From a virus: a stretch of 64,000 nucleotides of DNA. Position 1 is the first letter of the stretch. Each line of letters opens with the position of its first letter. The notes below the pieces were generated by a model. That model searched no databases. It was not told the DNA's origin and was given only the letters and a program-made list of their open reading frames with translations. This document shows, in pieces, positions 1 to 64,000 of this stretch. The stretch lies in IMG/VR virus record IMGVR_UViG_3300025941_000667, positions 14,218 to 78,217 of that record. One strand, 5' to 3'. Position numbers and translations under genes: made by a program.

Positions 1-3000
1 GAGATATCCCGCAAGTTCCTGCCGTCGCGTGCCGAATGTTTCTTGAAGGTCAGCCATCTTCCCAGTTTACTAGGAGAAGGAGGGACAGGGGGAGCCATAC
101 CGGGAAGATAGGAGGCTTTTGGGGCAGCAACACGGAAGGTGGGGATCTCTCCGTTCTCGTCAGCGAAGATGTCCGCACGCTTCACTTGCTGGCTTGGATT
201 AAATGAAATCTCGGGAGTCACGTAATCCATGAGGGCGCCGGAGCGAATCAACTTCGTGGCGGCGGCATACATTTTATCAGTCCCGGTAGCTACGCTCGGT
301 TGTTCCACATACGCAAACGCCTCTGCCGCACCAAAGCGCAGCAATCCTGCTTTGAGATGGGCTTTTGCTTTCTCTGTGTCGAGGAAGGTCTGTTCATGGA
401 TAGATTGGGCGGCACGGACACGCCCCGTTGCATCACGGTACACGATAGCGACCCAGCCCGTAGGAGCTTGGAGTTCTTTTCCGACGAGTGCGACACTTCC
501 ACTACCTAGAACCATTTTCCCTAACACCTCATGTGGAATTGGCGCTTGATTGGGCTCAAGGGGGTCTTCCGTGCCAGTCACGGAACGATCAAGCGCATAG
601 TGAGTAGATTTGCCTTTGGGATCAATATAGGCATAGGTGTCAAAGTTAATAATGACATGACCGGCGTAGCGGCCACCACCTCCTTCCCTATCCAAGAGTG
701 CAGGGACAACGGAAGAAAAACGGCGATCATCACCAGAAGGGGCAGGATTGCCTCCCGGGTGATTATGAGACAACCACCATTTGACGTTTCCGTTGCCATT
801 GTCTTCTATCTTCAGAATTCGATCTTTGATGTTTTGGATAAAGGCAGATTCTTGTCCTTTGGGAATGACCTGCACGGTTCCAGGAAGCCGCGAGGTAAAC
901 GCTTCATGATCCACGACCTTCCCTTCTTGGGCGTAGACGATATGGAAGGTTTCATACTGCTTGTTCCGGTAGACACGGGCAATGGTGGCAAGGTCTTGGG
1001 CGGTGCGTAACTCTTGACCGTGCAGCGTTATGAACCCTTTCTCTTCGAGGTCCGTGCGGATCGCTTGTGCTGTCGTAATAACGTCTGGAGTTCCTCGGTC
1101 CCGCCCAAGCGTTCCTCCTGCAGTGGATAGGTCTTCGGCTGACGGGATAAGCTGCTGGGTGAGCTGCTCGGCGTGGACTTTGGCGTCGGCTCTGGTTTTG
1201 GGTTCTGGGAAGAGTGCAATTTGTTCATAACTTGACTGTACCTGATCCGGCCCATACTCTGCCGTCGGTTCAGACACGCCTTCTATCTTCAAATGATTTT
1301 CAGTCGCTACGCGAAACGCCATTGCTTTTTCAGCAGTGGGGAACAGAAATCCTTTAGCAAACCGACTCCAACCTCCACTGTTCGCTTTTGCGAAGCCTGC
1401 AACCTTCGCATACTGGTCTGAAGACAATGTCGGGCGGATATTCACCTTCTGAACAGTTTTATTGATACGAGTATCGAGATGTTCTGTTTGAGTAGTGAGC
1501 GGCTTCGGGCCTGCCGGTTCGCCTTGCGGGGGCAAGGTGGCACCGCGACTTGTGAGCTGGTCCGCAAGATTTTCCTGTCGAGACGGCATATTTATATGCT
1601 CAATACGATCAAACAGCTCGTTGATCGTTTTGGCGTCGGAGAGATCAAGATGCGGCCCGTCGGGGATCTGCCTGACTGCCTCTGGAGTGCTGGCTTTCTG
1701 CAACACCACAAGCCGCGTATTCACCCCTGTCCCAGCCCGCTCGAAGGTGACAGAGGGAAGATTGATCGTTGCTATGGGATAGACATTCCCGCCGGGTTCT
1801 TTGCTATCCAGCTCTTGAAATTGTTCCCAGCGCCTATCTGCCATCCCACCACGGGGCAGTATCGCGACAATGCGGCCCCCTTCTGCAAGATGCCCGGCGG
1901 CTTTAATCAGATGCTCAAATGCTGTCTTGCCTCCGGACCCGTACGGCGGGTTCATAAGAATCGCTTGATACTTATTGCTTACATGGTGATTCTCGAACGT
2001 ATCTTCAATGACGGTCGCCTTATTATTGGCAAGTCGCGCACGGTTCGCGAGTTCAGCGGATGGTTCAATCAGTTTCGTGGTCGTATCTTCCGGGATAAAG
2101 CGTCCGATGGCGCCATGGCCGGCAGACGGCTCTAACACATGATTACCTTTACGAATATCGGCAAACTCGACCATTTTGAAGCCGATAGGTTCCGGCGTCG
2201 GGAAGTAGTCTTGGCCTGCCCGTTGGTCGCGGCGGGCGTTGAGTTTTTGTTGCGCCCAGTAATACGTTTTTGCTTTGGCGAATCCTGTCAGCGTTTGTTG
2301 CGCGGCCACGGACTTGTCGTACTCTTTGCCGCCTGTTCCTTCTCCTTCGTAAGGCGTGAAATGCTCAGCTCCGCCATAGGCGTCAATGAACGACTGCCGG
2401 AGGCCACGAGCAAGCACGCCCATACCGAGGTTCTCGGCAGTAGAAGCCCGCTGCGCAATGGACGTAGCAAAAGCGCGGGTTTCCCAGGACGTACCGGTGG
2501 TCATGTAGCGCTGGATCGCATTCGAGGCTTGCCCGATACGATAAATTCGCCCTTCTATTTGAATAGTCGCGACAGGCCGGGATGGCATGCCGAGATTGAT
2601 ATTGACACGCTGATATTTGCCAGTCGTATCATGCAGGCTAATCCCTTCGCGGCCCGCATCGGACTGCACCACAATAATACGATGGGGGTCAGCACCGGGC
2701 TGTTCTGAGTTGAATTGATCAATAGCTTGGCTGCGTTTTTTCTTTGGGACGGTTCCGTTGAAAAAGACCGCTTCAGGGAAGGCTTTTTTCAACGTATCAA
2801 TGGGCGCTTCAAGGTCACTAAAATCCAGATTCGCAAGATCGGTATGCTCTCGGTTGAATTTGTCAATCAGGTCATGGGTATACCAAGTTTCCGTCTTATA
2901 GGTTCCGTTCGACTGTTTGACGGGAATAGTCTGTGCTTCGTTGACGTAATCTTTCTTCTCAAACTTGAATGGATGAAATCCACCGCCTTTGTTGAAGTCG

Positions 3001-6000
3001 TGGAACACAACGACTTTTCGGCCAAGATCCAGATGCGCCTGAATCTGGGGAATCGCCTCTTTTGCTTTGATCGCCTCAAGCAAGAATTGCCGTTTGTGAA
3101 AATCGAAGTTCTGTTCTGCGACTCTATAGAGCGGGTCAAAGACACCGCCGCTACCATTGCGGAGAATGTCAAGTCCGCGGTCAATGTCCTGACCAATCGC
3201 GGAAGGGGTGAGAACGAAGCGCCGATCATAATCAAAGGGGACATCGAGTTGACGGCCAACAAGCGCGCCTTGGTCCTGGAGCCATTGATTAAAGTTCTGC
3301 TCCATGATTTCTGAGTTGACATCGGCAGTCGGCTGTGTGAGTTTGCCAGTCCGCATTCGATAGCCGAAATGCTGGATCATGAAGGCTTGTTGTTTGTCAG
3401 GTGCATTGTAACCGCTACCACCCCGAAGTCCTTCCTGAAAGATGCGGGATGGCGGAACATAATGGAACAGGAATCCTTCTGCGGCATCGACGTTTGGCGC
3501 CCACGCAAATGGGGTCGCGGACAGGAACGTCACCAGCGGGCGATCACCTTCCTGCCAACGTTTTTGATAGAGCGGGCGCTCGCGCTTTTCAATCGCATGA
3601 ACGGCATCGCCTGCTTCTTGGATTTCCCGTTCCATCGCCATGATTTCTTGGTCTGTGGCATCCTGAGAGACATGACGCATGGCCTGTGCAACACGATCAT
3701 AGCGTTCGTATTCTCTCGGATACGCCGTGCGCGCCCAATCAAGAAACGCTACATGGTGCCCTGTCAGTGCGCGAAACATGCGGAGTGTTTCATTGACCGC
3801 GCCCGTTTTCTCGCTCGACATACTATGGGATTCGTCAAGAATAATGAGATCCCAGGTCCGGGGCGCCACGAGCGAAATGTTTTGGTGCATGTTGGCGTAG
3901 GTCGTCACCACCGGGCCACTGCCGCCATTCTCTGTTGTACTTGTCAGAGGGCGAAGGGGGAGCCCGACCAACGCTGCCCGAGTCGCCCACGTTTCCACGA
4001 GTTCTTGCGTCGGAGCAAGCACGAGAATGTTCTTTTTGCCTGCCAAGAATTGACGGTAGGCAATGCCAAGCCCCGTAAACGTTTTGCCGGTCCCAGGTCC
4101 ATTGGTGAACAGCATGCCGTGCTCTTTGACTTTTCCGTCCGCATCAAAGAACCGTTGCTCAGCTTTGAGCACGTCGTTTTGCTGTTCAGGCAGGAGGTAA
4201 GGAACGGTGCGGGCTATGTCTCGGGCGTCTCCGAAGGTGGGGCGTTTGTCAGCATCGGGGAGGGCGTTGAAGTCCTGTTGTCGGGCAAGACGCTCTCCTT
4301 CTGTGGCTGTACCAAGTTCTTGAACATCGTCAACAATGTCTGCTGTTCGCTGTTCGTCAGTGGGTGATCCCGCTTCGCCGCCGCCACTGCTTCCGCTGGG
4401 CTCGTTATCTCCGGTAGCGGATTTCTCAAGGTCAAGTTGGCCGTCTGGTGTATATACTCGCTGATTGCCTGATGTTCCGCCAGCAGCGGGGCTAGTGTCT
4501 GGTACGCCACGATCACCGGCGACGAGAGGCCCTGTGCCCGTAGCGCCTTGGCCTGTTCCTGTAATGTTTGGTTGAGTTCCTCCTGGTTCATTGAGAACAG
4601 GCGATGGAGCGCCGGGTGTTTCAGGTGGACCGTTCGGGCGATCCGGTTCAGGACTGGGGCCGCGATGTGGTACATTCTGTTTCTCCTGCTGTAAGTCGTG
4701 ACGAAGGCGCCGCAGATAAGGGACGGCATTTTGTCCATACGTTGTAATCGCGTCACGAAAGAAATCGGTTAAGGGGCGACCCATTTGCGCAAAATCATCA
4801 AGCGTCTCCAGTAGCAGCGGCTTCACGCGCTCGTAGCGAGCCTCATCCGGGACGGGAGGAGGCGCAGGCGCACCATACGGCGCGTTCTCCTCTTTAAGGG
4901 AGCCGAACTCTTGCAATAATTGCAGTTCGCGCGCAACGCGGGCGGGGGTAGGATCAATCCCTTTATTGACCAAGGATTGCCGAGCTTGCTCTTCAGGGGT
5001 GGCTTGCACTTTCGGAGTACGCGGAGCACGGGGGGCGCGAGGAGGGACAGACGCGCCTTGTGGTCGGGACGCGCGAGGAGGACGAGGAGTCGCAGGAGGA
5101 GCTGGTGGCTGTGCTTCTTGAAGGGCGTTCTCGAAATCATCGTCGGACAAATCAGTGACCGCGGCCCGAGAGGACGCGGGCGCCGCTACTGGAGCGGGCG
5201 GTTCTTCAGCAGGGGACTCACCGGGGGTGGTGGGTTCGGGAACTTCACCCTCGGGGCCAGTTTCGGGGCTGGGAGGCTCACCCTGTGTGCTGGGACTAGA
5301 TGGGGGTGTTGGTTCTGGAGCCGTTGGTACAGCGCCTGGAGTACCTTCTGTTGTACTAGCGGGTTCGTCTGAGAAAAGCGAAGTTTGACCACCGCCTGTT
5401 TCTCCTTCATAAGTTAAGGCCGCACTCCACAAGTCGGCCTTGCTGGGAGTCGGCCCTTTGGGTCCAAACAATTCATGTTGCCGGGGATCGCCTGTTGTTT
5501 CAACGGCATCGAGATACCGGGTAATGAGTGAACCGAGTTTCTTTCCACTGCGTGCATACTTCTCTAGGGTATCCAGCACGTCTTTTTCAAATGGGGTCGC
5601 CTTCGGAGCACCAAACAAAGCGCCTTGTGGATTGTTCAAGTAATTATTGACATTAATGCCCTTCGCCCGCAGACTCGACAGCGTATTTGCGGCAGTGGCA
5701 AGGTCGGAGGCGATGTTCAACGGATAGCGAGCGCCTGCGTCAATGCGCTCTTGGAGCTTCACAAACCGGGGCGCGGTGACCACCAGCGCATTCATGATGG
5801 CTTTGACATTTGCGTCAGGGTCTTCCCCGATCCGAGTCACCATCTCAGGATTGCCGTAGGCTTTCGCAATGATCGCGTTCCGTACTCGCTGAATGCCGGT
5901 GGTATTAAGACCGCTGCCGTCCTCCATGTAATAGTTCGGCCACTCATTCTTAGGGACGAGGTCCGTAAAGAACTGGTTAATGAAACCGGCATTTTGGGCG

Positions 6001-9000
6001 CTGTTCAGGTTGCCGTCTTCGGCTGGAACAAACTGCCGCACGAGTTCAGGACTCATGTTCTTTGCGTCCATGAACGCAATTTCTTTGGGCGACATACCGG
6101 CCACGCCAGGATTGTTGGCCTCCTGCGCAAACTTGACCCGGTTCGGAACTTCGGTCTGTCGAACCCGCACCAAGACAGGTGCTTTCATGTTCTGGATAGC
6201 CTGCGGGTCGAGACCCCAGCGGGGCGCATTGTCTACGAGCCACTGTTTGTAGTCGCCCGCCGTGCCGCGGGCGTAGGCTTTACGCAGCCCCATGGTGCGG
6301 CCATTGCCGCTTTCTACGGTCTTGTCAGGGCCAACAATCGGAGCACCGGGAGATGGGGTAGGTGTATCGCCTAGCCGGGCAGTATCAGGCTTATTCCCAA
6401 TCTCTTCCACTTGAAGACGAAGTGATTGTTGATCACGGTTACGTGGTTGCAGTTCCTGCGGGTAATCAGGATTTGCGCGGTAATTGTCATCGTGCGAGGT
6501 CACCAAGTCAGGCGCTTCCGCAACAGCTAACCGGGTATCAAATTTTGTCCCTGCTTCGGTGGTCACAGGATGGGGGTGGCCCATCAGGAAGCCGGAAGGG
6601 GTTTCTTGTGGAGGCGGTTCTTGACTTTGTGAAGAGGATTGTGGTATAGTAAGGGGTGCTCCCAGTTCTGAACTAGGAGCACCAGACACGTTACTCGTAG
6701 GAGGAGCAACATGCCCTTGATCACTTGTGTCTGTTTTTTCTGTGGGACTCAATTTTTGCGGCGGCCTTCCCAAATCACTCGGGGAAGGGACCATACTTTC
6801 TGTGGTCTGCCCTGCCATTTTGCGTATCGTCGTGTCGGCAATATCACTGCGAAGGGATATCGAGTTTTTCGGATCAAAGACAAGCGGATCTCCGAGCACC
6901 GCTTGGTCATGGAGCGACACTTGGGACGACGACTTGATCCCACGGAGGACATTCATCACATTGACGGGAACGGACTGAACAACGCTATTGAAAATTTGAG
7001 GGTCATGCAGCGCTCTGATCACAACGCTCATCATCATCCGTTGACTTGGGATATCGAAGCCGCCAAGGCCATGCTCACGAAAGGCCGGACTGTTCGAGAA
7101 CTCGCGCAGACGATCGGCGTCAGTGAGAGTGCTATCGCGCATGCCTTGAAAAGGCGCAACATTTCCGTGAATAGGCTGAGGAAGGACGGGATGAACAGGA
7201 AAATTGAGGCTGCCCGCGCCTTGCGGGAGCAAGGATGGACCTTCCGGCGCATTGCTAGGGAGTTGGGTTTCTCCCTCAGTTATCTTTTTCGTGCTTTGCG
7301 GTAACGATGACTCTTCTTTTGCGCTGGAAAGCGCGGTTTGGTGTGGCAGTTGCTCTTGACTTGGCGCAGGCTCTTCTGTCTGTTGTTCCGGCGTAGGAGC
7401 AGGTGCTTCTTGTGGAGCAGGTCCAGCTTCTACGACTTTCGGAGGTTCGTCCACTTTAGGAGATTCGAATTTCGGAGCCTCAGTTTCGAGAGGGGCTATG
7501 GGTTTCTCAGGAGCAGTCGGGACTTGGATAGGCGGCTTCTTTCCGCGTGCTAACGCTTCCGCAACCGTGCGCAGCTGGGCAGGCTGCATCTTATCCAAAT
7601 GGGATTCCCCCGTGAGTTGCTTTGTCCACTCACCAAACGCTGGATTCTTCTCCGCATCGGATTCTATCCCATGACGCTGTGCAATCGTATGGATATCTGT
7701 TGGACGTAAAGTGTATTCATTGCCCGGCTCAATAGTCTTATTAAGATTAGGATGTGCCTCAGTTGGAGCCTCTTCTTTTGTCGCTGGAGACAATATGGGT
7801 TCCGGCGCTGTCGGTGGAGTAACTGGTGGCGTTACCGGAGCTTCCTGCTTCGCCTTCGGCTGTATCCCGACCTCTTCAATCATCTTCCGCAACGGACTCG
7901 CCTGCTTGATAGAGATGCCAAGTTCTTTACGAATTTCGGATATAGTTGGAACTCGACCAAGCCCCTGCGCATACTGGAGTGCGCGTTCTTCGAGACTGCC
8001 GGCGGGAGGAGCAGCAAGTTTTACTTGGGGCGGCTGTGCAACAATCGGGGGTGGCGACTGGGTCGATACTGGGGAAGTGGACTGCGCTGCATTGACATCT
8101 CGGAGAAATGGAGAGTCTTCAGGAACATCTACATAACGGATTTTCTTTCCGTTGACCGTCACAGTTGTGAGCGAGTATTTCTTCGGAAGACTCGCGGCGA
8201 GATTAGGAAAATCGGACTCATACAAACGCGCCATCCCTGGAGGAATACGCCCTTCACCATATTTTGGCGCTGGGGATGGCGCTTGTTCAGGTTGAACAGG
8301 GGGCTGTTCAGTTTTTGGCGCTGCCTGTTCAGTTTGAGGAGCCGGCTGTTCAAGAGGGGCGCCCTTTGCGGGTGGGGGGAGTGTAGGCGGCTGCGGGCCA
8401 GCTGGACGGAGCTTACGATAAGCCTTATCAATCGCTGACGTCTCTTGCGGCGTCAGATTCTTGACTTCCAACCACTTTGAGTAGAGTTCTTGGGCTTCGG
8501 GACCAAGAGCGGCAATGTCTTGTGGGGTGAGTTCTTGCCCGTCAGTCCAGCGGGTCAGTGCTTGATTTTGTGGGTCATTTGCCGGGGCATTCTTCCGTAT
8601 ATTTTTGAGCGTAGAACGAAGATTACTAGCAACCGCATCAACTGGCGCATCGTTAGGTAATCCCAAATCCTTTTTAAGGCCAAGATATTCCCGTTCACCT
8701 AATGACAACGGACGACCAAGAATAGACGAAGCCGAGAGTGGTTCACCAACAGCTTTTACACCAAGAGCAAAGCCACCGAGTTGCCCCGCCTGTTCACCGA
8801 TCGCTTTCCCGCGCGCAGCGCCCGCAGGTCCACCAAGTGCACCTCCTGTCATTGTCCCAGCAACTTCAGTAAGTGGGGTGAGCGCTTTCGCTGCCGCCAT
8901 GCCACCCACAATACCCATCGGGTGAGTAGCTAAGGCAGGAATCATGGAAAGTGCAAGAATATCGCCAACTCCAGGATTTGGTTCCGACGGTGGTGGCGTT

Positions 9001-10022
9001 TCTCCAGGTTGTGTTCCCATTGGCGGCAAAGGTTCCATACCCAGAGGCGAAGGAGGACCACCAAATGTTTTTTCATAGGCGCGTTCGAGCTGGGAAAGCA
9101 GAGGAATCCCCATTCCTTCAGGCGCTGATTTCTTTATTTCAGGAATCTGTCCAGGAATCCGCCACTGTGTATCAGGAGAAACAAGAGGAGGAGAAGTCAC
9201 AGGAGCAGGGGTGGCAGGCGGGAGACTCGCTCCTGTGACTGGGGGGACAACGGGAGGAGCTGTAGGTTGGGAAAGAACGGGGAGAGGCGCACCAAAGGCG
9301 CCAAGCAACGCGCCGGTCTCTCCAGTAGGTAACTGTTGAGGAAAGAGGTCGGGGGCCGGGGCAGGCGGCATAAACTCTTTCGGAACAACACCCCCAAAGG
9401 TTTTCGCGTAGCGATAGGGGGCTTCGGCTTGTTCTTGAGGAGATAACGCCGCAAACTCCGGCGACTTGATAATCTCGGAAAAAGGAGGAGGAGTGGTCGA
9501 GACCGGCGCGGACGGTGCAGACTGCCCCGCGCTGGTAATCCGCGCCAGATAATCGCGGGTTTCCGGAGGAATACCACGTTCCCAATCAAACTCACCATAC
9601 TTGTTAATTGCGGCCTTGACCGTACCAATCCCCGCATTGTAGGCAGCCAGCGCTTTGCGCTTTGACCCCAATTGGTCAATCAGCGACCGCATGTACTTTG
9701 CCTGCCCATACATACTCAGGTCAGGGTCGGAAGGGTCAACACCCTGTTCTAGCGCGGTCGCGGGGACGAACTGACTGACACCCTGCGCGCCCGCAGGCGA
9801 ACGAGCAGCATTCTTCCAGTTACTTTCTTGTTGAATTTGACGGGCAAAAACATCAGGGTCGAGTCCATAGTGTTCCGCAGCGCGAGCAGCAACAGACTTA
9901 CCAAAAGTATCGACATACCTCTGGGGGGCCTCTTTTTGTTGCTGGGGAGTGAGCGCCTGAAATTCAGGCGAGCGCATGATCTCTGCAAGAGATGGGGGAG
10001 CCAGTGGTGTCTGTTCAGCCAT
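1..10022 (-). CDS. Giant polyvalent (DarB/DdrB-like) ejected protein, >3,340 aa, 3' end outside window
   Basis: ATG at 10022, preceded by AAGGTG (MAEQTPLAPP...). I checked the frame by hand over 1-120, 4141-4800, 6541-7380 and 7441-7800 and found no stops. Its absence from the ORF track fits an ORF with no in-window stop. Motifs: SLT (QIQQESNW, GAQGVSQF, ALAAYNAG; ~9530-9900); DdrB-like ParB (VTSHD..NPDYPQELQPRNR..GAPIV..VESGNGRTMGL; ~5900-6560); SF2 helicase (GPGTGKT, DESH, LSATP, IQIEGRIYR; ~2400-4170); N6-MTase (DYFPTP, LEPSAGHG, NPPY; ~1750-2260); JAB/RadC (HNHPGGNPAPSGDD; ~720-770). Confidence 0.9.
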   Translation of the reverse strand, partial: MAEQTPLAPPSLAEIMRSPEFQALTPQQQKEAPQRYVDTFGKSVAARAAEHYGLDPDVFARQIQQESNWKNAARSPAGAQGVSQFVPATALEQGVDPSDPDLSMYGQAKYMRSLIDQLGSKRKALAAYNAGIGTVKAAINKYGEFDWERGIPPETRDYLARITSAGQSAPSAPVSTTPPPFSEIIKSPEFAALSPQEQAEAPYRYAKTFGGVVPKEFMPPAPAPDLFPQQLPTGETGALLGAFGAPLPVLSQPTAPPVVPPVTGASLPPATPAPVTSPPLVSPDTQWRIPGQIPEIKKSAPEGMGIPLLSQLERAYEKTFGGPPSPLGMEPLPPMGTQPGETPPPSEPNPGVGDILALSMIPALATHPMGIVGGMAAAKALTPLTEVAGTMTGGALGGPAGAARGKAIGEQAGQLGGFALGVKAVGEPLSASSILGRPLSLGEREYLGLKKDLGLPNDAPVDAVASNLRSTLKNIRKNAPANDPQNQALTRWTDGQELTPQDIAALGPEAQELYSKWLEVKNLTPQETSAIDKAYRKLRPAGPQPPTLPPPAKGAPLEQPAPQTEQAAPKTEQPPVQPEQAPSPAPKYGEGRIPPGMARLYESDFPNLAASLPKKYSLTTVTVNGKKIRYVDVPEDSPFLRDVNAAQSTSPVSTQSPPPIVAQPPQVKLAAPPAGSLEERALQYAQGLGRVPTISEIRKELGISIKQASPLRKMIEEVGIQPKAKQEAPVTPPVTPPTAPEPILSPATKEEAPTEAHPNLNKTIEPGNEYTLRPTDIHTIAQRHGIESDAEKNPAFGEWTKQLTGESHLDKMQPAQLRTVAEALARGKKPPIQVPTAPEKPIAPLETEAPKFESPKVDEPPKVVEAGPAPQEAPAPTPEQQTEEPAPSQEQLPHQTALSSAKEESSLPQSTKKITEGETQLPSNAPEGPSLLPQGAGSLNFPVHPVLPQPIHGNVAPFQGMRDSTLTDADRLREFSNSPAFREHGLGGFDIPSQRMMMSVVIRALHDPQIFNSVVQSVPVNVMNVLRGIKSSSQVSLHDQAVLGDPLVFDPKNSISLRSDIADTTIRKMAGQTTESMVPSPSDLGRPPQKLSPTEKTDTSDQGHVAPPTSNVSGAPSSELGAPLTIPQSSSQSQEPPPQETPSGFLMGHPHPVTTEAGTKFDTRLAVAEAPDLVTSHDDNYRANPDYPQELQPRNRDQQSLRLQVEEIGNKPDTARLGDTPTPSPGAPIVGPDKTVESGNGRTMGLRKAYARGTAGDYKQWLVDNAPRWGLDPQAIQNMKAPVLVRVRQTEVPNRVKFAQEANNPGVAGMSPKEIAFMDAKNMSPELVRQFVPAEDGNLNSAQNAGFINQFFTDLVPKNEWPNYYMEDGSGLNTTGIQRVRNAIIAKAYGNPEMVTRIGEDPDANVKAIMNALVVTAPRFVKLQERIDAGARYPLNIASDLATAANTLSSLRAKGINVNNYLNNPQGALFGAPKATPFEKDVLDTLEKYARSGKKLGSLITRYLDAVETTGDPRQHELFGPKGPTPSKADLWSAALTYEGETGGGQTSLFSDEPASTTEGTPGAVPTAPEPTPPSSPSTQGEPPSPETGPEGEVPEPTTPGESPAEEPPAPVAAPASSRAAVTDLSDDDFENALQEAQPPAPPATPRPPRASRPQGASVPPRAPRAPRTPKVQATPEEQARQSLVNKGIDPTPARVARELQLLQEFGSLKEENAPYGAPAPPPVPDEARYERVKPLLLETLDDFAQMGRPLTDFFRDAITTYGQNAVPYLRRLRHDLQQEKQNVPHRGPSPEPDRPNGPPETPGAPSPVLNEPGGTQPNITGTGQGATGTGPLVAGDRGVPDTSPAAGGTSGNQRVYTPDGQLDLEKSATGDNEPSGSSGGGEAGSPTDEQRTADIVDDVQELGTATEGERLARQQDFNALPDADKRPTFGDARDIARTVPYLLPEQQNDVLKAEQRFFDADGKVKEHGMLFTNGPGTGKTFTGLGIAYRQFLAGKKNILVLAPTQELVETWATRAALVGLPLRPLTSTTENGGSGPVVTTYANMHQNISLVAPRTWDLIILDESHSMSSEKTGAVNETLRMFRALTGHHVAFLDWARTAYPREYERYDRVAQAMRHVSQDATDQEIMAMEREIQEAGDAVHAIEKRERPLYQKRWQEGDRPLVTFLSATPFAWAPNVDAAEGFLFHYVPPSRIFQEGLRGGSGYNAPDKQQAFMIQHFGYRMRTGKLTQPTADVNSEIMEQNFNQWLQDQGALVGRQLDVPFDYDRRFVLTPSAIGQDIDRGLDILRNGSGGVFDPLYRVAEQNFDFHKRQFLLEAIKAKEAIPQIQAHLDLGRKVVVFHDFNKGGGFHPFKFEKKDYVNEAQTIPVKQSNGTYKTETWYTHDLIDKFNREHTDLANLDFSDLEAPIDTLKKAFPEAVFFNGTVPKKKRSQAIDQFNSEQPGADPHRIIVVQSDAGREGISLHDTTGKYQRVNINLGMPSRPVATIQIEGRIYRIGQASNAIQRYMTTGTSWETRAFATSIAQRASTAENLGMGVLARGLRQSFIDAYGGAEHFTPYEGEGTGGKEYDKSVAAQQTLTGFAKAKTYYWAQQKLNARRDQRAGQDYFPTPEPIGFKMVEFADIRKGNHVLEPSAGHGAIGRFIPEDTTTKLIEPSAELANRARLANNKATVIEDTFENHHVSNKYQAILMNPPYGSGGKTAFEHLIKAAGHLAEGGRIVAILPRGGMADRRWEQFQELDSKEPGGNVYPIATINLPSVTFERAGTGVNTRLVVLQKASTPEAVRQIPDGPHLDLSDAKTINELFDRIEHINMPSRQENLADQLTSRGATLPPQGEPAGPKPLTTQTEHLDTRINKTVQKVNIRPTLSSDQYAKVAGFAKANSGGWSRFAKGFLFPTAEKAMAFRVATENHLKIEGVSEPTAEYGPDQVQSSYEQIALFPEPKTRADAKVHAEQLTQQLIPSAEDLSTAGGTLGRDRGTPDVITTAQAIRTDLEEKGFITLHGQELRTAQDLATIARVYRNKQYETFHIVYAQEGKVVDHEAFTSRLPGTVQVIPKGQESAFIQNIKDRILKIEDNGNGNVKWWLSHNHPGGNPAPSGDDRRFSSVVPALLDREGGGGRYAGHVIINFDTYAYIDPKGKSTHYALDRSVTGTEDPLEPNQAPIPHEVLGKMVLGSGSVALVGKELQAPTGWVAIVYRDATGRVRAAQSIHEQTFLDTEKAKAHLKAGLLRFGAAEAFAYVEQPSVATGTDKMYAAATKLIRSGALMDYVTPEISFNPSQQVKRADIFADENGEIPTFRVAAPKASYLPGMAPPVPPSPSKLGRWLTFKKHSARDGRNLRDI
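4214..4675 (-). CDS. Nested same-strand alternative-frame gene, 153 aa, unknown function
   Basis: AGGAG (4687-4683) lies 7 nt before ATG 4675. The product (MYHIAAPVLNRIARTVHL...) looks helical and protein-like, while the giant frame over the same bases is a G/T/P/S linker. Confidence 0.6.
   Translation of the reverse strand: MYHIAAPVLNRIARTVHLKHPALHRLFSMNQEELNQTLQEQAKALRAQGLSSPVIVAYQTLAPLLAEHQAISEYIHQTANLTLRNPLPEITSPAEAVAAAKRDHPLTNSEQQTLLTMFKNLVQPQKESVLPDNRTSTPSPMLTNAPPSETPET
6621..6650 (+). promoter_or_regulatory. sigma70-type promoter for the nested HNH gene
   Basis: TTGACT (6621-6626), 18 nt spacer, TATAGT (6645-6650), with extended -10 TG at 6642-6643. Confidence 0.7.
6655..6683. promoter_or_regulatory. 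Hairpin at predicted 5' end of HNH transcript
   Basis: GGTGCTCC-C-AGTTC-T-GAACT-A-GGAGCACC inverted repeat; RBS AGGAGGAG follows at 6699-6706. Confidence 0.65.
6711..7304 (+). CDS. HNH homing-type endonuclease with N-terminal Zn ribbon and C-terminal HTH motifs, nested antisense in the giant gene
   Basis: CxxC...FCxxxC; EHRLVMERHLGR...DIHHIDGNGLNNAIENL...DHNAHH (HNH_3-like); two HTH-like segments (TVRELAQTIGVSESAI, TFRRIARELGFSLSYL); strong RBS. Confidence 0.9.
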   Translation: MPLITCVCFFCGTQFLRRPSQITRGRDHTFCGLPCHFAYRRVGNITAKGYRVFRIKDKRISEHRLVMERHLGRRLDPTEDIHHIDGNGLNNAIENLRVMQRSDHNAHHHPLTWDIEAAKAMLTKGRTVRELAQTIGVSESAIAHALKRRNISVNRLRKDGMNRKIEAARALREQGWTFRRIARELGFSLSYLFRALR

Positions 10023-10030
10023 GACTCACC

Positions 10031-11689
10031 TTAGCGATACATCTGCTGCAAGGCGCCCGGTATCGTGTTGACAGGAGCAGCAGCAGGAGCAGCGTTCGGC
10101 GTTGGGGGACGTCCTGTCTTGATAGTACCCCACGCTTGTTGCCATTCCGCCTTATTGCGTTGGAGAATTTGCCGCTGCGCGCTAATGACATCCGAGAGTT
10201 TTTGACCAAATGGGACCAACTTCGGGTCCATGAGCCGCACACCAGCCTTATCAATTGCTTGCTTCACTGTTGGATCTTGGAGAAGTTGGTCCCATTTGTT
10301 ACTCGGGTCCATTGCCGTACTGACATACTGTGGCGGAAGCACGGCAGCAAGTTTTTGTAAGGTTTGCGATCCCTTATTGATATCTTGCTGAATCCCTCCG
10401 GTAGACTGAGAAGCAGCAACGAGATTCGCACCACTGGCGTGACGAGATGCGCGAAAATCTAATGTCTCTGCCGGATTCATGGCAGGAAGGGGAGGATTGA
10501 GATTTTCGCGGCGCCGATTTTCTAGTATGACATCTTGCGCGAGCTCTGATTGCTTCCCCTCTAGTGAGGCTTGCTTTTGGGCATCATTCATCATGTCCCA
10601 TTTCTGCTGAGAGACCGAAGGGGGTTTCTGATGTTTCGGCTTAAAAGTACGACTTGCTTTCAGTGTTCCTTTATCCCCCACTCCTAATGTTAAAGAACTT
10701 TCCATATCACCCGCAGCGCCGGCACCTCCCCCAACTCCTCCTTGTAGGATAGCTGCGGTAGTAGCCGCTTGTCGCTTCAGTGCTTCTTGATCAGCAAGCA
10801 TCTTTGCCACGCCTCCTACTCCAGCTTGTGTCGCAGGCAACCCACCATAAATTTGCATCGCATCGGACGGCGTTGACATGGGAATGGTAGGAGGAGGTTT
10901 CACTCCAGCTCCTTCAGGTAAGGAGCCACTCGTAGGAGTCCACGTTGTGCTTGATGGTACGTCCGCATGCGGTTGAAAAATCTTCGGGAACTTGTCTGCC
11001 AAAGTGCCTTGTTTATAGATCGGCATGCCGCCAAAGTTCCCAATGGGAGGAGCCCCAGGAGTCGGCGGGGTAATCGTGTACTGCCCGCTCTGTATCATGG
11101 CTTGCGCAAGGGCTTGCCGTTGTACTCGCTCTTGTTCATCGCGGCCACCCAGCATATTGCCAAGATTCCCCGCAATCAGCGGCCCGGTCAGGTTTCCCCA
11201 GCCCATGCGCGTGCGTTTCCCAAAGATGGCCGGTCCCAGTGCACGGAGCGCCACGGCAATAGCCAAGTTACGCATATCATGGTTACCGCCGCCACTCGTA
11301 TCAAGAAAAGGGGGCGTACCTGAAGTCGGGAGTGGCGGAGCTGAAGAACGCCCGAGTACGGTATCTAAGATTGACCCCAATACTCCACCACTAGCCCCTC
11401 CCCCTGCGCCTGGAAGAGGCGCGGGCGCATCAAAGACACCTGGACCACTCCTATTAGGAAGGGGAGCGGGGGCATCGAAAACAGAGCCTGGCCCCATTGC
11501 TGTTCGTCCATCTGGTAGTGTGTGGGTAGGTCCTTCGACAATCATCCCAGGATCAACAATGGTCGGAGGCGGCTGGGCAACAATTGGCGGCATTCTTCCA
11601 GAAACCATATCAGGCAGTGAGACTCCACCACTATTAAAAAGGTTGCGAAACGATTGACCAGCATAATCCGTAGGAGTAAGACTTGGCAT
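10031..11689 (-). CDS. Putative internal virion/ejection protein (552 aa)
   Basis: G/P/A/Q-rich; lies between the nozzle and the giant SLT-containing gene, the usual position of podovirus ejection proteins. Confidence 0.55.
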   Translation of the reverse strand: MPSLTPTDYAGQSFRNLFNSGGVSLPDMVSGRMPPIVAQPPPTIVDPGMIVEGPTHTLPDGRTAMGPGSVFDAPAPLPNRSGPGVFDAPAPLPGAGGGASGGVLGSILDTVLGRSSAPPLPTSGTPPFLDTSGGGNHDMRNLAIAVALRALGPAIFGKRTRMGWGNLTGPLIAGNLGNMLGGRDEQERVQRQALAQAMIQSGQYTITPPTPGAPPIGNFGGMPIYKQGTLADKFPKIFQPHADVPSSTTWTPTSGSLPEGAGVKPPPTIPMSTPSDAMQIYGGLPATQAGVGGVAKMLADQEALKRQAATTAAILQGGVGGGAGAAGDMESSLTLGVGDKGTLKASRTFKPKHQKPPSVSQQKWDMMNDAQKQASLEGKQSELAQDVILENRRRENLNPPLPAMNPAETLDFRASRHASGANLVAASQSTGGIQQDINKGSQTLQKLAAVLPPQYVSTAMDPSNKWDQLLQDPTVKQAIDKAGVRLMDPKLVPFGQKLSDVISAQRQILQRNKAEWQQAWGTIKTGRPPTPNAAPAAAPVNTIPGALQQMYR

Positions 11690-12498
11690 TAGAAGAGACT
11701 CCCACTGTTTTGTGAGGCATTAAAGGACTTCTGGAATTCACGAATCGCCGCAGGACCAAGAATGGATTGCAATACAGACATGAGGGTATTCGAGCCACGT
11801 TCCGTAGCGCCACTGACTAACGGTCCTTCATACTGGTGAATTGCATTCGCCCCTGCTTGAATCCCTGACTGCGCGGCGTTACTGAGCCCCTCTTGTAGGT
11901 TTCCACCCTGCATTGTGTCGCGCACTTGACCCTGCGCATTCTTCACGCCGGATTGAATCTGCGCAAGTTCCGGCGCAGCGAGTATCCGTGCGGCATCCGG
12001 CAATTGACCGCTGAGCGCCATCTTGTAGAGATTGGCCGTCATGGACTGCAGCGGTCCAAAATCTTGCCAGTAATTGTTACCGAGATTCCCGGAGTAGTTC
12101 ACCATGTCGCCAAGACTCAGATAATCGCCGGGATGAATCTTCGAGAGATCGTTAATCCCGCCCCCTCCCTGCACTGAGGAATCCGAGTATGGGGAAAACT
12201 GTCCTGCGCCTGCGGTCGGAGCACCGAAAGCTAAGCCCGGTCCAGCAGCGCCCCCAGAAGGCAGAGGGGGAGGCGTATAGCTTGGAGCAGCAGTGGGGGC
12301 AGGAGACGACCCTGCGGCGCCGTAGCCGCTCATATTCGGTGACGAAGGAGGCTTCGGCGTTTTCGGCGTAGACGGAGCGGCAGACATGGATGTTGGAAAC
12401 GGTGTCGTTGGAGCCACAGCGTCATTGCCGTATCCCATACCTGGCTGGACCTTCTTCATCGAGGAAGCAAAAAAGTTAGTATTCGCTTTGCGTGCCAT
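11689..12498 (-). CDS. Putative ejection protein (269 aa)
   Basis: G/A/Q/S-rich; TAATG-coupled to the next gene; position. Confidence 0.5.
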   Translation of the reverse strand: MARKANTNFFASSMKKVQPGMGYGNDAVAPTTPFPTSMSAAPSTPKTPKPPSSPNMSGYGAAGSSPAPTAAPSYTPPPLPSGGAAGPGLAFGAPTAGAGQFSPYSDSSVQGGGGINDLSKIHPGDYLSLGDMVNYSGNLGNNYWQDFGPLQSMTANLYKMALSGQLPDAARILAAPELAQIQSGVKNAQGQVRDTMQGGNLQEGLSNAAQSGIQAGANAIHQYEGPLVSGATERGSNTLMSVLQSILGPAAIREFQKSFNASQNSGSLF

Positions 12499-12502
12499 AG
12501 TG

Positions 12503-13657
12503 TTACCTTATTTGACTAAGAGCATGAAGCAGGGCAGCGATGTTGACCCCGTGCGGCACTGGAAAGAATGCAGGGACTTGTGAGGCTTGGGGGACAGTAG
12601 ATGTATTCCCAGTCTTATCTTCATAGAGTACCTTCCCAGTCTGAGGATTCACAAGGGTATTCCCGCGCCACATACCTGCCTGATTCCCTTCGCGTGCAAA
12701 GCGCTGATACAGATCGGAAAACATTTTGGCTTGGTCATCATGAAGCGCAAGCGACGCTGCGGTAGCTTGATCTGGAGTCTGAAAAATCCCGAGATGCTTC
12801 CCGGTCTGTCGGTAGTTGCGCCGGGCTTCTCCGAGTGCAGTATAGTTGGGTTCTATCAACGCCTGACTAACGCCTGGGACATCAGACGAGGACGGTTGCC
12901 ATTTTTCAATCTCACTCGGTTCATACAACATGCGCGCATCTTCACTGACGGTAGGGACAAGGGCTTCCCCTTCTGGGGTGCCGAATGACATCGAATGCAC
13001 AGTGCTAATGGAACCGTCAGGATGCTTCACAAACGGACGGTGTAACACATCAATGTTGCCAGGCGTCAATAAACCAGGAGGGAACGGGCTTCCTGGGGGT
13101 GGAGAAAGTGGTGAACTTCCTACAGGGGCAGGCATCAGCCCTGCTGTTGCATCTTCTGGCCATCCGAGTTTCATGGCCGCTTGCACTTCAGACGGAAAAT
13201 CATTGTGGGAATAAGGTCCTTCATCAAAGGCAATGTCTCCCTTTTTATACGTCCCTACCGGGCTATCCTGTTGCGCGAGTAAACGAAAAGGTTGCGTCTT
13301 TGTCCACCCTGGCGCGGTAGGAGACGCATACTGTGAATCTTTTGAGAAACTGTGATGATACGGAGTTTTCCACACGTCTGAAAAATGCAGTTGTTTATCG
13401 TTAAGATTTTCTTTTGTTACAGCCCGCGGATCACCCGCCTGTGCTGCTTGCCACCATCCCCGGTAATCGTAATCAGATGTCGGACTTAAATCAGGTTGAA
13501 ACTCTATCTTGTTACCAAATCGTGACTGGGCAGCCTTCATAAAAATCTGCTCTAACTGAGGAGGAAGAGTTGTTTGAAACGTCGTAGCGGTAGGGTCTTT
13601 TACCCATTGATTTGCCAGCGCCCGCTGCAGCAATCCTTGAGGATCAGGTTGGGGCAT
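12503..13657 (-). CDS. Putative ejected protein with two globular modules (384 aa)
   Basis: Two modules, DYDYRGWW..HFSDVWKTPYHHSFSKDSQYA and GNIDVLHRPFVKHPDGSISTVHSMSF..LVPTVS..TGKHLGIF, which I recognise as recurring in phage virion proteins. Confidence 0.5.
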   Translation of the reverse strand: MPQPDPQGLLQRALANQWVKDPTATTFQTTLPPQLEQIFMKAAQSRFGNKIEFQPDLSPTSDYDYRGWWQAAQAGDPRAVTKENLNDKQLHFSDVWKTPYHHSFSKDSQYASPTAPGWTKTQPFRLLAQQDSPVGTYKKGDIAFDEGPYSHNDFPSEVQAAMKLGWPEDATAGLMPAPVGSSPLSPPPGSPFPPGLLTPGNIDVLHRPFVKHPDGSISTVHSMSFGTPEGEALVPTVSEDARMLYEPSEIEKWQPSSSDVPGVSQALIEPNYTALGEARRNYRQTGKHLGIFQTPDQATAASLALHDDQAKMFSDLYQRFAREGNQAGMWRGNTLVNPQTGKVLYEDKTGNTSTVPQASQVPAFFPVPHGVNIAALLHALSQIR

Positions 13658-14160
13658 TAGTACCCCCCACCCATACCGTTACTCGTATGCTGTTTCAGAA
13701 TCTTCTGAAGTTGCGAGGCGTATTGATCATCAGGACTGCCACCTCCAAAGTTCACAGCTGGAGCCGCACCGGCGCCTCCTGCTCCTGCTGAAGCCGGCGC
13801 TGCTGTTGGTTGTGGAGGCGCTACCGACGGTGCGGTCAATTGTTTTGCTTTGCCTGCCACGTCGAGAGCTTGGCCGCCTGTTTTGAGGATGTCTCCCAAA
13901 TTAAACCCACCGGCTTCAGGAGCCGCAGCTCCAGCACCTCCTGCCAAATCAGGTAATCCAACCGCATTCAATAACTCTGGGCTCGCGCTCGCAATGCCAG
14001 TTCCTGCCGTGGCAGCAGGTAGTGCAGCCATAGGAGCAGCGGCGCCACCTAAGCCACCAAGCAGAGAAGAGAGAATGCCACCGCCTCCAGCAGCCCCAGC
14101 GCCACCAATACCGAGGGCGCTCATAATCTGCGGTAGAAAGGCCGCTAACATTTCAATCAT
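13657..14160 (-). CDS. Gly/Ala-rich putative ejection protein (167 aa)
   Basis: Hydrophobic G/A-rich N-terminus typical of DNA-transfer proteins; coupled overlaps. Confidence 0.5.
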   Translation of the reverse strand: MIEMLAAFLPQIMSALGIGGAGAAGGGGILSSLLGGLGGAAAPMAALPAATAGTGIASASPELLNAVGLPDLAGGAGAAAPEAGGFNLGDILKTGGQALDVAGKAKQLTAPSVAPPQPTAAPASAGAGGAGAAPAVNFGGGSPDDQYASQLQKILKQHTSNGMGGGY

Positions 14161-14348
14161 GAGGTGGTTCCTTTCATCTGTTCTTGCAACGCGGCAAGTT
14201 GCGCCTTGGTGTCTTGGAGGTCTTGCCAGATTTTCGTGAATGTTCGCTTTACTTCCCGGTCATAGGCAGCAAGATGCTCATGCGGTTGCATACCAGGGAG
14301 TGGTGCGGCAAATACGGGAAGAATGTGCGTGACTGACTGATCGGCCAT
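14157..14348 (-). CDS. Small coiled-coil virion-module protein (63 aa)
   Basis: GAGGTG RBS; ATGA overlap with the next gene. Confidence 0.55.
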   Translation of the reverse strand: MADQSVTHILPVFAAPLPGMQPHEHLAAYDREVKRTFTKIWQDLQDTKAQLAALQEQMKGTTS

Positions 14349-14397
14349 AGGTCACCTCTCTCCCCACGTATTGGAACACAATACGAAAAAAAAAGAA

Positions 14398-17300
14398 TCA
14401 GGCTGCTAATTGCCAAGGCTGTAACTGTCGGTCATTGTCTAGTTCGGCTACTTCCCAGTATGATTCTGGGTAGACCACGAACCCTTCTACGCTCTCAAGT
14501 CGATACTCCAGTTGCTTCCCAGCAACACCGATGGGACAACTCACACGATAGAATTGCCGGGTGTTCTGTGAAGAGGGAAGCGTTGTTTGATGAACCTTTT
14601 TGTTGTCCGCGTAAAACGTTAGCAAAACAGCATCGGTGCTACGAAGCAATAAATTTCCGCGACGGCACCAACCTTGAGACCGAGTAAACGTGTAGCGCCC
14701 AACATGGATGGAATCTTTACGAGGCTCTACTTGGTAGGATGGCCCCATGCCAAAGAGCGTCACCCGCACTTTCTTTTGCCAGATCGAAAGACGAAGGCTG
14801 GCTTTGTAGCCAATAATGCCGCTCGGCATTCCATCCCCATCGACAACGGGAAAGAAGAGTTTTGATCGGCCCCAGGCGCCTTGCATTCCTAGGGGAATCA
14901 GCTGTCCATCGTCGACGGAGATTTCCGCCATGACTTGCGTATTGTCACCGCCCGTGTCTACATCGACGAGTACGCCCTTTACATCAACCTCACGGTCGGA
15001 CGGTTTCAACTCCGCATCAAAGGTATGTTGGGCATTGATCAGTACGGACTCTTGGCCGAAGTCGGTAGCGAGGTCGCCGTTTGGTTCATACTTGATGAGC
15101 CACCCATCGCGCGTACCTCCTTCGAGATCATCAATCACATCGGTAGCAACGGACTCGCCTTTCTCCCAGCGAAAGCGGCGCATTTCCCAGCCCACGCCGT
15201 GCGCTTTATACCAAGCAGGCGGATTACGCTCTATTTGATAAATAAGAACACGGCATGTCTTGTCTAAATCGTCAAGGAAGACCCGATAGGTTCTATTATA
15301 ATACGCCCCAACAATGTTCTCATATTCGGTTGCGGTCTCCGGCAAGACCCCAAAGATTTCCAGACCATCTTGATTGACTGTTTCTCCGTGGATAAATGGC
15401 TCGAGCTGAGTAGACGCGATGCTGCGCGAGGTCGAGCCATTGAATAGATACGGTCCATCAGTGGACCCGTAATAGAAGATGCCATACGGCGAGGAAACAA
15501 AAGCATACGGGGAATCTGTGCCAATCGGGGCTTCGGTTTTTTCCACTTCATAGGTATTATTAAATGGAGTGACTCGCCAAATATGCGCTTTCGTCGCAAT
15601 CCACATGCGCCCTTCCCAGACGACGACTGCGCGAATGGGATCAACCGGCGAGCCTGCTAATTCGTAATTTGTCAGGGGGAAGGAATCTGGATAAAATTTC
15701 TCTGACCACCGCAACGCATAGGGTGATTCCTCGTCTCCAGTCCCGACGACCGTAAAGATCCACGAGTTTGTAGCCGTATGGCCTGTAGTCGCGGCAAACT
15801 TAATAGTCATGCCAAAGCTGAGTGTCTGAAACCCACCTGTGATGACGACGCCTGTAGTAAATGTACCGCCGATCGTATCGCGCCACTTAAACGTATCAGG
15901 GGTGCCGGTTGCATCAATCACAATCTCATACGTGCGTTGTGTTTGGCCCGTATAGACTACCCCTGTGGTGAAATCATTGAGTCCGGCGCCGGTATAGGCA
16001 ATCGGTCCCACAAACGCCTTATTGCTCATCCCCATCACAAACATTCGGTTGTCAAACGAAATGGCAAAGCGGCCTGTGGGAGGAATGTGGTTAATCTCGA
16101 CTTGTGTTCCTGCTGCATTAAGTTTCCCGAGAATTTCTCCCAGCTCCAGATCATCCTTAATGTCCAGATACGTCGTAGTCGCATAGGGAATCGTGGCTAC
16201 CAATTGGAAGAGGCCCGCGCCATCACGATTACGGCGCCATAGTCTCCAATGTGTCACTTGCGCATCCGATGTCGTTGAGACACGGGTAATGTCAATGCCT
16301 TGGCGGTGGGCTAGAATCTGAGCAGAGATCCGTTCGATGCCATTGTAGATGTCCGCCAATTGGCGAGAATTGGATGGAATGTTTATACCTTCAGCCCACC
16401 ACGTCACCTTGTACTCGAACGTGCCTTCCGGGTGCGTAAAGGCCTCGAGGCGCATATCGTCAGCAGAGACAATCACATCGCTGCCTACCGCGGCTTCAGC
16501 GCTGCCGGCCACGGTAATCTGTGTCCCGTTGGCATTTGCCCACCCTTGAGTTGAACCGCCCGTCGGGCGAACACGCTGGAAGTCAGTCTGGTGGAATTTG
16601 AATTCCTGCCAATTGTTATCTTGCTGAAATGAGGATGCAGGAATCCGAATCCAGTAATAGTCATCCTGAAAATTGGTAGATCCGGAGACATTGACGCCTA
16701 CTTCAACGTGGTCAAGAAACTGGGTGTGGTTACACTTGAGCATAATCCGCACCCACGCTTGATCGGTATACACCGCAAGACTGCCAATCGAAAACATGCG
16801 CCGGAAGCGCTCGGTTTTCTTCTGGGGCACAGTAAATTTTCGGGCAGACGTAGCGTAGAAGTTTGCATCTGAGCCTTCCGTCCCCGTCCCGTCCACCGCA
16901 GTATAGGCAGTCGCAAAATCATCAATGGCAGTAATCGCCGGTTGGCTGGCATTGAGCGCCACGGTAGGTGCAGCGGCAGGCCCGTCAATGCCCCAATTAC
17001 GAGTCAGGGTTCCATTGTCTTTCTTCCGACTATCACCTGTCGCGGCGCCGTGACTCGTCGCGGTGCCGTCACCGTTTGCCATATAGGTCCACTGCTCTGA
17101 GACGGCAGTGGAGGGGGCCATGGAAGCAAAAGTAAAGCGACGACCGGACATGCCGGTCAAGAGATCGGTCCCGGTGTCGTAGCCACGTTTCACTTTTGAG
17201 CCGACGCCAATGTAGCGCACGGAGCCGTGGACAATATGGCTGTGGACTTCTGTAGCGTTGGCATTGGCCGTGCCGTCGGTCAACTGCTGAAGATTGATCT

Positions 17301-17460
17301 TTGCGGTTCCTTGTCGGCCACGGAGAATACCATCCGGTTCAACGTGGGCATTGGATAATTCAATGAGGCTATTTCTACCCGCAGCCGTACCCCGCTGAAT
17401 CACGAGACCCTCATGGAAATCAGAGAGGAGATAGTCTTGCGTTTGAGCGGATACGGGCAT
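14398..17460 (-). CDS. Tail nozzle / tail tubular protein B-like (1020 aa)
   Basis: Size, beta-propeller-like composition (NRMFVMG, LRWSE..PDSFP, IGTDSPYA..GIFY..GPYLFNG), and position after the adaptors. Confidence 0.7.
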   Translation of the reverse strand: MPVSAQTQDYLLSDFHEGLVIQRGTAAGRNSLIELSNAHVEPDGILRGRQGTAKINLQQLTDGTANANATEVHSHIVHGSVRYIGVGSKVKRGYDTGTDLLTGMSGRRFTFASMAPSTAVSEQWTYMANGDGTATSHGAATGDSRKKDNGTLTRNWGIDGPAAAPTVALNASQPAITAIDDFATAYTAVDGTGTEGSDANFYATSARKFTVPQKKTERFRRMFSIGSLAVYTDQAWVRIMLKCNHTQFLDHVEVGVNVSGSTNFQDDYYWIRIPASSFQQDNNWQEFKFHQTDFQRVRPTGGSTQGWANANGTQITVAGSAEAAVGSDVIVSADDMRLEAFTHPEGTFEYKVTWWAEGINIPSNSRQLADIYNGIERISAQILAHRQGIDITRVSTTSDAQVTHWRLWRRNRDGAGLFQLVATIPYATTTYLDIKDDLELGEILGKLNAAGTQVEINHIPPTGRFAISFDNRMFVMGMSNKAFVGPIAYTGAGLNDFTTGVVYTGQTQRTYEIVIDATGTPDTFKWRDTIGGTFTTGVVITGGFQTLSFGMTIKFAATTGHTATNSWIFTVVGTGDEESPYALRWSEKFYPDSFPLTNYELAGSPVDPIRAVVVWEGRMWIATKAHIWRVTPFNNTYEVEKTEAPIGTDSPYAFVSSPYGIFYYGSTDGPYLFNGSTSRSIASTQLEPFIHGETVNQDGLEIFGVLPETATEYENIVGAYYNRTYRVFLDDLDKTCRVLIYQIERNPPAWYKAHGVGWEMRRFRWEKGESVATDVIDDLEGGTRDGWLIKYEPNGDLATDFGQESVLINAQHTFDAELKPSDREVDVKGVLVDVDTGGDNTQVMAEISVDDGQLIPLGMQGAWGRSKLFFPVVDGDGMPSGIIGYKASLRLSIWQKKVRVTLFGMGPSYQVEPRKDSIHVGRYTFTRSQGWCRRGNLLLRSTDAVLLTFYADNKKVHQTTLPSSQNTRQFYRVSCPIGVAGKQLEYRLESVEGFVVYPESYWEVAELDNDRQLQPWQLAA

Positions 17461-17462
17461 GG

Positions 17463-17801
17463 TTATTCCTTATTCACCATTCTCCATGCTTGGAGATAAA
17501 GACACGAGGAGTCGTGCCCATTTTCCTCCTCATTGATAGGATGGCTGGCGCCGGGGAGCGGCCACTCCGCAATGCCTCTGTCGCAAAACCAACACAGATT
17601 CTGACCTTCATGGAGATAGGAACCGTGCGCAACAAAGGCCCGTACACAGTCGAGCAGCGCCCGGACGTAACACGCATCGTCCTCGGGATCTACCTGTTGA
17701 ACAAGTTGCGTATGAGCGCGTCGAGAAAGCTGGGCGGCGCCCAGCGTGCCAAAATACGTTCTCTCAGCGATGGTCCGCAATACGTCACGCATAGTCGTCA
17801 T
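17463..17801 (-). CDS. Hypothetical protein with CxxC..H..C motif (112 aa)
   Basis: Fills the gap between neighbours with an ATGA overlap; CWFC and HDSSC motifs. Confidence 0.55.
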   Translation of the reverse strand: MTTMRDVLRTIAERTYFGTLGAAQLSRRAHTQLVQQVDPEDDACYVRALLDCVRAFVAHGSYLHEGQNLCWFCDRGIAEWPLPGASHPINEEENGHDSSCLYLQAWRMVNKE

Positions 17802-18412
17802 CGGGGGCTCCTCTTATCAATTACGTCGCGCCAGAGCTGGCTGAGCGCTCGAAAGAAAGCACCCTGTTGCGCATCCCTAGCGGTATGGGCACCTTCTCTA
17901 AATCCAGCGCATGTCAGATACACAAGTAAAGGTCTTATCCACTGCATTGACGGGTTCTCATCTTCAGGAGAACAAATCTCATAGATTGTGAGTCCATTGG
18001 CTGTCGATGTGGCCGGAGCGGGATGAATAAAAAAGACTTGTGGTGTAACTGTAGGGTCCGGGGTCTCATCGTGCCACCACACCTGGGGGGTTCCCGGTTC
18101 ATCGACGGTATCCGTCGCTTGCGCTTGCCACTTACGACGCAACAAATCAAGCGAAGCGCCCGTAACCTTCCCAAGATGACGACTGCCGTACATCACGGAC
18201 ACAATGCGGCGCATGCGCGGTTGCGCAACATAGCGGCGCTGATTCGCTACCGTGTTCGGGAATTCAGTCTCCATAAACCAGTCGGTTGTTTGCAATAACA
18301 CCCGCAATTCGTCAGAGTAGACATCTTGGAGCTTGATATCCCACTCCGTATTGTTAACGGGAAGCCGGAGCAAATCCTTACAGGTGTACAGAATGTCACT
18401 TGGGATGGTCAT
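17798..18412 (-). CDS. Head-tail adaptor-like protein (204 aa)
   Basis: GTPxxW..FFIHPAP motif; position. Confidence 0.55.
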   Translation of the reverse strand: MTIPSDILYTCKDLLRLPVNNTEWDIKLQDVYSDELRVLLQTTDWFMETEFPNTVANQRRYVAQPRMRRIVSVMYGSRHLGKVTGASLDLLRRKWQAQATDTVDEPGTPQVWWHDETPDPTVTPQVFFIHPAPATSTANGLTIYEICSPEDENPSMQWIRPLLVYLTCAGFREGAHTARDAQQGAFFRALSQLWRDVIDKRSPR

Positions 18413-18506
18413 GGCGGCGTTTCGTTTTCCTCACAACGTAGAGAAACACTTCGGCAAGGAGTGTCCCAATTGCGATGCCAATAAAGATAACCCAAAAATT
18501 GCCCAT
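18396..18506 (-). CDS. Small single-TM protein (36 aa)
   Basis: MGNFWVIFIGIAIGTLLAEVFLYVVRKTKRR...; TAATG-coupled start; below the ORF-track cutoff. Confidence 0.4.
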   Translation of the reverse strand: MGNFWVIFIGIAIGTLLAEVFLYVVRKTKRRHDHPK

Positions 18507-19168
18507 TACGGTCTCTCATCACTCTTTGTTAAGGGAGCCTCGAAACGTGAGGGTGCATCGCGTTGCGTCGAATCACGAAGGAAGCGCACATCTCTCTTAT
18601 TCCCCGCATGTTCTGCCACCATTTTCAAAAGATCCTGAGTACGAGCCATTTGCCCTTCTTTGGCAGCACCTAACATTGTTGCGTAAGTCATCAGGGCTTC
18701 ATGCCACATATCTTGAATCACAGGACTCACTCCGGCAGGAGGATCACTCAAAGTCGTAGGCGGGCACGCAAGATAAGTAATGTCAACATTCATATTTGCG
18801 CTAGGCGGTTTCACGAAGGCTGACATAGTATGCCCCAAGCGAATGTAATTCTCAGGCGTGCCGCGTTGCGTGCGCCAGGCAGGACGCACCCGCGCCACAG
18901 TATCGAGCTTGATTTCTGTCACAGGAAAATTCGCAATGGTGATACGCAGGGGCCAGCACCAATCAGGATAGGTATCGAGCATATTGTACTCAGGAACATT
19001 CGCGAGCAATGGAAACGTAACGGTCTTCTCGACAAGAAACCGAGAGAGTGAGAGAAACAATTCACCGTGCTCCAGGTACGTCTGGACATTGGCATCGGTA
19101 TGGAACGTACCATCCTCATCATCCAGAGTAGACTGCACGTCGAGAATAATATCAGCGAAGGTAGACAT
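18506..19168 (-). CDS. Head-tail adaptor-like protein (220 aa)
   Basis: TFADIILDVQSTLDD N-terminus, GTPENY, and PVIQDMWHEALMTYA, typical of adaptor proteins. Confidence 0.6.
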   Translation of the reverse strand: MSTFADIILDVQSTLDDEDGTFHTDANVQTYLEHGELFLSLSRFLVEKTVTFPLLANVPEYNMLDTYPDWCWPLRITIANFPVTEIKLDTVARVRPAWRTQRGTPENYIRLGHTMSAFVKPPSANMNVDITYLACPPTTLSDPPAGVSPVIQDMWHEALMTYATMLGAAKEGQMARTQDLLKMVAEHAGNKRDVRFLRDSTQRDAPSRFEAPLTKSDERP

Positions 19169-19170
19169 CG

Positions 19171-20064
19171 TTAATACTCAAAGGCGGGGAATCCATAATG
19201 TGTATCGGTGCCCCACGCATCATAAAAATCACCCGGTTTGCGTTCGGCATAGCCGAAGCGGTAGCGATCGGCACGGCGGACACGCGGCATACGATCAATC
19301 TGTTTTTTCTCCCATTCGGCGGCCAAACGCATCCAATACGGACCTTCTTGTACATTCCCATTTCCCGCAACCGTTAGACATCCGTTTGCAATCGCTTTCT
19401 CAAGTAAGACCTGTGCCAGGAGCGTAAGAATCTGGTCTCCAGAAGTAATTGACCCCGCAATCAAGCCCACATAGGTCAAATGATACACAGCATCAGGGAC
19501 AGGCGAAAGTTCAATCATGGACTGACCAAGACTATTTTCTCCGATTGGCATATACCCCCACTGTTGCCCGGTCACAAGGCGTTGCGGATCTACGGCATCA
19601 AGATTCCACTGTGTGCCCTCGCGCACGGGATAAGCACCGGCCATCGTGAGAATGCGTTCAATGCCAACAGGAAGAGCGTAGCGATGTTGAAAGAGAGTAT
19701 AGGACGCGCCAGTAACAGTCGTTCCAGTAAAGGGCGCAGTCAACGTCAGCACTTGCGCCGTCACAGCAGAGACTTCGTAAAAATTGGAGTCCGGAAGACG
19801 AATAAATTTCCCGACATCCCCAGGATCGGCAAATGACGTACCAGTCCCGGTAACGGTCGCACCACCTGCAACAACGGCAATCGTTCCATCCGTCTTCGGA
19901 GCAATTGTAGTCAAGACAAGATTTTGCCGGGCAAACGACCATGCGTACTCATTCATGAGGCCACGCCACTCATCATCTACCACAGTCCGGGCTTCTTCTA
20001 TATCGAGCGGCTTGACACGGAGCCGGACCCGACCGTTGATATCATCAAAATTGAGAAACGCCAT
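19171..20064 (-). CDS. Head-tail adaptor / tail tubular A-like protein (297 aa)
   Basis: EYAWSF, YALP and LSPVPDAVY motifs, with a beta-rich insert. Confidence 0.6.
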   Translation of the reverse strand: MAFLNFDDINGRVRLRVKPLDIEEARTVVDDEWRGLMNEYAWSFARQNLVLTTIAPKTDGTIAVVAGGATVTGTGTSFADPGDVGKFIRLPDSNFYEVSAVTAQVLTLTAPFTGTTVTGASYTLFQHRYALPVGIERILTMAGAYPVREGTQWNLDAVDPQRLVTGQQWGYMPIGENSLGQSMIELSPVPDAVYHLTYVGLIAGSITSGDQILTLLAQVLLEKAIANGCLTVAGNGNVQEGPYWMRLAAEWEKKQIDRMPRVRRADRYRFGYAERKPGDFYDAWGTDTHYGFPAFEY

Positions 20065-20073
20065 ACTAAACTC

Positions 20074-20670
20074 CTAGGGCAAGGTCCCATGAAAGTTTGC
20101 TGTTTTGACCGGAACAATCCGGGCAAATCGGGCATCAGCGCCCGATGTAGGAATAAACTGATAATACACCGAATAGAAATGTCCGGCATCAGGAAAGGCA
20201 TCGAGCACATGCAAAAAATTGTAGCCAACGCTGTCAGCGGTCCAGCGCTTGTCGATCTTCGGGCGATCAAACACGGTGCTCACAATCGTGAGCGTCCCGG
20301 TATCAATCGCCGTTTCTGGATCTTCGCCGCTTGTATCGAACACAGCGTAAGTAATAGACGAGAGTGAGGCTTGCGTAATGTATGCACCCGTGAGATCACA
20401 TTCCCGGAGCAGAATCACAACTGGCTGATTGGGAACAATAGAAAGGGTGGCGGTCATAGTGGGCAACTCCTCATCATCGGGGGCTTGCCAGAGGGCGCAG
20501 GCTTCGGCGCCTTGGTAGAGATCATACTCCTCGGCTTCCGCTGCCGCCCGAAATAAGCTAAACGGAAGGATGAACGCGGGGGCATTATCAAAATCGAGGG
20601 ACAAGCCCGCAACTTGGTCGCTGAGAGTAATCCCCGCGTGTCCATCGGCTGACCACTCATCAAGGTGCAT
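20074..20670 (-). CDS. Tail-module structural protein (198 aa)
   Basis: Operon position; TAATG coupling. Confidence 0.5.
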   Translation of the reverse strand: MHLDEWSADGHAGITLSDQVAGLSLDFDNAPAFILPFSLFRAAAEAEEYDLYQGAEACALWQAPDDEELPTMTATLSIVPNQPVVILLRECDLTGAYITQASLSSITYAVFDTSGEDPETAIDTGTLTIVSTVFDRPKIDKRWTADSVGYNFLHVLDAFPDAGHFYSVYYQFIPTSGADARFARIVPVKTANFHGTLP

Positions 20671-21743
20671 TACGTTGCCTGCGAGTAAGTAATTGTGCCG
20701 CCCACGTTACTAACAGGCAACGTGGCAATCACGGTGCCAGCATCATTTTTGATTGTCTGCGCACCAGCAGACTGTGCATGTTCATCAAAGAAACGGTCAA
20801 CCAAAGCACGGACACCTTGGGCGAGATTCGCCTTTGCCGCGGACACACTGGTTACGTCAGCAAAATTCGTCGTTGCGTTCTGCACTGTCGTAATTTGAGC
20901 GGCTAATGCCACAAGTTGGGTATCGAGATTCGCGATGGCTAACCCGATGGCTGCGCGAATAGCGGCAGCATTTAAGGTTGAGAGTCCCGACTGAATTTCA
21001 GTAACAGCATCGGTTGCAAGAGCGGAAGCGGTCAGCGTATTTGCTGCCATGGCTCCGGTACTCGAATCCATCCGGCCAGCCACCAATGCGGACGGAAGAC
21101 GAATCTGGATATCATTCGTGTCCGCTTGGAGAGACACGAGCTGCGTATCGAGGTTCGGGATAGCGAGGCCAAGCGCATCTCGAATATCTGCTTGAGTCAG
21201 ACTGCCGCCGCTCACATTATCAGCAAGCGCCTCGGTAGAATCCGTAGCGGGATTAAACGTGCCGCCGATATCAGAAGGCGTCGAGGCTGTTTTTGAGAGC
21301 AACGCTTTGAAGAACCCCAGCAAAGTATTTACACCCGTACCGGTAATCGAGCCAAACCGGGCAAGCACAGTCGCCATATTTGTGGCAAGCGTTGCAAGGG
21401 TTGCTGCCACCCCAGCTTGCAGCGAGAAACTTTCGAGCACATAACTAACGACAGTTACACCATTCACCGTGCCCGCAGTCAGTACCGCCTGAAAGTGATG
21501 CCCGGCAGCATAGAAAGTTCCATCAGCGCCGGTATCAATCTTCACGTTGTTCAGCCCCGTCAGGCCGTCGTGATCTGCTAAAAGCGTAACCCCCGTGGTC
21601 GTCTGCGAGAGGCTATCGTCCTTGTAGATGCTAACCGTACCCCCTGACAGCGTAAACGGGACAGCAGGCGAGACGCTAATGTCTAACGAAGTGAAGTTGA
21701 AATAGAGAACCGCGCCAGGATTATAATCGCCACGATAGCCCAT
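20670..21743 (-). CDS. Tail-module structural protein (357 aa) with internal repeat
   Basis: Ig-like N-terminus; IRxAxGLAIxNLDTQL occurs twice. Confidence 0.55.
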   Translation of the reverse strand: MGYRGDYNPGAVLYFNFTSLDISVSPAVPFTLSGGTVSIYKDDSLSQTTTGVTLLADHDGLTGLNNVKIDTGADGTFYAAGHHFQAVLTAGTVNGVTVVSYVLESFSLQAGVAATLATLATNMATVLARFGSITGTGVNTLLGFFKALLSKTASTPSDIGGTFNPATDSTEALADNVSGGSLTQADIRDALGLAIPNLDTQLVSLQADTNDIQIRLPSALVAGRMDSSTGAMAANTLTASALATDAVTEIQSGLSTLNAAAIRAAIGLAIANLDTQLVALAAQITTVQNATTNFADVTSVSAAKANLAQGVRALVDRFFDEHAQSAGAQTIKNDAGTVIATLPVSNVGGTITYSQAT

Positions 21744-21747
21744 AAGA

Positions 21748-23040
21748 TTATCCTAAGATGATTGCTCCCCCGCCCCCACCGGCCACACCTCCACCACCTC
21801 CACCCGACGCTACTTGATCCAACACATAAAAGTCCATCATCGGGAACTCAGTTGTGGTATCGACCCACGCCCCTGCGGTTTCCTTCGTGTAGTACCACGA
21901 GCCGCCTCCAGGAAAGGCTTTTGCCAGCTCCGCTGCGGAACCACTATTTACGGTCGTGGCGACGGTTCCAATCTGCCGGCGATGGGGAGCATTCCAGTTG
22001 GTGGACCCATAGTAGACAAACCGGTAGGGCGTGTTTTTGATCAACGTATACGGGGCAGAGAAGAGACAGCCAATATAGACTGTACCGTCGGTAGAGAGAC
22101 GCTCGGTACCAAATCGGGCAGGCGAACCAGCAGGTCCCCCACCATTCCCTTCCCACAATCTCACGCCGGTCGCATTGACAACGTTACTGCCAATATAATT
22201 GACGACACCATACACTTCGAGCTTTTCGGTCACGCCATCAATATAAAGCCCGCGCTGGTTCGTATCTAACGCGCTGGCGGTAAAAGCAGTAAACGGATCG
22301 CCCGCCGCTGTGCCATCGGTAAAAATTGCCACAATCCCTTGGGTCTGATTCCGAATCGTCAGTGTCGACCAGCCGTTGGCCGTACTCGCGGCATTCCACA
22401 AGATCGTGGAGCCCACACTCAAGGTATTAAAATCCCGGTGCAGGACGGTAATGTAATCGGTTCCACTGGCTGCCGCATTCGCGACAATGAACCAATAGAG
22501 AGTATTAGCGGCGATGGACACTGTGAGCGTTCCACTCTTGATCCACCCTGCTTGTGACAACGGATTGACCGTAGCCGTCGCTAACGCCGCAATCCCAGTA
22601 TTTGGCTTGTAGGCGGTATGCGCTCGTACTTCAGCATTGATTGAGGTGACGTTGGCGGCAGTGCCATGGTAGGCATTGATATTAAAGTAGAGGGCACTGA
22701 GCGTCTTCGCTAAGGGGATGGCGCCGCCTGCACCGATGGCAATCCCTGCGGACCCTGCCGTATAAGCAGTGTTAATATCCTGGGTCGAAAAGTTAGCGCC
22801 CGTATCTCCAAGGTCAAAGCCGATCACCGGACGCATGTGGCTGAACCCACCATGCAATCCGATGCCACCCGAAACAGCAGGAATAAGATTTCCATCAGCT
22901 TCTGCGAAGCGTTCGTATGGTTGAATGCGGGGTGACCACTGCGCACGGCCACGGTCAAGAACCACAGGTCCGGAGAGCGCATTGTTGCGCCATGGACTCC
23001 ACACCCGCAACTTCTCGTAGCGATGGAAGAGGAGGTGCAT
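21748..23040 (-). CDS. Tail-module beta-rich protein (430 aa)
   Basis: Long ORF, coupled start, Gly-rich C-terminus. Confidence 0.55.
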   Translation of the reverse strand: MHLLFHRYEKLRVWSPWRNNALSGPVVLDRGRAQWSPRIQPYERFAEADGNLIPAVSGGIGLHGGFSHMRPVIGFDLGDTGANFSTQDINTAYTAGSAGIAIGAGGAIPLAKTLSALYFNINAYHGTAANVTSINAEVRAHTAYKPNTGIAALATATVNPLSQAGWIKSGTLTVSIAANTLYWFIVANAAASGTDYITVLHRDFNTLSVGSTILWNAASTANGWSTLTIRNQTQGIVAIFTDGTAAGDPFTAFTASALDTNQRGLYIDGVTEKLEVYGVVNYIGSNVVNATGVRLWEGNGGGPAGSPARFGTERLSTDGTVYIGCLFSAPYTLIKNTPYRFVYYGSTNWNAPHRRQIGTVATTVNSGSAAELAKAFPGGGSWYYTKETAGAWVDTTTEFPMMDFYVLDQVASGGGGGGVAGGGGGAIILG

Positions 23041-23699
23041 TACGCTACTGCCTCCAGCTTGAGTTGTTCCGCTTGGGGCCGCTTCGGTGTGAACAGGCTC
23101 GGCGTCGTGTTTCTTAGGCGGTTCGCAGCGATTTCACAATACGATTCCTCAATCTCGATGCCGATAGCTTTTCTGCCGAGTTGCTTTGCGGCTACTAGCG
23201 TGGTGCCGGAACCGGCGAAGGGGTCGAGGGTGTCCCCTTCGACAAAGGAGCAGCACCAAGACATAAGGAGAAGGGGCTTTTCTGTAGGGTGTAATGGCCT
23301 TCGCCCTAGTCGTGGCAAATCAAATGTGCGGACTGGTTTGTCTAAATTTGTCCAGGCAAGTTCAGCATCAGCTAACGTGAAATTCCTTTCCGGCTTATTC
23401 CAAATCAACCAGCACCGAGCCGGAGGCAATGGGAAATAATTTCCGCCCCAGATAATAATCTTTTGGCCTTTTGTCAGGAGTAAGTCAAAAACTTCTTTCG
23501 CGGGAGGGGCACTGTCCCATATAGCACCATCGCTGATGTACAGGTTTTTCTTTGCCCAAGTGCCACCTTGCATAAGTTTACGGATTCCGTAAGGCGGGTC
23601 AGTAATGACGGCATCCACCGGCCCCACCTCCGGCAAAATCTCTCGACAATCCCCGTGGTAGAGCACGATGCCGTCTTCTTCGTAGTAGGGTTTCAGCAT
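23040..23699 (-). CDS. Orphan DNA N4-C/N6-A methyltransferase, beta class
   Basis: LYHGDCRE, ITDPPYG, HPTEKP, LDPFAGSGTT, GIEIEESYC. Confidence 0.92.
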   Translation of the reverse strand: MLKPYYEEDGIVLYHGDCREILPEVGPVDAVITDPPYGIRKLMQGGTWAKKNLYISDGAIWDSAPPAKEVFDLLLTKGQKIIIWGGNYFPLPPARCWLIWNKPERNFTLADAELAWTNLDKPVRTFDLPRLGRRPLHPTEKPLLLMSWCCSFVEGDTLDPFAGSGTTLVAAKQLGRKAIGIEIEESYCEIAANRLRNTTPSLFTPKRPQAEQLKLEAVA

Positions 23700-25627
23700 T
23701 AGGCAACCGCCTCCGTGACACCCTGGACAAACCGCACGCGCCCGAGTTCGCGAGCATACGGGTTGCCGTCACTGGTTAAGACCTTGATATCGTAAAAATA
23801 AAGTTTCCGGGTGGAGAAAATTACACGAGACATCTCAGAAGCATAAATCGCAAAGACGAGGCGTCCAACCCCATCCGTCGTGCCGTCATCTGTAATCTGC
23901 CCATTCATCCCGAGTATGGGAGTAATCACCTTCTGGAAGGGGGCTTCGTCGTCAGTTTGCTGAAGATTTTCCTTGATCGTGAACCACGCTTTTGTCAGAG
24001 TCAGCCCCGGGGGAATTGCCTGCACTTGGCGTATTAACTGATCGGCGCTGCCAAGCACCAAGTCATCAATCGTACTATTCAGAATCGGCACGGGCGTTTC
24101 TCCTTCGGCCAAGCTGATCACGCCATAATGAAACGTCTTGAGCGTAATGACGCGGGGCAGACAGAGCGTCTTTTGAAAGGTGAGTTCGACAGGGGAAGGC
24201 GGAGTAGGGATCACATCGCCAAAGACGAAGGCGCCCACCACACCCTGAGAGAAGTCTTCACACCAACATCCACCTAACACCGGATCGTAGAGCGCAGTTG
24301 TAGGGTTAAATACGCGAGAAGCATCATTCGTTTGGTTGAATCCATTAAAAAAGACACCGACGCACCCGGTCACTCCAGCGAAGTCTATACTCCGAATGAT
24401 ATCTAATGTGAGTAAATCAATTTCGTAAAAGATCGGACCAGTTACACCGCCATCGACCAAAAACATCGACGTATCGTCAATCGTGTGATGGAACGATTGA
24501 TAATTATGGTCGTACTGAATAGTAATGGGCGCATCAGCAGTATCCGTTACGACGCCATCAGTAAGACGACACTTTACAAGTTTGTCCGCGGCGCCGATGA
24601 ACAAGGAATTATCAGCCGCAACCCACCGCACCATGGGTTCTGCTCGATGGCCCATCGTAAAATTAGCGCTCAAGTCTTCCATCAGCGTCTGTGTCCCATC
24701 GGGCGCCACTTTCCAGAGCAAGGTATAGACTGCATTATCGTCGAGACTGACGCACCACAAATTGCCCGCGGAATCCGAGTCAATATCCCAGACTCGATTG
24801 CGCGTGCCGCCCACCGGTACCCCATCCCAGCTCGCGGCAGTCTTGTTGTACACACGAACGCGCGTCTCTCGGTCCCAACAGTGAAGATTGCCGTGGATTG
24901 AATGATCGTCAGCTTGGTCGAGCGCCCAAACAAAATGATTCGGGCTATGGCGATCGACGCGGACTTGGCCGGCTGAAGGATACAGAATAGTGACGCCGTT
25001 CGTGGTGACGCTGCCGATCTTCGTCAACGTGTCTGCAGCAAAGGCCGTCTGTGCTTCTTTACTCTGCGTGAGGTTCCCCACTTCAATCCCAATCCACCAC
25101 AGCACCCCAAACTCGTCCATATCAGGTGGCCCAAAACTCGGCCAGTTGTGAAATTGTCCGGTGTGATCGGTAATGACGCCCGTGCGACGATTGAGCGCCC
25201 AGACGTGAGAAGACGCACCTGCATTGTTGGGAGCGCCGCCGATCGAGTAGAGATAGGGCGCCACATCGCCACGAGGATCATAGAGTAAGCAGTTGCGGGC
25301 GAGCCCTGGTAGATGATTGTAGGGTTGATACGCCGTAAACGAGAGAAGAGTCACGGTAAACGCAACGACAAGACTTCCGGTGGAGGCATCGAGGTTTGTA
25401 ACCGTCACTGTGCGCCGGCCAAGCGCCGCGCCGCCATTGATGACGACGTTAAGATGAATCTGCGTGGCCGAATCAATAACAGTGGTTGCGGCCTCGGGGG
25501 CCACATTCGCGCCGCTAAAGGTCACCACCGCACCCGCAACAAAGCCGGTTCCATGGATCACGACATGGAACAGATGGCCGCCTTGCGCGCCAAAATTCGG
25601 AGTAATACTGGTGACCGTGACTGCCAT
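23699..25627 (-). CDS. Tail-associated protein: IPT/TIG domain, beta-propeller-like region, C-terminal BppU-like Ig domain (642 aa)
   Basis: VTSITPN..GTGF..TVTVTN N-terminus; AWFTIK..YFYDIKV C-terminus. Confidence 0.55.
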   Translation of the reverse strand: MAVTVTSITPNFGAQGGHLFHVVIHGTGFVAGAVVTFSGANVAPEAATTVIDSATQIHLNVVINGGAALGRRTVTVTNLDASTGSLVVAFTVTLLSFTAYQPYNHLPGLARNCLLYDPRGDVAPYLYSIGGAPNNAGASSHVWALNRRTGVITDHTGQFHNWPSFGPPDMDEFGVLWWIGIEVGNLTQSKEAQTAFAADTLTKIGSVTTNGVTILYPSAGQVRVDRHSPNHFVWALDQADDHSIHGNLHCWDRETRVRVYNKTAASWDGVPVGGTRNRVWDIDSDSAGNLWCVSLDDNAVYTLLWKVAPDGTQTLMEDLSANFTMGHRAEPMVRWVAADNSLFIGAADKLVKCRLTDGVVTDTADAPITIQYDHNYQSFHHTIDDTSMFLVDGGVTGPIFYEIDLLTLDIIRSIDFAGVTGCVGVFFNGFNQTNDASRVFNPTTALYDPVLGGCWCEDFSQGVVGAFVFGDVIPTPPSPVELTFQKTLCLPRVITLKTFHYGVISLAEGETPVPILNSTIDDLVLGSADQLIRQVQAIPPGLTLTKAWFTIKENLQQTDDEAPFQKVITPILGMNGQITDDGTTDGVGRLVFAIYASEMSRVIFSTRKLYFYDIKVLTSDGNPYARELGRVRFVQGVTEAVA

Positions 25628-25633
25628 AGTCTA

Positions 25634-25852
25634 TTACTTTACAGCGTCGACAATGGCCTCCGCCTGAGCTGCTGGCCCTTTCAACCCCGCTTGTTCACTC
25701 GTGACATTGACTTGACGAGCACGCAAGCCAGCCATTCCTGCGGAGAAGGCGAGCATGGCTTCCGAATTATGGCCTTGATACAGAAAATACACACCCATCA
25801 AGATATTAAAGAGGCCCGGAAGGCCCGTTTGCCAATTGACCCACGTTCCCAT
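25634..25852 (-). CDS. Holin-like small membrane protein (72 aa)
   Basis: AAGGAG RBS before ATG 25852 (MGTWVNWQTGLPG...); two hydrophobic segments. Confidence 0.45.
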   Translation of the reverse strand: MGTWVNWQTGLPGLFNILMGVYFLYQGHNSEAMLAFSAGMAGLRARQVNVTSEQAGLKGPAAQAEAIVDAVK

Positions 25853-25865
25853 AGATAACTCCTTA

Positions 25866-26867
25866 CTAATGCACCTGGACCGCAACGTTAGACGGCGGAT
25901 TTGGCAGCGGCGCCGCACTGGGAGCCGGGTTTACTTCCGCAAAATTCGATGCTGCATTACCAACCTTGATGTTATCGTGATAGACAATACTTTTTTCTCC
26001 TGCTGGTGGAATATGACCAGCCGTGTTTGCAATCCACCAACTTTGATACACGCCCCATTTGACATCTGTTTGGTTGAAATTATTAAAAGAGTTAATGCCA
26101 GTAAATATCACCGTAGGAGTGCCGCCGGTTGTCCCTGTCCCATTCCGCCAGATTTGCAAGAGTCCATTCGATGTACTCCAGCGCGCATGAATCACGAAGT
26201 TCTCCCACTGATCCAGCACGGCGGCGCCAAGAGGAAGATCGGTGCGGGTAGCTAAGTTCACGTTTGGACAACTTGTCCCCGTATTATTCTGTGCATCCAC
26301 ATGAGCATTCCAGACTAAGGAGCCCGTATGATTTGAGAACCAAATAACAAAGCGTGGCCCAAAGCCAGATCCGCAGGAGCCGCCAAGCTGGTGGGCTTGG
26401 AAAATCACTTGCCCATTAAAATCATTAAACGACGCATTGTGCGTATACTGCGTCGCGGAATCAATCCGCACGGAAAACCCGTACCATTCGTCGGCCTCGG
26501 GGGTGTAGGGAATAGCAATTTCAGACTCACTGCGGTCACACGAGGGGAGCCCCGTTAAGTTACTTCCAAAGAGCCAACATGGATTCCAGAATCCAGCAAT
26601 TTGCCCAGGTTTCGCGATATGCTGGATCGCGTGCGTTCCTTCACTGACGGGTAAGGAAGGCGCCGTGGTAATGGTAATGGCGCCAGGATTCGGCGTAGAC
26701 TGAAAATTCGGAGTGGGGCAACTGCCAGCATTGATTACCGATTGCGCGCACCTATCCGCTTGCCCATATGTGTTGTCGTTGTAGTCAACGGGGAATTTGT
26801 TGAGAATCGCAGCATGCGCGGGCGCAAGCGTGAATATCAGAAAGAGAAGACAAAGCAATGTGTTCAT
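25866..26867 (-). CDS. Secreted polysaccharide lyase-like (beta-jelly-roll) protein, 333 aa
   Basis: Likely start MNTLLCLLFLIFTLAPAHA (signal peptide) at 26867; RSE, WYGFS, IFQAH, GLLQIWRNG, KWGVY and YHDNIKVG motifs. Confidence 0.7.
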   Translation of the reverse strand: MNTLLCLLFLIFTLAPAHAAILNKFPVDYNDNTYGQADRCAQSVINAGSCPTPNFQSTPNPGAITITTAPSLPVSEGTHAIQHIAKPGQIAGFWNPCWLFGSNLTGLPSCDRSESEIAIPYTPEADEWYGFSVRIDSATQYTHNASFNDFNGQVIFQAHQLGGSCGSGFGPRFVIWFSNHTGSLVWNAHVDAQNNTGTSCPNVNLATRTDLPLGAAVLDQWENFVIHARWSTSNGLLQIWRNGTGTTGGTPTVIFTGINSFNNFNQTDVKWGVYQSWWIANTAGHIPPAGEKSIVYHDNIKVGNAASNFAEVNPAPSAAPLPNPPSNVAVQVH

Positions 26868-26868
26868 A

Positions 26869-29800
26869 TTAGGGGAGAGCAGTTCCCATATCCTGCTGGA
26901 CCTCATAGGTAGACAGTAGGCGGTTATACGTTCGTATTTCGTCAAGGTTGCCATCCCACGCTCTATCAAGAGCAGGGCGGTTCCCCCATGTTTCCGCTTG
27001 CGCGTTGGTCTGGAGTGTTCCCGTCACGACAGCAACGGCAGTCACTGTCTGTTCGACGCCATCCAGCCACCAGCGGGGAAGAGAGGCGGGGAGCCCATCG
27101 TGACTAATCGCCACATGATGCCAGGCGTTGAGTGTCGGAATGGGGACGCTCCACTTGGCGATGCCGCCCGAGTAGAACCGCTGAAATTCTAAGGCAGTGC
27201 CGTTGCCACTGATGAGGGCGAGTTCTATTCCCTTATCGAAGATTCTGCCTACGCCGCCTCCCCCTGTCGAACGAATAAAGATCCAGGCTTCCCAAGTGCG
27301 TTGCGTAGAGTCTGCAGTCAGGCCCGCAATGGTCAAAATTGAATTGGTTGCATTGAAGTTAAGCGCATTCCCAAAGCTGGCATGGGCTGCACGCGCCCCA
27401 TTCGTAAATGTACCAGGGAGAGAATCGGCGGAATCCGTAACGACCGTTCCCGACGCTTCATTTGCCCCGAATGCAAGGATCGGGGGTTGCGGCTGAAAGG
27501 GGAGAAAACAGGCCGCGCCGGTTCCACCGATCCTTGCGGATTCGCCGGTTGCATTAAACGAGGCTACTTTGTAGCAGCAGCTCGTCGTTTGCGGCATGTT
27601 TGTGTCATCATACATCACTGCATTTGCTGCCGTCGTGGCAATCAGCGTATCCCCAGCGTCACTACACGAGCGGTACACATGATCGCCCGTTTCAAGAGAG
27701 GAATTATCGGTCCAGGTAATCGTGGCAAAAGCAGGACCAGCAACAGTGAAGCCCGCAACGAGACTGCTACTTTGCCCGTCCGCATTCGTGACAATGACCG
27801 TGCGGGTTCCTAGCGCCGTTTGCGCAGCAACCGTGATATTCGCCGTAATCTGCGTGGCCGAGTTGCGGGTGCAGGAATTGACCGTTACTCCGGCGCCGAA
27901 GCTACAGGATGGTCCGGTGACATAGTTCGTTCCGGTAATAATCACGTTAAACGCGGATGCTCCGCGCGTGCCGCTCGTAGGGGCAATAGACGTGATAGTC
28001 GGAGCAGGAGGGGGAGGAGCGGCGGTTACGGCAAACCCGTTCGTCAGGGTGCCGGTCAAGGTGTCGGGATTGGTAACGACAACATTACGAGTCGCAATCG
28101 TCGCACCCCCAGCAATCGTAATGCCTGCCGTGATTTGCGTGGCTGAGTTAAAGACACAGCTATTGATCGTGATTCCAGCACCGAAGCTACAGGTGGCGCC
28201 ACTCTGAAAATCAGCGCCGGTAATCACTATGCTCAGCACCGCGTCTTGCGCGCCCGAGACCGGAGACACCGCACTAATAGTAGGCGCGGGCGGCGGCGCC
28301 GCAGTCACGGTAAAACCGTTGGTCAGACTCCCACTTTGCTGATCGGTATTCGTCACCATGACCGGCCGTGCTCCAGGGGAAGCAGCAGCGCCAACGGTGA
28401 TACTGGAAGTAATCGAAGTCGCGGAGTTCAGCGCGCAGGTGTTGACGATGACTCCTGTACCGAAGGAACAGGTTGGCCCGGTCAGAAACCCCGTGCCAGT
28501 AATCGTAATACTTGTCGTTGCGCCTTGCTGTGCAAACGTCGGGGAAATCGAGGTCACCGTAGGAACAGGATTCACAAAAGGCGTAACTGTAAAAGAGGAC
28601 ACGGCAGTCCCGGTTTGTCCATCAGGGTTCATGATAGCGATATTGCGCAGCCCAAGGGTGGTATTGGCGGCGAGCGTGATGTTCGCAGTGATCTGCGTGA
28701 CGGAATTGAAGATACAGCTATTGATGGTAATACTCGCGCCAAAATTGCAGGTAGCGCCACTCTGAAAGGCAGACCCGGTAATCACCACAGCAGTCAAGGT
28801 GGCGCCTTGCGCGCCTGAGTTGGGTGAAGCGGAGGTCGGCGCCGGAGGAGGGAGCGGCGCTGCTTGCACAGAAAACCCACTCACGAGACTGCCGCTCTGC
28901 GCATCCTGGTTCGTCACTGTGACTGTCCGTGGGCCAACAGCAGCAGCGCCATTGATCGTCACACTCGCCGTGATCGACGTGCTGGAATTAAAAGTGCACG
29001 TATTGGCAATGCCCGCGCCGAAATTGCACGTCGGCAGATTGAGAAACCCTGTTCCTACAATTGTCACACTAGCCACTGTCCCTTGTGTCCCCACATTGGG
29101 CGTGACACTGGTAATCGTGGGCGGGTCGTTAATAAATGGTGTGACCGTAAAACCATCAGTTAATGTCCCAGCTTGCGTATCGGGATTGGTCACTGTTACG
29201 TTGCGCACCCCTGTAGTCGCCGCTTGAGCAATCGTCAGTGCTGCCGTGAGTTGTGTAGGAGAATTGAAGACACAAGAATTGACGGCAATGCCGGCGCCGA
29301 AGGAACAGGTTGCGCCGCTCTGAAAAGCAGAGCCGGCAATCAGAACTCCAGTCAGCACCGCATCTTGTGCGCCGTTCGGGGGCGTCACGGAAGTCACCAC
29401 TGGGGGAGGGAGCGCCGCCGATTGAACGTTAAACCCACTGACAAGACTGCCACTTTGCGCGTCAGTGTTCGTCACCGTCACTGTGCGTACCCCCACCGAG
29501 GCGCTCGCGCCAATGGTAATACTCGCCGTGATCTGTGTGGCGGAGTTACGGGTACAGCTATTAATGGTGATGCCAGTGCCGAAATTGCAGGTCGGAGAGG
29601 CAAGAAACCCGGTGCCAGTGATCACAATACTACTGCCACTGTCTCCTTGTACTCCAGCATTAGGATTCACCCCGGTGACCGTCGGAGCAGGATTCACAAA
29701 GGCCGTCACGGTAAAGACGCTTACTCCAGTCCCGGTTTGCAAGTCGGGATTGGTAATAGCAATGTTTCGTAGTCCAAGCGTCGTACCTACAGCAAGGGTA

Positions 29801-32427
29801 ATATTCGCTGTGATTTGCGTAGCGGAATTGAAGATACAGGAGTTGATCGTGATACTCGCACCGAAATTACAGGTAGCGCCAGATTGGAAATTGGTGCCGG
29901 TAATGACAACACTAGAAAGTGTGGCGCCTTGCGCCCCGGTGTTGGGAGAGGCCGAGGTCACAGTAGGCGCGGGAATCACTGCCCCTGTCACGGTAAAGGC
30001 GCTCACCAGACTACCCACTTGGGAGTCAGGATTGGTCACCGTGACTGTCCGATTTCCCACCGCTGCACCCCCACCAATCGTGATATTCGCGGTAAGCTGC
30101 GTAGCAGAGTTAAACGTACAGCTATTGACCGTGATATTGGCCCCATAACTGCAGGTCGCACCACTCTGAAAGCCGGTTCCAGCAATAACATCACTCGCAA
30201 TGCTATCGCCTTGGGCGCCAGTATTGGGCGTAACAGATGATACGACTGGAGGAGGAGGCGGAGGTTGCGAAACCGTAAAGCCCGCTGCAAGGGCAGCGCT
30301 CTGAGAATCGGGATTCGTGACAGTCAGTGAGCGCGTACCTAGCGTGGCGCCTCCAGCAATGGTGATATTCGCCGTCAATGACGAGGAGGAAGTAAAGGAA
30401 CAAGAATTTGTGGTGATCCCTGCCCCAAAATCACAGGTGGCTCCGTTCTGAAAATTCGCACCAGCGATCGCTACGGCGACGGTCGCGCCTTGCGCCGCAA
30501 TGTTTGGGGTCAGTGAGGTAATCGTTGGGGGTGGAGGAGTGGGCTGCGTAACAGTAAAGGCAGGGGCCAGTGTAGTAATTTGCGCATCGGGATTGGTGAT
30601 TGTCAGGGTATAGGTGCCAAGATCCGCCCCTACATCAATCGTGATATTCGCAGTCAGTTGCGTACTCGACGTGAATGGACAGCTCAGTGTGTTGATCCCG
30701 GCGCCAAAACCACAAGTCGCGCCGTTCTGAAAGCCCGTGCCAGTAATGACGACCGCAACGGTGTCGCCACGCGCCGCGATATTAGGGACAACAGAGGTAA
30801 TCACTGGCGGCGGGCGTGGCCCCTGTGTCACGGTGAATCCATTCGACAAAGTGCTTAATTGAAAATCTGGGTTGGTCACCGTGACAGTATGTCCACCCTG
30901 GGGCGCATCGGAGGCAATCGTCAGCAGCCCAGTAAGGGTTGTCGAAGAAACAAAGGAGCAGGTGCTGGTAATGCCAACGCCGAAATCGCATGTTCCACCT
31001 GTGCGAAAATCCGTGCCGGTAATAGTAACACTGAGATTGCTTGCGCTCTGCGCTCCGGTCGCCGGCGAGACGCTCGACACAACGGGAGGGTTCGGGGGTG
31101 TAATAGGACAGGTCTCTTGCCCAGTCGCAATCCGCCAATCTGAGCAGGTAGCGTAGGTATCTACCCCCCAGAGAACCACAAACGGCGTCGCCACAAAGAT
31201 ATTGCCCGAAAAGAAGAGACCGGTTTGACAGGCAAGTTGCCCCACTGTCGCGATGATAAGATCCGGGCCGGTAGTCGTCAGAGGATTGCCCCCGAGTCCC
31301 ACATCTTGGACACACGCGGACGCAGAGACGGGATTGTCAATCAAGATGGTCGCACGCGGGTGCGCCCCGGAAGTGAGCGTCAACGTATTGGAGTTCAAGA
31401 CCGAGTTCGTCACTGCGCCCCGCACAGTGAGGCTACCCATGCTCAAAATGGCATCATCCGTAGATATATTGTTTGTAACCTGCGTATTGGTATGTTGCGA
31501 AAGTCCAGCGATATCTTGTCGAAGAAGATATCCAGCCCCATCATTCGCAGAGGATATATTGTCATGCACTGTCGAATTCTGAACATTGGGACCAAGAACA
31601 AACCCCTCGCCATCGACGCTGCCTGTCAGATTCCCATGCGAGTTATTAGCGTGCATGTTCATCGCACTAGAGTCATACACGGCAATACCTGCCGGGCCTG
31701 GAGTGCTCGAATTTGTGGCCCCATTGGCGTAGGCTTCTGAGTTTACAATTTCACCGCTCAGCGTCCCTCCTAGGCTAATGCCAGAGCCGCCAGCGTTATC
31801 ATGTGAAATCACGCCATCGAGAATAATATCCTGATTGACATTCTGAGCGCCGGCGCCGATCACCACCCCCGTGTTGCCGTTGTTATGCACCGCAAGGGTC
31901 GTCAACCGAATCGTGCGATACGAAGTAAACGCATACAACAAAATACCGTACCGCCCATACTCACTCACGGAAAGATCAGAGAGAGAAATACCCGCACTAC
32001 CGCTGCCATTATTTTGTGTAAAGACAAGCCCGTCACCCAGTGAAGTCGCAGGCGTTCCGTTGCCCACAAAATTCAATCCAGTAACGGTCATCCAACTGAG
32101 ATTGTTCGCGACGATGCCTTGATTGCCGGTAATCGTGGCGCGACCCGCGCCATAGGAGGACACAAGCACGGGATTAACGGAAGAGCCACTATCGCTGGAG
32201 GAGAAACGAATAGGGCCGGCGAAAGAATCGCCGCCACGGAAGAGGATAAGATCACCAGGATGGAAGGATTGCAGATTGACCCGCAGCACCGTATGCCACG
32301 CCGTCTCTGGGGTCAGGCCATCGCCACAGGTATCATCGCCTGTGGAGGACACATAATAGGTGGCGGCCTGGAGAGGCGCGGGCAAAAAGAGGAGAAAAAG
32401 AAAGAGCAGTACATAGAGTTTACGCAT
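26869..32427 (-). CDS. Large adhesin-like protein: signal peptide, right-handed beta-helix, 12 IPT/TIG repeats, Fn3-like, LamG (1852 aa)
   Basis: MRKLYVLLFLFLLFLPAPLQA|ATYYVSSTGDD..GDLILFRGGD; 12 repeats of ~90 aa counted; WHHVA..GNLDEIRTYNRLLS C-terminus. Confidence 0.85.
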   Translation of the reverse strand: MRKLYVLLFLFLLFLPAPLQAATYYVSSTGDDTCGDGLTPETAWHTVLRVNLQSFHPGDLILFRGGDSFAGPIRFSSSDSGSSVNPVLVSSYGAGRATITGNQGIVANNLSWMTVTGLNFVGNGTPATSLGDGLVFTQNNGSGSAGISLSDLSVSEYGRYGILLYAFTSYRTIRLTTLAVHNNGNTGVVIGAGAQNVNQDIILDGVISHDNAGGSGISLGGTLSGEIVNSEAYANGATNSSTPGPAGIAVYDSSAMNMHANNSHGNLTGSVDGEGFVLGPNVQNSTVHDNISSANDGAGYLLRQDIAGLSQHTNTQVTNNISTDDAILSMGSLTVRGAVTNSVLNSNTLTLTSGAHPRATILIDNPVSASACVQDVGLGGNPLTTTGPDLIIATVGQLACQTGLFFSGNIFVATPFVVLWGVDTYATCSDWRIATGQETCPITPPNPPVVSSVSPATGAQSASNLSVTITGTDFRTGGTCDFGVGITSTCSFVSSTTLTGLLTIASDAPQGGHTVTVTNPDFQLSTLSNGFTVTQGPRPPPVITSVVPNIAARGDTVAVVITGTGFQNGATCGFGAGINTLSCPFTSSTQLTANITIDVGADLGTYTLTITNPDAQITTLAPAFTVTQPTPPPPTITSLTPNIAAQGATVAVAIAGANFQNGATCDFGAGITTNSCSFTSSSSLTANITIAGGATLGTRSLTVTNPDSQSAALAAGFTVSQPPPPPPVVSSVTPNTGAQGDSIASDVIAGTGFQSGATCSYGANITVNSCTFNSATQLTANITIGGGAAVGNRTVTVTNPDSQVGSLVSAFTVTGAVIPAPTVTSASPNTGAQGATLSSVVITGTNFQSGATCNFGASITINSCIFNSATQITANITLAVGTTLGLRNIAITNPDLQTGTGVSVFTVTAFVNPAPTVTGVNPNAGVQGDSGSSIVITGTGFLASPTCNFGTGITINSCTRNSATQITASITIGASASVGVRTVTVTNTDAQSGSLVSGFNVQSAALPPPVVTSVTPPNGAQDAVLTGVLIAGSAFQSGATCSFGAGIAVNSCVFNSPTQLTAALTIAQAATTGVRNVTVTNPDTQAGTLTDGFTVTPFINDPPTITSVTPNVGTQGTVASVTIVGTGFLNLPTCNFGAGIANTCTFNSSTSITASVTINGAAAVGPRTVTVTNQDAQSGSLVSGFSVQAAPLPPPAPTSASPNSGAQGATLTAVVITGSAFQSGATCNFGASITINSCIFNSVTQITANITLAANTTLGLRNIAIMNPDGQTGTAVSSFTVTPFVNPVPTVTSISPTFAQQGATTSITITGTGFLTGPTCSFGTGVIVNTCALNSATSITSSITVGAAASPGARPVMVTNTDQQSGSLTNGFTVTAAPPPAPTISAVSPVSGAQDAVLSIVITGADFQSGATCSFGAGITINSCVFNSATQITAGITIAGGATIATRNVVVTNPDTLTGTLTNGFAVTAAPPPPAPTITSIAPTSGTRGASAFNVIITGTNYVTGPSCSFGAGVTVNSCTRNSATQITANITVAAQTALGTRTVIVTNADGQSSSLVAGFTVAGPAFATITWTDNSSLETGDHVYRSCSDAGDTLIATTAANAVMYDDTNMPQTTSCCYKVASFNATGESARIGGTGAACFLPFQPQPPILAFGANEASGTVVTDSADSLPGTFTNGARAAHASFGNALNFNATNSILTIAGLTADSTQRTWEAWIFIRSTGGGGVGRIFDKGIELALISGNGTALEFQRFYSGGIAKWSVPIPTLNAWHHVAISHDGLPASLPRWWLDGVEQTVTAVAVVTGTLQTNAQAETWGNRPALDRAWDGNLDEIRTYNRLLSTYEVQQDMGTALP

Positions 32428-32430
32428 GAA

Positions 32431-35400
32431 TTATGATCGTCTCGCGAGTTGACGTTTGAGTTCGTCAATCTGCGCCTGTTGTTCCTGAATGGCTTTGACT
32501 AAGACCGCTGTAAGTTCCTGGTATCGCACGCCTTGAAGTTTGCCGTCGGTACCATAACCCACGAGCCGCTTATCTACGCTCTCGGTATGGTGAGCGCCGA
32601 GCCCTGGCTGTTCATACTTATCACCGGCAGCAATTTCCTTCTTTTTCCAAGTAAACCAGAAGGGTTTGAGTTTCATGACAATATCAAGGCCATTCATGGC
32701 ATGGGACCACTTGATATTTTTCCATTCTTCAAGAGACGCCGTACAGGCAGTCGAGTTGTTGACTCGAAGATTCCCTGTTGACGTTGTCCAACACACCGTG
32801 CCAGTCGTCGCGCCGGTATTCGTGGACAAATCGGGCAGCTGTAGAATACCGTGCATAATCGTATTGGCAGTGGTGTTTGTTCCAGTCCCCGTTACGAGCA
32901 CCCAACTCCCGCCAGTGCCGCCGATATTGATTGTGTCCGACGTGCTTAACGATGCGGTCGTGATAGCGGCGCTGACCCCCATTTCGATATTATTGGAACC
33001 GGTCGTCAGTACCGTCGACGCGACATTGGGACCGATAAGCAGATTATTGGCGCCGGTCGTCACGATAAGACCGGCCTTTCGCCCCAATGCGGTGTTGCCG
33101 GCGCCGGTAGCAACCTGGAGCGCCGCAGATCCTAAACCCGTAGCGTTCGACCCAGTATGTAAGCCAAGCACTCCATCGCCAATAGCCGTATTGTCATTCC
33201 CGCTCACAACCGTATGTAGGGCGCCATTGCCCATTGCCACATTATCGCCGCCACTTGTCACTAAGGCATCGGCATTGGTTCCAATGGCAACATTTGAGCC
33301 GCCGCCAATGGTGGCGTTCCCTGCATGGTATCCAATATAGGTATTGCCAGTGCCGCCACTAATTGTTGCAGGGGCGCCCGAGTTGCCTACCACTGTATTC
33401 TGATTGGTGGCGCCATCTTCCCAGAGCGCGCACACGCCGCCGAGTTGATATTGGCAGGTCGTGCCAGTACCCGTCGTATTTACCGTTGTTGCACTCGCAA
33501 CGCCTAATGTCGGCGTCACCAACGTCGGTGAGGTATTAAACACTGCCGTGCCACTGCCCGTCTCATCAGAGAGCACCCCAGCCAGTTCCGCAGATGTGGT
33601 TGCAGCAAAGACGCTGAGCTTATTCCCGGTATACGCAACCGTACCGCCCGCACCAAACGCCACAGTCGAAGTATCAGTCCCTGTAAAGGTCAACGTATTG
33701 CTGGCGGTCAGTGTCTTACCGTCTGCTATCGTAAGAGTTGCCGAAGTAGCAGGCGGTGTAATCGCGACCTTATTGATCGAGGTGGCGGCGGCAACACCGA
33801 GGACGGGGGTTGTCAGGATAGGAGTCGTATCCAGCACGGCTTTCCCCGTACCAGTAATGTCACTAATCGCGGTCCCGTTAATCTTGAAAACGTTCCCGGA
33901 CCCCGCAGTGTCATAGGTTTTATTCGTGAGAGTATCAGTCGTGGCCTTGCCTACGGCGGTATCCGTAGCGGCAGGAATACTCCAAGTGACGGTTCCTAGG
34001 GCTCCTGCTACAGGTTGTACGGTCACGACTCCAGAGGTAGCGTTGCCCATACTCATTGAGCCAAGTGTCCCGCTCGCACCAAGCGCAAGCGATGTTCCAG
34101 AGGCAACACCCAACACCGGAGTTACAAGCGTAGGGGAAGTATCTAACACCATTTTGCCAGTGCCGGTCTTGTCGGACACGGTCACGGTGTTGATCTTAAA
34201 AACATTCCCACTGCCCGCCGTGTCAAAGGTTTTGTTCGTGAGAGTATCGGTGGTTGCTTTGCCCACGAGCGTATCAGTTGCGGCAGGCAGACTAAGAGTA
34301 GGAGTCCCAAGAGCGCCAGTCACGGGAGCAACGGTAATGGTTCCAGAGGTCGCATTCCCCATTGTGAGAGAGCCTAACGTCCCAGAAGCTCCTAGGGTTG
34401 GTGTCGCTGTAAATGCAGGAGTAGCCCCAGCTAAGACTTGGCCTGCGGCCCCGGTCACCGTGAGATTTCCCGTTGCGGTACTCAACGCGAGCGGCGCAGA
34501 TACGGTTACGGCGGGCGTCCCTGAAGACGTGCCCCATGTCACCGTGGGTGTCCCAGCCGCGGCTTGCGGCTTGACTGTGACGGTCCCGCTCGTATTGCCG
34601 TTCATCGTCAACTGTCCAATGGACCCGCCATTCGCGCCCAAGGCCAGTGTTGTGCCGGTCGCTGCCCCAAGTACAGGCGTTACTAGCGTCGGCGTCGTAT
34701 CCAACACCACTTTTCCCGTTCCCGTTTTATCGGTCACGGCGGTAGTGTTAATCTTCAATACGTTGCCGGTATCAGCAGTATCGAAGGTCTTATTGGTAAA
34801 AACATCAGTGGTTGCTTTACCCACTGCGGTATCCGTTGCAGCGGGGAGGCTCCAGGTCACCGTCCCAAGAGCGCCAGCCACCGGAGCAACGGTTACGGTC
34901 CCGGAAGTGGCATTGCCCATGGTGAGAGAGCCAAGTGTTCCAGAAGCACCGAGAGTCGGGGTTGCAGTAAAAGCGCCGGTTGCCCCATTGGGCACTTGTC
35001 CAGCACCACCAGAAAGCGAGACGGCGCCGGCAGCGCTGACGGCCACAGGGGCAGTACCTGTGATGGCGCCCCCCCCTGAACTCGTAACACAGGTCGCGCA
35101 GGTCATATTGCCGGTGGCGCTGGTAATCGCGAGGGGGGAGGATGCAGTCACAGCAGGCGTACCGCTGGCCGTACCGAAAGTAACGGTAGGCGTACCTGCA
35201 GCCGCTTGGGGCTTGAGTAGTACGGACCCGCTACTATTTCCGGCAAAAGTGAGGGTGCCAATCGAGGCGCCTGCGATACCGAGTGTCGGAGTCGCGGTAA
35301 AGGCGCCGGTCAAACCATTTGGCACTTGGCCCGCAGTACCGGAGAGAGAAATCGCACCGGCAGCAGAAACTGCAACAGGGGCAGTGCCTGTAAGATCCCC

Positions 35401-36777
35401 TCCGTTCGTAGTGGTCGCGCATGTCGGGCAGCTCGCGTCACCCGTGGCCGACGTCACCACCAACGGAGAAGACCCCGTCACCACAGGAGTGCCAGTATTC
35501 GTACCCCACGTAACCACTGGCGTGCCTGCCGCTGCTTGGGGCGCAAGCGTTACTGTTCCAGAGGTATTACCCTTGAGCAGCACCTTCCCAATCGTTGTAT
35601 TCGCAACACCGAGCGTCAGAGAGCCATTCGAGATGTTGGCGTTGACATTCCCGTCAACCGCAGTCCCCGTCCCGCCGTAGTAGGCCAATTGGCCCGCCGT
35701 CCCTGTGTTTACCGTTCCTGTCGGAACGCCAGCTGCCCCTAATGTCGTCCAGGAACCATTGACCCGCGCCTCGACACCAGGGATGTCTGAGTTGTAGCGA
35801 ATCATAGAATTTTCAGCAGTGGGACGCTGGGCCGTGGTGCCGCTTGGGAGTTTAAGCGCACTGGTCTGTGAGGAAGCATCAAGGGCCGCATTTGCGCTGG
35901 GCGTTCCGCCAATACCTAAATGCGTCCCACTCAGATCTCCAACGAGCAAAGTTCCGATACGCAACGTATCGCTTTCTGCTCCTGAGCCCGCATTCGTTGC
36001 CGTGCTATTTCCGAGATAAATGTTACCGCTGCCTGTGGTAAGCGCTTGGCCTACTTCCGCACCGAGAATCGTGTTGTGGCCGCCGGTGGTAACGCCGGTG
36101 CCCGCCTGAAAGCCTACGGCTGTGTTAAGCGTGCCGCTTGAATCGGCAGTCAGCGTATGGTCGCCAATCGCCACAGAGGACAGCTCCCCTCCGGCGCTCG
36201 CTAACGCATCGGCGCCCGCGACCACACAGAGCGGCGCAAGCGACTGATCAAAAGCAGTGGTGCCCATGACAGGGTTGCCAGCAGTCGTCAACTGAAAGCC
36301 GGTAATAGGAGAGCAGGAACCCCCATCCCCACTCGCGCTTCCCAACTGCCACGCTGAGGGAGTAGGAAACAACAGCGTAGTCACATCCGCAGTCCCGCTC
36401 ACGTAGTCCGTGGCTTTCACCCGAAAGTAACGAGCATTCACTGGTCCTTGCCACATGCCCGGGGCAGTAGCTGAGACCACGCCTGGAGTCGGGGATAAGG
36501 CGCCAATAGCTGCCACCGTCGTCGTTTCCCAATCGACGCCCGTATTTGACGTTTCAATAGCCAGTGTTCCAACAAAAGTATTGCCAACTTGGATAGAGAC
36601 CCAACGATAGCCAGAAGTATCCACCTGAATGGCGATACCGTTGAGTGCGGCGACGGACCCGACAATTTGTAGGGTAGACCCGAGGCGAGTAATCGTTCCG
36701 ACATTGGATTGCGCCAATACCGAGACCGGCACACAGGCCAGGGTCAAGATGAAGAAGAAGGCGCGAATCCAGCGCAT
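32431..36777 (-). CDS. Tail fibre-like protein with internal repeats and C-terminal S74-like intramolecular chaperone; N-terminal signal peptide (1448 aa)
   Basis: G/T/A-rich repeats (LPAATDTxVGKATTDxxTNKT x3); C-terminal SLEEWKNI..GVRYQELTAVLVKAIQEQQAQIDELK; N-terminus MRWIRAFFFILTLACVPVSVLA. Confidence 0.8.
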   Translation of the reverse strand: MRWIRAFFFILTLACVPVSVLAQSNVGTITRLGSTLQIVGSVAALNGIAIQVDTSGYRWVSIQVGNTFVGTLAIETSNTGVDWETTTVAAIGALSPTPGVVSATAPGMWQGPVNARYFRVKATDYVSGTADVTTLLFPTPSAWQLGSASGDGGSCSPITGFQLTTAGNPVMGTTAFDQSLAPLCVVAGADALASAGGELSSVAIGDHTLTADSSGTLNTAVGFQAGTGVTTGGHNTILGAEVGQALTTGSGNIYLGNSTATNAGSGAESDTLRIGTLLVGDLSGTHLGIGGTPSANAALDASSQTSALKLPSGTTAQRPTAENSMIRYNSDIPGVEARVNGSWTTLGAAGVPTGTVNTGTAGQLAYYGGTGTAVDGNVNANISNGSLTLGVANTTIGKVLLKGNTSGTVTLAPQAAAGTPVVTWGTNTGTPVVTGSSPLVVTSATGDASCPTCATTTNGGDLTGTAPVAVSAAGAISLSGTAGQVPNGLTGAFTATPTLGIAGASIGTLTFAGNSSGSVLLKPQAAAGTPTVTFGTASGTPAVTASSPLAITSATGNMTCATCVTSSGGGAITGTAPVAVSAAGAVSLSGGAGQVPNGATGAFTATPTLGASGTLGSLTMGNATSGTVTVAPVAGALGTVTWSLPAATDTAVGKATTDVFTNKTFDTADTGNVLKINTTAVTDKTGTGKVVLDTTPTLVTPVLGAATGTTLALGANGGSIGQLTMNGNTSGTVTVKPQAAAGTPTVTWGTSSGTPAVTVSAPLALSTATGNLTVTGAAGQVLAGATPAFTATPTLGASGTLGSLTMGNATSGTITVAPVTGALGTPTLSLPAATDTLVGKATTDTLTNKTFDTAGSGNVFKINTVTVSDKTGTGKMVLDTSPTLVTPVLGVASGTSLALGASGTLGSMSMGNATSGVVTVQPVAGALGTVTWSIPAATDTAVGKATTDTLTNKTYDTAGSGNVFKINGTAISDITGTGKAVLDTTPILTTPVLGVAAATSINKVAITPPATSATLTIADGKTLTASNTLTFTGTDTSTVAFGAGGTVAYTGNKLSVFAATTSAELAGVLSDETGSGTAVFNTSPTLVTPTLGVASATTVNTTGTGTTCQYQLGGVCALWEDGATNQNTVVGNSGAPATISGGTGNTYIGYHAGNATIGGGSNVAIGTNADALVTSGGDNVAMGNGALHTVVSGNDNTAIGDGVLGLHTGSNATGLGSAALQVATGAGNTALGRKAGLIVTTGANNLLIGPNVASTVLTTGSNNIEMGVSAAITTASLSTSDTINIGGTGGSWVLVTGTGTNTTANTIMHGILQLPDLSTNTGATTGTVCWTTSTGNLRVNNSTACTASLEEWKNIKWSHAMNGLDIVMKLKPFWFTWKKKEIAAGDKYEQPGLGAHHTESVDKRLVGYGTDGKLQGVRYQELTAVLVKAIQEQQAQIDELKRQLARRS

Positions 36778-36791
36778 AGGACGATCTCCTT

Positions 36792-37163
36792 TTACATAAG
36801 AGCGGCAATAGTCATACGAACATCAATGGTGGTGGCGGCATCTCCCGCTGTGATATTGGGGCGCACCATGTGGGGATTCTCTAGAATTTTGGCGAAGATA
36901 TCGCCGCCCGTGTTGATCGGTACGCCGGTGGGTTCCGCGCTCAAGGTAAACCAGGTGGGACTCACATCAGCGAGCCCGTTGTTTGAACCTTCAATGAGTG
37001 CTGTCCCGCCGGCGCCATACGTCCCGGTGACCTGCACAGTTACGCGAGACCCGGCCACTCCAGTAAACGGAGCACCGGTATCGCCGTTCTTCAGCCCAAG
37101 CCACGACACCTTGACCACGCCTGCCGTGCCGACGAACTGTTGGACATAAGGAAGGATGCTCAT
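36792..37163 (-). CDS. Small structural protein (123 aa)
   Basis: VQVTGTYG..IEGSN jelly-roll pattern resembling the N-terminal domain of the neighbouring fibre. Confidence 0.55.
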   Translation of the reverse strand: MSILPYVQQFVGTAGVVKVSWLGLKNGDTGAPFTGVAGSRVTVQVTGTYGAGGTALIEGSNNGLADVSPTWFTLSAEPTGVPINTGGDIFAKILENPHMVRPNITAGDAATTIDVRMTIAALM

Positions 37164-37480
37164 TAGTATGACCCGCGCGCCTGCCAGCGAAACACAACCG
37201 CAGCGAGATCCACAGCATTGCCCACTTCCGCTGAAATGCCCGTGGTGCCATCATCAGTATAGGCAAGTACGAGCCAATGAGTGGCGTCGGTTTTTGTCAC
37301 TTCAAACCGATAGGCGCCAACATTGCCCACGTCGAGATAATCAATGATGCCAAGTCCGCCGCAATCATTTGGGATCACTGCCACACCGCTGGTCACGTAG
37401 GCGCCAAGGTTGCCGTAGCCGGAGCGGATCAAGTAGCCATTCCCGGCATGGCGTTCTTCTGTCGTTAAGGAAACTGCCAT
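37163..37480 (-). CDS. Small structural protein (105 aa)
   Basis: GGAG RBS; post-capsid position. Confidence 0.55.
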   Translation of the reverse strand: MAVSLTTEERHAGNGYLIRSGYGNLGAYVTSGVAVIPNDCGGLGIIDYLDVGNVGAYRFEVTKTDATHWLVLAYTDDGTTGISAEVGNAVDLAAVVFRWQARGSY

Positions 37481-37538
37481 GTAGATACTCCATGTGGGGG
37501 CGCTAACCGCGCCCCGTGTTACTGTGAGAAAGGAAGGC

Positions 37539-38339
37539 TTACGCTAAGGCGTCTACGTCAGAGTAGGAGTTCGCCCACGGTCCACACCGCACGTCAACGA
37601 GCGTAAAGTCGGACACGATATCCGAGGAGATGGTGACGAGCGCTGCGCCAATCATCAGGCGATGCGCAGAAGCCGCGCCAGTAATGGTAAAGCGTTTCGT
37701 TGCAGCAATGATTTGTACGCCAACGCCAAGAGCTGTTGAAGCAAGCATCAGCCCGCGACAGTGACCTTTATTTTGAGTAAACCCATATTTGCCAATCGGG
37801 AGTCCATCAGGAGCAATGACAATACCCATGACGGTATTGGCAAAGTCGCCAGCAGCAGCGGCTTCAATGCCGTAGGTTGCAAGGAGCTGAAGATCGTCGT
37901 TGACAGCAAGGGCAGTCGTGAGTCCGGCATTCTCAGAGGTGTCGAGTTCAATACGTGTTGCGGTGTTGCGCTTGATGGGGCAGTATTCACCTTCTGGAGC
38001 CGCACCTGCGGCATCGGCATTATCGAGGACAAACATAATAGCGCCATCATGCGCGCCGGCAGTCAGTCCCGTGGTCACCGCAAGCACGGTCGATCCACTG
38101 AGGATATTATTGACTGCGGTGAGGCCGTTGGCGTCACCCACTTTGGAAACAAGTTCTCCCTGGAGAAAATCAACGGTATCGCGGTTATGGACAAAGCTGA
38201 AGAAGCGGTGACCCAACTTATCCAACATCAGCGCTTGGATATTGGTCGGGAAATCCTTGTTTTGATAGACTTTATTGACTTCCGTACCACCGACAACCAA
38301 CAGGTTGCCGATCATGGAATAATTGATTGCAAGGGACAT
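37539..38339 (-). CDS. Capsid decoration/cement-like protein (266 aa)
   Basis: AAGGAG RBS; GKYGFTQNKG pattern; located downstream of the capsid gene. Confidence 0.5.
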   Translation of the reverse strand: MSLAINYSMIGNLLVVGGTEVNKVYQNKDFPTNIQALMLDKLGHRFFSFVHNRDTVDFLQGELVSKVGDANGLTAVNNILSGSTVLAVTTGLTAGAHDGAIMFVLDNADAAGAAPEGEYCPIKRNTATRIELDTSENAGLTTALAVNDDLQLLATYGIEAAAAGDFANTVMGIVIAPDGLPIGKYGFTQNKGHCRGLMLASTALGVGVQIIAATKRFTITGAASAHRLMIGAALVTISSDIVSDFTLVDVRCGPWANSYSDVDALA

Positions 38340-38381
38340 GACGGACTCCTTCCCCCGGTTTCAAGGCCGGAAAGGGAACGG

Positions 38382-38678
38382 TTAGACAGGGACGAGGAGG
38401 CCCCCGCGAGTTGTTTTCATTTTCTGCACCCGCATTGGTTGAGGTTGGGGTGCGTCGACCATTTTCATACTCAAGTTACGGTACGCATTGAGCGATGGGT
38501 CTTTGACTAACGCCGCGACCACTGAAGACACCGAGTAGCGGGTTGCGCGCTGCCCCTCTTCTTTAACGAGGAAGGCATCCGCCCCACATCGTTGCGCCTC
38601 ACGCAGCGCTGCAATACACAGCCAGAGGTGGGGCACAGCGCCTGCGGCGCCGTGTGCTGATTCCACCCAAAAGTCCAT
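38382..38678 (-). CDS. Hypothetical protein (MDFWVES..., ~98 aa)
   Basis: GAGG upstream of an internal ATG; fills the operon gap. Confidence 0.45.
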   Translation of the reverse strand: MDFWVESAHGAAGAVPHLWLCIAALREAQRCGADAFLVKEEGQRATRYSVSSVVAALVKDPSLNAYRNLSMKMVDAPQPQPMRVQKMKTTRGGLLVPV

Positions 38679-38682
38679 GGCG

Positions 38683-38922
38683 CTACGATTCCTCTCCGTA
38701 CTTTTCCAACAGCTGACCCCAACGACGACCAACCACACGCGGAGGATTCCGCACTTTCTCTGCTCTGCCGTGCTCGTTCCGGTAATACCCGTCGCCCTGA
38801 CGAATCATTTGCTGGTTCCTGCGATACTTGGGGTATTCTTCAGGATCATAGGGAATCATGTGGTCCGGAGGATCTTCTCCGTACCCATCGTAATCCAGCC
38901 AAGGACATTCTTTATTCATCAC
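38683..38922 (-). CDS. Hypothetical protein (79 aa)
   Basis: AGGAG RBS; operon context. Confidence 0.5.
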   Translation of the reverse strand: MMNKECPWLDYDGYGEDPPDHMIPYDPEEYPKYRRNQQMIRQGDGYYRNEHGRAEKVRNPPRVVGRRWGQLLEKYGEES

Positions 38923-38928
38923 GAACTC

Positions 38929-39123
38929 CTATTTCTTTTCGAGAAGCGCCCTCACAAAGCAGTCTTTTGCTTCAAGGAGTTTTCTAAGCCCTACCGTCTT
39001 TTCCGCTCCTTCCTCTAGCAACTCATCCATCTTTTGCGCGAATTCGCCACACAGTTTTGACACTTCCTGCAAAGGCATAGGTAGATGTTCATAACCAAAA
39101 AATTGCATCAATCTGTTTGCCAT
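38929..39123 (-). CDS. Small helical-hairpin protein, possibly Acb2/Tad1-like (64 aa)
   Basis: QFFGYEHLP..EKTVGLRKLLEAKDCFVRA, a recurrent phage protein pattern. Confidence 0.6.
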   Translation of the reverse strand: MANRLMQFFGYEHLPMPLQEVSKLCGEFAQKMDELLEEGAEKTVGLRKLLEAKDCFVRALLEKK

Positions 39124-39132
39124 CTGTTTTCC

Positions 39133-39639
39133 TTAACTCCCAGGCACGAAAAGCCCGGATTCATGGAGCTTCCATCTGTTGGGCATCTTCGACCAGCTCT
39201 CGAACTCTGTTTCGACCTTCAGCTCCGCACTGGCTTCGGCTTCGGGAGAGAGTTTCTTTCCCTGCTCAGTGGCCGGGAAATCGTCAGGGTTCTTGAGGAG
39301 AAAGTCCTTGAGTGCAGACACTGCAAAGTCGATCCATTCCAAAGCGCGCTCGCCTTTCTCTTCACTGTGGCCCGGAGTATGGACCCGGAGCACGTCATAG
39401 TTGTCACAGAAGCCTTTACGACACGCCATCACTGCCACCTGTACGGGGCTCCAGCTCTGCGATTTGCCTTCTGAGACAAATGGAAGGTTTTCGATAATAC
39501 GAACCCGGCCCGGTAACTGATCCGGCTTCCGCCACGCTTGCTTGAAGACGCGCTTGAGCTTCTGGTTTTCTCGATAGTCCCCTCCTACACGATCAAGAGG
39601 GTCTATCGGTAACAGGACATGACCGGCATTCGCAGGCAT
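39133..39639 (-). CDS. Hypothetical protein (168 aa)
   Basis: ORF directly downstream of the capsid gene. Confidence 0.6.
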   Translation of the reverse strand: MPANAGHVLLPIDPLDRVGGDYRENQKLKRVFKQAWRKPDQLPGRVRIIENLPFVSEGKSQSWSPVQVAVMACRKGFCDNYDVLRVHTPGHSEEKGERALEWIDFAVSALKDFLLKNPDDFPATEQGKKLSPEAEASAELKVETEFESWSKMPNRWKLHESGLFVPGS

Positions 39640-39666
39640 AGGTGAAGTTTCCTATCAGTAATGGGC

Positions 39667-39738
39667 TCGCTACCTGTTTGGTAATTCTGTGCTAATTTTA
39701 TTAGCACGTTCCTACCACAGCGTACCGTAAGGTCGCGA
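39667..39738. promoter_or_regulatory. Long imperfect stem-loop directly 3' of the major capsid gene
   Basis: Nested pairings TCGC/GCGA, CTG/CAG, TGGTA/TACCA and GTGCTAAT/ATTAGCAC (39689-39707). Confidence 0.45.
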
Positions 39739-39741
39739 TAT

Positions 39742-40689
39742 TTAAGTTAAATTGTACAAACTAAAGAAGGCCCACGGCGCCAAAAACTCAAAATTGCCAA
39801 TCAGCAAGAATTGCGCGGCGTAGCCATCGGTGCCGGGGATACGGTCCCACCCGGTCCAGTTCCAGGCCCCATCCTGCATGATGCAAAATTGCATATATTC
39901 AGTGTTGTAGCCGTTCATCTGCCCTGCAGGGCACTTTGCGTCGTCTACAAGGTTACATCCGAGATTACTAATGACTCGGTAGCCAAGTTCCGCAATCTCA
40001 TTATTGCCGCTGTTCTTGTCAAAAATTTGTTGCGTGCTGATACGATTGGCCGCGGTTTCCCAGATCGTAGGAGTAGTAATCGCGAGATCGGGGGAATCGT
40101 TGCCGCGCCGGGCTCTCGTCTGGCCGTGCGTCATCGCCGCAAAATTAAAGGAACCGCCGGTCACATCTACAAAGGATTGCCACCCATCAACAGAGGCACG
40201 CGGGATCGTGGCATACGTGGGATAAAACGTGCCGTCATCAATCGCGACAGCGGAGCCGTCCATATTAACGCCAGTGCCATCGCTAAAAATCTGCTCGCCC
40301 ATAATATCGACGATTTTCATCTTGGCGGCTTGCTTCAGCGCTTCACTCAGCGTGAAACTGGAGGCGGGACCACGAGCACGTAGAGCATCAATCCGGGTAA
40401 CGACCACTTCGGAGTAGGCTTGTTTCCATGTGACCGTTGCGGGGCGAAAGAGTTGTTTCTCCGAATTCGCAAAACGACCCAAGCCCGAGTACATGCCGCC
40501 GTTAGCCTTATCCACCATCACCGCCCAGGTAAGGTCAAAGTTCGGGTCGCACTCCATCAGCTTGTTATGAGAATCGAGGTACGAAAACAACGCAGACGAG
40601 GTAAAGGCAACATCGACCAAATATGGTTGGATCACACGACCGACCGCAGACCCCACGTTATCTAACCCGTTGGTAATGGTGACAGGCAT
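39742..40689 (-). CDS. Major capsid protein (HK97-fold), 315 aa
   Basis: Follows the scaffold gene; AAGGAG RBS; WKQAY, IFSDGTG, PDLAITT and DDAKCP..NTEY motifs. Confidence 0.8.
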   Translation of the reverse strand: MPVTITNGLDNVGSAVGRVIQPYLVDVAFTSSALFSYLDSHNKLMECDPNFDLTWAVMVDKANGGMYSGLGRFANSEKQLFRPATVTWKQAYSEVVVTRIDALRARGPASSFTLSEALKQAAKMKIVDIMGEQIFSDGTGVNMDGSAVAIDDGTFYPTYATIPRASVDGWQSFVDVTGGSFNFAAMTHGQTRARRGNDSPDLAITTPTIWETAANRISTQQIFDKNSGNNEIAELGYRVISNLGCNLVDDAKCPAGQMNGYNTEYMQFCIMQDGAWNWTGWDRIPGTDGYAAQFLLIGNFEFLAPWAFFSLYNLT

Positions 40690-40741
40690 TTCCGCTACTC
40701 CTTCTATGCGCGGTGGTCTTTAGTAGTGTGTCCACCGACAG

Positions 40742-41752
40742 TTAATTGACTAATTCAGCGTCAGGATTGGCGAGCACGCGCCGCAAATTTGTTGATACAT
40801 TCGCTTCGCGATTGCGCGCGTGCCACACTCGCGATTTCCCCTCAGTCGGGGCAGCCTCTGCTGTGCGCGGGACTTCACGGCCAGGCCGATGAAACGGACT
40901 GACGGGTAATGACCCCATTGCCCCTTCGCCGTTGCTTGGCAGCGCCGCTTCTTTTTCCGCACGGTACGCAGCCCACTTCTCCTCAAGGCGCTTCTGGTCG
41001 CTGGCTTCCCGGTCCTCATCTGCATAGAGCGCGTTGGCGGCCTCGCCCCAGGTTCGATAGTTGCCAGTCTTGTATTCTTCAAAAATGCGGTCGACTCGGT
41101 CAGGATGCTCTCGGGCATACAGCACTTCTTCATGGTTGAAGTGGCCCATTTCTCGGAGGCCCATCCCGAGCTTTTGGTCAAGCTGTTTGGCGCGTTCTTC
41201 TGCTGCGCTCATCATCGTGGGAATCGAGTTACGGAGCTGCTCAACTTGCTGCTCTAATTGCTGATAGCGCTGCGGGAGGTGCTCCATTTCCGTCATCATG
41301 TTTTCCATCGCGTCCACAATGCGACCCTGCGCGTCGATCGACTCTTCAAAGGTGATCTCGCCGCGTTGCTGCATCGCCTTGATGGATTGCAGACTTTGAC
41401 GACCCTGTGCAAAACGAGATGCCACATCAGGAGCAGACCGTTCAGTTCCATTCTGTGGCTGGGGTCGCCCGCGCCCTGCCCGCACGTTCTGGACAATCTG
41501 CGGAAGTCGCTCATCCCGCAGCCAATCCTGATTGTCGTTCGCCCAGCGTTGAAGAGGCTCTACTTGCTCGTAGCGTTGCTTATACTCACTCGCCTGCTGG
41601 GTCGCCCGCGTGTGATCGGCTTGTAAATGGAAAAATTTGTCTACTGCAGTCGAGCTCGTGAATTTCTTCTCGATCTCTCGCTTTTGCTCATCAGTCATAG
41701 GAAGATCGTCGATCCAACTCGTAAATTCTTTACCGACTACTCGTTTTGCCAT
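40742..41752 (-). CDS. Capsid scaffolding protein (336 aa)
   Basis: Coiled-coil, QADHTRATQ motif, directly upstream of the capsid gene. Confidence 0.7.
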   Translation of the reverse strand: MAKRVVGKEFTSWIDDLPMTDEQKREIEKKFTSSTAVDKFFHLQADHTRATQQASEYKQRYEQVEPLQRWANDNQDWLRDERLPQIVQNVRAGRGRPQPQNGTERSAPDVASRFAQGRQSLQSIKAMQQRGEITFEESIDAQGRIVDAMENMMTEMEHLPQRYQQLEQQVEQLRNSIPTMMSAAEERAKQLDQKLGMGLREMGHFNHEEVLYAREHPDRVDRIFEEYKTGNYRTWGEAANALYADEDREASDQKRLEEKWAAYRAEKEAALPSNGEGAMGSLPVSPFHRPGREVPRTAEAAPTEGKSRVWHARNREANVSTNLRRVLANPDAELVN

Positions 41753-41840
41753 ACGATATCTGAACTTTCGCCTTTTGTTCGCCCTAGGTGGTGTGACTCG
41801 GCTCGACGAGCGGCACCTGGAGGCGGAACAGGTCAGGCTG

Positions 41841-42299
41841 TTATTCGCCTGCCATTCCTGGGGTGCTCATCATGGGCCGAGGAGGGGCAAGGTTACCGGA
41901 CGAGGGGGCAGAGATGCCGTCGCCGGACATGGGCATGGTAGGACCAGCCACGACAGAAGCGACGGTACGGATAATTTTAATCAGGGCGTCAGGAAGACCG
42001 GGGATTTTTGCGGCGTCATACGCGAGAGAGCCGACTTGATTGATGATGTCTTTGGGATCTACGGGCGGGGGTTCAGCGCCAAGCTCCCCTTCCATCATCT
42101 CATCATCGGGCGATGGCTGCGCCATCGTCTCTTGCATAACAGAGCGCATGCGTTCTGGTCCGAGTTGCGTGACGTCGGGAATGATCGGCGGGGCCATCAT
42201 CTGACCCACGCCGGTCATGCTCCCTGAAGGACCATTGGGAGGCGGATAGCCGTCTAGAGGACCCGGCACATCTAATGGTGAGAGTATGGGCGAGGGCAC
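41841..42299 (-). CDS. Pro/Met-rich hypothetical protein (152 aa)
   Basis: Lies between portal and scaffold. Confidence 0.5.
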   Translation of the reverse strand: MPSPILSPLDVPGPLDGYPPPNGPSGSMTGVGQMMAPPIIPDVTQLGPERMRSVMQETMAQPSPDDEMMEGELGAEPPPVDPKDIINQVGSLAYDAAKIPGLPDALIKIIRTVASVVAGPTMPMSGDGISAPSSGNLAPPRPMMSTPGMAGE

Positions 42300-42506
42300 T
42301 TAATAGCCCTTTTTACTTTTCTTCATGCCACCACTGTTCCCACCGGAAGGATTCGGGGAGGGTTGCTTGCCATTGCCAAGATGTTCGGCGGCAATGTGAC
42401 CTTTGCCCCACCACCCGCGATTGATCGGACCCGGAGGCATCCCGGCGCCGCCAGAGGTTTGTTCAAGTTCGGTTCCTGGAACTCCGTTTTTGACAACTGC
42501 AGCCAT
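42300..42506 (-). CDS. Small Gly-rich basic-tailed protein (68 aa)
   Basis: AAGGAG RBS before ATG 42506 (MAAVVKNG...). Confidence 0.55.
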   Translation of the reverse strand: MAAVVKNGVPGTELEQTSGGAGMPPGPINRGWWGKGHIAAEHLGNGKQPSPNPSGGNSGGMKKSKKGY

Positions 42507-42601
42507 AAAGGTCTCCTTATACGATATTCGGGGCGAAGATAAAGCGAAAGTAAAATATACAGGCACGCTAGTACAATACAACCAAATAGCAATACGGACG
42601 G

Positions 42602-42757
42602 TTATTTCCCTTTGCCGCGCCGCGCTTCATCGAGGCCAATCTTGATGGCCTGCTTTCGACTCTTCACAATCGGCCCATTCTTACTGCCAGAATGCAACTC
42701 ACCAGCTTTGAATTTTCGCATCTCGTCTTCAACTTCATGACCTTTGCGTAGAGGCAT
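42602..42757 (-). CDS. DUF6496-like small basic protein (51 aa)
   Basis: MPLRKGHEVEDEMRKFKAGELHSGSKNGPIVKSRKQAIKIGLDEARRGKGK; AAGGAG RBS; below the ORF-track cutoff. Confidence 0.7.
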   Translation of the reverse strand: MPLRKGHEVEDEMRKFKAGELHSGSKNGPIVKSRKQAIKIGLDEARRGKGK

Positions 42758-42772
42758 AGCACTCTCCTTTTT

Positions 42773-42913
42773 CTACAATTTAAGACCGCCAATCAGGACA
42801 CCGAGCATAAAAAAGAACAATCCCCACGCTACGAGATTCCCATATGGGACTCCTACGCCTGCGCATCCAAATAAGACAGCAGCAACAATATAAAATACTT
42901 GGGTAATGTTCAT
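42773..42913 (-). CDS. Small two-TM protein (46 aa)
   Basis: MNITQVFYIVAAVLFGCAG..LVAWGLFFFMLGVLIGG; GAGG RBS. Confidence 0.55.
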   Translation of the reverse strand: MNITQVFYIVAAVLFGCAGVGVPYGNLVAWGLFFFMLGVLIGGLKL

Positions 42914-42920
42914 AGAAACC

Positions 42921-44918
42921 TCAGAGTGTCCCGCCGCTTTCGAGGCCCGGACCACCCATCAGTCCGGGAGGAATCCTTTGGAGAGCCGGAGGTAACGGTT
43001 GCGCGGAGTGAATAGTTCCCATTGACGGGGGGCCTGCCACCGGAGGATTGACGGGCGCACCAACAGGGATACCCCCGGCAGGCGGTCCCCCGTTCTGTTG
43101 CTGAGCTTTTTGCATTTCCGCTTGCTGCTGTTGCTGCATCATCGCCAGCTGGACGCGCGCTTGTTGATCGGCTTGCATTTGGGCAGCTTTCTCAAATTCC
43201 TCTTCTGCATTGGGCACTTGCGCCACTTCCATCACCGTTATTGGGTGCATCCAGCCTTTATCTGCGAACCGTTCGTACATGGAAATCTTGGGCAGTTGCG
43301 CAACGGCTAAGGCGCTGAAGGGTTTAATCCGGAACGTAAAGTCATCGAACAGATGCTGGAGCATCCGAGTCTGCTCTTCTTCAGACCCAGCCATCGCTAG
43401 CTCACGAACCAGTTCCCCCCGCTGCCACAGCACCCGCTGTATTTCTTTCTCGTTCGAGAGCAAGAGCACCCGGTCGTCGCTGAAATACTGGAGAACCCGG
43501 CTAATCATGAGCTGACCAAGCCGGTTCAGCATGTCTTCCGCGACACGGGCTTGCAGGCGAATCGTGTACTGCGAGGCTAAGAGCAGCGAGTCGAGGGCAA
43601 CACCGGAAGTAACACCTTCTGGCCGTTGGCCCTGCGTGACGGGCGTAACACCTGTAATTTGTTCGAGGAGCTTTTGCAGTAGTTCAATCGTCGAGAAGAC
43701 GACGGTGCTCATTTGCGCCGGATTCACCTGTTCAAAGCGCATGTTCTTCGGAACTACCCACGCCCACCCAGGTCTGTCTCTCCACTTCCGAAACTTATCC
43801 AGTTCAGGGGGTTCGAGAGCATCCTGTTCCATAATCCACGGTGGGTCATTCGCAAGTTTTGCATTGTGAACAACACCACTAATCAACACATTGAGCGCAA
43901 CTTGCATCGTTTCAACGGTGTCAATCTCGGAATCGCCATACGGATGCCCCATCTGGAGGCCCCAATCGAAGACTTCGAAAGGAAATCCGCCATCCCAGTT
44001 GACGTTGGGACCATCGTAGAGAATGACATCGCGCGACCAGACAATCACCCGCTTCCGAGGAAACAAGAAGTTTGGTTGAGAACTATTCGGCATCGTCGGC
44101 TCAATGGGATGCACCGACGGATCACGAAAATAGCAGCGGAACTCTTCCGCGTAGGGGATGGCGGAATTGCGAAAATGCCGATGATGCCCACGGCGGCCAG
44201 GGCGCACAAACGGGCGGGCGCCGATCGAGCCTAGATCGTCATCCTCCTCATCGCCCGGCAGTTCATACTGGGAGAGTCCCACGTCAGGGCGCACCCGATA
44301 GCCCGCCTCTCCATAGAGTTGACGGAAATCTGAGAGCGGGCGCACCTTGCGAATGATCCCATAGAGCGCATCGGTCTGGAGATTCTCAGGATGCAGCAAG
44401 CCGCGATCTAAGAGCACGTCTTTTTGCTTCATGACGTCGAAGCGGACATTGCGCACGCGATGGTCCCACATACAGGTGACGGGAGCACTACCGTCGAGGC
44501 TTCCCATCGCCACCATATTTTTGAAAAGCCTCTGCATATTGTTCTCTTCCCACAAGGCAAGAGACACATCCTTCAACATGCTCGCAGTGGCCGAAAATTG
44601 ATTTGAGCGGCTCACGACGTCGAGCTGAGGAACGGAGTCTGTGAGCATCGCAATTTTGCGTTCAAGATTCGAGCGGAAGAGATTGACCACGACTCGCGCC
44701 CGATAATTGGCTTCGCCGCGTGACAAGAAGTGATTCGAAGACAAGAAATCAAAAGCCCTCTGCGTCCGTTCTGCTAACCCGAGTTCGCCCCGCCACGCGC
44801 GGGACTCATCAACAAGTCGGTCACAAAACTTGATGACCTTCCGATGGTCAGTTGTTACCTGAATCGGATCGACCTGGACCGGTGTGAGTTCGTCGAGAAC
44901 GGATTCGAGAGATTCCAT
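42921..44918 (-). CDS. Portal protein (665 aa)
   Basis: Size, position after terminase, ITGVTPVTQG..SGVAL motif, Q-rich helical C-terminal barrel as in P22-like portals. Confidence 0.85.
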   Translation of the reverse strand: MESLESVLDELTPVQVDPIQVTTDHRKVIKFCDRLVDESRAWRGELGLAERTQRAFDFLSSNHFLSRGEANYRARVVVNLFRSNLERKIAMLTDSVPQLDVVSRSNQFSATASMLKDVSLALWEENNMQRLFKNMVAMGSLDGSAPVTCMWDHRVRNVRFDVMKQKDVLLDRGLLHPENLQTDALYGIIRKVRPLSDFRQLYGEAGYRVRPDVGLSQYELPGDEEDDDLGSIGARPFVRPGRRGHHRHFRNSAIPYAEEFRCYFRDPSVHPIEPTMPNSSQPNFLFPRKRVIVWSRDVILYDGPNVNWDGGFPFEVFDWGLQMGHPYGDSEIDTVETMQVALNVLISGVVHNAKLANDPPWIMEQDALEPPELDKFRKWRDRPGWAWVVPKNMRFEQVNPAQMSTVVFSTIELLQKLLEQITGVTPVTQGQRPEGVTSGVALDSLLLASQYTIRLQARVAEDMLNRLGQLMISRVLQYFSDDRVLLLSNEKEIQRVLWQRGELVRELAMAGSEEEQTRMLQHLFDDFTFRIKPFSALAVAQLPKISMYERFADKGWMHPITVMEVAQVPNAEEEFEKAAQMQADQQARVQLAMMQQQQQAEMQKAQQQNGGPPAGGIPVGAPVNPPVAGPPSMGTIHSAQPLPPALQRIPPGLMGGPGLESGGTL

Positions 44919-44926
44919 GTTTTACT

Positions 44927-45185
44927 TTATGAAGCGAAGAAAAAGCGAAAGTAGAAGGCAAAAAAGGCATTGGGTGAGCCGCCATAGAGCAAGAAACCAA
45001 TTATAAAAGACAGAGCAAGGATGAGGACAAGCAAGGAAAGATTATTGGAATACTGCGGCATCTTAGTACGAAATTTCCTGGTGTTGCAAAGCAGGACGAT
45101 TAAAAGGGTACGTCAATGCTAACAGCATCTCTAATAACCCTACGCCAAAGACGCCAATGTAAAGATACTGTATGGGCTTTTTCAC
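44927..45185 (-). CDS. Two tiny membrane ORFs (45063-45185, 40 aa; 44927-45061, 44 aa)
   Basis: Translated by hand: MKKPIQYLYIGVFGVGLLEMLLAL.. and MPQYSNNLSLLVLILALSFIIGFLLYG..; tightly packed. Confidence 0.35.
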
Positions 45186-45325
45186 AATCTGCCTGTCAAT
45201 AACAACACCAAGGCCACTATCAGCAGCACACCAACAATGCCGCTCGGGAAGTATCCGTATTGATGGTACCCCCAGGTCGGTAGGCCGCCAAAAAGAAGAA
45301 GGATCAGAATGATGAGGAGTAACAT
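45182..45325 (-). CDS. DUF3309-like small membrane protein (47 aa)
   Basis: MLLLIILILLLFGGLPTWGYHQYGYFPSGIVGVLLIVALVLLLTGRL; TAATG-coupled. Confidence 0.75.
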   Translation of the reverse strand: MLLLIILILLLFGGLPTWGYHQYGYFPSGIVGVLLIVALVLLLTGRL

Positions 45326-45672
45326 TATTCTTCAGACTCCTCTGGCGTAGTCATCACGTATATGGGCGAGGCCGGTTCTTGCGTATCCGGGAAAGCATTC
45401 AGGGTAGGATACGGCCCCAGCTTTTGGAAGGTGTGCGCGCGAGCTATCAGTGTCCCTAACGCATGTTTTCGGTCTCGTAAGCCTGCCATGCGGTCTAGTA
45501 CGGAGGCATACTCCTCTTCGGACGGCGTACTCTCAAGCAAGGCAATCAGTTTCTGCAAATCTGCTTCAATCATGGCCTGCTCAGCTTCTGCCCCTTGCAT
45601 AAACGCAGCAACATCAAAATTATCCATGGGCTCCTCCTTCGGCGGTTGGGGTTTTGGATGGCGTTTGCGCAT
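45325..45672 (-). CDS. Hypothetical coiled-coil protein (115 aa)
   Basis: GAGGTG RBS. Confidence 0.55.
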   Translation of the reverse strand: MRKRHPKPQPPKEEPMDNFDVAAFMQGAEAEQAMIEADLQKLIALLESTPSEEEYASVLDRMAGLRDRKHALGTLIARAHTFQKLGPYPTLNAFPDTQEPASPIYVMTTPEESEE

Positions 45673-45686
45673 AGTGACACCTCTCC

Positions 45687-45962
45687 TTATTGCTTGATAA
45701 GAGCAGGAGCGTCAGCGATGTCAGCCATAATTGCTGTCGCCAATTCATCCATAATCCTTGGATACTTATCAAACTTATTGGCAGGATCAGCGCCAGCAAG
45801 AAGCAAGATGTGTTTCACCAGTGCACCAAAACCCAGAGCAACCATGTGTGGCTGTCTTTGCATAATGGCATACACAATCATGCCAACTTGACTACCAAAT
45901 GAAAATAAATCTTCCCAGGTAAGGCCAAACATATAATTACCCGTTCCTCCAGTCTTGTTCAT
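45687..45962 (-). CDS. Hypothetical protein (91 aa)
   Basis: Operon packing. Confidence 0.5.
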   Translation of the reverse strand: MNKTGGTGNYMFGLTWEDLFSFGSQVGMIVYAIMQRQPHMVALGFGALVKHILLLAGADPANKFDKYPRIMDELATAIMADIADAPALIKQ

Positions 45963-46377
45963 ACTTCAAGACTTCTTCAGGTGGTTGCTCTTCTTGTTGT
46001 CCTGCTCCATTCACAAACTCTTTCGGGTGGAATATCCGCGGTTCCTTCACCTGCGCATTGACTTTGCTCCAGAGTCGCGTCGATTGCTCTGTCACTACAC
46101 CCAGCGTCTCATGCGCAAGCTGCGTCTCGTCAACCAAGGCTTTCAGCGCCGTGGTGTTTGCCGACTGGATCTCAGTCAAGAAAACCTTGATACTGTCCTT
46201 CGAGACACGCAGCAGATCCTGCATATCCATGTTGGCCTTATACAGCGCCTCGACGGCTTCCCGGAGTGCTCGCGCCGTTGTGAGCGCTGTCGCCGCTAAC
46301 CACAACGTACCGCCTATGCCAAGGCCCAAGACCAAGGCAAGGAGGAGATAACAGAGCATCACCAAGGATTCGGTCAC
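45937..46377 (-). CDS. N-terminal TM plus coiled-coil protein (146 aa)
   Basis: LLLALVLGLGIGGTLWLAA followed by heptad-like helix. Confidence 0.55.
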   Translation of the reverse strand: MTESLVMLCYLLLALVLGLGIGGTLWLAATALTTARALREAVEALYKANMDMQDLLRVSKDSIKVFLTEIQSANTTALKALVDETQLAHETLGVVTEQSTRLWSKVNAQVKEPRIFHPKEFVNGAGQQEEQPPEEVLKYEQDWRNG

Positions 46378-47355
46378 TTATGCCGCCTGGCGCGCAAAGT
46401 ATTGCGCGCGAATCTGCTTCACGAGACTGACAAACTCTGCGGCGCCGCTGACTCGTTTCCCGGTCGCCAAAGCGCCACACCATAGCTCATGATAGCGCTG
46501 CCCTTCGTGCGCATCTTCAATGCGACGGGTACAGTAACCACACATTCCTTCTGGCATTTCAAGCGGCGGCAAGGCTTCGTAAGGTACGGTAAACACCTCT
46601 TCCTCAAACTGCGGCAAGGACTCAGCGAGCGGCTTCCCGACCGCGCGCTTGCCACATTCAGCATGATATGCCTGACCATCGCGACCGTTGATAATTGGCT
46701 TCTGACAACCTTTGCAAATCAATCCGCCTGACGGCGCTGCCAAAACAGTCCCGGCATTACGTCCCATTGTCTGACCACTACTAAACAGAACGCTCTTGAC
46801 CCGTTGCATCGCTTCGGGTCGATAAATCGCTTGCTGAATAATCGCGAGCAGCGCAGGAAACTTGTTGACCTTAGTAATATCGCACCAGGTCACGAATCGG
46901 CCACGCTCAGCGGCAGGCATAGCAGCAAGGATGGTATTCAGAGCGAGCATCTCATTCGAGACTTGCGGATCATCAAGTAAGGAATTTTGCCAGAATTCCT
47001 GCTCCAGTTCGGTCATTTCAATCATGTGAGAAGGGCGAGTAGACATAAAAGGAATGACATTGGGGTCATCTTTTGTATCGTTGATGATATGTAAGGTATG
47101 AAGATTGGGAGCGTCTCCGTGCACGGATGCCGCCCCCTCCTTCACCGATTGCGGGTCATCGCCGGCGTTGTACGGCGCTGACGACTCCGCAGTCGTCGCA
47201 GCTACTGGCTCCTGCGCGTCCGAACGAGCACTCGGAGGCGCTAAGAGATCCGCAGTCTGCATCAGGGCTAACGCTTTATCTGTTTCTTGTTGTCGAGCAA
47301 CCGCCATAACTTTTTCCTTTATTGCTGGTGGATGTCGGAGCTTTCGCTTTTTCAT
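46378..47355 (-). CDS. Hypothetical protein with two CxxC..H..C Zn-finger-like motifs (325 aa)
   Basis: CKGC..GQAYHAECG and CGYC..GQRYHELWCG. Confidence 0.6.
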   Translation of the reverse strand: MKKRKLRHPPAIKEKVMAVARQQETDKALALMQTADLLAPPSARSDAQEPVAATTAESSAPYNAGDDPQSVKEGAASVHGDAPNLHTLHIINDTKDDPNVIPFMSTRPSHMIEMTELEQEFWQNSLLDDPQVSNEMLALNTILAAMPAAERGRFVTWCDITKVNKFPALLAIIQQAIYRPEAMQRVKSVLFSSGQTMGRNAGTVLAAPSGGLICKGCQKPIINGRDGQAYHAECGKRAVGKPLAESLPQFEEEVFTVPYEALPPLEMPEGMCGYCTRRIEDAHEGQRYHELWCGALATGKRVSGAAEFVSLVKQIRAQYFARQAA

Positions 47356-47401
47356 CGGGTGTTACCGTATGCCACATTAAGCAAAAGGCAAGGGACGAAT
47401 A

Positions 47402-48433
47402 TCACTCTCTCCAGCTCTCCGTATCCGATTCCTCAAAACGATTCTGCCGCACACGTTCTAACTCTTTGCGCAGGAGCGCGGCGTCAACATTCACTGGCTG
47501 CACTTCGCGCGGCTGACGATTCTTCCCATATGGAGTAAACGGCAAACACAACGCCATATACTGAATACAGTCTTGCGTATGCGAGAATGCGCCCTTTTCC
47601 GGTTCTTCGCCGGCCCCATGCTTCGAGAACGCATAACCGCCCTGCATCCCATCAATAACGAGCGTACAGGTCGGATCAATCAAAAAGCCTGCGGTTCTTG
47701 GCCCTTCCCTTGAGGGAGGCGACCAATCCAGCCAATCGTTCACAATGTTGGTCCGGTTCAGAATCTTATTACTCGGCGCCAGCTGCAAGCGAATGCCATT
47801 TTGCCTAAAGATCTGTTCAGCTGTGCCCTGGCGCTGTACGGTTTCGTTGGCGATCGTCGGATCACCGACGTCGCGCCACGTCACCCCAGGAAACTCGACA
47901 TTACGAAACTCCTTGACGAGCTGAATGAATTGCCCAAGTCCGGAGACATTGTACTCTTGGTCTTGGTACGGACTCCTCGAGGAAGAGTTCGTCAAAAAGG
48001 CGCCGGCCATTTGCCGGGCTGCATAGATGTACAAATGTCGGTCCCAACACTGGCCGATCACTGCGGCATGGATGCCAATGTCCCAGCCACACCACATTTC
48101 AAGCCCTTTGTAATAGGTCAACGAAATTTTCCCTGGCGGATTATTCTGCGGCATGCGGGCAACATGCCAGGTGCTATCGAAGCTGGAATACACAGGACGA
48201 CCGCCGAAGCTCTCAAAGTTGAGCTCCATTTCCTGCTCCCACGCCTGATCCGTGAAATCCTTCATGGTCTCGTGCATCCACGTCAGACTTCGATGCTCAG
48301 AATGGGCAGTGTAATGGAGAGCAAGCACCTCGACGCCATTGAATGGATTGACCCAGTTGGCGACACCCTGCATGGGAAGGTCAGCGTAATGGGGCACCTT
48401 GAGCTTGCCCATGTTGGCGATACGGTTAGGCAT
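47402..48433 (-). CDS. terL: Terminase large subunit, C-terminal part (end of ATPase domain + RNase H-like nuclease), 343 aa
   Basis: WEQEMELNF, CGWDIG, GDP and HTQDCIQY motifs; own SD GAGGGAGG; TGATG overlap with the upstream part. Confidence 0.8.
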   Translation of the reverse strand: MPNRIANMGKLKVPHYADLPMQGVANWVNPFNGVEVLALHYTAHSEHRSLTWMHETMKDFTDQAWEQEMELNFESFGGRPVYSSFDSTWHVARMPQNNPPGKISLTYYKGLEMWCGWDIGIHAAVIGQCWDRHLYIYAARQMAGAFLTNSSSRSPYQDQEYNVSGLGQFIQLVKEFRNVEFPGVTWRDVGDPTIANETVQRQGTAEQIFRQNGIRLQLAPSNKILNRTNIVNDWLDWSPPSREGPRTAGFLIDPTCTLVIDGMQGGYAFSKHGAGEEPEKGAFSHTQDCIQYMALCLPFTPYGKNRQPREVQPVNVDAALLRKELERVRQNRFEESDTESWRE

Positions 48434-49173
48434 CAAAACGCCTCCCTCGTATGACTCACAGTCTTGTCGTTCACCACGTCACTCCAGAACGTTCCATTGA
48501 TTGCGCTGCAAATGACCCTGACCTTGCCGCCACCCATCGTCGTGGGCAACATCGCCGTGTACGACCTTTCTTGCCATTCCCAAAAGCCGAACTCTTCGAC
48601 ATGCAGTAATGTCGCCCCTTCCTGCCGGAGATCGTCCGGCTTCTGGTTCAACGCGATAATCTTGCTGTTGGTCTCCTCGAACTCCAACACCGTCGCATTG
48701 CCTTCCTTCCCATGCCTCACGTAGATATGCGGCTTGGGCATCTCGCGCGGGAGGTGCTGATAGATGAAGAGACAACGCTGGACGAGTTTGTCCGAGTCTG
48801 TTTGATCCTTGCTCGCGATGTAGACTTGAGCCGAGGGCGTCCACATCGCAGTATGGAGATCGAGGGCGCAGGCTGTCCAGGTCACAATCATTCGTCGACT
48901 CTTCGGAATAGCCAGCACACGCCGAGGCGACAGATACTTATGGACAAAAATGACGATGAAATCTTCGCGAGGAATACGTCGAATCGGGTTCTTGACGATC
49001 ATCGGCCCATTGGGGTTCATGGGGTCTTGTACGTTTGTTGGATCTTCGGTCCAACAGGCTTGTGTGACAAACGAGACAGGATTGCGCAGCCAGCCAGTAA
49101 TCACCGCGGACCACCAAGCTTGTGTCTGCGAGGAGTCCAGCGGCATTTGTCGGGGATAGGCAACAGCAACCAT
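48433..49173 (-). CDS. terL: Terminase large subunit, N-terminal ATPase part (246 aa)
   Basis: IPKSRRMIVTW (Walker A region), LLHVEEFGF (Walker B), ICSAING (coupling motif). Confidence 0.8.
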   Translation of the reverse strand: MVAVAYPRQMPLDSSQTQAWWSAVITGWLRNPVSFVTQACWTEDPTNVQDPMNPNGPMIVKNPIRRIPREDFIVIFVHKYLSPRRVLAIPKSRRMIVTWTACALDLHTAMWTPSAQVYIASKDQTDSDKLVQRCLFIYQHLPREMPKPHIYVRHGKEGNATVLEFEETNSKIIALNQKPDDLRQEGATLLHVEEFGFWEWQERSYTAMLPTTMGGGKVRVICSAINGTFWSDVVNDKTVSHTREAF

Positions 49174-49214
49174 AAGGCAAACAAAAGGCGAAAATGAAAA
49201 ACAAAAAAAAAAGA

Positions 49215-50932
49215 CTACGGCTTCTTATCAGCAGGCCAGAGCAAGCGCGCAACATACAGAGAGGTGCGCCCTTCGTCATACTTGGCAACGACCTTTTCAG
49301 CATGGAGCTGTTCTGTCACGTCTTCGAGCCCGTGTTCATCATCATACTGTTGCAGCATGGATTGCACCTGTTGATACGCCTCCCGATGCGCGCCGTTGAT
49401 GTGGCGCCGCAGGTTAATGGGGTGCACATCTTGTTTGCAGAATCGACACAGCATACTACGACTTCCTATGCCTATCCCGCACCCGGTTCACCTTCTTCTC
49501 TGGGGCCGGAGCTTTCTGCGGCACGGGAATAGGCTTCATGGGGGCAGGCTCGCTAAACCGAATCGGAATCTCGCGAATGCCTTTGCGGGCGTTTTCCTCA
49601 ATAACCTCAAGTGTCGCAAGCGCAGGCGCAAGGCCAAGCAAGGTAATCACCTGCTGAAGCCTGTGCTCCAATGCGGCTACTCGGTTGTAGGTCTCTTCGC
49701 TTTCAAACCAGCTACGTTCGGGCATTTTATTTCGCCTTTCTCAATATCTCTCGCGCCGTCGACTCGCGCATTCCCTGATGATAGAGCAGCATATAGATCG
49801 AGGCGCGGCGCCGATCGTTCCACGACTCGACGAGCGCGACATCCGCGTCTTCTTCTTCTTTGGTGGTCAGCGCTACAGAAGCCTGCGGCGCCATTACACA
49901 CTCACGGTAGTGCTGAGCTTCGGCGTAGACCTTTGCCCAATATGCCTTCCGCTCTTCTGGAGTCGGGAAAATCGGGGCAGAAAAAAAGTATCGGTTCACT
50001 GGGATCATCGTTCAATCCTTCCTAGTCCGCTCATATCTACCCAGGTTTCTTTCTGCGGGCGAGACGAAATCCTGAACTCCTGCTCACGTTGCCGCTGCGT
50101 ATTATTTAAGCGTCCTTGCAGCGCGCGGTAGGCGTACCAGTGACGTTCCTTCCAGTGAGAGCGCAGTTTATGCTCGTCCATCTCCGCCCCACAGGCTTTA
50201 CACTTCACTCGCTTGTCTTCTGGGACCAACCAGCGAGCGGGCGATTTTCCCGACTCTGGTTCAGGCGCAGGTTTCGGTAGTTCATCGAAGGCCTCGTGCG
50301 CGCGGTACATGTCCGCAATCATCTTGTCAATTTTCTTTTGCGAGTCGGCATCCATCAGGATTCTTCCCATGCTTCCTCAAGGGCGGCGTAAATCCCCCGA
50401 ACTGTTTTACGTAATTCCTCTTTTGATTTTTCAGGAAGACCCACATAAGCAGGGGGCGCAGCTTTTCCCTGTTCCGTTGTCCATATCTGCCACCAGATCT
50501 CAGCCACACGTTCAACTGCCGGCAAATCGACTCTCGCAAAAATATAGGTAGGAATATCCGGCATCAGTCAGCCTTTCGCTCTTTCAGTCTTGCAATCGCC
50601 TCTTCTTCTGTGGCGACAAAGTCTACTTCAAGCAGTTTTTCGTTGCGTACCAACACGGCATCAGTTTGACAGAGTCCCTGATAGCCGATGTCGGTAACGG
50701 TGTAGACGAAGATATCACCGAGGCACGGGCCAGCATGGCGACGAGATTCACAGAGATGGCGGGCCTTGCGCCTGTCCTGGAGCTGCTTGGTCTCTTCGAT
50801 GAACGCCTTGACTGTGTCGCTACTTGCCATATTACTCCAATCGCATTTCACCTGAGTAGGCCATGTGTAACCCACAGCTGTCGACATAACAGTAGCTATC
50901 CCGTCGAGAGTCCCAGTTGACCCATTTCTCAT
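49215..50932 (-). CDS. Run of six small hypothetical genes (49215-49454, 49456-49725, 49727-50008, 50005-50370, 50355-50564, 50564-50932)
   Basis: Abutting or overlapping ORFs; two carry C2H2-like fingers (CRFC..HINGAH; CKAC..HWKERH). Confidence 0.55.
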
Positions 50933-51248
50933 GTTTACGGGGACACACGACCTTTGCCAGTTTGTTCAGTTCGCGGCCTTTATCTTCCATCGCCCCACAA
51001 ACCCATTGCTGAAAGGCCATGTACCCTTGCTCGAGAGCACCGGACATGGTCATGGTCTTACTCCGCTTTCCTAGCATAGCCCACTCTCGACTAGCCTCGG
51101 CTTGGCTGGGTCGAATTGGCCCCTCATTCTCACAATCTTCACAATGTATAGCGTAAGTTTCAGGGCCAATTTCAGGAAATTCACTACCCCAACAAAAGAG
51201 CTGACCTTCACCGCCACACTCTTTGCAGTCTGCATGCTCGAGGCTCAC
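50832..51248 (-). CDS. Lar-like (restriction alleviation) Zn-ribbon protein
   Basis: CKECGGEG..YAIHCEDC..GP..SQAEASREW pattern. Confidence 0.5.
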   Translation of the reverse strand: MSLEHADCKECGGEGQLFCWGSEFPEIGPETYAIHCEDCENEGPIRPSQAEASREWAMLGKRSKTMTMSGALEQGYMAFQQWVCGAMEDKGRELNKLAKVVCPRKHEKWVNWDSRRDSYCYVDSCGLHMAYSGEMRLE

Positions 51249-51937
51249 TTCACCACCTCGCCATCAATGATCACACCGGGCGGTGGATTCAGCAACGAGG
51301 CTTCTCCGGACCACGGCTTTTCCATTGAGTCGATTGCGCCAGATTTCACAAAATTAAGAAATTCAAGGAACGCATTGGTCTGCGCAGTAGCAGCTTGCTT
51401 CTTCTCTTCTTCCCACAAGCGGAAGTGGCGACCAAGTAAGTCGATCGGCGTCACCTTGGGGTGCATTTCGACTGACACATTGGGATTGCCGTTGCGATCA
51501 TGAGTCACAGTCACTTTCTGAATAGCCGCGGTGACATGCTCGGGTAACTCGCTGGACTCTTTGACTTTGATACCATCCGGCCCCCACGAAATCACATCGG
51601 CAATGTCGCTATGCGCCAGGGTGGCCGCGGCTTTGATTGTGTTCAGCGCAGAAGCTTCGATGAGGCGAACATGACGCTCTTGGATCTCAGTGACAACGCG
51701 CTCAGTTACGTCGAGGCGTAGCTTATCAACATATTTATCGTAAGCCGTGGCGCGTGCTTCCCAATCATAAAGCTTTTGCCAGTTCTGCCATGTTCCTGAG
51801 GTGCGGGCTTTTGGATCGTTGCGCCACACGCGAAACGCCATCGTTACCTGCCGCGGCGCCATAATGCCGCGAAAAATCATAAAAGCGGCGTAAGCAGAGT
51901 CTGGTTCGTTTTCTTGTTGTTCCCAGAGTGCCGGCAT
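51245..51937 (-). CDS. terS: Terminase small subunit (230 aa)
   Basis: WEQQENEPDSAYAAF..W..RATAYD N-terminus; HSDIADV..AAIQKV..DLLGRH C-terminus. Confidence 0.75.
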   Translation of the reverse strand: MPALWEQQENEPDSAYAAFMIFRGIMAPRQVTMAFRVWRNDPKARTSGTWQNWQKLYDWEARATAYDKYVDKLRLDVTERVVTEIQERHVRLIEASALNTIKAAATLAHSDIADVISWGPDGIKVKESSELPEHVTAAIQKVTVTHDRNGNPNVSVEMHPKVTPIDLLGRHFRLWEEEKKQAATAQTNAFLEFLNFVKSGAIDSMEKPWSGEASLLNPPPGVIIDGEVVK

Positions 51938-51968
51938 AGATCACATATTTTCACCGCTGCTAAAAAAG

Positions 51969-52155
51969 CATTCACTCTCCATTCACTTTAAAGTGTACTA
52001 GCCATTCACTTTTGCCAGAAGTGAACGCGCCTGGGGAGAAACGTCATTCACTTCCGGCTCTCATCACGGGGTCTCTAACATCGCTAACCCTGCCACAATA
52101 AAAGGAGATTGCAAGAGAGTGAGTGGAAAAGTGAATAAAGTGAGTGAGACTCACT
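51969..52155. repeat. Cluster of CA(T/C)TCACT-type repeats upstream of terS
   Basis: + copies at 51969, 51980, 52003, 52045, (52149); - copies at 52020, 52118, 52130, 52139. Confidence 0.7.
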
Positions 52156-52701
52156 TTAAAGGAAGGCGTTTTGCCAAGCGTCAAGAATACTCTCACGCTT
52201 GATAGGCATACAAGGCATGTCAAACGGATAAGCGACGCCACGCTCCGAGAGCAGGCGAGCAACAGCCAACACGCATTTCTGACTGAGCCCTGCCTGAAGT
52301 AATTGCGAGGGTGAGAGATCGGCCAGGTCTCCCATTGTTTTGAGATGAGGGAATTCCCTCATGAGGCCCCACCCATAGATAGGCAAGAAAGCCGGCGGGT
52401 AGAGATCAAGCAGGATACATCGCGGATCTTCCTTCTCTCGACGGGCTTGTTCTTCTCGGGCAGCCTGCGCTGCTTCCTGCTGGCGGTAGCGCCCTCCTCC
52501 ATTCCATGAGAGCAGCTTTGTGTTGGCCTTTTTGAGGCGGTAGTCAACCTGCGCTCTTGTTAGATTCAGGCGCTTGCCAATATCCTTAATGGACAGAGCT
52601 GGATCGCCCAGTCCGTAGCGATACGCAAAGACGTACTCTTCTATGGGTAGAAGCGTAATAATCAGCAAGTGGCGGGCGTCGTCTTCGTTAAATAGCACCA
52701 T
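52156..52701 (-). CDS. Sigma70 region-4-like HTH fused to RNAP alpha-CTD-like domain (181 aa)
   Basis: EEYVFAYRYGL..SIKDIGKRLNLTRAQVDYRLKKANTKL; LKTMGDLADLSPSQLLQAGLSQKCVLAVARLLSERGV; AGGAGG RBS. Confidence 0.7.
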   Translation of the reverse strand: MVLFNEDDARHLLIITLLPIEEYVFAYRYGLGDPALSIKDIGKRLNLTRAQVDYRLKKANTKLLSWNGGGRYRQQEAAQAAREEQARREKEDPRCILLDLYPPAFLPIYGWGLMREFPHLKTMGDLADLSPSQLLQAGLSQKCVLAVARLLSERGVAYPFDMPCMPIKRESILDAWQNAFL

Positions 52702-52917
52702 AATATCCTCCTGAGTGTCTCACGGTGGAATAGACTAGTTCCCTCACTCCTGAGCCACAAGTCGGTCCTCGATCGTCCTGTCGTTGCGCCTATCGGGCTT
52801 TCGCCCGCTCACGGCGCTATTTCTGGGAACCACCAGAAGAAGACCTGCTCTTTTTTTTTGCTCAGGGTTCTTTTGTTTTTTTTTTTTTTTAAGAAAAACA
52901 ACCATACTTAAAAACGC

Positions 52918-52946
52918 TGGACATAAATTATCATTTAATATATAGT
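52918..52946 (+). promoter_or_regulatory. sigma70-type promoter, probably giving a leaderless mRNA
   Basis: TGGACA-17 nt-TATAGT; ATG lies 7 nt after the -10 and has no SD. Confidence 0.55.
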
Positions 52947-52953
52947 ATATTTT

Positions 52954-53163
52954 ATGGAAAAGAAACTACTCAATTTAGCGCAAGCCGGAAGAATTATTGG
53001 TATGACGCGGGGCGGTGTGCATGACGCAGTGAAGCGGGGCGCTCTCAAGGCCGACCGACATGGTCCCTACCCGCTTGTTTCGGAAGAAGACGCTTTACAT
53101 TATAAACAACATCGGCCAGGGGTTGGCAGGCCGAAGAAAATTCTCCAACAAAATCAACCCTAA
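52954..53163 (+). CDS. Small HTH DNA-binding protein (69 aa)
   Basis: LLNLAQAGRIIGMTRGGVHDAVKRGALKA..GRPKK. Confidence 0.75.
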   Translation: MEKKLLNLAQAGRIIGMTRGGVHDAVKRGALKADRHGPYPLVSEEDALHYKQHRPGVGRPKKILQQNQP

Positions 53164-53172
53164 ATAATTATT

Positions 53173-53213
53173 TACACAATATACTTGACATTGCTTAGTA
53201 TATTGTGTATATT
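53173..53213 (+). promoter_or_regulatory. Strong sigma70 promoter overlapped by a perfect 13-bp inverted repeat (operator)
   Basis: TTGACA 53185-53190, 17 nt, TATATT 53208-53213; arms TACACAATATACT (53173-53185) and AGTATATTGTGTA (53197-53209). Confidence 0.8.
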
Positions 53214-53375
53214 GAACATATCAAAAGAAAACAGTCACTCACCGGAACACGACGCGGTAGAAGACGAGGTCGAACCGGGTGGACACTGACAGTACCGAGA
53301 GCGGTCATGCTTTTGAGACTCAGCTTTTTCTTTATGCTTCCTCTGACGAGGGGGCAGAAAGAAGGAGAAACGAGC

Positions 53376-56300
53376 ATGGCAGAACAAACCACAAGTCAAA
53401 AAATCAAAGTACGGGCGTGTCAGATTATCTGCAAAGATCATCCTGAGTGGGGAACCTGGGGAGTGACGGAAGACCATGGTGGATACTTCGATATTTGCGC
53501 ACCACGTCGAAATCGAATCCTCGACAAATGGGAAGCTGACCACTTCTGGGAAGTCGTCGAACGCTAGCCAGAGTCCAGCCCGCGTCGCACGGGTTGGGCT
53601 ATGTTTAGTGGTACAGGAGTTATGAGGATGCGAGAAATCAACATTATTGCGGACAATGGCGGCGGGTTGACCTTACAATTGATAGATGATGACAACAACC
53701 GCTACCAGCACTATTACGACAGTCCTGGCGTGATATCCGCTGACATAAAAGAGGCGCAAACGAATAACAATTTTGCGGCCTGGGACGGTAATGAGGCAGA
53801 AGACGAGGACGGAAACGACTTGTGGCTATATGTGGGGCAGGAGCAGATAAAAAACGGAGGCTATAGAGAGCTAACGCCGGACGACTTACTCAAGGTGAAG
53901 CTAGATGACTGCTCATGGCGCAACGTCCGCGAACTCGCAATTGCCTATCGGTCCTAAGTCTACACCCCACAGAGCCCTACGGGGCTCTGCTAACAGCAAC
54001 ACACTGACGAAGGAAAGGAGCAACGAGGATGAAACTCTACACGCTAGAAAATGCCTTGAGCGATATGGACTACACACGAATACTTATCACCGCCTACGAT
54101 CCGCTGTTTGACATCTACTGGAGCCTCACGCTGGCTGCGCAATTCTGGAGTTCGACGCAAACAGACTAACCGCTAGCCAGAGTCCACCCCGTGCGGGTCG
54201 CGGGGCGGGCTATGTTTAGTGGTAAAGGAGTATCGAGGATGAAAGGCACATACAATTTTCACGGATTTCTAGGCAAAGGGGAAAACAAGCGGGCAGCACA
54301 GGCTGATGCGCTTGAGCAGGCGGGAAATTTCCTAGAGCAGAATTTCACGCCCATCCTTCTGAGCTGGCGAGGGAATAGCTTGATTATCTGGACAACACCA
54401 CAAGGCTACTGCTCAAGTCTGTTACTCGATGGCACGAGTCCGGTTGCGTGTGCGACCATGTACGGAGCGGATCGCAGTCTGACAGAGGTTGTTGATGGCT
54501 GTAAATATCACCTCGTGCAAGTGGGATGGGTGCCGGGAGAATCCGCAGAGTGTGAGTTCCTCCCTGAGAGCTACAAGGCGGAATTTGCCAGCTGGGTGAG
54601 ATTTCAGAATGCCTACCGGCAGAGGCGGGCTGACGGAGCGACGGACCAAGAGGCGCGAGACTACGCATGGGAACGATACGCAGCCTAACCCACAACGCGC
54701 CCCCGGCTGTGCGGGGGCCACACCACAAGGAGGGAGCATCGTGTTGAGTGAAAAGAGAGCGTCGATTACTGGACCGCAGGAATCGTATCTAAAACGACTC
54801 ATTGACCAATGCTTTGCAAAGCACCGCTGGCCGAAAACAGGATTTCATTACCTTGACCGGAATCACCTTGATATTTTGTCCATGAACGAAGCAAGCCGCG
54901 CAATCAATGCGCTCAAGGAATGTCTGTCTCGTAAGGAAGACTAACCGCTCGATGGAGTCCAGCCAGCGTCTTACTGGTTGGGCTATGTTTAGTGGGTAAA
55001 GGAGTTACGAAATGACGATGTTACGATTCCCCTCTGTGGCATACGGCGAAACCAACGCGTACCTTATTGCGAAGTCCTACGACTTGGCGTCGGTCGGTAG
55101 AAATTGCCGGACAGTGGTTCCGTGGGCCAGGACATACGACACCTATGGTGATCGGGATGTGCAACACTCGCACGAATACAACATTCCAGAGGAACGACTC
55201 GTTGACTTTCTGGAGAGCCTCGGCGTGTTCTTTCTGTCAGCAAGTGAAGACGAGAAAGCCTTTGTCGCTGACTGCTGGCGCATGTATGAACAGGCATATC
55301 CAAAGGATGTGCTCTTCTATGCAGGGCTCAAGCACAACGAGAAGAAAGACCAATACTATCACCCCAGCGACTTAAAAGTGACGACGGCGTCCAGCAAGCA
55401 ATACGATAAGAGATGGTTGCTGGTCCCCAGCCGGGCAGACGGTTCCGCAGAATCTATCTTCGGGCTGATGTTCGGGCGAGACGGGCAACTCCTGCCCTCA
55501 CTCTTTGAGAGCTATCGCCTCTACTCACAGATAGGAGAGACCCTCAAAATCCTGGAAAAGTATTATGTTGACCCCTACTACTTCATTTTTCCCCAAGAAA
55601 TGGAAAAACGCGCGTACAATAACAAGTACAAATTCGAGCGTGTCTTCATGGTCGTCTCTGGCCTGATTGAGGGGTATCAACAATGGCTCTGGAGTAAGGG
55701 GGCATTGGAAAAAATGCAGGAAGAGAAAGCGGAAGAACAGCAAGCAGCCTAACCCACAACGCGCCCCCGGCTGTGCTGGGGGCCACAACACAGGGAGGAA
55801 CATCATGAACGACGACATGATCTTACGCGCGCACGGGAACGGAGTAGAAGCGTTCCATCCCACTGAGTCAGTCCATCAGCTCGAAGACGGACGATGGGGG
55901 GTCTGGGTCGAATTTACCGACGTGCCGCCCTTGCGGACCCCGTACTTTCCTTTGTCCAGGCTTTACGGGTTTCACCTCATTCGTGAAACGAAAGAGGTGC
56001 TAGAAACCTACCTCAGTGAACAGCAGCAACAATCAAAGCAGTATCTCGCTGAAGACTAACCACCCAGGGCAGGCTCCGGCCTGCCTCACACGAAGGAGGA
56101 GCGTAATGGAGCATAAACCAGTAAAGGCAGAAGAAGAAATTACACACACCGCCGTCTGCGGATTCCCACACGGGGCATGTGGGACTGCATACTATCTGTA
56201 TGTGGTTTGTGAGTGTGGAGTGAAAGAGATCGCAGAGCAGGGGGGGAATGTTTCCTCCCAATACGCAGGGGAGGAACCCTATCCTGAGAATTCCCATTTT

Positions 56301-57258
56301 GGGCGGGTGCTGACGCGAGCAGAAATACGTGAGCTGCCCCTCGTATCAGGGGGACCTCTCCACCCTGACAGCGGGTGCCCCCATGAGGGGTATCCATGTC
56401 AATTTGACGGGTGTTGTGAATGCTAACCAGCAGCAGCCCCTCCGGGGGCCTCACACGAAGGAGAAAACATCATGAAAGAACACTGTAGTAATTGCGGACA
56501 AGCTCTGAGTGAGGAGAACATCCAGTTAGCGCTCGAAGATGCTGGAGAAGATCCTCAAGAGCTCTTAACCGAGGTCTCAAGGGGGGACGGGAGAAACTGG
56601 ACAGCAACAAAGCTCGATCGGTATCGTTTTTTCTGTCCTCGCTATAGCGACGAGCGAGGCTGTCCTGGCTACAGCGAAAAAGACGGAAAGAAGATGGCGT
56701 ACTGGTCCACGAGCTAGCCCCCTAGTCCAGCCTTTACGGGGATGGAACAAAAAAGAGAAGGAGAAAATAATATGAAAACAAAGAAAACACGAGCAGAACT
56801 TGAGAATAAATATCTTGAAAAGTGGACCACAATACAGAACCGCTTAGACACAGGAGACTATGAACTTGGCTCTACGTTCCGTGAAAAAGACCACCTCAGC
56901 GTCATGGCGGAACTGCTCAAGGAAATAATCAAGGATCTCTAACTAACCACCCCGGCTCCTTCGGGAGCCTCTTTCGCTACGCCCCTTCGGAGAGAGGGGG
57001 CAGAGAGAAGGAGATGAGACGATGGAAAACAGAATCACCCACTGGACACAGCTCGCAGACGCCTCCACAAGTGCAGCGGAGATCGTAAGCGATTGGCAAT
57101 CGGAACGGCCAGGAGCGCAAGGCTTGAGTGACTTCTCTGAATGGCTCCAGGTGCGAGCGTCGCAAATTGATCCTACCACTTTTGAAGAGGTCGCAGACAA
57201 TACCAACTGGGAAGTAGTTGCTCGTCAAATTATGAAGGACGCAGAAAAGGAGGACTAA
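53376..57258 (+). CDS. Array of 11 early genes: 53376-53567, 53628-53957, 54029-54169, 54239-54688, 54741-54944, 55012-55752, 55805-56059, 56106-56426, 56472-56717, 56772-56942, 57022-57258
   Basis: Each start was re-assigned to follow an AGGAG-type RBS; products are 46-246 aa, often acidic, with no family I recognise. Confidence 0.7.
53562..55004 (+). repeat. Intergenic repeat family A (53562-53619, 54171-54230, 54946-55004; partial near 56713)
   Basis: CGCT..GAGTCCA-[stem-loop]-GGGCTATGTTTAGTGG..AGGAG. Confidence 0.85.
54680..55803 (+). repeat. Intergenic repeat family B (54680-54740, 55744-55803)
   Basis: 33 identical nt GCAGCCTAACCCACAACGCGCCCCCGGCTGTGC, then GGGGGCCAC. Confidence 0.85.
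56056..56463 (+). repeat. Intergenic repeat family D (56056-56098, 56423-56463)
   Basis: CTAACC..C(TCCG)G hairpin..CCTCACACGAAGGAG. Confidence 0.75.
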
Positions 57259-57453
57259 ATGCCCCACTTTGAACCCCAAGCCAACGGCTACGAGGAGGCG
57301 CTCATCAGGGATAGCACGGTATCCGTGATAAGCAGGCTTTATCAAAGAGAACGGCGTAAGGTCTGTAAACGCGCAAAAGCCAAGCTTTCGCGTAGCTTGG
57401 CTCTGCTCAGGGCACAGACAATTGAAGGATGAACAGACAAGGAGAAGCATAGC

Positions 57454-57720
57454 ATGACCCAACTCACAGTCAAGCTCAACAACGGCGCAAGGGTTGCCGC
57501 GAAGATGTACAAGGGACAACCCTACGCGTTGCACTATACGAACCGAACACAGGCACTACGGAAACAGCAGGAACTCGGGGCAGAGTGGGAAATTCGCCAT
57601 TGGGGCGTACCCTTTTTTGTCGTGCGCTGCCACACGGATAATTGCGGACACACCGGCGCGGCTCGTGGTCCGAGCTGCGTACTCACCTGCGCGTGTTGGT
57701 GTCACGCCGTGGAAAAGTAA
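57454..57720 (+). CDS. Hypothetical protein (88 aa)
   Basis: AAGGAG RBS. Confidence 0.55.
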   Translation: MTQLTVKLNNGARVAAKMYKGQPYALHYTNRTQALRKQQELGAEWEIRHWGVPFFVVRCHTDNCGHTGAARGPSCVLTCACWCHAVEK

Positions 57721-57912
57721 AGGAGAAAAGGACAATGCTATCAATAGCCGACTATATGATTTTCTGTATTATTGGGGGATTGTTATTTTTGGGCTTGCTA
57801 GCCATATCAACAAGTCTCAACAAAGTAGCAGGTGCGATAACTGAAACGAAGCAACCCGTGCGTAGCTGCAAACTAGGCACGGGCGTAGACCAAACGAGAC
57901 AGGAGACACAAC

Positions 57913-58377
57913 ATGGAGAATAGCATTGAAACGATTGCGAGACAAATCCTGGAGCGGATTGACAAGGAACGGAAGCTGAAGGCGCGATGTGGACTGGACG
58001 ACGATACATTGCGGGTGGCGATTGTCGGTTTTCACGGCACCACCGGAGTGGACGCAACTGTCACAAACAACGGGGAAGAGTATGGCGTGTATCTGTGCGA
58101 GCTTATTGCGTCATGCACCTGCAAAGACTATGAGCACCGCCAAAAACCCTGCAAACACGCAGCGGCGGTCTGCTATACCATCCTCGGCACAACTACCCCC
58201 GCAGCCCCAGAGACCTTTACCTGTGGCGAGAAAGTGCAGCTTCGAGGCATTTCATCACGAGTAGGCACGGTACGATGCGTCTCCGAGTTTATTAGCGTGG
58301 ATTGGCCTGCTCTGGGGCGTAGGCCGGCATGTACGAATGCGCACACGCGAGTCGAATTAGAAAGGGCGAGGCCATGA
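57913..58377 (+). CDS. SWIM zinc-finger protein (154 aa)
   Basis: CTCKDYEHRQKPCKHAAAV. Confidence 0.75.
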   Translation: MENSIETIARQILERIDKERKLKARCGLDDDTLRVAIVGFHGTTGVDATVTNNGEEYGVYLCELIASCTCKDYEHRQKPCKHAAAVCYTILGTTTPAAPETFTCGEKVQLRGISSRVGTVRCVSEFISVDWPALGRRPACTNAHTRVELERARP

Positions 58378-58546
58378 AGACTTTCATAGCCTTTTTTGCA
58401 TGTATACTCTTCGCTTTATTCTTTTTTGGGTGGGCTTTTATAGCCTCAGATTGCGAAGAGCAACTCTCTGCCCTTGCCATGGGGCTTACCTGCCTGACCC
58501 TAGGACGCGCGGTTGAATTTTTGACCTCTTAGAAAGGAAAAACACC

Positions 58547-58945
58547 ATGACCAAAATACTCCACATTACGGCAGCGGGCACTATCGTCTATGCGCTGAGA
58601 AGCGATGGTCAAGTCTTCGCCGGCGAGATCGGAGACAGCAAGTGGATTCAGATGGCGCCGATTCCCCAAGTCGACGCGCCCGAAGAGACGGAAAGCGACC
58701 CCATGATTTTCCTCCCTGATGGGCAATCCGTGCGGGCGGCAGTGGTAGCCGTTATACAGCGCCGACTAGGCGGGTATCCCCTTGCAGACGGGACGTTGCA
58801 ACTCCCCTACGTGCAGATTACGTGCAAAGGAACGGAGCAACAGCCGGGGGCAATTCTGCACGTAGACTGCGAAACCTGGGATGACACCTTGCTGCTTACT
58901 GAAACGATCAACGCCCAGCTTGGGAAACGCAGAGGAGAATCGTAA
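58547..58945 (+). CDS. Hypothetical protein (132 aa)
   Basis: AAGGA RBS. Confidence 0.55.
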   Translation: MTKILHITAAGTIVYALRSDGQVFAGEIGDSKWIQMAPIPQVDAPEETESDPMIFLPDGQSVRAAVVAVIQRRLGGYPLADGTLQLPYVQITCKGTEQQPGAILHVDCETWDDTLLLTETINAQLGKRRGES

Positions 58946-58956
58946 AGGAGAAAACA

Positions 58957-59262
58957 ATGATCAAAGTACTACGAATCACAGCAGTGATGTTGGGAATCTT
59001 GTTAAACCATACACCTCTACAAGGAGCAGAAACCGTGCATTATGGATATTATAGTCAACATGCAGCTGATCGAATACAAGGGCAAATGGCAGACGGGTCA
59101 CGCCCCCCACTATATAGCATATGGAAGACACCCGATGGTCGGGAAGTCATAACAACTGCGGTGTACGATACCCCAGATATGCAAGAAGTGAAAAGAACGT
59201 ACCGCTGGGACGATGTTATGTATGTCGGACCAGTGACAACGTGGGTGCGTAACGTACAGTAA
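58957..59262 (+). CDS. Putative exported protein (101 aa)
   Basis: MIKVLRITAVMLGILL..LQG signal-like N-terminus; AAGGAG RBS. Confidence 0.55.
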   Translation: MIKVLRITAVMLGILLNHTPLQGAETVHYGYYSQHAADRIQGQMADGSRPPLYSIWKTPDGREVITTAVYDTPDMQEVKRTYRWDDVMYVGPVTTWVRNVQ

Positions 59263-59273
59263 GGATACCCTCG

Positions 59274-59480
59274 CTAACTCTCTTCATGCCCATCGGTCGG
59301 ACTCCGGCCTTGCTGGAGTTCGGCTTCAATCATCGCCTGCCTTCTCGCATGCGCTTGCTGCTCGTAGCGCAACGCGTCCAACACGCCTTCCATCATCTTG
59401 ACTAGCGCCGCCGTAACGTGGGCGGATCTCGTCTCGTCATTCAACAAATACTGTAGTAATGCTTTTGGGTCAGCTGTCAT
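59274..59480 (-). CDS. Hypothetical protein (68 aa) co-transcribed with the repressor
   Basis: Overlaps the end of the XRE gene. Confidence 0.5.
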   Translation of the reverse strand: MTADPKALLQYLLNDETRSAHVTAALVKMMEGVLDALRYEQQAHARRQAMIEAELQQGRSPTDGHEES

Positions 59481-60012
59481 ACTCGCTATCCTCTATGGGA
59501 GAGAGGGTTTTTGGTACAGGCAACAACGGGGGAAGGGTGGGGACAGGTGGTTGAAGTTGAGAAAGAGCATGCCTCGTTTCGTTCTCCACTTGCTGCAAAT
59601 GCCGCACCGTGGCCGCTGTGGCTTCTTCTCCTGGCGTTACCGCGGGCAAGTTCACACCCTGAATTAAGAGCTCCTCGAGCGAGGCGTACAGTGGCGCGAG
59701 CGCACGATGGTGCGTGAGTAGTTCACCAAACAACGCTAACAATGCCCCCACATCAGGCGAAACCGGCGCCGCGGGAAGGGGTGTGGGCCCTGGCCGCTGC
59801 CGTTTCTTCACACTTCCATCCTCACGCAGCTTATATCCTAACTGCTCCCACAATTCCTTTTCTTGTTCGAGGTTCGGCCACTGCTTCCCTTTCTCCCAAT
59901 TCCATAAAGTCTTGAGCGAAATAGACAGCAGGCGCACGAGCTCCAAATGAAACCCTCGTTTACTTTCCGCAAGCAGTTTGCGTAACAGCGCTTTTTTGTC
60001 AACGATATTCAT
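59470..60012 (-). CDS. XRE-family HTH repressor-like protein (180 aa)
   Basis: ELVRLLSISLKTLWNWEKGKQWPN; divergent from the excisionase-like HTH gene. Confidence 0.7.
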   Translation of the reverse strand: MNIVDKKALLRKLLAESKRGFHLELVRLLSISLKTLWNWEKGKQWPNLEQEKELWEQLGYKLREDGSVKKRQRPGPTPLPAAPVSPDVGALLALFGELLTHHRALAPLYASLEELLIQGVNLPAVTPGEEATAATVRHLQQVENETRHALSQLQPPVPTLPPLLPVPKTLSPIEDSEYDS

Positions 60013-60072
60013 AAGTTAGCGGACGGCAAGAGGTTACTTGACATTTCTTGTAATTCCTTGTACGGTCATATT

Positions 60073-60303
60073 ATGCAAAGTCGGACAAAAGAGTCAAAGA
60101 CGGACAGTCTGGAACAGGCGGAAGGGGCGGTGTTTGTCACGGTGGGCGCGATCGCGGCGGCGCTGGGTTATTCGGCGCGGACAGTGCGGCGGTTGCTGGA
60201 AAAGGGGCATTTGCCGGGCCAAAAAATTGGGGCGGGATGGCGCATGCATCGTGACGACTTTGCCAAACTGACGGCGCCGCAACTGACGGATACTGCGGCC
60301 TAA
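60073..60303 (+). CDS. Excisionase/MerR-like HTH protein
   Basis: TVGAIAAALGYSARTVRRLLEKGHLPGQKIGAGWRM; TTGACA at 60038. Confidence 0.75.
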   Translation: MQSRTKESKTDSLEQAEGAVFVTVGAIAAALGYSARTVRRLLEKGHLPGQKIGAGWRMHRDDFAKLTAPQLTDTAA

Positions 60304-60340
60304 CTCTCGTATTTTATCGATAGGGTAAAGGAGTTGTCTC

Positions 60341-61216
60341 ATGTCACATTTTTCCAGTTTCTTAATGGCAGATTCGGAGTTGAAACGGGATGGGTTTCAA
60401 CATTTGGGCTATGCCTTGGATGGGGCGGATAGCGCCCAAGACACGTCGTACTGGCTGGACATTGAGGGCGAGGGCACGGTCGTTGAGGGACATGCGGAGT
60501 GGGGCAAGGATCTCTACACGCTTACGCCAGAAATGGCGGACGTGGGCTTGCTGCCGGCGTTGCTGAAGATTGTCAGAACAGAAAAACCAGGGCTTTCCCT
60601 GGAGGAGTGTACCAGTGTAGCACTGGCGCGCGCAAAACAACTTGGTTTCATTCCTATCCCTCTTCATACACAGTCATCCTCTGCGTCTGAATGTCTTGCC
60701 CCCCTAAAATAGCGTATGTACGCAGCCGTACGCAAGCGGCTGCGTAAAAAAGGAGGCGGTCGTGGCGCTTGATAACGATATTCTCTTCGACGTCTTTGGT
60801 GGGGAAGTGGTGAAGGAAGACTGCTTCGCGACGATGCGACCGATGTGCTGTGTGGGGAAACATCGGGTGGGCGGTGTGTGGCTGACCGGACAGCGTACCT
60901 ACTGCGTTGAGCATGGGATGGATGTGGTGGATGAAGTAACGGCAGTGTTGCGAGGAACTGTACAGGCGGTGGCGGTGCAGAAGGCAAAGCCGATCAAGAA
61001 GAAAAATGTGGAAGAGACGGGGGAATTGTTGTGAGGACGATCATCCTTGAGCCAGGGGAATCGCGAGCACACTACATGCTGCGCGTAGCCGCTGCCTATA
61101 TCCGGGAACATTGCCCTGAAGGGGTAATCATTTTTGATGAGGCCGAGTGTAACGGCTGGTGTGTAGCCGATAATTGTGAGAGTGCCGCGAGCGAATTGCC
61201 GGAGGAGCAACCCTAA
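60341..61216 (+). CDS. Three hypothetical middle genes (60341-60712, 60762-61034, 61031-61216)
   Basis: RBS-preceded or coupled ORFs. Confidence 0.5.
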
Positions 61217-62310
61217 TGAGATTTCTGTCCCTATTCGCCGGAATTGGAGGGTTTGAACTTGGACTTGAGCGACAAGGACACCGATGTGCGGGACAAATCG
61301 AAATTGACCCTTTTTGCCGACGAGTCCTTGAACGACACTGGTCACATATTCCCCGCTGGCCTGACGTGCGGGAGTGGAAAAGCAACGGGGATGAATATTC
61401 TTCTTTCTTTCCGAACGAATCAGACAGGAGCGCAAGGGCCGATACACAGTTACGGAGTGACGGACAGTCTTGCTCAAGACCACCCACCGGCAGTGTTGAT
61501 CTCCTCTGCGGTGGATTCCCCTGCCAAGACCTCAGTGTCGCCGGAAAGCGGGCAGGACTTAGCGGGGAACGCTCCGGTCTCTTCTGGGAAATCGTCAGGA
61601 TTGCCAAAGAAGTCAAGCCGCAGTGGGGGCTTTTCGAGAATGTCCCAGGGCTCCTTTCTTCCCATCATGGACGCGATATGTGGACCGTCCTCAACGGGCT
61701 ACGGGAGTGCTGGCCTATTGTCGGCTACCGGGTTCTCGACAGTCAGTATTTCGGAGTCGCCCAGCGACGGCGCCGCGTGTTCTTTGTCTGCGGTCCTACA
61801 GAGTCAGGTGTCCGCGAAATACTTTTTGAGTCCGCGAGCAGCAGCGGGGATTTTGCGCCGAGCGGAGAAACGGGGAAGAGAGTTGCCGCCACCCTTAGAA
61901 GCCGCACTGTCCCGCCTAGCGGACACATGGCAGGCCGAGGGGGAGAAGACGATATGAATTTAATTGTTAACTGTTTCAACGGCTACACGGGAGGCCCAGA
62001 CGATAACGACGCGCAAGGAAGTCATCTTGTTGCAGGAACACTGACCTCCGGCTTTACAACAAAGGGACATGGAAGAGCAGGCGTCAACGATCAAGAAATA
62101 GGCAAGTTGATTCCTCAAAATGGAGTCCGCCGCCTGACTCCTATCGAATGCGCCAGATTGCAGGGGTTTCCCGATGATTGGCTCTGTCTCTGTCAACAGA
62201 TTCCGTGTGTCTGCCCTGATGGGCCACAATACCGGGCGTTAGGGAATGCCGTCACTGTCAATGTCATAGAATGGTTCGGCAAACAATTCAGAACGGAAGG
62301 GGCGGCCTAA
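61216..62310 (+). CDS. dcm: DNA (cytosine-5) methyltransferase
   Basis: LFAGIGG, GGFPCQ, FENVPG, QRRRRVF, RRLTPIECARLQGFPD, LGNAV. Confidence 0.93.
   Translation: MRFLSLFAGIGGFELGLERQGHRCAGQIEIDPFCRRVLERHWSHIPRWPDVREWKSNGDEYSSFFPNESDRSARADTQLRSDGQSCSRPPTGSVDLLCGGFPCQDLSVAGKRAGLSGERSGLFWEIVRIAKEVKPQWGLFENVPGLLSSHHGRDMWTVLNGLRECWPIVGYRVLDSQYFGVAQRRRRVFFVCGPTESGVREILFESASSSGDFAPSGETGKRVAATLRSRTVPPSGHMAGRGGEDDMNLIVNCFNGYTGGPDDNDAQGSHLVAGTLTSGFTTKGHGRAGVNDQEIGKLIPQNGVRRLTPIECARLQGFPDDWLCLCQQIPCVCPDGPQYRALGNAVTVNVIEWFGKQFRTEGAA
61391..61957 (+). CDS. Alternative-frame polypeptide nested in dcm (EcoHK31I-beta-like); start uncertain
   Basis: The +1 frame is open 61244-61957 and ends in CSLSAVLQSQVSAKYFLSPRAAAGILRRAEKRGRELPPPLEAAL. 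Confidence 0.6.
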   Translation: MNILLSFRTNQTGAQGPIHSYGVTDSLAQDHPPAVLISSAVDSPAKTSVSPESGQDLAGNAPVSSGKSSGLPKKSSRSGGFSRMSQGSFLPIMDAICGPSSTGYGSAGLLSATGFSTVSISESPSDGAACSLSAVLQSQVSAKYFLSPRAAAGILRRAEKRGRELPPPLEAALSRLADTWQAEGEKTI

Positions 62311-63017
62311 TGTTTACCCATGACGCGAGTTCACGCTCCTGCGGATCACCCCTCCTTCGCAGCGGCAGCGCAATGCTGCCGGCGTCATTCCTTGTCCAGA
62401 GCGGAGGCTCTCCTCCTTTGCCTACCGCTCTGGCAGTCGCTGCGCAGGAGACTCTTCTCCCCCCTGCGCAGCGCTCACGAGGTTTCTATGACCTGTACGC
62501 AGATTTTTCAATGGAGTCAGCGGCGCCACAAGCTACGCATTGCGAGGTGGACGTGGAGAAGCGGAGCGGAAGGAACGCCGCGCGTCACCACCAGGTTCTC
62601 GATTGCCTTGCGACCGGTGCTCTTTCGCTGGCGCTGGTACGGCGAGAGAGATTGGCAGCTCGTCGTGCTGGGGGTGGCGCTGCATTTTCATCAATCAGCC
62701 CGACCCAGTGTGTTCTTAAAACAAGGGAGACCGTATGGCTTCGTTGACTGAATATGTCGTTGAACTTGAAGCCGAGATCAAACAACTCAAGTCTCGTAGG
62801 TTAGTGGCAGTGCTCGTAAGTGTAGCCTGCGGGTTTGCACTCGGCGTGTTCTGGGCGCTGGTCTGGAGAGCGTCGTGACGGATGACAAAAAATGCTCAGT
62901 CACAGACTGCCCCACTGCCGCACGGTGGCGGGTGCTGGTGGGAACACTATGGGTGCCGTTCTGCGATGCCTGTATTTTGAGACGCGGCGGACCCCACAGA
63001 AAATAAAGGAGGAAGTC

Positions 63018-63466
63018 ATGGAAGAACAACATGTTGATCGCCCAGAACTCGGGGAATGGTGGTATCAGTGCCGGGACTGCCACAACTACCAGATCAACGC
63101 ACGATGTGGGGTCTGCGACGAGTGCCGGTCAGAGAATGTGTGGCCGGTCTCAAAGAGCACAAAGAAAACTCTCACGTTGGGGCGCACGGTGATCTTTCTC
63201 GGCGTGGGGCGCATTCCGAAAATCTATCACAAGGACAACGGATAATGCGCGCGTTGCTCGCCTACAAGTGCTCCGAATGTGGAGCCCTGAGTACGGAACA
63301 AAAACTCGGAGCGCCGAATCTCCGGTGCCTCTTGATACCGGACGGCTACGCCTGTCCACGCTGCAAGACGCATCATGTCCAACAGGACGACGCGGTGCGG
63401 TGCTGTCGGAAGCGGAATGTCAAAAATCCAACACAGAAAGGAGAAGGTGTGAAGGTCCGATCGTGA
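63018..63466 (+). CDS. Two small Zn-ribbon proteins (63018-63245, 63245-63466)
   Basis: CxxC pairs; AGGAGG RBS and TAATG coupling. Confidence 0.5.
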
Positions 63467-63586
63467 GATTTGATTGGCCCCGCGGGATGAGAGCGGGGCC
63501 AACTGACGGGTAAGGATATAGGAGTTATCGAGAACCCGCTCACTATACCAAACAGAGCGGCGGTTGCAAGAGAGAGGAAACGAACG

Positions 63587-63940
63587 ATGAAACATAGTCC
63601 GCCGCCATGGCGGCAAAGCGAAAAACAACCGGATACCATCGTCTGCGACACGGAGATCCCATCGCAGTCAGAGGAGCACAGACAACAAGATCAAAAATGG
63701 TACGGCGGTCATTGTATTTGTGAGTTCGTCACACTGGAGAATCGCGCACTCATTCTCGCGGCGCCAGAACTGTATGAAGCTCTCCAGGCTCTCGAAGAAG
63801 CCGAGACGGCGAATGCGAACTGTCAAGAATGCAACGGAGAGGGCGTGCCTGAACTCTGCGAGGCATGCTTTCCACTTTTTGACGATGCACGCCTGAAGCG
63901 CCGTGCGATCATCGCACGCATAGACAAAGAGGAATCGTAA
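63587..63940 (+). CDS. Phage hypothetical protein (117 aa)
   Basis: HSPPPW..NRALILAAPELYEAL pattern common in phage middle genes. Confidence 0.6.
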   Translation: MKHSPPPWRQSEKQPDTIVCDTEIPSQSEEHRQQDQKWYGGHCICEFVTLENRALILAAPELYEALQALEEAETANANCQECNGEGVPELCEACFPLFDDARLKRRAIIARIDKEES

Positions 63941-64000
63941 TTATGGAAGATCCACAATTTGCTTACACACTAAGAGAGTTGCTCCCAGGATTAAACAAAG

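What the first reader, a model, noticed from the sequence alone, without database searches (positions are those of the whole stretch)
4214..4687. Second gene-in-gene: 153-aa alternative-frame ORF with its own RBS just ahead of the helicase domain
Seen: AGGAG-7 nt-ATG opens a 153-codon same-strand ORF in a shifted frame, and the giant frame is also stop-free here (checked 4141-4800). The nested product looks amphipathic-helical (ELNQTLQEQAKALRAQGL, EQQTLLTMFKNL). The host frame over the same bases reads as low-complexity linker (TGTGQGATGTG, SGSSGGGEAGS). Inference: the nested frame carries the selective constraint. It could be a chaperone or inhibitor co-expressed with the helicase-MTase module.
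Basis: partly seen in the sequence, partly recalled or inferred. Interest (0 to 1): 0.7.

Follow-up and report, generated by a model that had tools for sequence, protein, structure and literature searches.

The report
Hidden gene inside giant phage gene
A real but unannotated small helical protein gene sits in a shifted reading frame inside the floppy linker just ahead of the helicase domain of this phage's 3,396-residue DarB-like protein gene. More than a hundred related loci keep the same two-frame layout, but what the small protein does is still unknown.

Summary
On the minus strand, AGGAG (4687-4683), a 7-nt spacer and ATG (4675) open a 153-codon +1-frame ORF that ends at TAG 4216-4214. 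It lies inside a stop-free 3,396-aa SLT/ParB/helicase/MTase/JAB gene. ORF length alone is not beyond chance: synonymous shuffles give P = 0.29.

Comparative evidence shows a real overlapping gene:
- The +1 ORF is present in 62 of 66 related viral loci.
- It lies inside an open -1 frame in 43 of 46 metagenome loci that were found through the small protein itself.
- Its aligned start is ATG in 57 of 60 non-redundant loci, and 53 of 60 have an SD-like motif.
- The nested peptide is better conserved than the host peptide (130 vs 50 bits).
- The most variable codon position switches to the nested frame exactly within the ORF. The omega-like ratio is 0.33 for the nested frame and 1.85 for the host frame.
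- Strain SNPs of this very phage show the same pattern.

AlphaFold2 gives a six-helix domain (pLDDT 80). No Pfam, PHROG, PADLOC, NCBIfam, PDB or TnpV relationship was found.

Function is unknown. The best guess is an accessory protein of the helicase-methylase anti-restriction module, because free-standing relatives sit beside R-M genes. This scan had already met the same family on other DNA (e1-3599676, e1-3729571). I found no paper describing it.

The parts
4683..4687 (-). Shine-Dalgarno-like AGGAG, 7 nt upstream of the nested start codon
   Evidence: Read directly. An SD-like core lies 4-12 nt upstream of the aligned start in 53 of 60 non-redundant related loci.
4673..4675 (-). ATG start codon of the nested gene (+1 frame relative to the giant ORF)
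   Evidence: The aligned position is ATG in 57 and GTG in 3 of 60 non-redundant loci. In 19 of them an in-frame stop lies within 2 codons upstream.
4313..4675 (-). Conserved six-helix domain of the nested protein (residues 1-121)
   Evidence: Alignment A2. HMM hits were found in 62 of 66 viral loci and in 46 of 46 metagenome loci. AF2 gives pLDDT 80.3 and pTM 0.69 with helices at residues 6-121. The substitution phase follows this frame. In near-identical strains, 5 of 7 SNPs are synonymous here but change the host frame.
4217..4312 (-). Non-conserved P/S/T-rich C-terminal tail of the nested protein (residues 122-153), about 24 residues longer than in most relatives
   Evidence: Alignment A2 shows that relatives end at about 124-131 aa. 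pLDDT is below 60.
4214..4216 (-). TAG stop codon of the nested gene
4214..4676 (-). Host-frame linker (giant protein residues about 1783-1936): a low-complexity, hydrophobic-poor segment encoded by the same bases
   Evidence: Across relatives the composition is G 15.9, A 12.9, S 10.5, R 10.4 and D 9.7%, with L, I, F, Y and M together about 5%. Host-frame conservation is only 50 bits, against 130 bits for the nested frame. The host frame is open across the ORF in all 54 loci examined.
3..10022 (-). Giant host gene (3,396 aa in the full record): SLT, ddrB-like ParB, SF2 helicase, N6-MTase and a weak RadC/JAB match. It is a large polyvalent, DarB-like protein.
   Evidence: Pfam. Homologues are named DarB-like, PLxRFG or LPD-containing.
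2391..4178 (-). Helicase domain of the giant protein (residues 1949-2544), starting about 12 codons after the nested stop
   Evidence: Pfam ResIII, Helicase_C and Helicase_C_4. Invariant columns in A1.
1857..2141 (-). N6-adenine methyltransferase core (residues 2628-2722) of the giant protein
   Evidence: Pfam MTS match with E = 6e-4, below Pfam's cut-off. An NPPY motif and invariant columns are present in A1.

Best explanation
Window 4214-4687 (minus strand) holds a genuine protein-coding gene embedded in the +1 frame of the giant DarB-like polyvalent protein gene.

Expression (inferred). No sigma-70-type promoter match was found nearby. Ribosomes would therefore start on the giant gene's own mRNA at an internal AGGAG-N7-ATG.

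Product. The protein has 153 aa. Its first ~121 residues fold as a mildly acidic six-helix domain.

Host frame. The same bases read in the host frame give a disordered G/S/A/R/D-rich linker between the N-terminal half and the helicase-MTase module. That linker tolerates almost any sequence, so selection acts mainly on the nested frame while keeping the host frame free of stops.

What is shown:
- dual open frames in relatives;
- a conserved start codon and SD;
- purifying selection in the nested frame;
- a confident predicted fold;
- a large, unnamed protein family.

What is inferred:
- that the protein is translated;
- its role. My best guess (about 40%) is a separately made accessory, assembly or regulatory partner of the helicase-N6-methylase anti-restriction module that it precedes. 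This would parallel the small helper proteins that P1 DarB needs.
For: (1) Presence in relatives.
- A profile of the nested protein hits a +1-frame ORF at the same place in 62 of 66 related viral loci, and in the cultured phages vB_KpnP_ZX1, Skulduggery and Vibrio 1.232.O.
- tblastn also places it in Parlo, Vibrio D274 and Ruegeria 45A6.
- The host frame is open across it in all 54 loci checked.

(2) Independent retrieval. Among 46 metagenome loci fetched through the nested protein, 43 lie inside an open frame that is always at -1 relative to it. In 33 of these the covering frame exceeds 1,000 aa or runs to the end of the fetched piece.

(3) Start signals. The aligned start is ATG in 57 of 60 and GTG in 3 of 60 loci. 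An SD-like core is present in 53 of 60. An in-frame stop lies directly upstream in 19 of 60.

(4) Which frame is conserved.
- The nested peptide scores 130 bits (52% identity, 48 loci). The host peptide over the same DNA scores 50 bits (20 loci).
- Of 11 long alternative-frame ORFs in the giant gene, this is the only one that is both better conserved than the host frame and widespread. The one other exception, the antisense HNH ORF, hits only 2 loci.

(5) Substitution phase.
- In 8 independent close pairs, the most variable position is host position 3 outside the ORF. It switches to host position 1 (nested position 3) exactly inside it. Totals are 1322/1182/2204 outside and 238/113/102 inside.
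- The helicase control gives 0.153/0.125/0.366.

(6) Substitution classes.
- Nested-synonymous, host-nonsynonymous changes: 274 observed against 137 expected.
- Nested-nonsynonymous, host-synonymous changes: 94 observed against 153 expected.
- The omega-like ratio is 0.33 for the nested frame and 1.85 for the host frame.

(7) This phage's own variants. In other soil and rhizosphere metagenomes, 5 of 7 SNPs inside the ORF are synonymous in the nested frame and nonsynonymous in the host frame. Outside the ORF, 12 of 16 SNPs are host-synonymous.

(8) Fold. AF2 on the 32-sequence alignment gives pLDDT 80.3 and pTM 0.69, with six helices. The composition is globular (L 13.6, A 13.4, E 9.2%), against a disordered-type host frame.

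(9) Family size. There are 578 clusters at 50% identity (460 at E <= 1e-10). Most are 115-140 aa and align from residue 1.

(10) Hints to function.
- Nested identity tracks helicase identity (rho 0.68) and MTase identity (rho 0.59) better than identity of the upstream part (rho 0.41).
- Mosaic junctions fall just upstream of the nested start.
- The free-standing relative P0182 lies directly upstream of hsdR-hsdS-hsdM.
- In L103, the free-standing relative lies two genes upstream of an N6_Mtase plus Methylase_S gene.
Against: - There is no direct evidence of translation. No RNA run holds the stretch, and no proteomics data were available.
- ORF length alone is within chance.
- In this window the frame is open 31 codons upstream, with a GTG at 4756. 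The start at ATG 4675 therefore rests on homology.
- The closest relative of this copy is only about 49-52% identical. The strain-SNP support rests on 7 sites from low-depth contigs.

The functional guess is weak:
- No known family, fold or motif was found.
- The conserved residues are mostly hydrophobic, plus two Glu and two Pro.
- A gut lineage keeps the small gene although the helicase-MTase part downstream is gone. That argues against strict dependence on the module.
- Adjacency to the helicase is confounded with physical linkage.
- Only two of the roughly five free-standing contexts seen are next to R-M genes.
Confidence: 0.9

Rival explanations
1. Chance open frame. The G/P/S/T/A-rich linker codons rarely create +1 stops, so a long ORF with an accidental AGGAG-ATG appears without coding for anything.
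For: Synonymous shuffles give a local +1 run of 147 codons on average, with P(>=184) = 0.29. Two other +1 runs of 160-169 codons and antisense runs of up to 350 codons occur in the same gene.
Against: - The frame, its ATG and its SD are conserved in 62 of 66 viral loci and 46 metagenome loci.
- The nested peptide is better conserved than the host peptide, unlike nine of the ten other long alternative-frame ORFs tested; the tenth, the antisense HNH ORF, hits only 2 loci.
- The substitution phase switches to this frame.
- The AF2 fold is confident.
Confidence: 0.02
2. Trans-frame product. The nested domain is not started independently. It is added by a programmed +1 ribosomal frameshift to the C-terminus of a truncated N-terminal half of the giant protein, with the SD-like motif acting as a frameshift stimulator.
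For: - The nested frame is +1 to the host frame.
- An SD-like element lies upstream. SD elements stimulate frameshifting in prfB and dnaX (my own knowledge).
- In this window the +1 frame is open for 31 codons before the ATG.
Against: - A start codon sits at exactly the first conserved residue in 60 of 60 loci (ATG in 57).
- SD spacing is 5-9 nt, which is typical of initiation.
- In 19 of 60 loci a +1-frame stop lies within two codons upstream of the ATG.
- Gene callers find hundreds of 115-140-aa proteins that start at residue 1.
- Free-standing versions exist.
Confidence: 0.04
3. Selfish insertion. The segment is a mobile cassette that inserted into the giant gene, keeps the host frame open and carries its own gene. 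The model is the ShiLan insertion with a hidden out-of-frame HNH in phage methylases (PMC11855218), or the antisense HNH ORF at 6672-7301 of this same gene.
For: - The precedent in PMC11855218.
- The same giant gene carries an antisense HNH ORF that is conserved in only 2 relatives.
- Free-standing and fused copies of the domain exist elsewhere.
Against: - The protein has no nuclease, recombinase or other mobility motif and no match in any library.
- Its position is fixed, typically with the stop 59 nt before the helicase motif, across relatives whose helicases are only 32-53% identical.
- Its divergence tracks that of the helicase and MTase, as expected for old vertical co-inheritance. It does not have a patchy, homing-like distribution (62 of 66 loci).
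Confidence: 0.04
4. A real gene, but functionally unrelated to the helicase-methylase module. It would be an independent host-takeover or anti-defence effector, or a regulator, that merely uses the tolerant linker as spare coding space and rides on the giant gene's transcription.
For: - A gut-metagenome lineage keeps the small gene intact although the downstream helicase-MTase part is lost.
- Domain fusions in free-standing relatives point elsewhere: tandem duplication plus DUF6794 and a weak J-domain.
- The scan's earlier notes report other unrelated small genes (TnpV-like) in linkers of polyvalent genes. That suggests linkers are generic hosting sites.
Against: - The fixed position directly before the helicase, and co-inheritance with it at mosaic junctions.
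- Stand-alone helicase genes lacking the linker also lack the small gene.
- Two free-standing copies lie next to type I R-M or N6-MTase genes.
Confidence: 0.35

Closest known systems
Rz1 embedded in Rz (lambda-type two-component spanin genes, embedded class; PMC6139136, PMC9144972)
   Same: A complete small phage gene with its own start lies wholly inside a larger same-strand gene in the +1 frame, and both products are made.
   Different: - Rz and Rz1 are a known interacting pair with a known lysis role, and the host gene is small.
- Here the host is a 3,396-aa polyvalent virion-type gene and the overlap covers a disordered linker.
- The nested protein is a cytoplasmic-looking helical domain of unknown function.
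- There is no sequence relationship.
comS nested out of frame in srfAB of Bacillus subtilis (my own knowledge, not checked here)
   Same: A small regulatory gene is embedded out of frame in a giant multidomain gene and is translated from the giant gene's mRNA.
   Different: ComS is a 46-aa peptide in a bacterial NRPS gene and lies within a folded domain region. Here the product is a 125-153-aa folded domain placed over a linker, and it is conserved across many phage genera.
Hepatitis B virus polymerase spacer overlapping preS/S (my own knowledge, not checked here)
   Same: A disordered spacer of a large multidomain protein shares its DNA with a structured protein in another frame. The spacer evolves as the passive partner.
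   Different: That is an animal virus with a different genome logic, and both proteins have known functions there.
TnpV-like genes nested in linkers of polyvalent protein genes
   Same: The layout is the same: a +1-frame small helical gene with its own SD inside a linker of a giant methylase/helicase polyvalent gene of a phage or conjugative element.
   Different: It is a different protein family.
- PF14198 finds nothing in this record even at E <= 10.
- hhalign of A2 against 13 TnpV sequences gives probability 0.2%.
Ulx and the other small Dar helper proteins of phage P1 (PMC9024508, PMC12810830; P1 record)
   Same: A small protein of about 146 aa is encoded next to a DarB-type methylase-helicase anti-restriction gene and is annotated as needed with it. 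It serves as a functional analogy for an accessory role.
   Different: ulx is a separate gene downstream of darB, not nested. There is no detectable homology (hhalign probability 0.1%). P1 darB carries no copy of the nested family.
The same 129-aa nested family noted earlier in this scan on other DNA (e1-3599676, e1-3729571)
   Same: Short-word matching indicates the same protein family.
   Different: This is a different phage. This copy is 153 aa with a longer tail and is 45-46% identical to the A2 members that resemble those notes' proteins (L012, L005). Those are internal AI notes, not publications.

Membership tests
Embedded same-strand overlapping (overprinted) gene | Both reading frames are open over the shared bases, in this sequence and in relatives | tested here: met
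   Window. Host and nested frames are both open in all 54 loci checked. The nested ORF is present in 62 of 66 viral loci. Of 46 metagenome loci, 43 are covered by a -1 frame.
Embedded same-strand overlapping (overprinted) gene | Own translation start signals, conserved at the homologous position | tested here: met
   AGGAG-N7-ATG in the window. The aligned start is ATG in 57 of 60 and GTG in 3 of 60 loci. An SD-like core is present in 53 of 60.
Embedded same-strand overlapping (overprinted) gene | Purifying selection acting in the nested frame | tested here: met
   Phase switch in 8 independent pairs. Omega-like ratio of 0.33 for the nested frame against 1.85 for the host frame. Strain SNPs: 5 of 7 are nested-synonymous. 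The alternative frame is better conserved than the host frame in only one other of 11 alternative ORFs, the antisense HNH ORF (2 loci).
Embedded same-strand overlapping (overprinted) gene | The nested product is actually translated | not testable with these tools
   No RNA holder is listed. No Ribo-seq or proteomics data were available.
TnpV (Pfam PF14198) | Match to the family HMM at or above the curated cut-off (27 bits) | tested here: not met
   No match in the whole record at E <= 10. No TnpV hit for any of the 32 family members at E <= 0.1.
TnpV (Pfam PF14198) | Profile-profile similarity to bona fide TnpV proteins | tested here: not met
   hhalign of A2 against an alignment of 13 TnpV ORFs from Bacillota genomes gives probability 0.2% and E = 0.32.
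Ulx-like anti-restriction protein (phage P1) | Sequence or profile similarity to P1 Ulx | tested here: not met
   hhalign of A2 against Ulx gives probability 0.1%.
Programmed +1 frameshift product | The alternative frame is reachable from the host frame without needing a start codon (open upstream, no conserved initiator) | tested here: not met
   The initiator is conserved in 60 of 60 loci. A +1-frame stop lies within 2 codons upstream in 19 of 60.
Large polyvalent / DarB-like protein (host gene) | Many effector domains in one polypeptide, including the SF2 helicase and N6-adenine methylase dyad | tested here: met
   Pfam finds SLT, ddrB-ParB, ResIII/Helicase_C, MTS and a weak RadC match. Homologues carry LPD38, LPD39, ART-PolyVal and similar domains and are named DarB-like or PLxRFG. 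The domain order here is helicase then MTase, the reverse of P1 DarB as described in PMC5512222.
Large polyvalent / DarB-like protein (host gene) | Packaged in the virion and delivered with the DNA; anti-restriction activity | not testable with these tools
   This rests only on analogy. The JC1 DarB-like protein was found in virions (PMC9144972). PHROGs gave no hit for the 7 flanking ORFs tested here.

The most novel reading that the evidence does not exclude
The small protein is a previously unrecognised, trans-acting component of DarB-type anti-restriction. In this reading it is made from inside the giant gene in fixed proportion to it, and it controls, assembles or targets the helicase-N6-methylase module. 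Its free-standing relatives beside type I R-M systems would do the same for cellular R-M enzymes. More broadly, the disordered linkers of polyvalent proteins would be a regular hiding place for functional genes that annotation pipelines systematically miss.
Probability: 0.3. Interest if true: 0.8.

Novelty: new variant of a known kind. Interest (0 to 1): 0.72.

Why it matters
- Hidden coding capacity. Giant DarB-like or polyvalent genes take up a fifth of the genome in many podophages, including phages studied for therapy against Klebsiella, Serratia, Pseudomonas and Vibrio. They are annotated as a single CDS. A conserved second gene inside them (578 clusters at 50% identity) means these phages encode a protein that no record lists and no proteomics database contains. 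Virion or infected-cell mass spectrometry could not have found it.
- A clean natural example of dual coding. A structured protein is overprinted on a disordered linker, and the substitution phase switches sharply at the borders of the ORF. This is useful for benchmarking overlapping-gene detectors.
- A new handle on an open problem. If the protein works with the helicase-methylase dyad, it bears on how DarB-type anti-restriction works, which is still mechanistically unclear.

Tried and rejected
- ORF length as evidence: rejected. Shuffles give P = 0.29.
- Close relatives for classical dN/dS: none in viral contigs with single-protein queries. The best giant-protein homologue is 42% identical. 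I worked round this with profile-based locus retrieval and close pairs among the relatives.
- Family assignment: nothing convincing.
  - Pfam: only sub-threshold noise, for example XPC-binding at E = 0.014.
  - PHROGs: one member hits the unnamed phrog_27875.
  - No hits in PADLOC, NCBIfam, PDB sequences (best E = 0.35) or ESM Atlas.
- Fold search: no informative match. Foldseek against PDB gave best E = 1.4. BFVD gave best E = 0.69. VIA-align wide gave best Z = 5.2, on de novo helical designs. This does not show that the fold is new.
- TnpV lead from earlier scan notes: tested and not met.
- P1 Ulx: not homologous. P1 and Bcep22 regions: no copy of the family.
- Complex prediction of the nested domain with giant-protein residues 1925-2800: no verdict (score 0.00, controls not run). 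This is not evidence either way.
- RNA evidence: no RNA holder listed.
- Internal promoter: no sigma-70-like site in 4000-5400.
The contexts of most called family members (P0123 and others) therefore could not be read.
- The search for related loci with the broad alignments A3 and A2 failed for lack of a conserved stretch.
  - The genome-contig scan with A4 found only the query's own MAG.
  - The 'longer' protein search found only 2 weak hits.
  - In-frame fusions of the domain into giant proteins are therefore not excluded.
- Plasmids: one hit, a Comamonas 57.7-kb record, nested in an LPD38 protein. There was none for the L103 type.
- Bacillota genomes: 1 of 401 searched.
- PHROGs on 7 ORFs flanking the giant gene: no hits.
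Full report
**What is in the sequence**

The window is part of a 78,217-bp IMG/VR virus record. On the minus strand a single ORF runs from 10022 past the window edge and is 3,396 aa in the full record. Pfam finds these domains:
- SLT lytic transglycosylase (residues 45-145);
- ddrB-like ParB (1158-1288);
- an SF2 helicase (1949-2544);
- a small-MTase match (2628-2722);
- a weak RadC/JAB match.

This is the architecture of the 'large polyvalent' or DarB-like proteins of phages and conjugative elements (PMC5512222).

- AGGAG lies at 4687-4683, followed by a 7-nt spacer and ATG at 4675.
- It has 153 codons and ends at TAG 4216-4214.
- The stop-to-stop run is 184 codons (4768-4217).

The ORF covers host residues about 1783-1936 and ends about 12 codons before the Pfam helicase match begins.

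**Is it more than chance?**

By length, no.
- The +1 frame has only 2.5% stop codons, and two other +1 runs of 160-169 codons occur in the same gene.
- When synonymous codons of the giant gene are shuffled 2,000 times, the +1 run at this spot averages 147 codons. It reaches 184 in 29% of shuffles.

The ORF's existence alone therefore proves nothing. The decision has to come from relatives.

**Relatives**

No close relative exists in the viral collection. The best giant-protein homologues are about 42% identical over the helicase. A profile of 20 homologues (A1) fetched 66 related viral loci.

A tblastn search with the nested peptide gave the key result.
- It hits these loci much better than the host-frame peptide encoded by the same bases. 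The best scores are 130 bits (52% identity over 123 aa) against 50 bits.
- The hit is always in the frame shifted +1 from the helicase frame.

In all 54 loci with a hit:
- the nested frame is open for 122-179 codons;
- the host frame is open across it;
- in most of them, the nested stop lies a fixed 59 nt before the projected helicase N-terminal motif.

An HMM of 32 nested proteins (A2) finds the ORF in 62 of the 66 viral loci.
- The four exceptions are one fragment that lacks the region and three loci where the helicase is a separate gene without the linker.
- The HMM also finds it in the cultured phages Klebsiella vB_KpnP_ZX1, Pseudomonas Skulduggery and Vibrio 1.232.O.
- tblastn adds Serratia Parlo, Vibrio D274 and Ruegeria 45A6.
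- In every one of these GenBank records only the giant CDS is annotated.

A retrieval that did not depend on the giant protein used a 12-sequence sub-alignment of the nested protein against metagenome contigs. It gave 46 loci.
- In 43 of them the small ORF lies inside an open frame that is always at -1 relative to it.
- In 33 of those the covering frame exceeds 1,000 aa or spans the whole fetched piece.

**Start signals**

These counts are from 60 non-redundant loci.
- The codon aligned with Met1 is ATG in 57 and GTG in 3.
- An SD-like core lies 4-12 nt upstream in 53.
- In 19, a stop in the nested frame lies within two codons upstream (taaATG, tgaATG, tagATG), so the ORF can only begin at that ATG.

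This favours independent initiation over a +1 frameshift product. No sigma-70-type promoter is seen nearby in the window. The simplest reading is translation from the giant gene's mRNA.

**Which frame is under selection?**

Across A2 pairs, nested codon position 3 (host position 1) is the most variable. Nested position 2 (host position 3) is the least variable. In the 10-20% divergence bin the values are 0.114, 0.088 and 0.232. The helicase control shows the normal host-frame pattern of 0.153, 0.125 and 0.366.

I then slid 30-codon windows over eight independent close pairs.
- The most variable position is host position 3 in nearly all windows outside the ORF.
- It switches to host position 1 exactly between the nested start and stop in all eight pairs.
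- Totals are 1322/1182/2204 outside and 238/113/102 inside.

Classifying each difference in the overlap gives the following.

| Class | Observed | Expected if neutral |
|---|---|---|
| Nested-synonymous, host-nonsynonymous | 274 | 137 |
| Nested-nonsynonymous, host-synonymous | 94 | 153 |

The crude omega-like ratios are 0.33 for the nested frame and 1.85 for the host frame.

As a specificity control I ran the same tblastn test on all 11 long alternative-frame ORFs of the giant gene.
- For nine of the other ten, the host frame is at least as well conserved as the alternative frame (five give no hit in either frame).
- The antisense HNH ORF at 6672-7301 also beats the host frame, but in only two loci.

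The window's own copy shows the same signature. Contigs of near-identical strains from other soil and rhizosphere metagenomes carry 7 SNPs inside the ORF.
- Five are synonymous in the nested frame and change the host residue.
- One is the reverse.
- One changes both frames.

Outside the ORF, 12 of 16 SNPs are host-synonymous. These are few sites from low-depth contigs, so they are supportive but not decisive.

**The protein**

AlphaFold2 with A2 gives pLDDT 80.3 and pTM 0.69. It predicts six helices over residues 6-121 and a disordered tail over 122-153. That tail is about 24 residues longer than in most relatives.

The two frames differ sharply in composition.
- Nested frame: globular (L 13.6, A 13.4, E 9.2%), median pI 4.7.
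- Host frame over the same DNA: G 15.9, A 12.9, S 10.5, R 10.4 and D 9.7%, with almost no hydrophobic residues. This is a disordered linker.

Conserved columns are mostly hydrophobic plus P63, E67, P88 and E95. This looks like a binding or scaffolding domain rather than an enzyme (inference).

A profile search of 1.84 billion cluster representatives finds 578 clusters (460 at E <= 1e-10). Most are 115-140 aa and align from residue 1. Of the ten clusters whose members I looked up, the 123-129-aa ones sit mostly on short contigs.

Nothing in Pfam, PHROGs, PADLOC, NCBIfam, PDB sequences or the ESM Atlas names the family. No fold search gave a meaningful match.

**Leads on function**

(a) Linkage with the helicase-MTase module.
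- Nested-protein identity between loci tracks helicase identity (rho 0.68) and MTase identity (rho 0.59) more than identity of the 300 residues upstream (rho 0.41).
- In pairs with at least 80% nested identity, the helicase and MTase are 89-91% identical and the upstream part 69%.
- In three mosaic pairs the junction between diverged and conserved DNA falls just upstream of the nested start.
- Physical adjacency confounds this result.

(b) Free-standing relatives.
- P0182 (557 aa, with the domain at its N-terminus) lies directly upstream of hsdR-hsdS-hsdM in a Bacillota MAG.
- The L103 type (162 aa) lies two genes upstream of an N6_Mtase plus Methylase_S gene.
- L092 is a 533-aa protein with a sub-threshold J-domain match, next to a resolvase.
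- P0251 has two tandem copies of the domain plus DUF6794.

(c) A counter-example. Ten gut-metagenome loci keep the small gene intact although the giant gene is broken just upstream and homology ends about 250 nt downstream, so the helicase-MTase part is gone.

(d) Distribution. The family is rare in cellular genomes (1 of 401 Bacillota searched) and in plasmids (one Comamonas record, nested in an LPD38 protein).

(e) Known helpers and earlier leads.
- P1's small DarB helper Ulx is not homologous.
- The TnpV family, which earlier notes of this scan found nested in other polyvalent genes, is not related either. PF14198 gives no hit at E <= 10. hhalign gives probability 0.2%.

**Most likely mechanism**

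- Shown: a dual-coding segment in which a folded small protein is encoded in +1 over a linker of the giant protein. It has conserved initiation signals and is under purifying selection.
- Inferred: ribosomes initiate internally on the giant gene's mRNA, so the small protein is made whenever the giant protein is made.
- Best guess for the role (about 40%): an accessory, assembly or regulatory partner of the helicase-N6-methylase anti-restriction module.
- Main alternative (about 35%): an unrelated effector or regulator that uses the linker as spare coding space.
- A frameshift product, a selfish cassette and a chance ORF are each unlikely (5% or less).

**Comparison with what is known, and novelty**

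The layout belongs to the known kind of embedded out-of-frame genes. Examples are Rz1 in Rz, comS in srfAB and the HBV polymerase spacer over preS/S. The protein family and its host context are not described in any paper I could find, nor in any of the family libraries searched. All six cultured-phage genomes that carry it leave it unannotated.

Within this scan the same family was already met on other DNA.
- e1-3599676 is a follow-up report that reached the same conclusion, including the R-M neighbourhood of free-standing relatives.

The general theme of hidden genes in polyvalent-protein linkers recurs in the scan's notes. My conclusions rest on the tests run here, not on those notes.

**Limits**

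- There is no expression data (no RNA holder listed).
- The complex prediction gave no verdict.
- The omega-like figures are uncorrected counts on eight pairs.

Noticed in passing
window 6672-7301 (+ strand, antisense to the giant gene): This is the only other alternative-frame ORF of the giant gene whose peptide is better conserved than the host frame (89.7 vs 60.1 bits). It appears in just 2 of 66 related loci. That fits the patchy, mobile HNH cassette that other first-reader notes describe here.
   Followed up: partly
L106-L113, L119, L120 (human-gut metagenome loci); compare L108 with L114: This lineage has a broken giant gene. There is a frame change just upstream of the small gene, and homology to the intact relative ends about 250 nt downstream, with no helicase-MTase. 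The 148-152-aa small gene is nevertheless intact. It is followed by unrelated ORFs, including an M23 peptidase.
   Followed up: partly
L070:1461-3134 (Bacillota MAG JAGFZV010000017.1) and L103:3342-3830: Free-standing members of the family lie next to restriction-modification genes. P0182 (557 aa, with an internally repeated acidic C-terminal region and no Pfam match) sits directly upstream of hsdR-hsdS-hsdM. The L103 copy sits two genes upstream of an N6_Mtase plus Methylase_S fusion.
   Followed up: partly
P0251 (566 aa, ENA metagenome protein): It contains two tandem copies of the nested-family domain followed by a DUF6794 domain. The domain therefore also exists as an ordinary in-frame module outside giant genes.
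   Followed up: no
L012/L005, L021/L045, L016/L043 (pairs of related viral loci): These are mosaic relationships. The N-terminal part of the giant gene is saturated with differences, while the small gene plus helicase-MTase is nearly identical. The junction falls within about 100 nt upstream of the nested start, which suggests that the small gene and the helicase-MTase module are exchanged as one unit.
   Followed up: partly
window 3315-4364, 5568-6371, 7710-8435, 1422-2132 (+ strand): Very long antisense open frames (237-350 codons) lie opposite the giant gene. Their weak tblastn hits in relatives are always far below the host-frame score, so they look like echoes of the host frame's codon pattern, not genes.
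   Followed up: yes
window 10031-17460 and record 11077-14274 (minus strand ORFs flanking the giant gene): Seven sizeable ORFs around the giant gene (167-1020 aa) have no PHROG match at E <= 1e-5. The neighbourhood is poorly characterised.
   Followed up: no
NZ_CP083940.1 31741-32103 (Comamonas thiooxydans 57.7-kb 'plasmid'): This is the only PLSDB record with the nested family. The gene lies inside a gene annotated as LPD38 domain-containing protein. The record's size and content suggest a phage-plasmid or a circularised podophage genome.
   Followed up: no

Follow-up and report, generated by a model that had tools for sequence, protein, structure and literature searches.

How can an endonuclease gene persist inside the coding sequence of another gene when no splicing element removes it? 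To our knowledge, the survival of homing endonuclease genes within other genes has been ascribed solely to self-splicing introns or inteins. The question is raised by a locus in a 64,000-nucleotide stretch of viral DNA (positions 14,218 to 78,217 of IMG/VR record IMGVR_UViG_3300025941_000667; hereafter the window), in which an HNH endonuclease gene lies on the strand opposite to a giant phage gene. We consider it probable that this is a self-contained HNH cassette placed backwards in an inter-domain linker of the host protein, tolerated as translated linker without any splicing, and spread in a homing-type manner.

The host gene (3..10022, minus strand) has its 3' end beyond the window start and, in the full 78,217-nt record, encodes a protein of 3,396 aa. 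The portal and virion genes, which share its strand, lie upstream of it, and its product is presumably packaged and injected. The protein contains an SLT domain (residues 45–145), a DdrB-like ParB domain (residues 1158–1288; placed at 6159..6593, minus strand, in the gene), an SF2 helicase domain (ResIII/Helicase_C, residues 1949–2544) and a methyltransferase (MTS) domain (residues 2628–2722). Giant polypeptides that unite several effector domains of unrelated kinds are known from phages and conjugative elements as polyvalent proteins (Iyer et al. 2017, PMC5512222), and the window's gene, with SLT, DdrB-ParB, methylase-helicase and other modules, is a typical member. Homing, antisense or nested HNH genes are not mentioned in that study, where the sole “HNH” is GmrSD. 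No close relative of the giant gene was found in the protein collection, and a search of IMG/VR with the whole giant protein as query returned only two distant relatives, both in the helicase-methylase part; neither blastn nor tblastn found a match among records of cultured phages and plasmids. BLASTP extensions of some ParB homologues into the antisense region proved to be low-complexity sequence rather than homology. Other long antisense or shifted ORFs, some of them codon-aligned, were also seen inside the giant gene; Pfam recognized nothing in them, and they were regarded as by-products.

The nested gene (6711..7304, plus strand) encodes 197 aa followed by a stop codon, antisense to the host gene and in the same triplets. 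Its protein consists of a Cys4 zinc finger, an HNH_3 core, a WDIExAK motif and two HTH modules, which Pfam assigns to HTH_38 (HNH residues 114–148) and HTH_23 (residues 163–197); as in homing endonucleases, a DNA-binding module is thus joined to a nuclease. The ORF scored 43.1 bits for HNH_3 (PF13392; curated cut-off 24.8, E 3.2e-11) and matched PHROG 59 with an E value of 6e-20. Eleven of its residues (C8, C11, C31, C35, H63, H82, H83, N91, N95, H104 and H108) were invariant in 22 sequences, and each of the 22 distinct relatives retains the Cys4 set together with the motifs EHR and HH(I)(D/N)G and the residues N, N, H and H. An AlphaFold2 model of the protein had a pLDDT of 92.4; Foldseek returned weak rows only for this model, the top PDB match being the homing endonuclease I-HmuI. 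ORF 6711–7304 is an intact, real HNH_3 gene.

The giant-frame triplets start at positions divisible by 3, as does the HNH ATG (6711), and hence the triplets are common to both genes, as the first-pass annotation, made from the letters of the window, had stated. It had also noted that TTA, CTA and TCA are missing from the HNH gene and that the host frame is open between 6541 and 7380. Both statements were confirmed: none of the 18 Leu and 8 Ser codons of the HNH ORF is one of these three, and the giant frame has 0 stops in this interval compared with 4 to 14 in the other five frames, the 4 stops in the HNH's own frame falling outside the HNH ORF. For the window alone, the chance of an open aligned antisense frame was estimated at about 0.5 to 1.5%, and a fully open aligned antisense frame was found in 0 of 38 other small genes of the same genome.

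Signals around the ORF suggest that the HNH gene would be expressed separately from its host. The ribosome-binding site and leader hairpin claimed for it are present, the former as a Shine-Dalgarno sequence AGGAGGAG (6699..6706, plus strand) 4 nt upstream of the ATG, the latter as GGTGCTCC...GGAGCACC (6655..6683, plus strand); the whole HNH leader folded no better than its shuffles (z −1.15). The claimed promoter is present as well. A sigma-70-like sequence, TTGACT-18-TATAGT (6621..6650, plus strand), with 10 of 12 consensus matches and a TG preceding the −10 box, is indeed located 60 nt upstream of the HNH start, and its putative role is assigned from this position; however, one promoter-like match in 2 kb was found against 1.0 expected by chance, so that the match is well placed but not significant alone. 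Past the HNH stop, at a distance of 15 nt, is a candidate terminator-like hairpin (7319..7336, plus strand), recognized by consensus match only. Relatives have similar GGAGG motifs, or a TATAAT box 7–10 nt upstream of the ATG. The whole cassette extends approximately from 6594 to 7370 (about 777 bp, corresponding to about 259 host-frame residues, ~885–1143). Its left limit was set at the start of ParB homology, which begins near giant residue 1144 (window ~6593), 39 residues past the antisense of the HNH start codon, and its right limit at the point where a related contig has 510 extra in-frame bases; as no empty site was found by which to fix them, both limits are approximate. The assembly is sound across the cassette: one contig from the probable source run spans 6052–7826 with zero differences, an independent sequencing run yielded identical pieces within the HNH gene, and a third, also independent, contained a variant ~91% identical in which the cassette is also present.

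We found the same layout in many other genes. A phmmer search with giant residues 601–1143 as query yielded 188 cluster representatives, nearly all matching only the antisense of HNH residues 11–151. The cassette segment was carried by 145 of the 149 matches listed, 116 of which were at least 1,000 aa long, and the hosts of related segments were polyvalent proteins with SLT, LPD38, M23, ART-PolyVal or PBECR5 domains. At the nucleotide level, all 22 distinct closest relatives retrieved from IMG/VR, metagenomes and MAGs were antisense and codon-aligned inside host ORFs of 260 to 3,498 codons (all but one >700, many clipped at the locus end); among 24 distinct nested genes inspected, 22 were intact as HNH genes. 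More distant HNH_3 genes were free-standing. Antisense, codon-aligned nesting in giant polyvalent genes is the normal habitat of this HNH_3 clade.

Within this habitat, the distribution of the cassette is patchy. The 119 nearest ParB polyvalent proteins all lack the segment; flanks were unrelated or non-collinear between loci, and DNA similarity among loci was limited to the HNH gene. Two intact cassettes per gene occur in L005/L020 and in L088, and two other loci (L025 and L026) have decayed HNH copies in a host ORF that is still open. Loci L018 and L086 share an identical tract of 1,116 nt around the HNH gene, with surrounding flanks that differ at 4.7%; this tract could reflect ordinary recombination instead of nuclease-driven homing. 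Another sequence, P0283, lacks the cassette although it matches the L018 host at 94% identity from a point 46 nt upstream of the HNH ATG onward; the two differ by a whole module, however, and offer no clean empty site. An exact cassette-free allele was found neither for the window's gene nor for any relative, and no contig in the sequencing runs joined across the cassette; none of the runs listed as containing the sequence was an RNA run. Sporadic presence in varied positions among homologous host genes is characteristic of homing genes, and relatives outside the window show signs of lateral copying with co-converted flanks (L018/L086) and of decay after fixation (L025/L026). On this pattern, the HNH gene is most likely a selfish homing-type nuclease gene.

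It is also conceivable, though in our judgment unlikely, that the HNH gene is a domesticated partner, kept for serving the phage or the polyvalent gene, with nesting as a regulatory arrangement; the nuclease might cut the DNA of competitors or of the host, or antisense transcription might time the giant late gene. The gene is indeed intact in nearly all nested copies despite deep divergence, has its own expression signals oriented against the host gene and always occupies one class of host gene. However, its absence from the nearest ParB homologues, its variable position relative to host modules, the double and decayed copies and the identical tract centred on the cassette are typical of selfish homing genes and not of a conserved regulator.

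If the selfish cassette is tolerated as translated linker, codon choice in the HNH gene should bear its mark. A depletion of TTA, CTA and TCA in antisense-embedded HNH genes, proposed in the first-pass annotation as a check on its reading, was found to be complete: these codons are absent from all 333 Leu and 268 Ser codons of the 22 relatives. In GC-matched free-standing relatives, TTA and CTA make up 24% of Leu codons and TCA 14% of Ser codons (log10 P = −57.8), and none of 37 control ORFs was free of the three codons. Taken jointly, log10 P comes to about −51 to −58, a range that overstates independence since the 22 genes are related; at ~42% identity among them, synonymous sites are well randomised. 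As in ambigrammatic genes, codons are thus missing from the forward gene beyond expectation and the aligned reverse frame is open. An initial alignment of 12 sequences proved too divergent to be scanned for patterns.

Against a synonymous-codon null, 0 host-frame stops were observed versus 118 expected, and the amino acid composition of the host frame was also tuned: Cys was found 4 times versus 98 expected, Tyr 22 versus 84 and Trp 5 versus 20, and the peptide was enriched in Ser, Gly, Lys and Asp. In the window's own host-frame segment of about 259 residues, Cys, Tyr and Trp are all absent. Host-frame identity was slightly higher, at 0.266, than the 0.234 of a synonymous-shuffle null (z = 10.6), whereas controls showed no excess (z = 1.6). 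The HNH frame is nevertheless the primary selected frame, with a pairwise identity of 41.6% versus 27.2% in the host frame, 19 invariant columns versus 0, and a predicted-structure pLDDT of 92.4 versus 60.0. Judged by these comparisons of codon choice, the host frame is under selection as well. From the codon exclusion and composition tuning we infer that translation of the host runs on without interruption across an insert resembling a linker.

Selection on both frames raises the possibility of true dual coding, in which the host-frame peptide would be a functional folded domain of polyvalent proteins and not merely a tolerated linker. Read in the host frame, the HNH ORF corresponds to host residues 907–1104 (minus strand), including ...ALHDPQIFNSVVQSVPVNVMNVLR..., and a model of this peptide contains a helical stretch (residues 57–129) at pLDDT 82–90. 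Besides this stretch, the excess of identity over the synonymous null (z 6 to 10), the strong tuning of composition and one host-frame Ser that persists although its codon family and the HNH residue opposite it vary are consistent with such a function, and the peptide may be more than a passive linker. Yet the model as a whole had a mean pLDDT of 60 and a pTM of 0.38 and found no structural match in Foldseek, no host-frame column is invariant, and 23.4 of the 26.6 identity points are a by-product of HNH conservation. Moreover, tuning favours disorder-promoting residues, and an amphipathic look is expected for the antisense of any folded protein. We therefore regard a folded host-frame domain as quite improbable and the tolerated linker as the better description of the peptide.

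A translated linker would also require that the segment is not spliced out. The earlier claim of no intein ends and no intron core was borne out by Rfam, which detected no group I or II intron between 6000 and 8000 at E values up to 10 (two chance lncRNA matches only) and nothing at gathering score in 18 related loci, and by Pfam, which detected no Hint or intein family in the giant protein; furthermore, since the HNH gene is on the strand opposite to its host, an intein is ruled out. It might be argued that a splicing element too divergent for detection removes the segment from the host mRNA or protein, all the more because a second HNH family lies antisense within intein-coding DNA, where splicing elements and an antisense HNH gene co-occur. 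But besides these searches, flanks are not conserved between loci, hence there is no shared ribozyme or splicing block, and stop exclusion and residue tuning would serve no purpose in a segment that is removed from the RNA by splicing. We consider hidden splicing extremely improbable. Hardly more credible is an ordinary free-standing HNH gene between two genes, with the fused giant ORF an accident of codon usage or assembly: the chance estimated for the window alone is not negligible over a large scan, and the giant gene has further long aligned antisense ORFs without a domain, but the layout is repeated in 22 distinct loci and ~145 protein clusters with the joint probability given above, the upstream part of the giant ORF has no stop codon, SLT and ParB in a single polypeptide are a known architecture, and the sequence was confirmed by independent runs.

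The central proposal of the first-pass annotation, an HNH gene outside any intron or intein that is tolerated by way of its antisense linker, is thus supported by the clade-wide layout, stop exclusion, tuning and lack of a detectable ribozyme or Hint domain, with translation through the insert and homing itself as its inferred parts. The following scheme would account for these data. The cassette (~6594–7370) would bring promoter, leader, ribosome-binding site, 197-aa gene and hairpin on the opposite strand into an inter-domain linker. Because the triplets are aligned, a stop in the antisense frame corresponds to one complete sense codon (TTA, CTA or TCA), and the host frame can therefore be kept open at no cost to the HNH protein; the HNH gene would do so by using other Leu and Ser codons, a usage without exception in the family, while its synonymous sites would give a soluble, cysteine-free, linker-like peptide in the host frame. 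The host protein would then be made with about 250 extra residues between its N-terminal part and the ParB domain, with no RNA or protein splicing. To spread, the HNH gene would have related genes cleaved by its product, and their repair would copy it in along with flanking host sequence.

A bolder and tentative reading is that HNH cassettes in this antisense, codon-aligned layout constitute a separate, widespread class of homing genes with a fourth lifestyle, next to the intron-borne, intein-borne and free-standing ones, and that they may also drive module shuffling of polyvalent proteins. Cassettes would sit at linker boundaries, the homology of otherwise unrelated giant genes often beginning or ending at cassette edges, and nuclease-induced breaks with co-conversion could move neighbouring effector modules between giant genes. 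If true, this would explain, in a way open to testing, why the injected anti-defence proteins of phages are so extremely modular, and the antisense HNH family associated with inteins would offer a second example, independent of the first, of wrong-strand homing nucleases.

Several known systems resemble parts of this arrangement. The closest published precedent is the ShiLan “hidden HNH”: the ShiLan domain and related insertions were described in actinophage DNA methylase genes (Arsenault, Gosselin, Gogarten 2025, PMC11855218), where the host-frame product was predicted to be a tolerated loop and patchy distribution was taken as active homing. In ShiLan as in the window, an HNH gene is inserted within a phage protein gene, the host frame is stop-free and there are no intron or intein features. 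The suggestion in the first-pass annotation that the window represents another strategy therefore stands for the antisense, codon-aligned form but not for splicing-free read-through insertion of an HNH gene, which ShiLan already shows (PMC11855218). The ShiLan HNH lies on the host's own strand, in a third frame and with no evident promoter, whereas the window's HNH is on the opposite strand, codon-aligned, and has a predicted promoter and ribosome-binding site. Also particular to the window are the giant polyvalent host, the inter-domain linker and the exclusion of stops through three whole codons. The antisense HNH form in polyvalent genes appears to be unpublished.

Free-standing phage homing genes have their own expression signals and no splicing element, spread by cutting related genomes and may land in genes; for example, insertion of mobE splits nrdA in Aeromonas phage Aeh1. 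These elements are either intergenic or break up the host into two polypeptides, whereas the window's host frame runs uninterrupted. I-HmuI (PDB 1u3e) and the window's HNH belong to a common nuclease family with an elongated nuclease-plus-DNA-binding architecture, but in intron- or intein-borne HNH genes such as I-HmuI, splicing averts harm to the host, and the window has no splicing element. In ambigrammatic narnaviruses, a codon-aligned reverse ORF is fully open and the forward gene avoids codons complementary to stops; we know of no protein family to which the narnavirus reverse ORF belongs. Narnaviruses are RNA viruses, whereas the window is from a dsDNA phage in which both frames are recognizable genes and the invader gene adapts its codons.

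A whole HNH clade would thus persist inside coding DNA by an informational trick, the backwards register with which a harmless linker is written into the host. It offers a case from nature in which dual coding on opposite strands extends over a long stretch and selection is measurable on both frames, and could supply design rules for hiding one gene within another. Gene callers and protein databases overlook such antisense HNH genes: the window's HNH protein is missing from a collection of 5.8 billion proteins, in which its antisense translation is present 188 times within “giant proteins”.

The giant minus-strand ORF extends from 10022 to beyond the window start and encodes 3,396 aa in the full IMG/VR record (IMGVR_UViG_3300025941_000667; 78,217 nt, G+C 53.7%), of which the window represents bases 14218–78217. 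A minus-strand block with portal and virion protein genes ends with it. Pfam assigned an SLT domain (residues 45–145), a DdrB-like ParB (1158–1288), ResIII/Helicase_C (1949–2544) and a methyltransferase (2628–2722) to its product, which qualifies as a polyvalent protein as defined by Iyer et al. 2017 (PMC5512222). On the opposite strand, a 197-aa HNH gene (6711–7304, +) matched HNH_3 (3.2e-11), HTH_38 and HTH_23 in Pfam and PHROG 59 (6e-20). Since the triplets of both ORFs begin at positions divisible by 3, the two genes share their codons, as the first-pass annotation had claimed. The promoter, ribosome-binding site and hairpin that it attributed to the cassette were all found as well: a promoter-like site (6621–6650, +), a leader hairpin (6655–6683, +) and AGGAGGAG (6699–6706, +), together with a terminator-like hairpin (7319–7336, +), none of which is significant as a single feature. 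Also in agreement with that annotation, the cassette lies in the linker ahead of the ParB-like domain and ends 39 residues before the start of ParB homology. Similarly, the cassette of the related locus L018 ends ~20 residues ahead of a conserved module start, and thus cassettes occupy inter-module linkers.

A splicing element could be dismissed: an intein was ruled out by the HNH strand, opposite to that of the host, and by the absence of a Hint domain from the giant protein (Pfam), and an intron by Rfam, which detected none in the window with a cut-off as permissive as E = 10 and returned zero matches for 18 related loci. Moreover, cassette flanks showed no conservation across loci in either protein or DNA comparisons, so that no common ribozyme or splicing block is possible. 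The proposal that neither a group I/II intron nor an intein is present therefore held.

None of the 18 Leu and 8 Ser codons of the window HNH gene is TTA, CTA or TCA, the sense codons that read as stops in the aligned antisense frame. This absence, noticed in the first reading, has P = 0.015 given the protein sequence and the codon usage of the window's genome. In other genes of this genome, the aligned antisense frame is open in only 1.2% of 198-codon windows, and it is fully open in none of 38 small genes. For one locus found by scanning, these statistics alone are suggestive and not decisive.

With regard to assembly, a 1,775-nt contig from the probable source run matched 6052–7826 exactly, an independent aquatic run contained identical pieces within the HNH gene, and a third, independent rhizosphere run contained a ~91% identical variant with the cassette present. 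This variant has three single-base deletions within 8 nt (6773, 6777 and 6780; net −3, one codon lost) and, at the presumed 3′ edge of the cassette (7370/7374), is longer by 510 bases (3 × 170); every length change preserves both frames.

In search of alleles lacking the insert, giant residues 601–1143 were compared with 1.8 billion cluster representatives. Nearly all of the 188 matched proteins, most of them 1,000 to 5,000 aa long, aligned to residues 954–1094 only, which are the antisense of HNH residues 11–151. An HMM of this segment detected it in 145 of the 149 matches listed; 116 of these carriers were at least 1,000 aa in length and 6 had more than one copy. Their other domains were of polyvalent type (SLT, LPD38, Peptidase_M23, ART-PolyVal and PBECR5), and their conserved motifs match the reverse complement of HNH motifs exactly; for example, ...VPVNVVN.L corresponds to HHI(D/N)G(N/D) in antisense, and LDVPSQR to the WDIE motif. 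Just 11 relatives of the HNH protein were found in the database, and the protein itself was not among them; gene callers miss these nested genes.

When IMG/VR, JGI metagenomes and GTDB genomes were scanned by pattern, 102 loci were obtained. We found that all close relatives (tblastn, E ≤ 1e-20) had the HNH ORF within an antisense, codon-aligned ORF, which had 725 to 3,498 codons and was often ended only by the end of the locus, except for L022 (260 codons). For example, the best named homologue, an 'HNH endonuclease' of a Sphingomonas MAG, is nested in an ORF that has 2,547 codons or more. At more distant HNH_3 genes, which served as free-standing controls, aligned antisense ORFs had about 10–130 codons. 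Deduplication left 22 distinct nested genes, all intact, of which 21 fell in one group in a quick tree; many had GGAGG, or a TATAAT box 7–10 nt before the ATG, upstream. In two further loci (L025 and L026) the HNH gene was broken and the host ORF still open. Two giant genes had two intact, codon-aligned cassettes apiece (L005:4918–5547 and 5959–6504, −; L088:2331–3041 and 4959–5453, +), the second cassette of L088 being without the N-terminal zinc-finger part. Besides, L004 and L007, contigs of different collections, were 99.98% identical over 10.4 kb, yet one has a giant ORF of 2,821 codons and the other one of 1,842; towards its C-terminal end this host gene must contain a stop or frameshift variant.

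The survey of TTA, CTA and TCA suggested by the first-pass annotation revealed the depletion it had anticipated. None of these codons occurred in the 22 nested genes (333 Leu and 268 Ser positions in total), whereas free-standing relatives of similar G+C (n = 18) used them for 24% of Leu and 14% of Ser (log10 P = −57.8). No control ORF (0/37) was free of them, and a G+C-adjusted estimate was 1e-51. In the other two antisense phases there were 5.5 and 14.9 stops per gene. Compared with host-frame residues expected when HNH synonymous codons were drawn at control usage, nested genes had 0 stops (118 expected), 4 Cys (98), 22 Tyr (84) and 5 Trp (20); His, Phe and Arg were likewise rarer than expected, and there was strong enrichment of Ser, Gly, Lys and Asp. 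The host-frame peptide of the window has no Cys, Tyr or Trp. This composition is meaningful only on the assumption that ribosomes translate the host frame across the cassette and that the product has to remain soluble and harmless. The view that the element is tolerated because its antisense strand would be translated as host linker is supported, with read-through of the insert suggested by codon and residue composition.

Comparison of the two frames of the same DNA indicated that HNH is the selected protein, because its frame was higher in mean pairwise identity (41.6% vs 27.2%), invariant columns (19 vs 0) and mean pLDDT of AlphaFold2 models (92.4 vs 60.0), and host-frame identity was mostly a by-product: synonymous-codon shuffling attributed 23.4 points of a host-frame identity of 26.6% to HNH conservation. 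The small excess had z = 10.6 in nested genes and was absent from controls (z = 1.6). The host-frame model contained a single confident helical stretch (residues 57–129) and found no structural match. Constraint on this peptide is chiefly on composition, with perhaps a weak additional component.

Distribution of the cassette was patchy. The segment occurred in none of the 119 polyvalent proteins nearest to that of the window in the ParB domain. The cassette was usually the sole part common to loci, other common modules lying on differing sides, and blastn similarity was limited to HNH (L005 and L012, for instance, matched at 78% over 350 nt). L018 and L086 had 2.6 kb in common, with 4.7% difference outside HNH, mostly at host third positions, and an identical tract of 1,116 nt (4830–5946) that included HNH with flanks of 177 nt and 307 nt. 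This identity is not mere constraint, since in the ~91% variant of the window the cassette region was more divergent than the ParB region. A host relative without the cassette, P0283, matched the L018 host with 94% identity, starting 46 nt ahead of the HNH ATG, and had another module in place of the cassette; the allele search for the window and L018 found only this module-level difference and no clean empty site. With patchy presence, HNH-only similarity, double cassettes, the identical tract and the P0283 difference, these cassettes bear the usual marks of homing elements, i.e., invasion, co-conversion and decay, and may spread by nuclease-driven homing.

The nested HNH observation is thus confirmed and its interpretation, in which we infer read-through and homing, supported. 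Splicing-free HNH insertion with host read-through has already been published: in ShiLan (Arsenault, Gosselin and Gogarten 2025, PMC11855218), a 'hidden HNH' gene is inserted in an actinophage methylase gene, whose frame stays open across it without intron or intein, as in the window. However, the ShiLan gene is on the host's own strand in a shifted frame, whereas the window HNH is antisense, codon-aligned and preceded by its own promoter-like site. Literature searches gave no report of HNH genes lying antisense in giant genes, polyvalent or other, and Iyer et al. 2017 (PMC5512222) do not mention them. What appears to be new is a form that is antisense, codon-aligned and provided with its own promoter, that is specialised on giant polyvalent genes and abundant, and whose codons are tuned. 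The nearest analogue of this codon trick is found in ambigrammatic narnaviruses.

The giant gene also contains other long antisense ORFs (190–330 codons), the two longest of which (3369–4367 and 5625–6374, +) are codon-aligned; none had a Pfam match. They are probably by-products, as TTA, CTA and TCA usage is low in the giant gene (1.3% vs 2.2% in other genes). In addition, HNH genes of a second family, in which HNH_3 comes after an N-terminal HTH, were antisense within ORFs of 350–970 codons and not codon-aligned (L053, L063, L073, L077, L078, L079/L081, L080, L082/L083, L089, L093 and L101; for example, L078:4737–5360, +, within L078:3139–5706, −). In five of these long ORFs the intein splicing domain PF14890 (Pfam) flanks the insert, and they look like inteins with the homing nuclease on the opposite strand. 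This family formed a separate clade in the quick tree.
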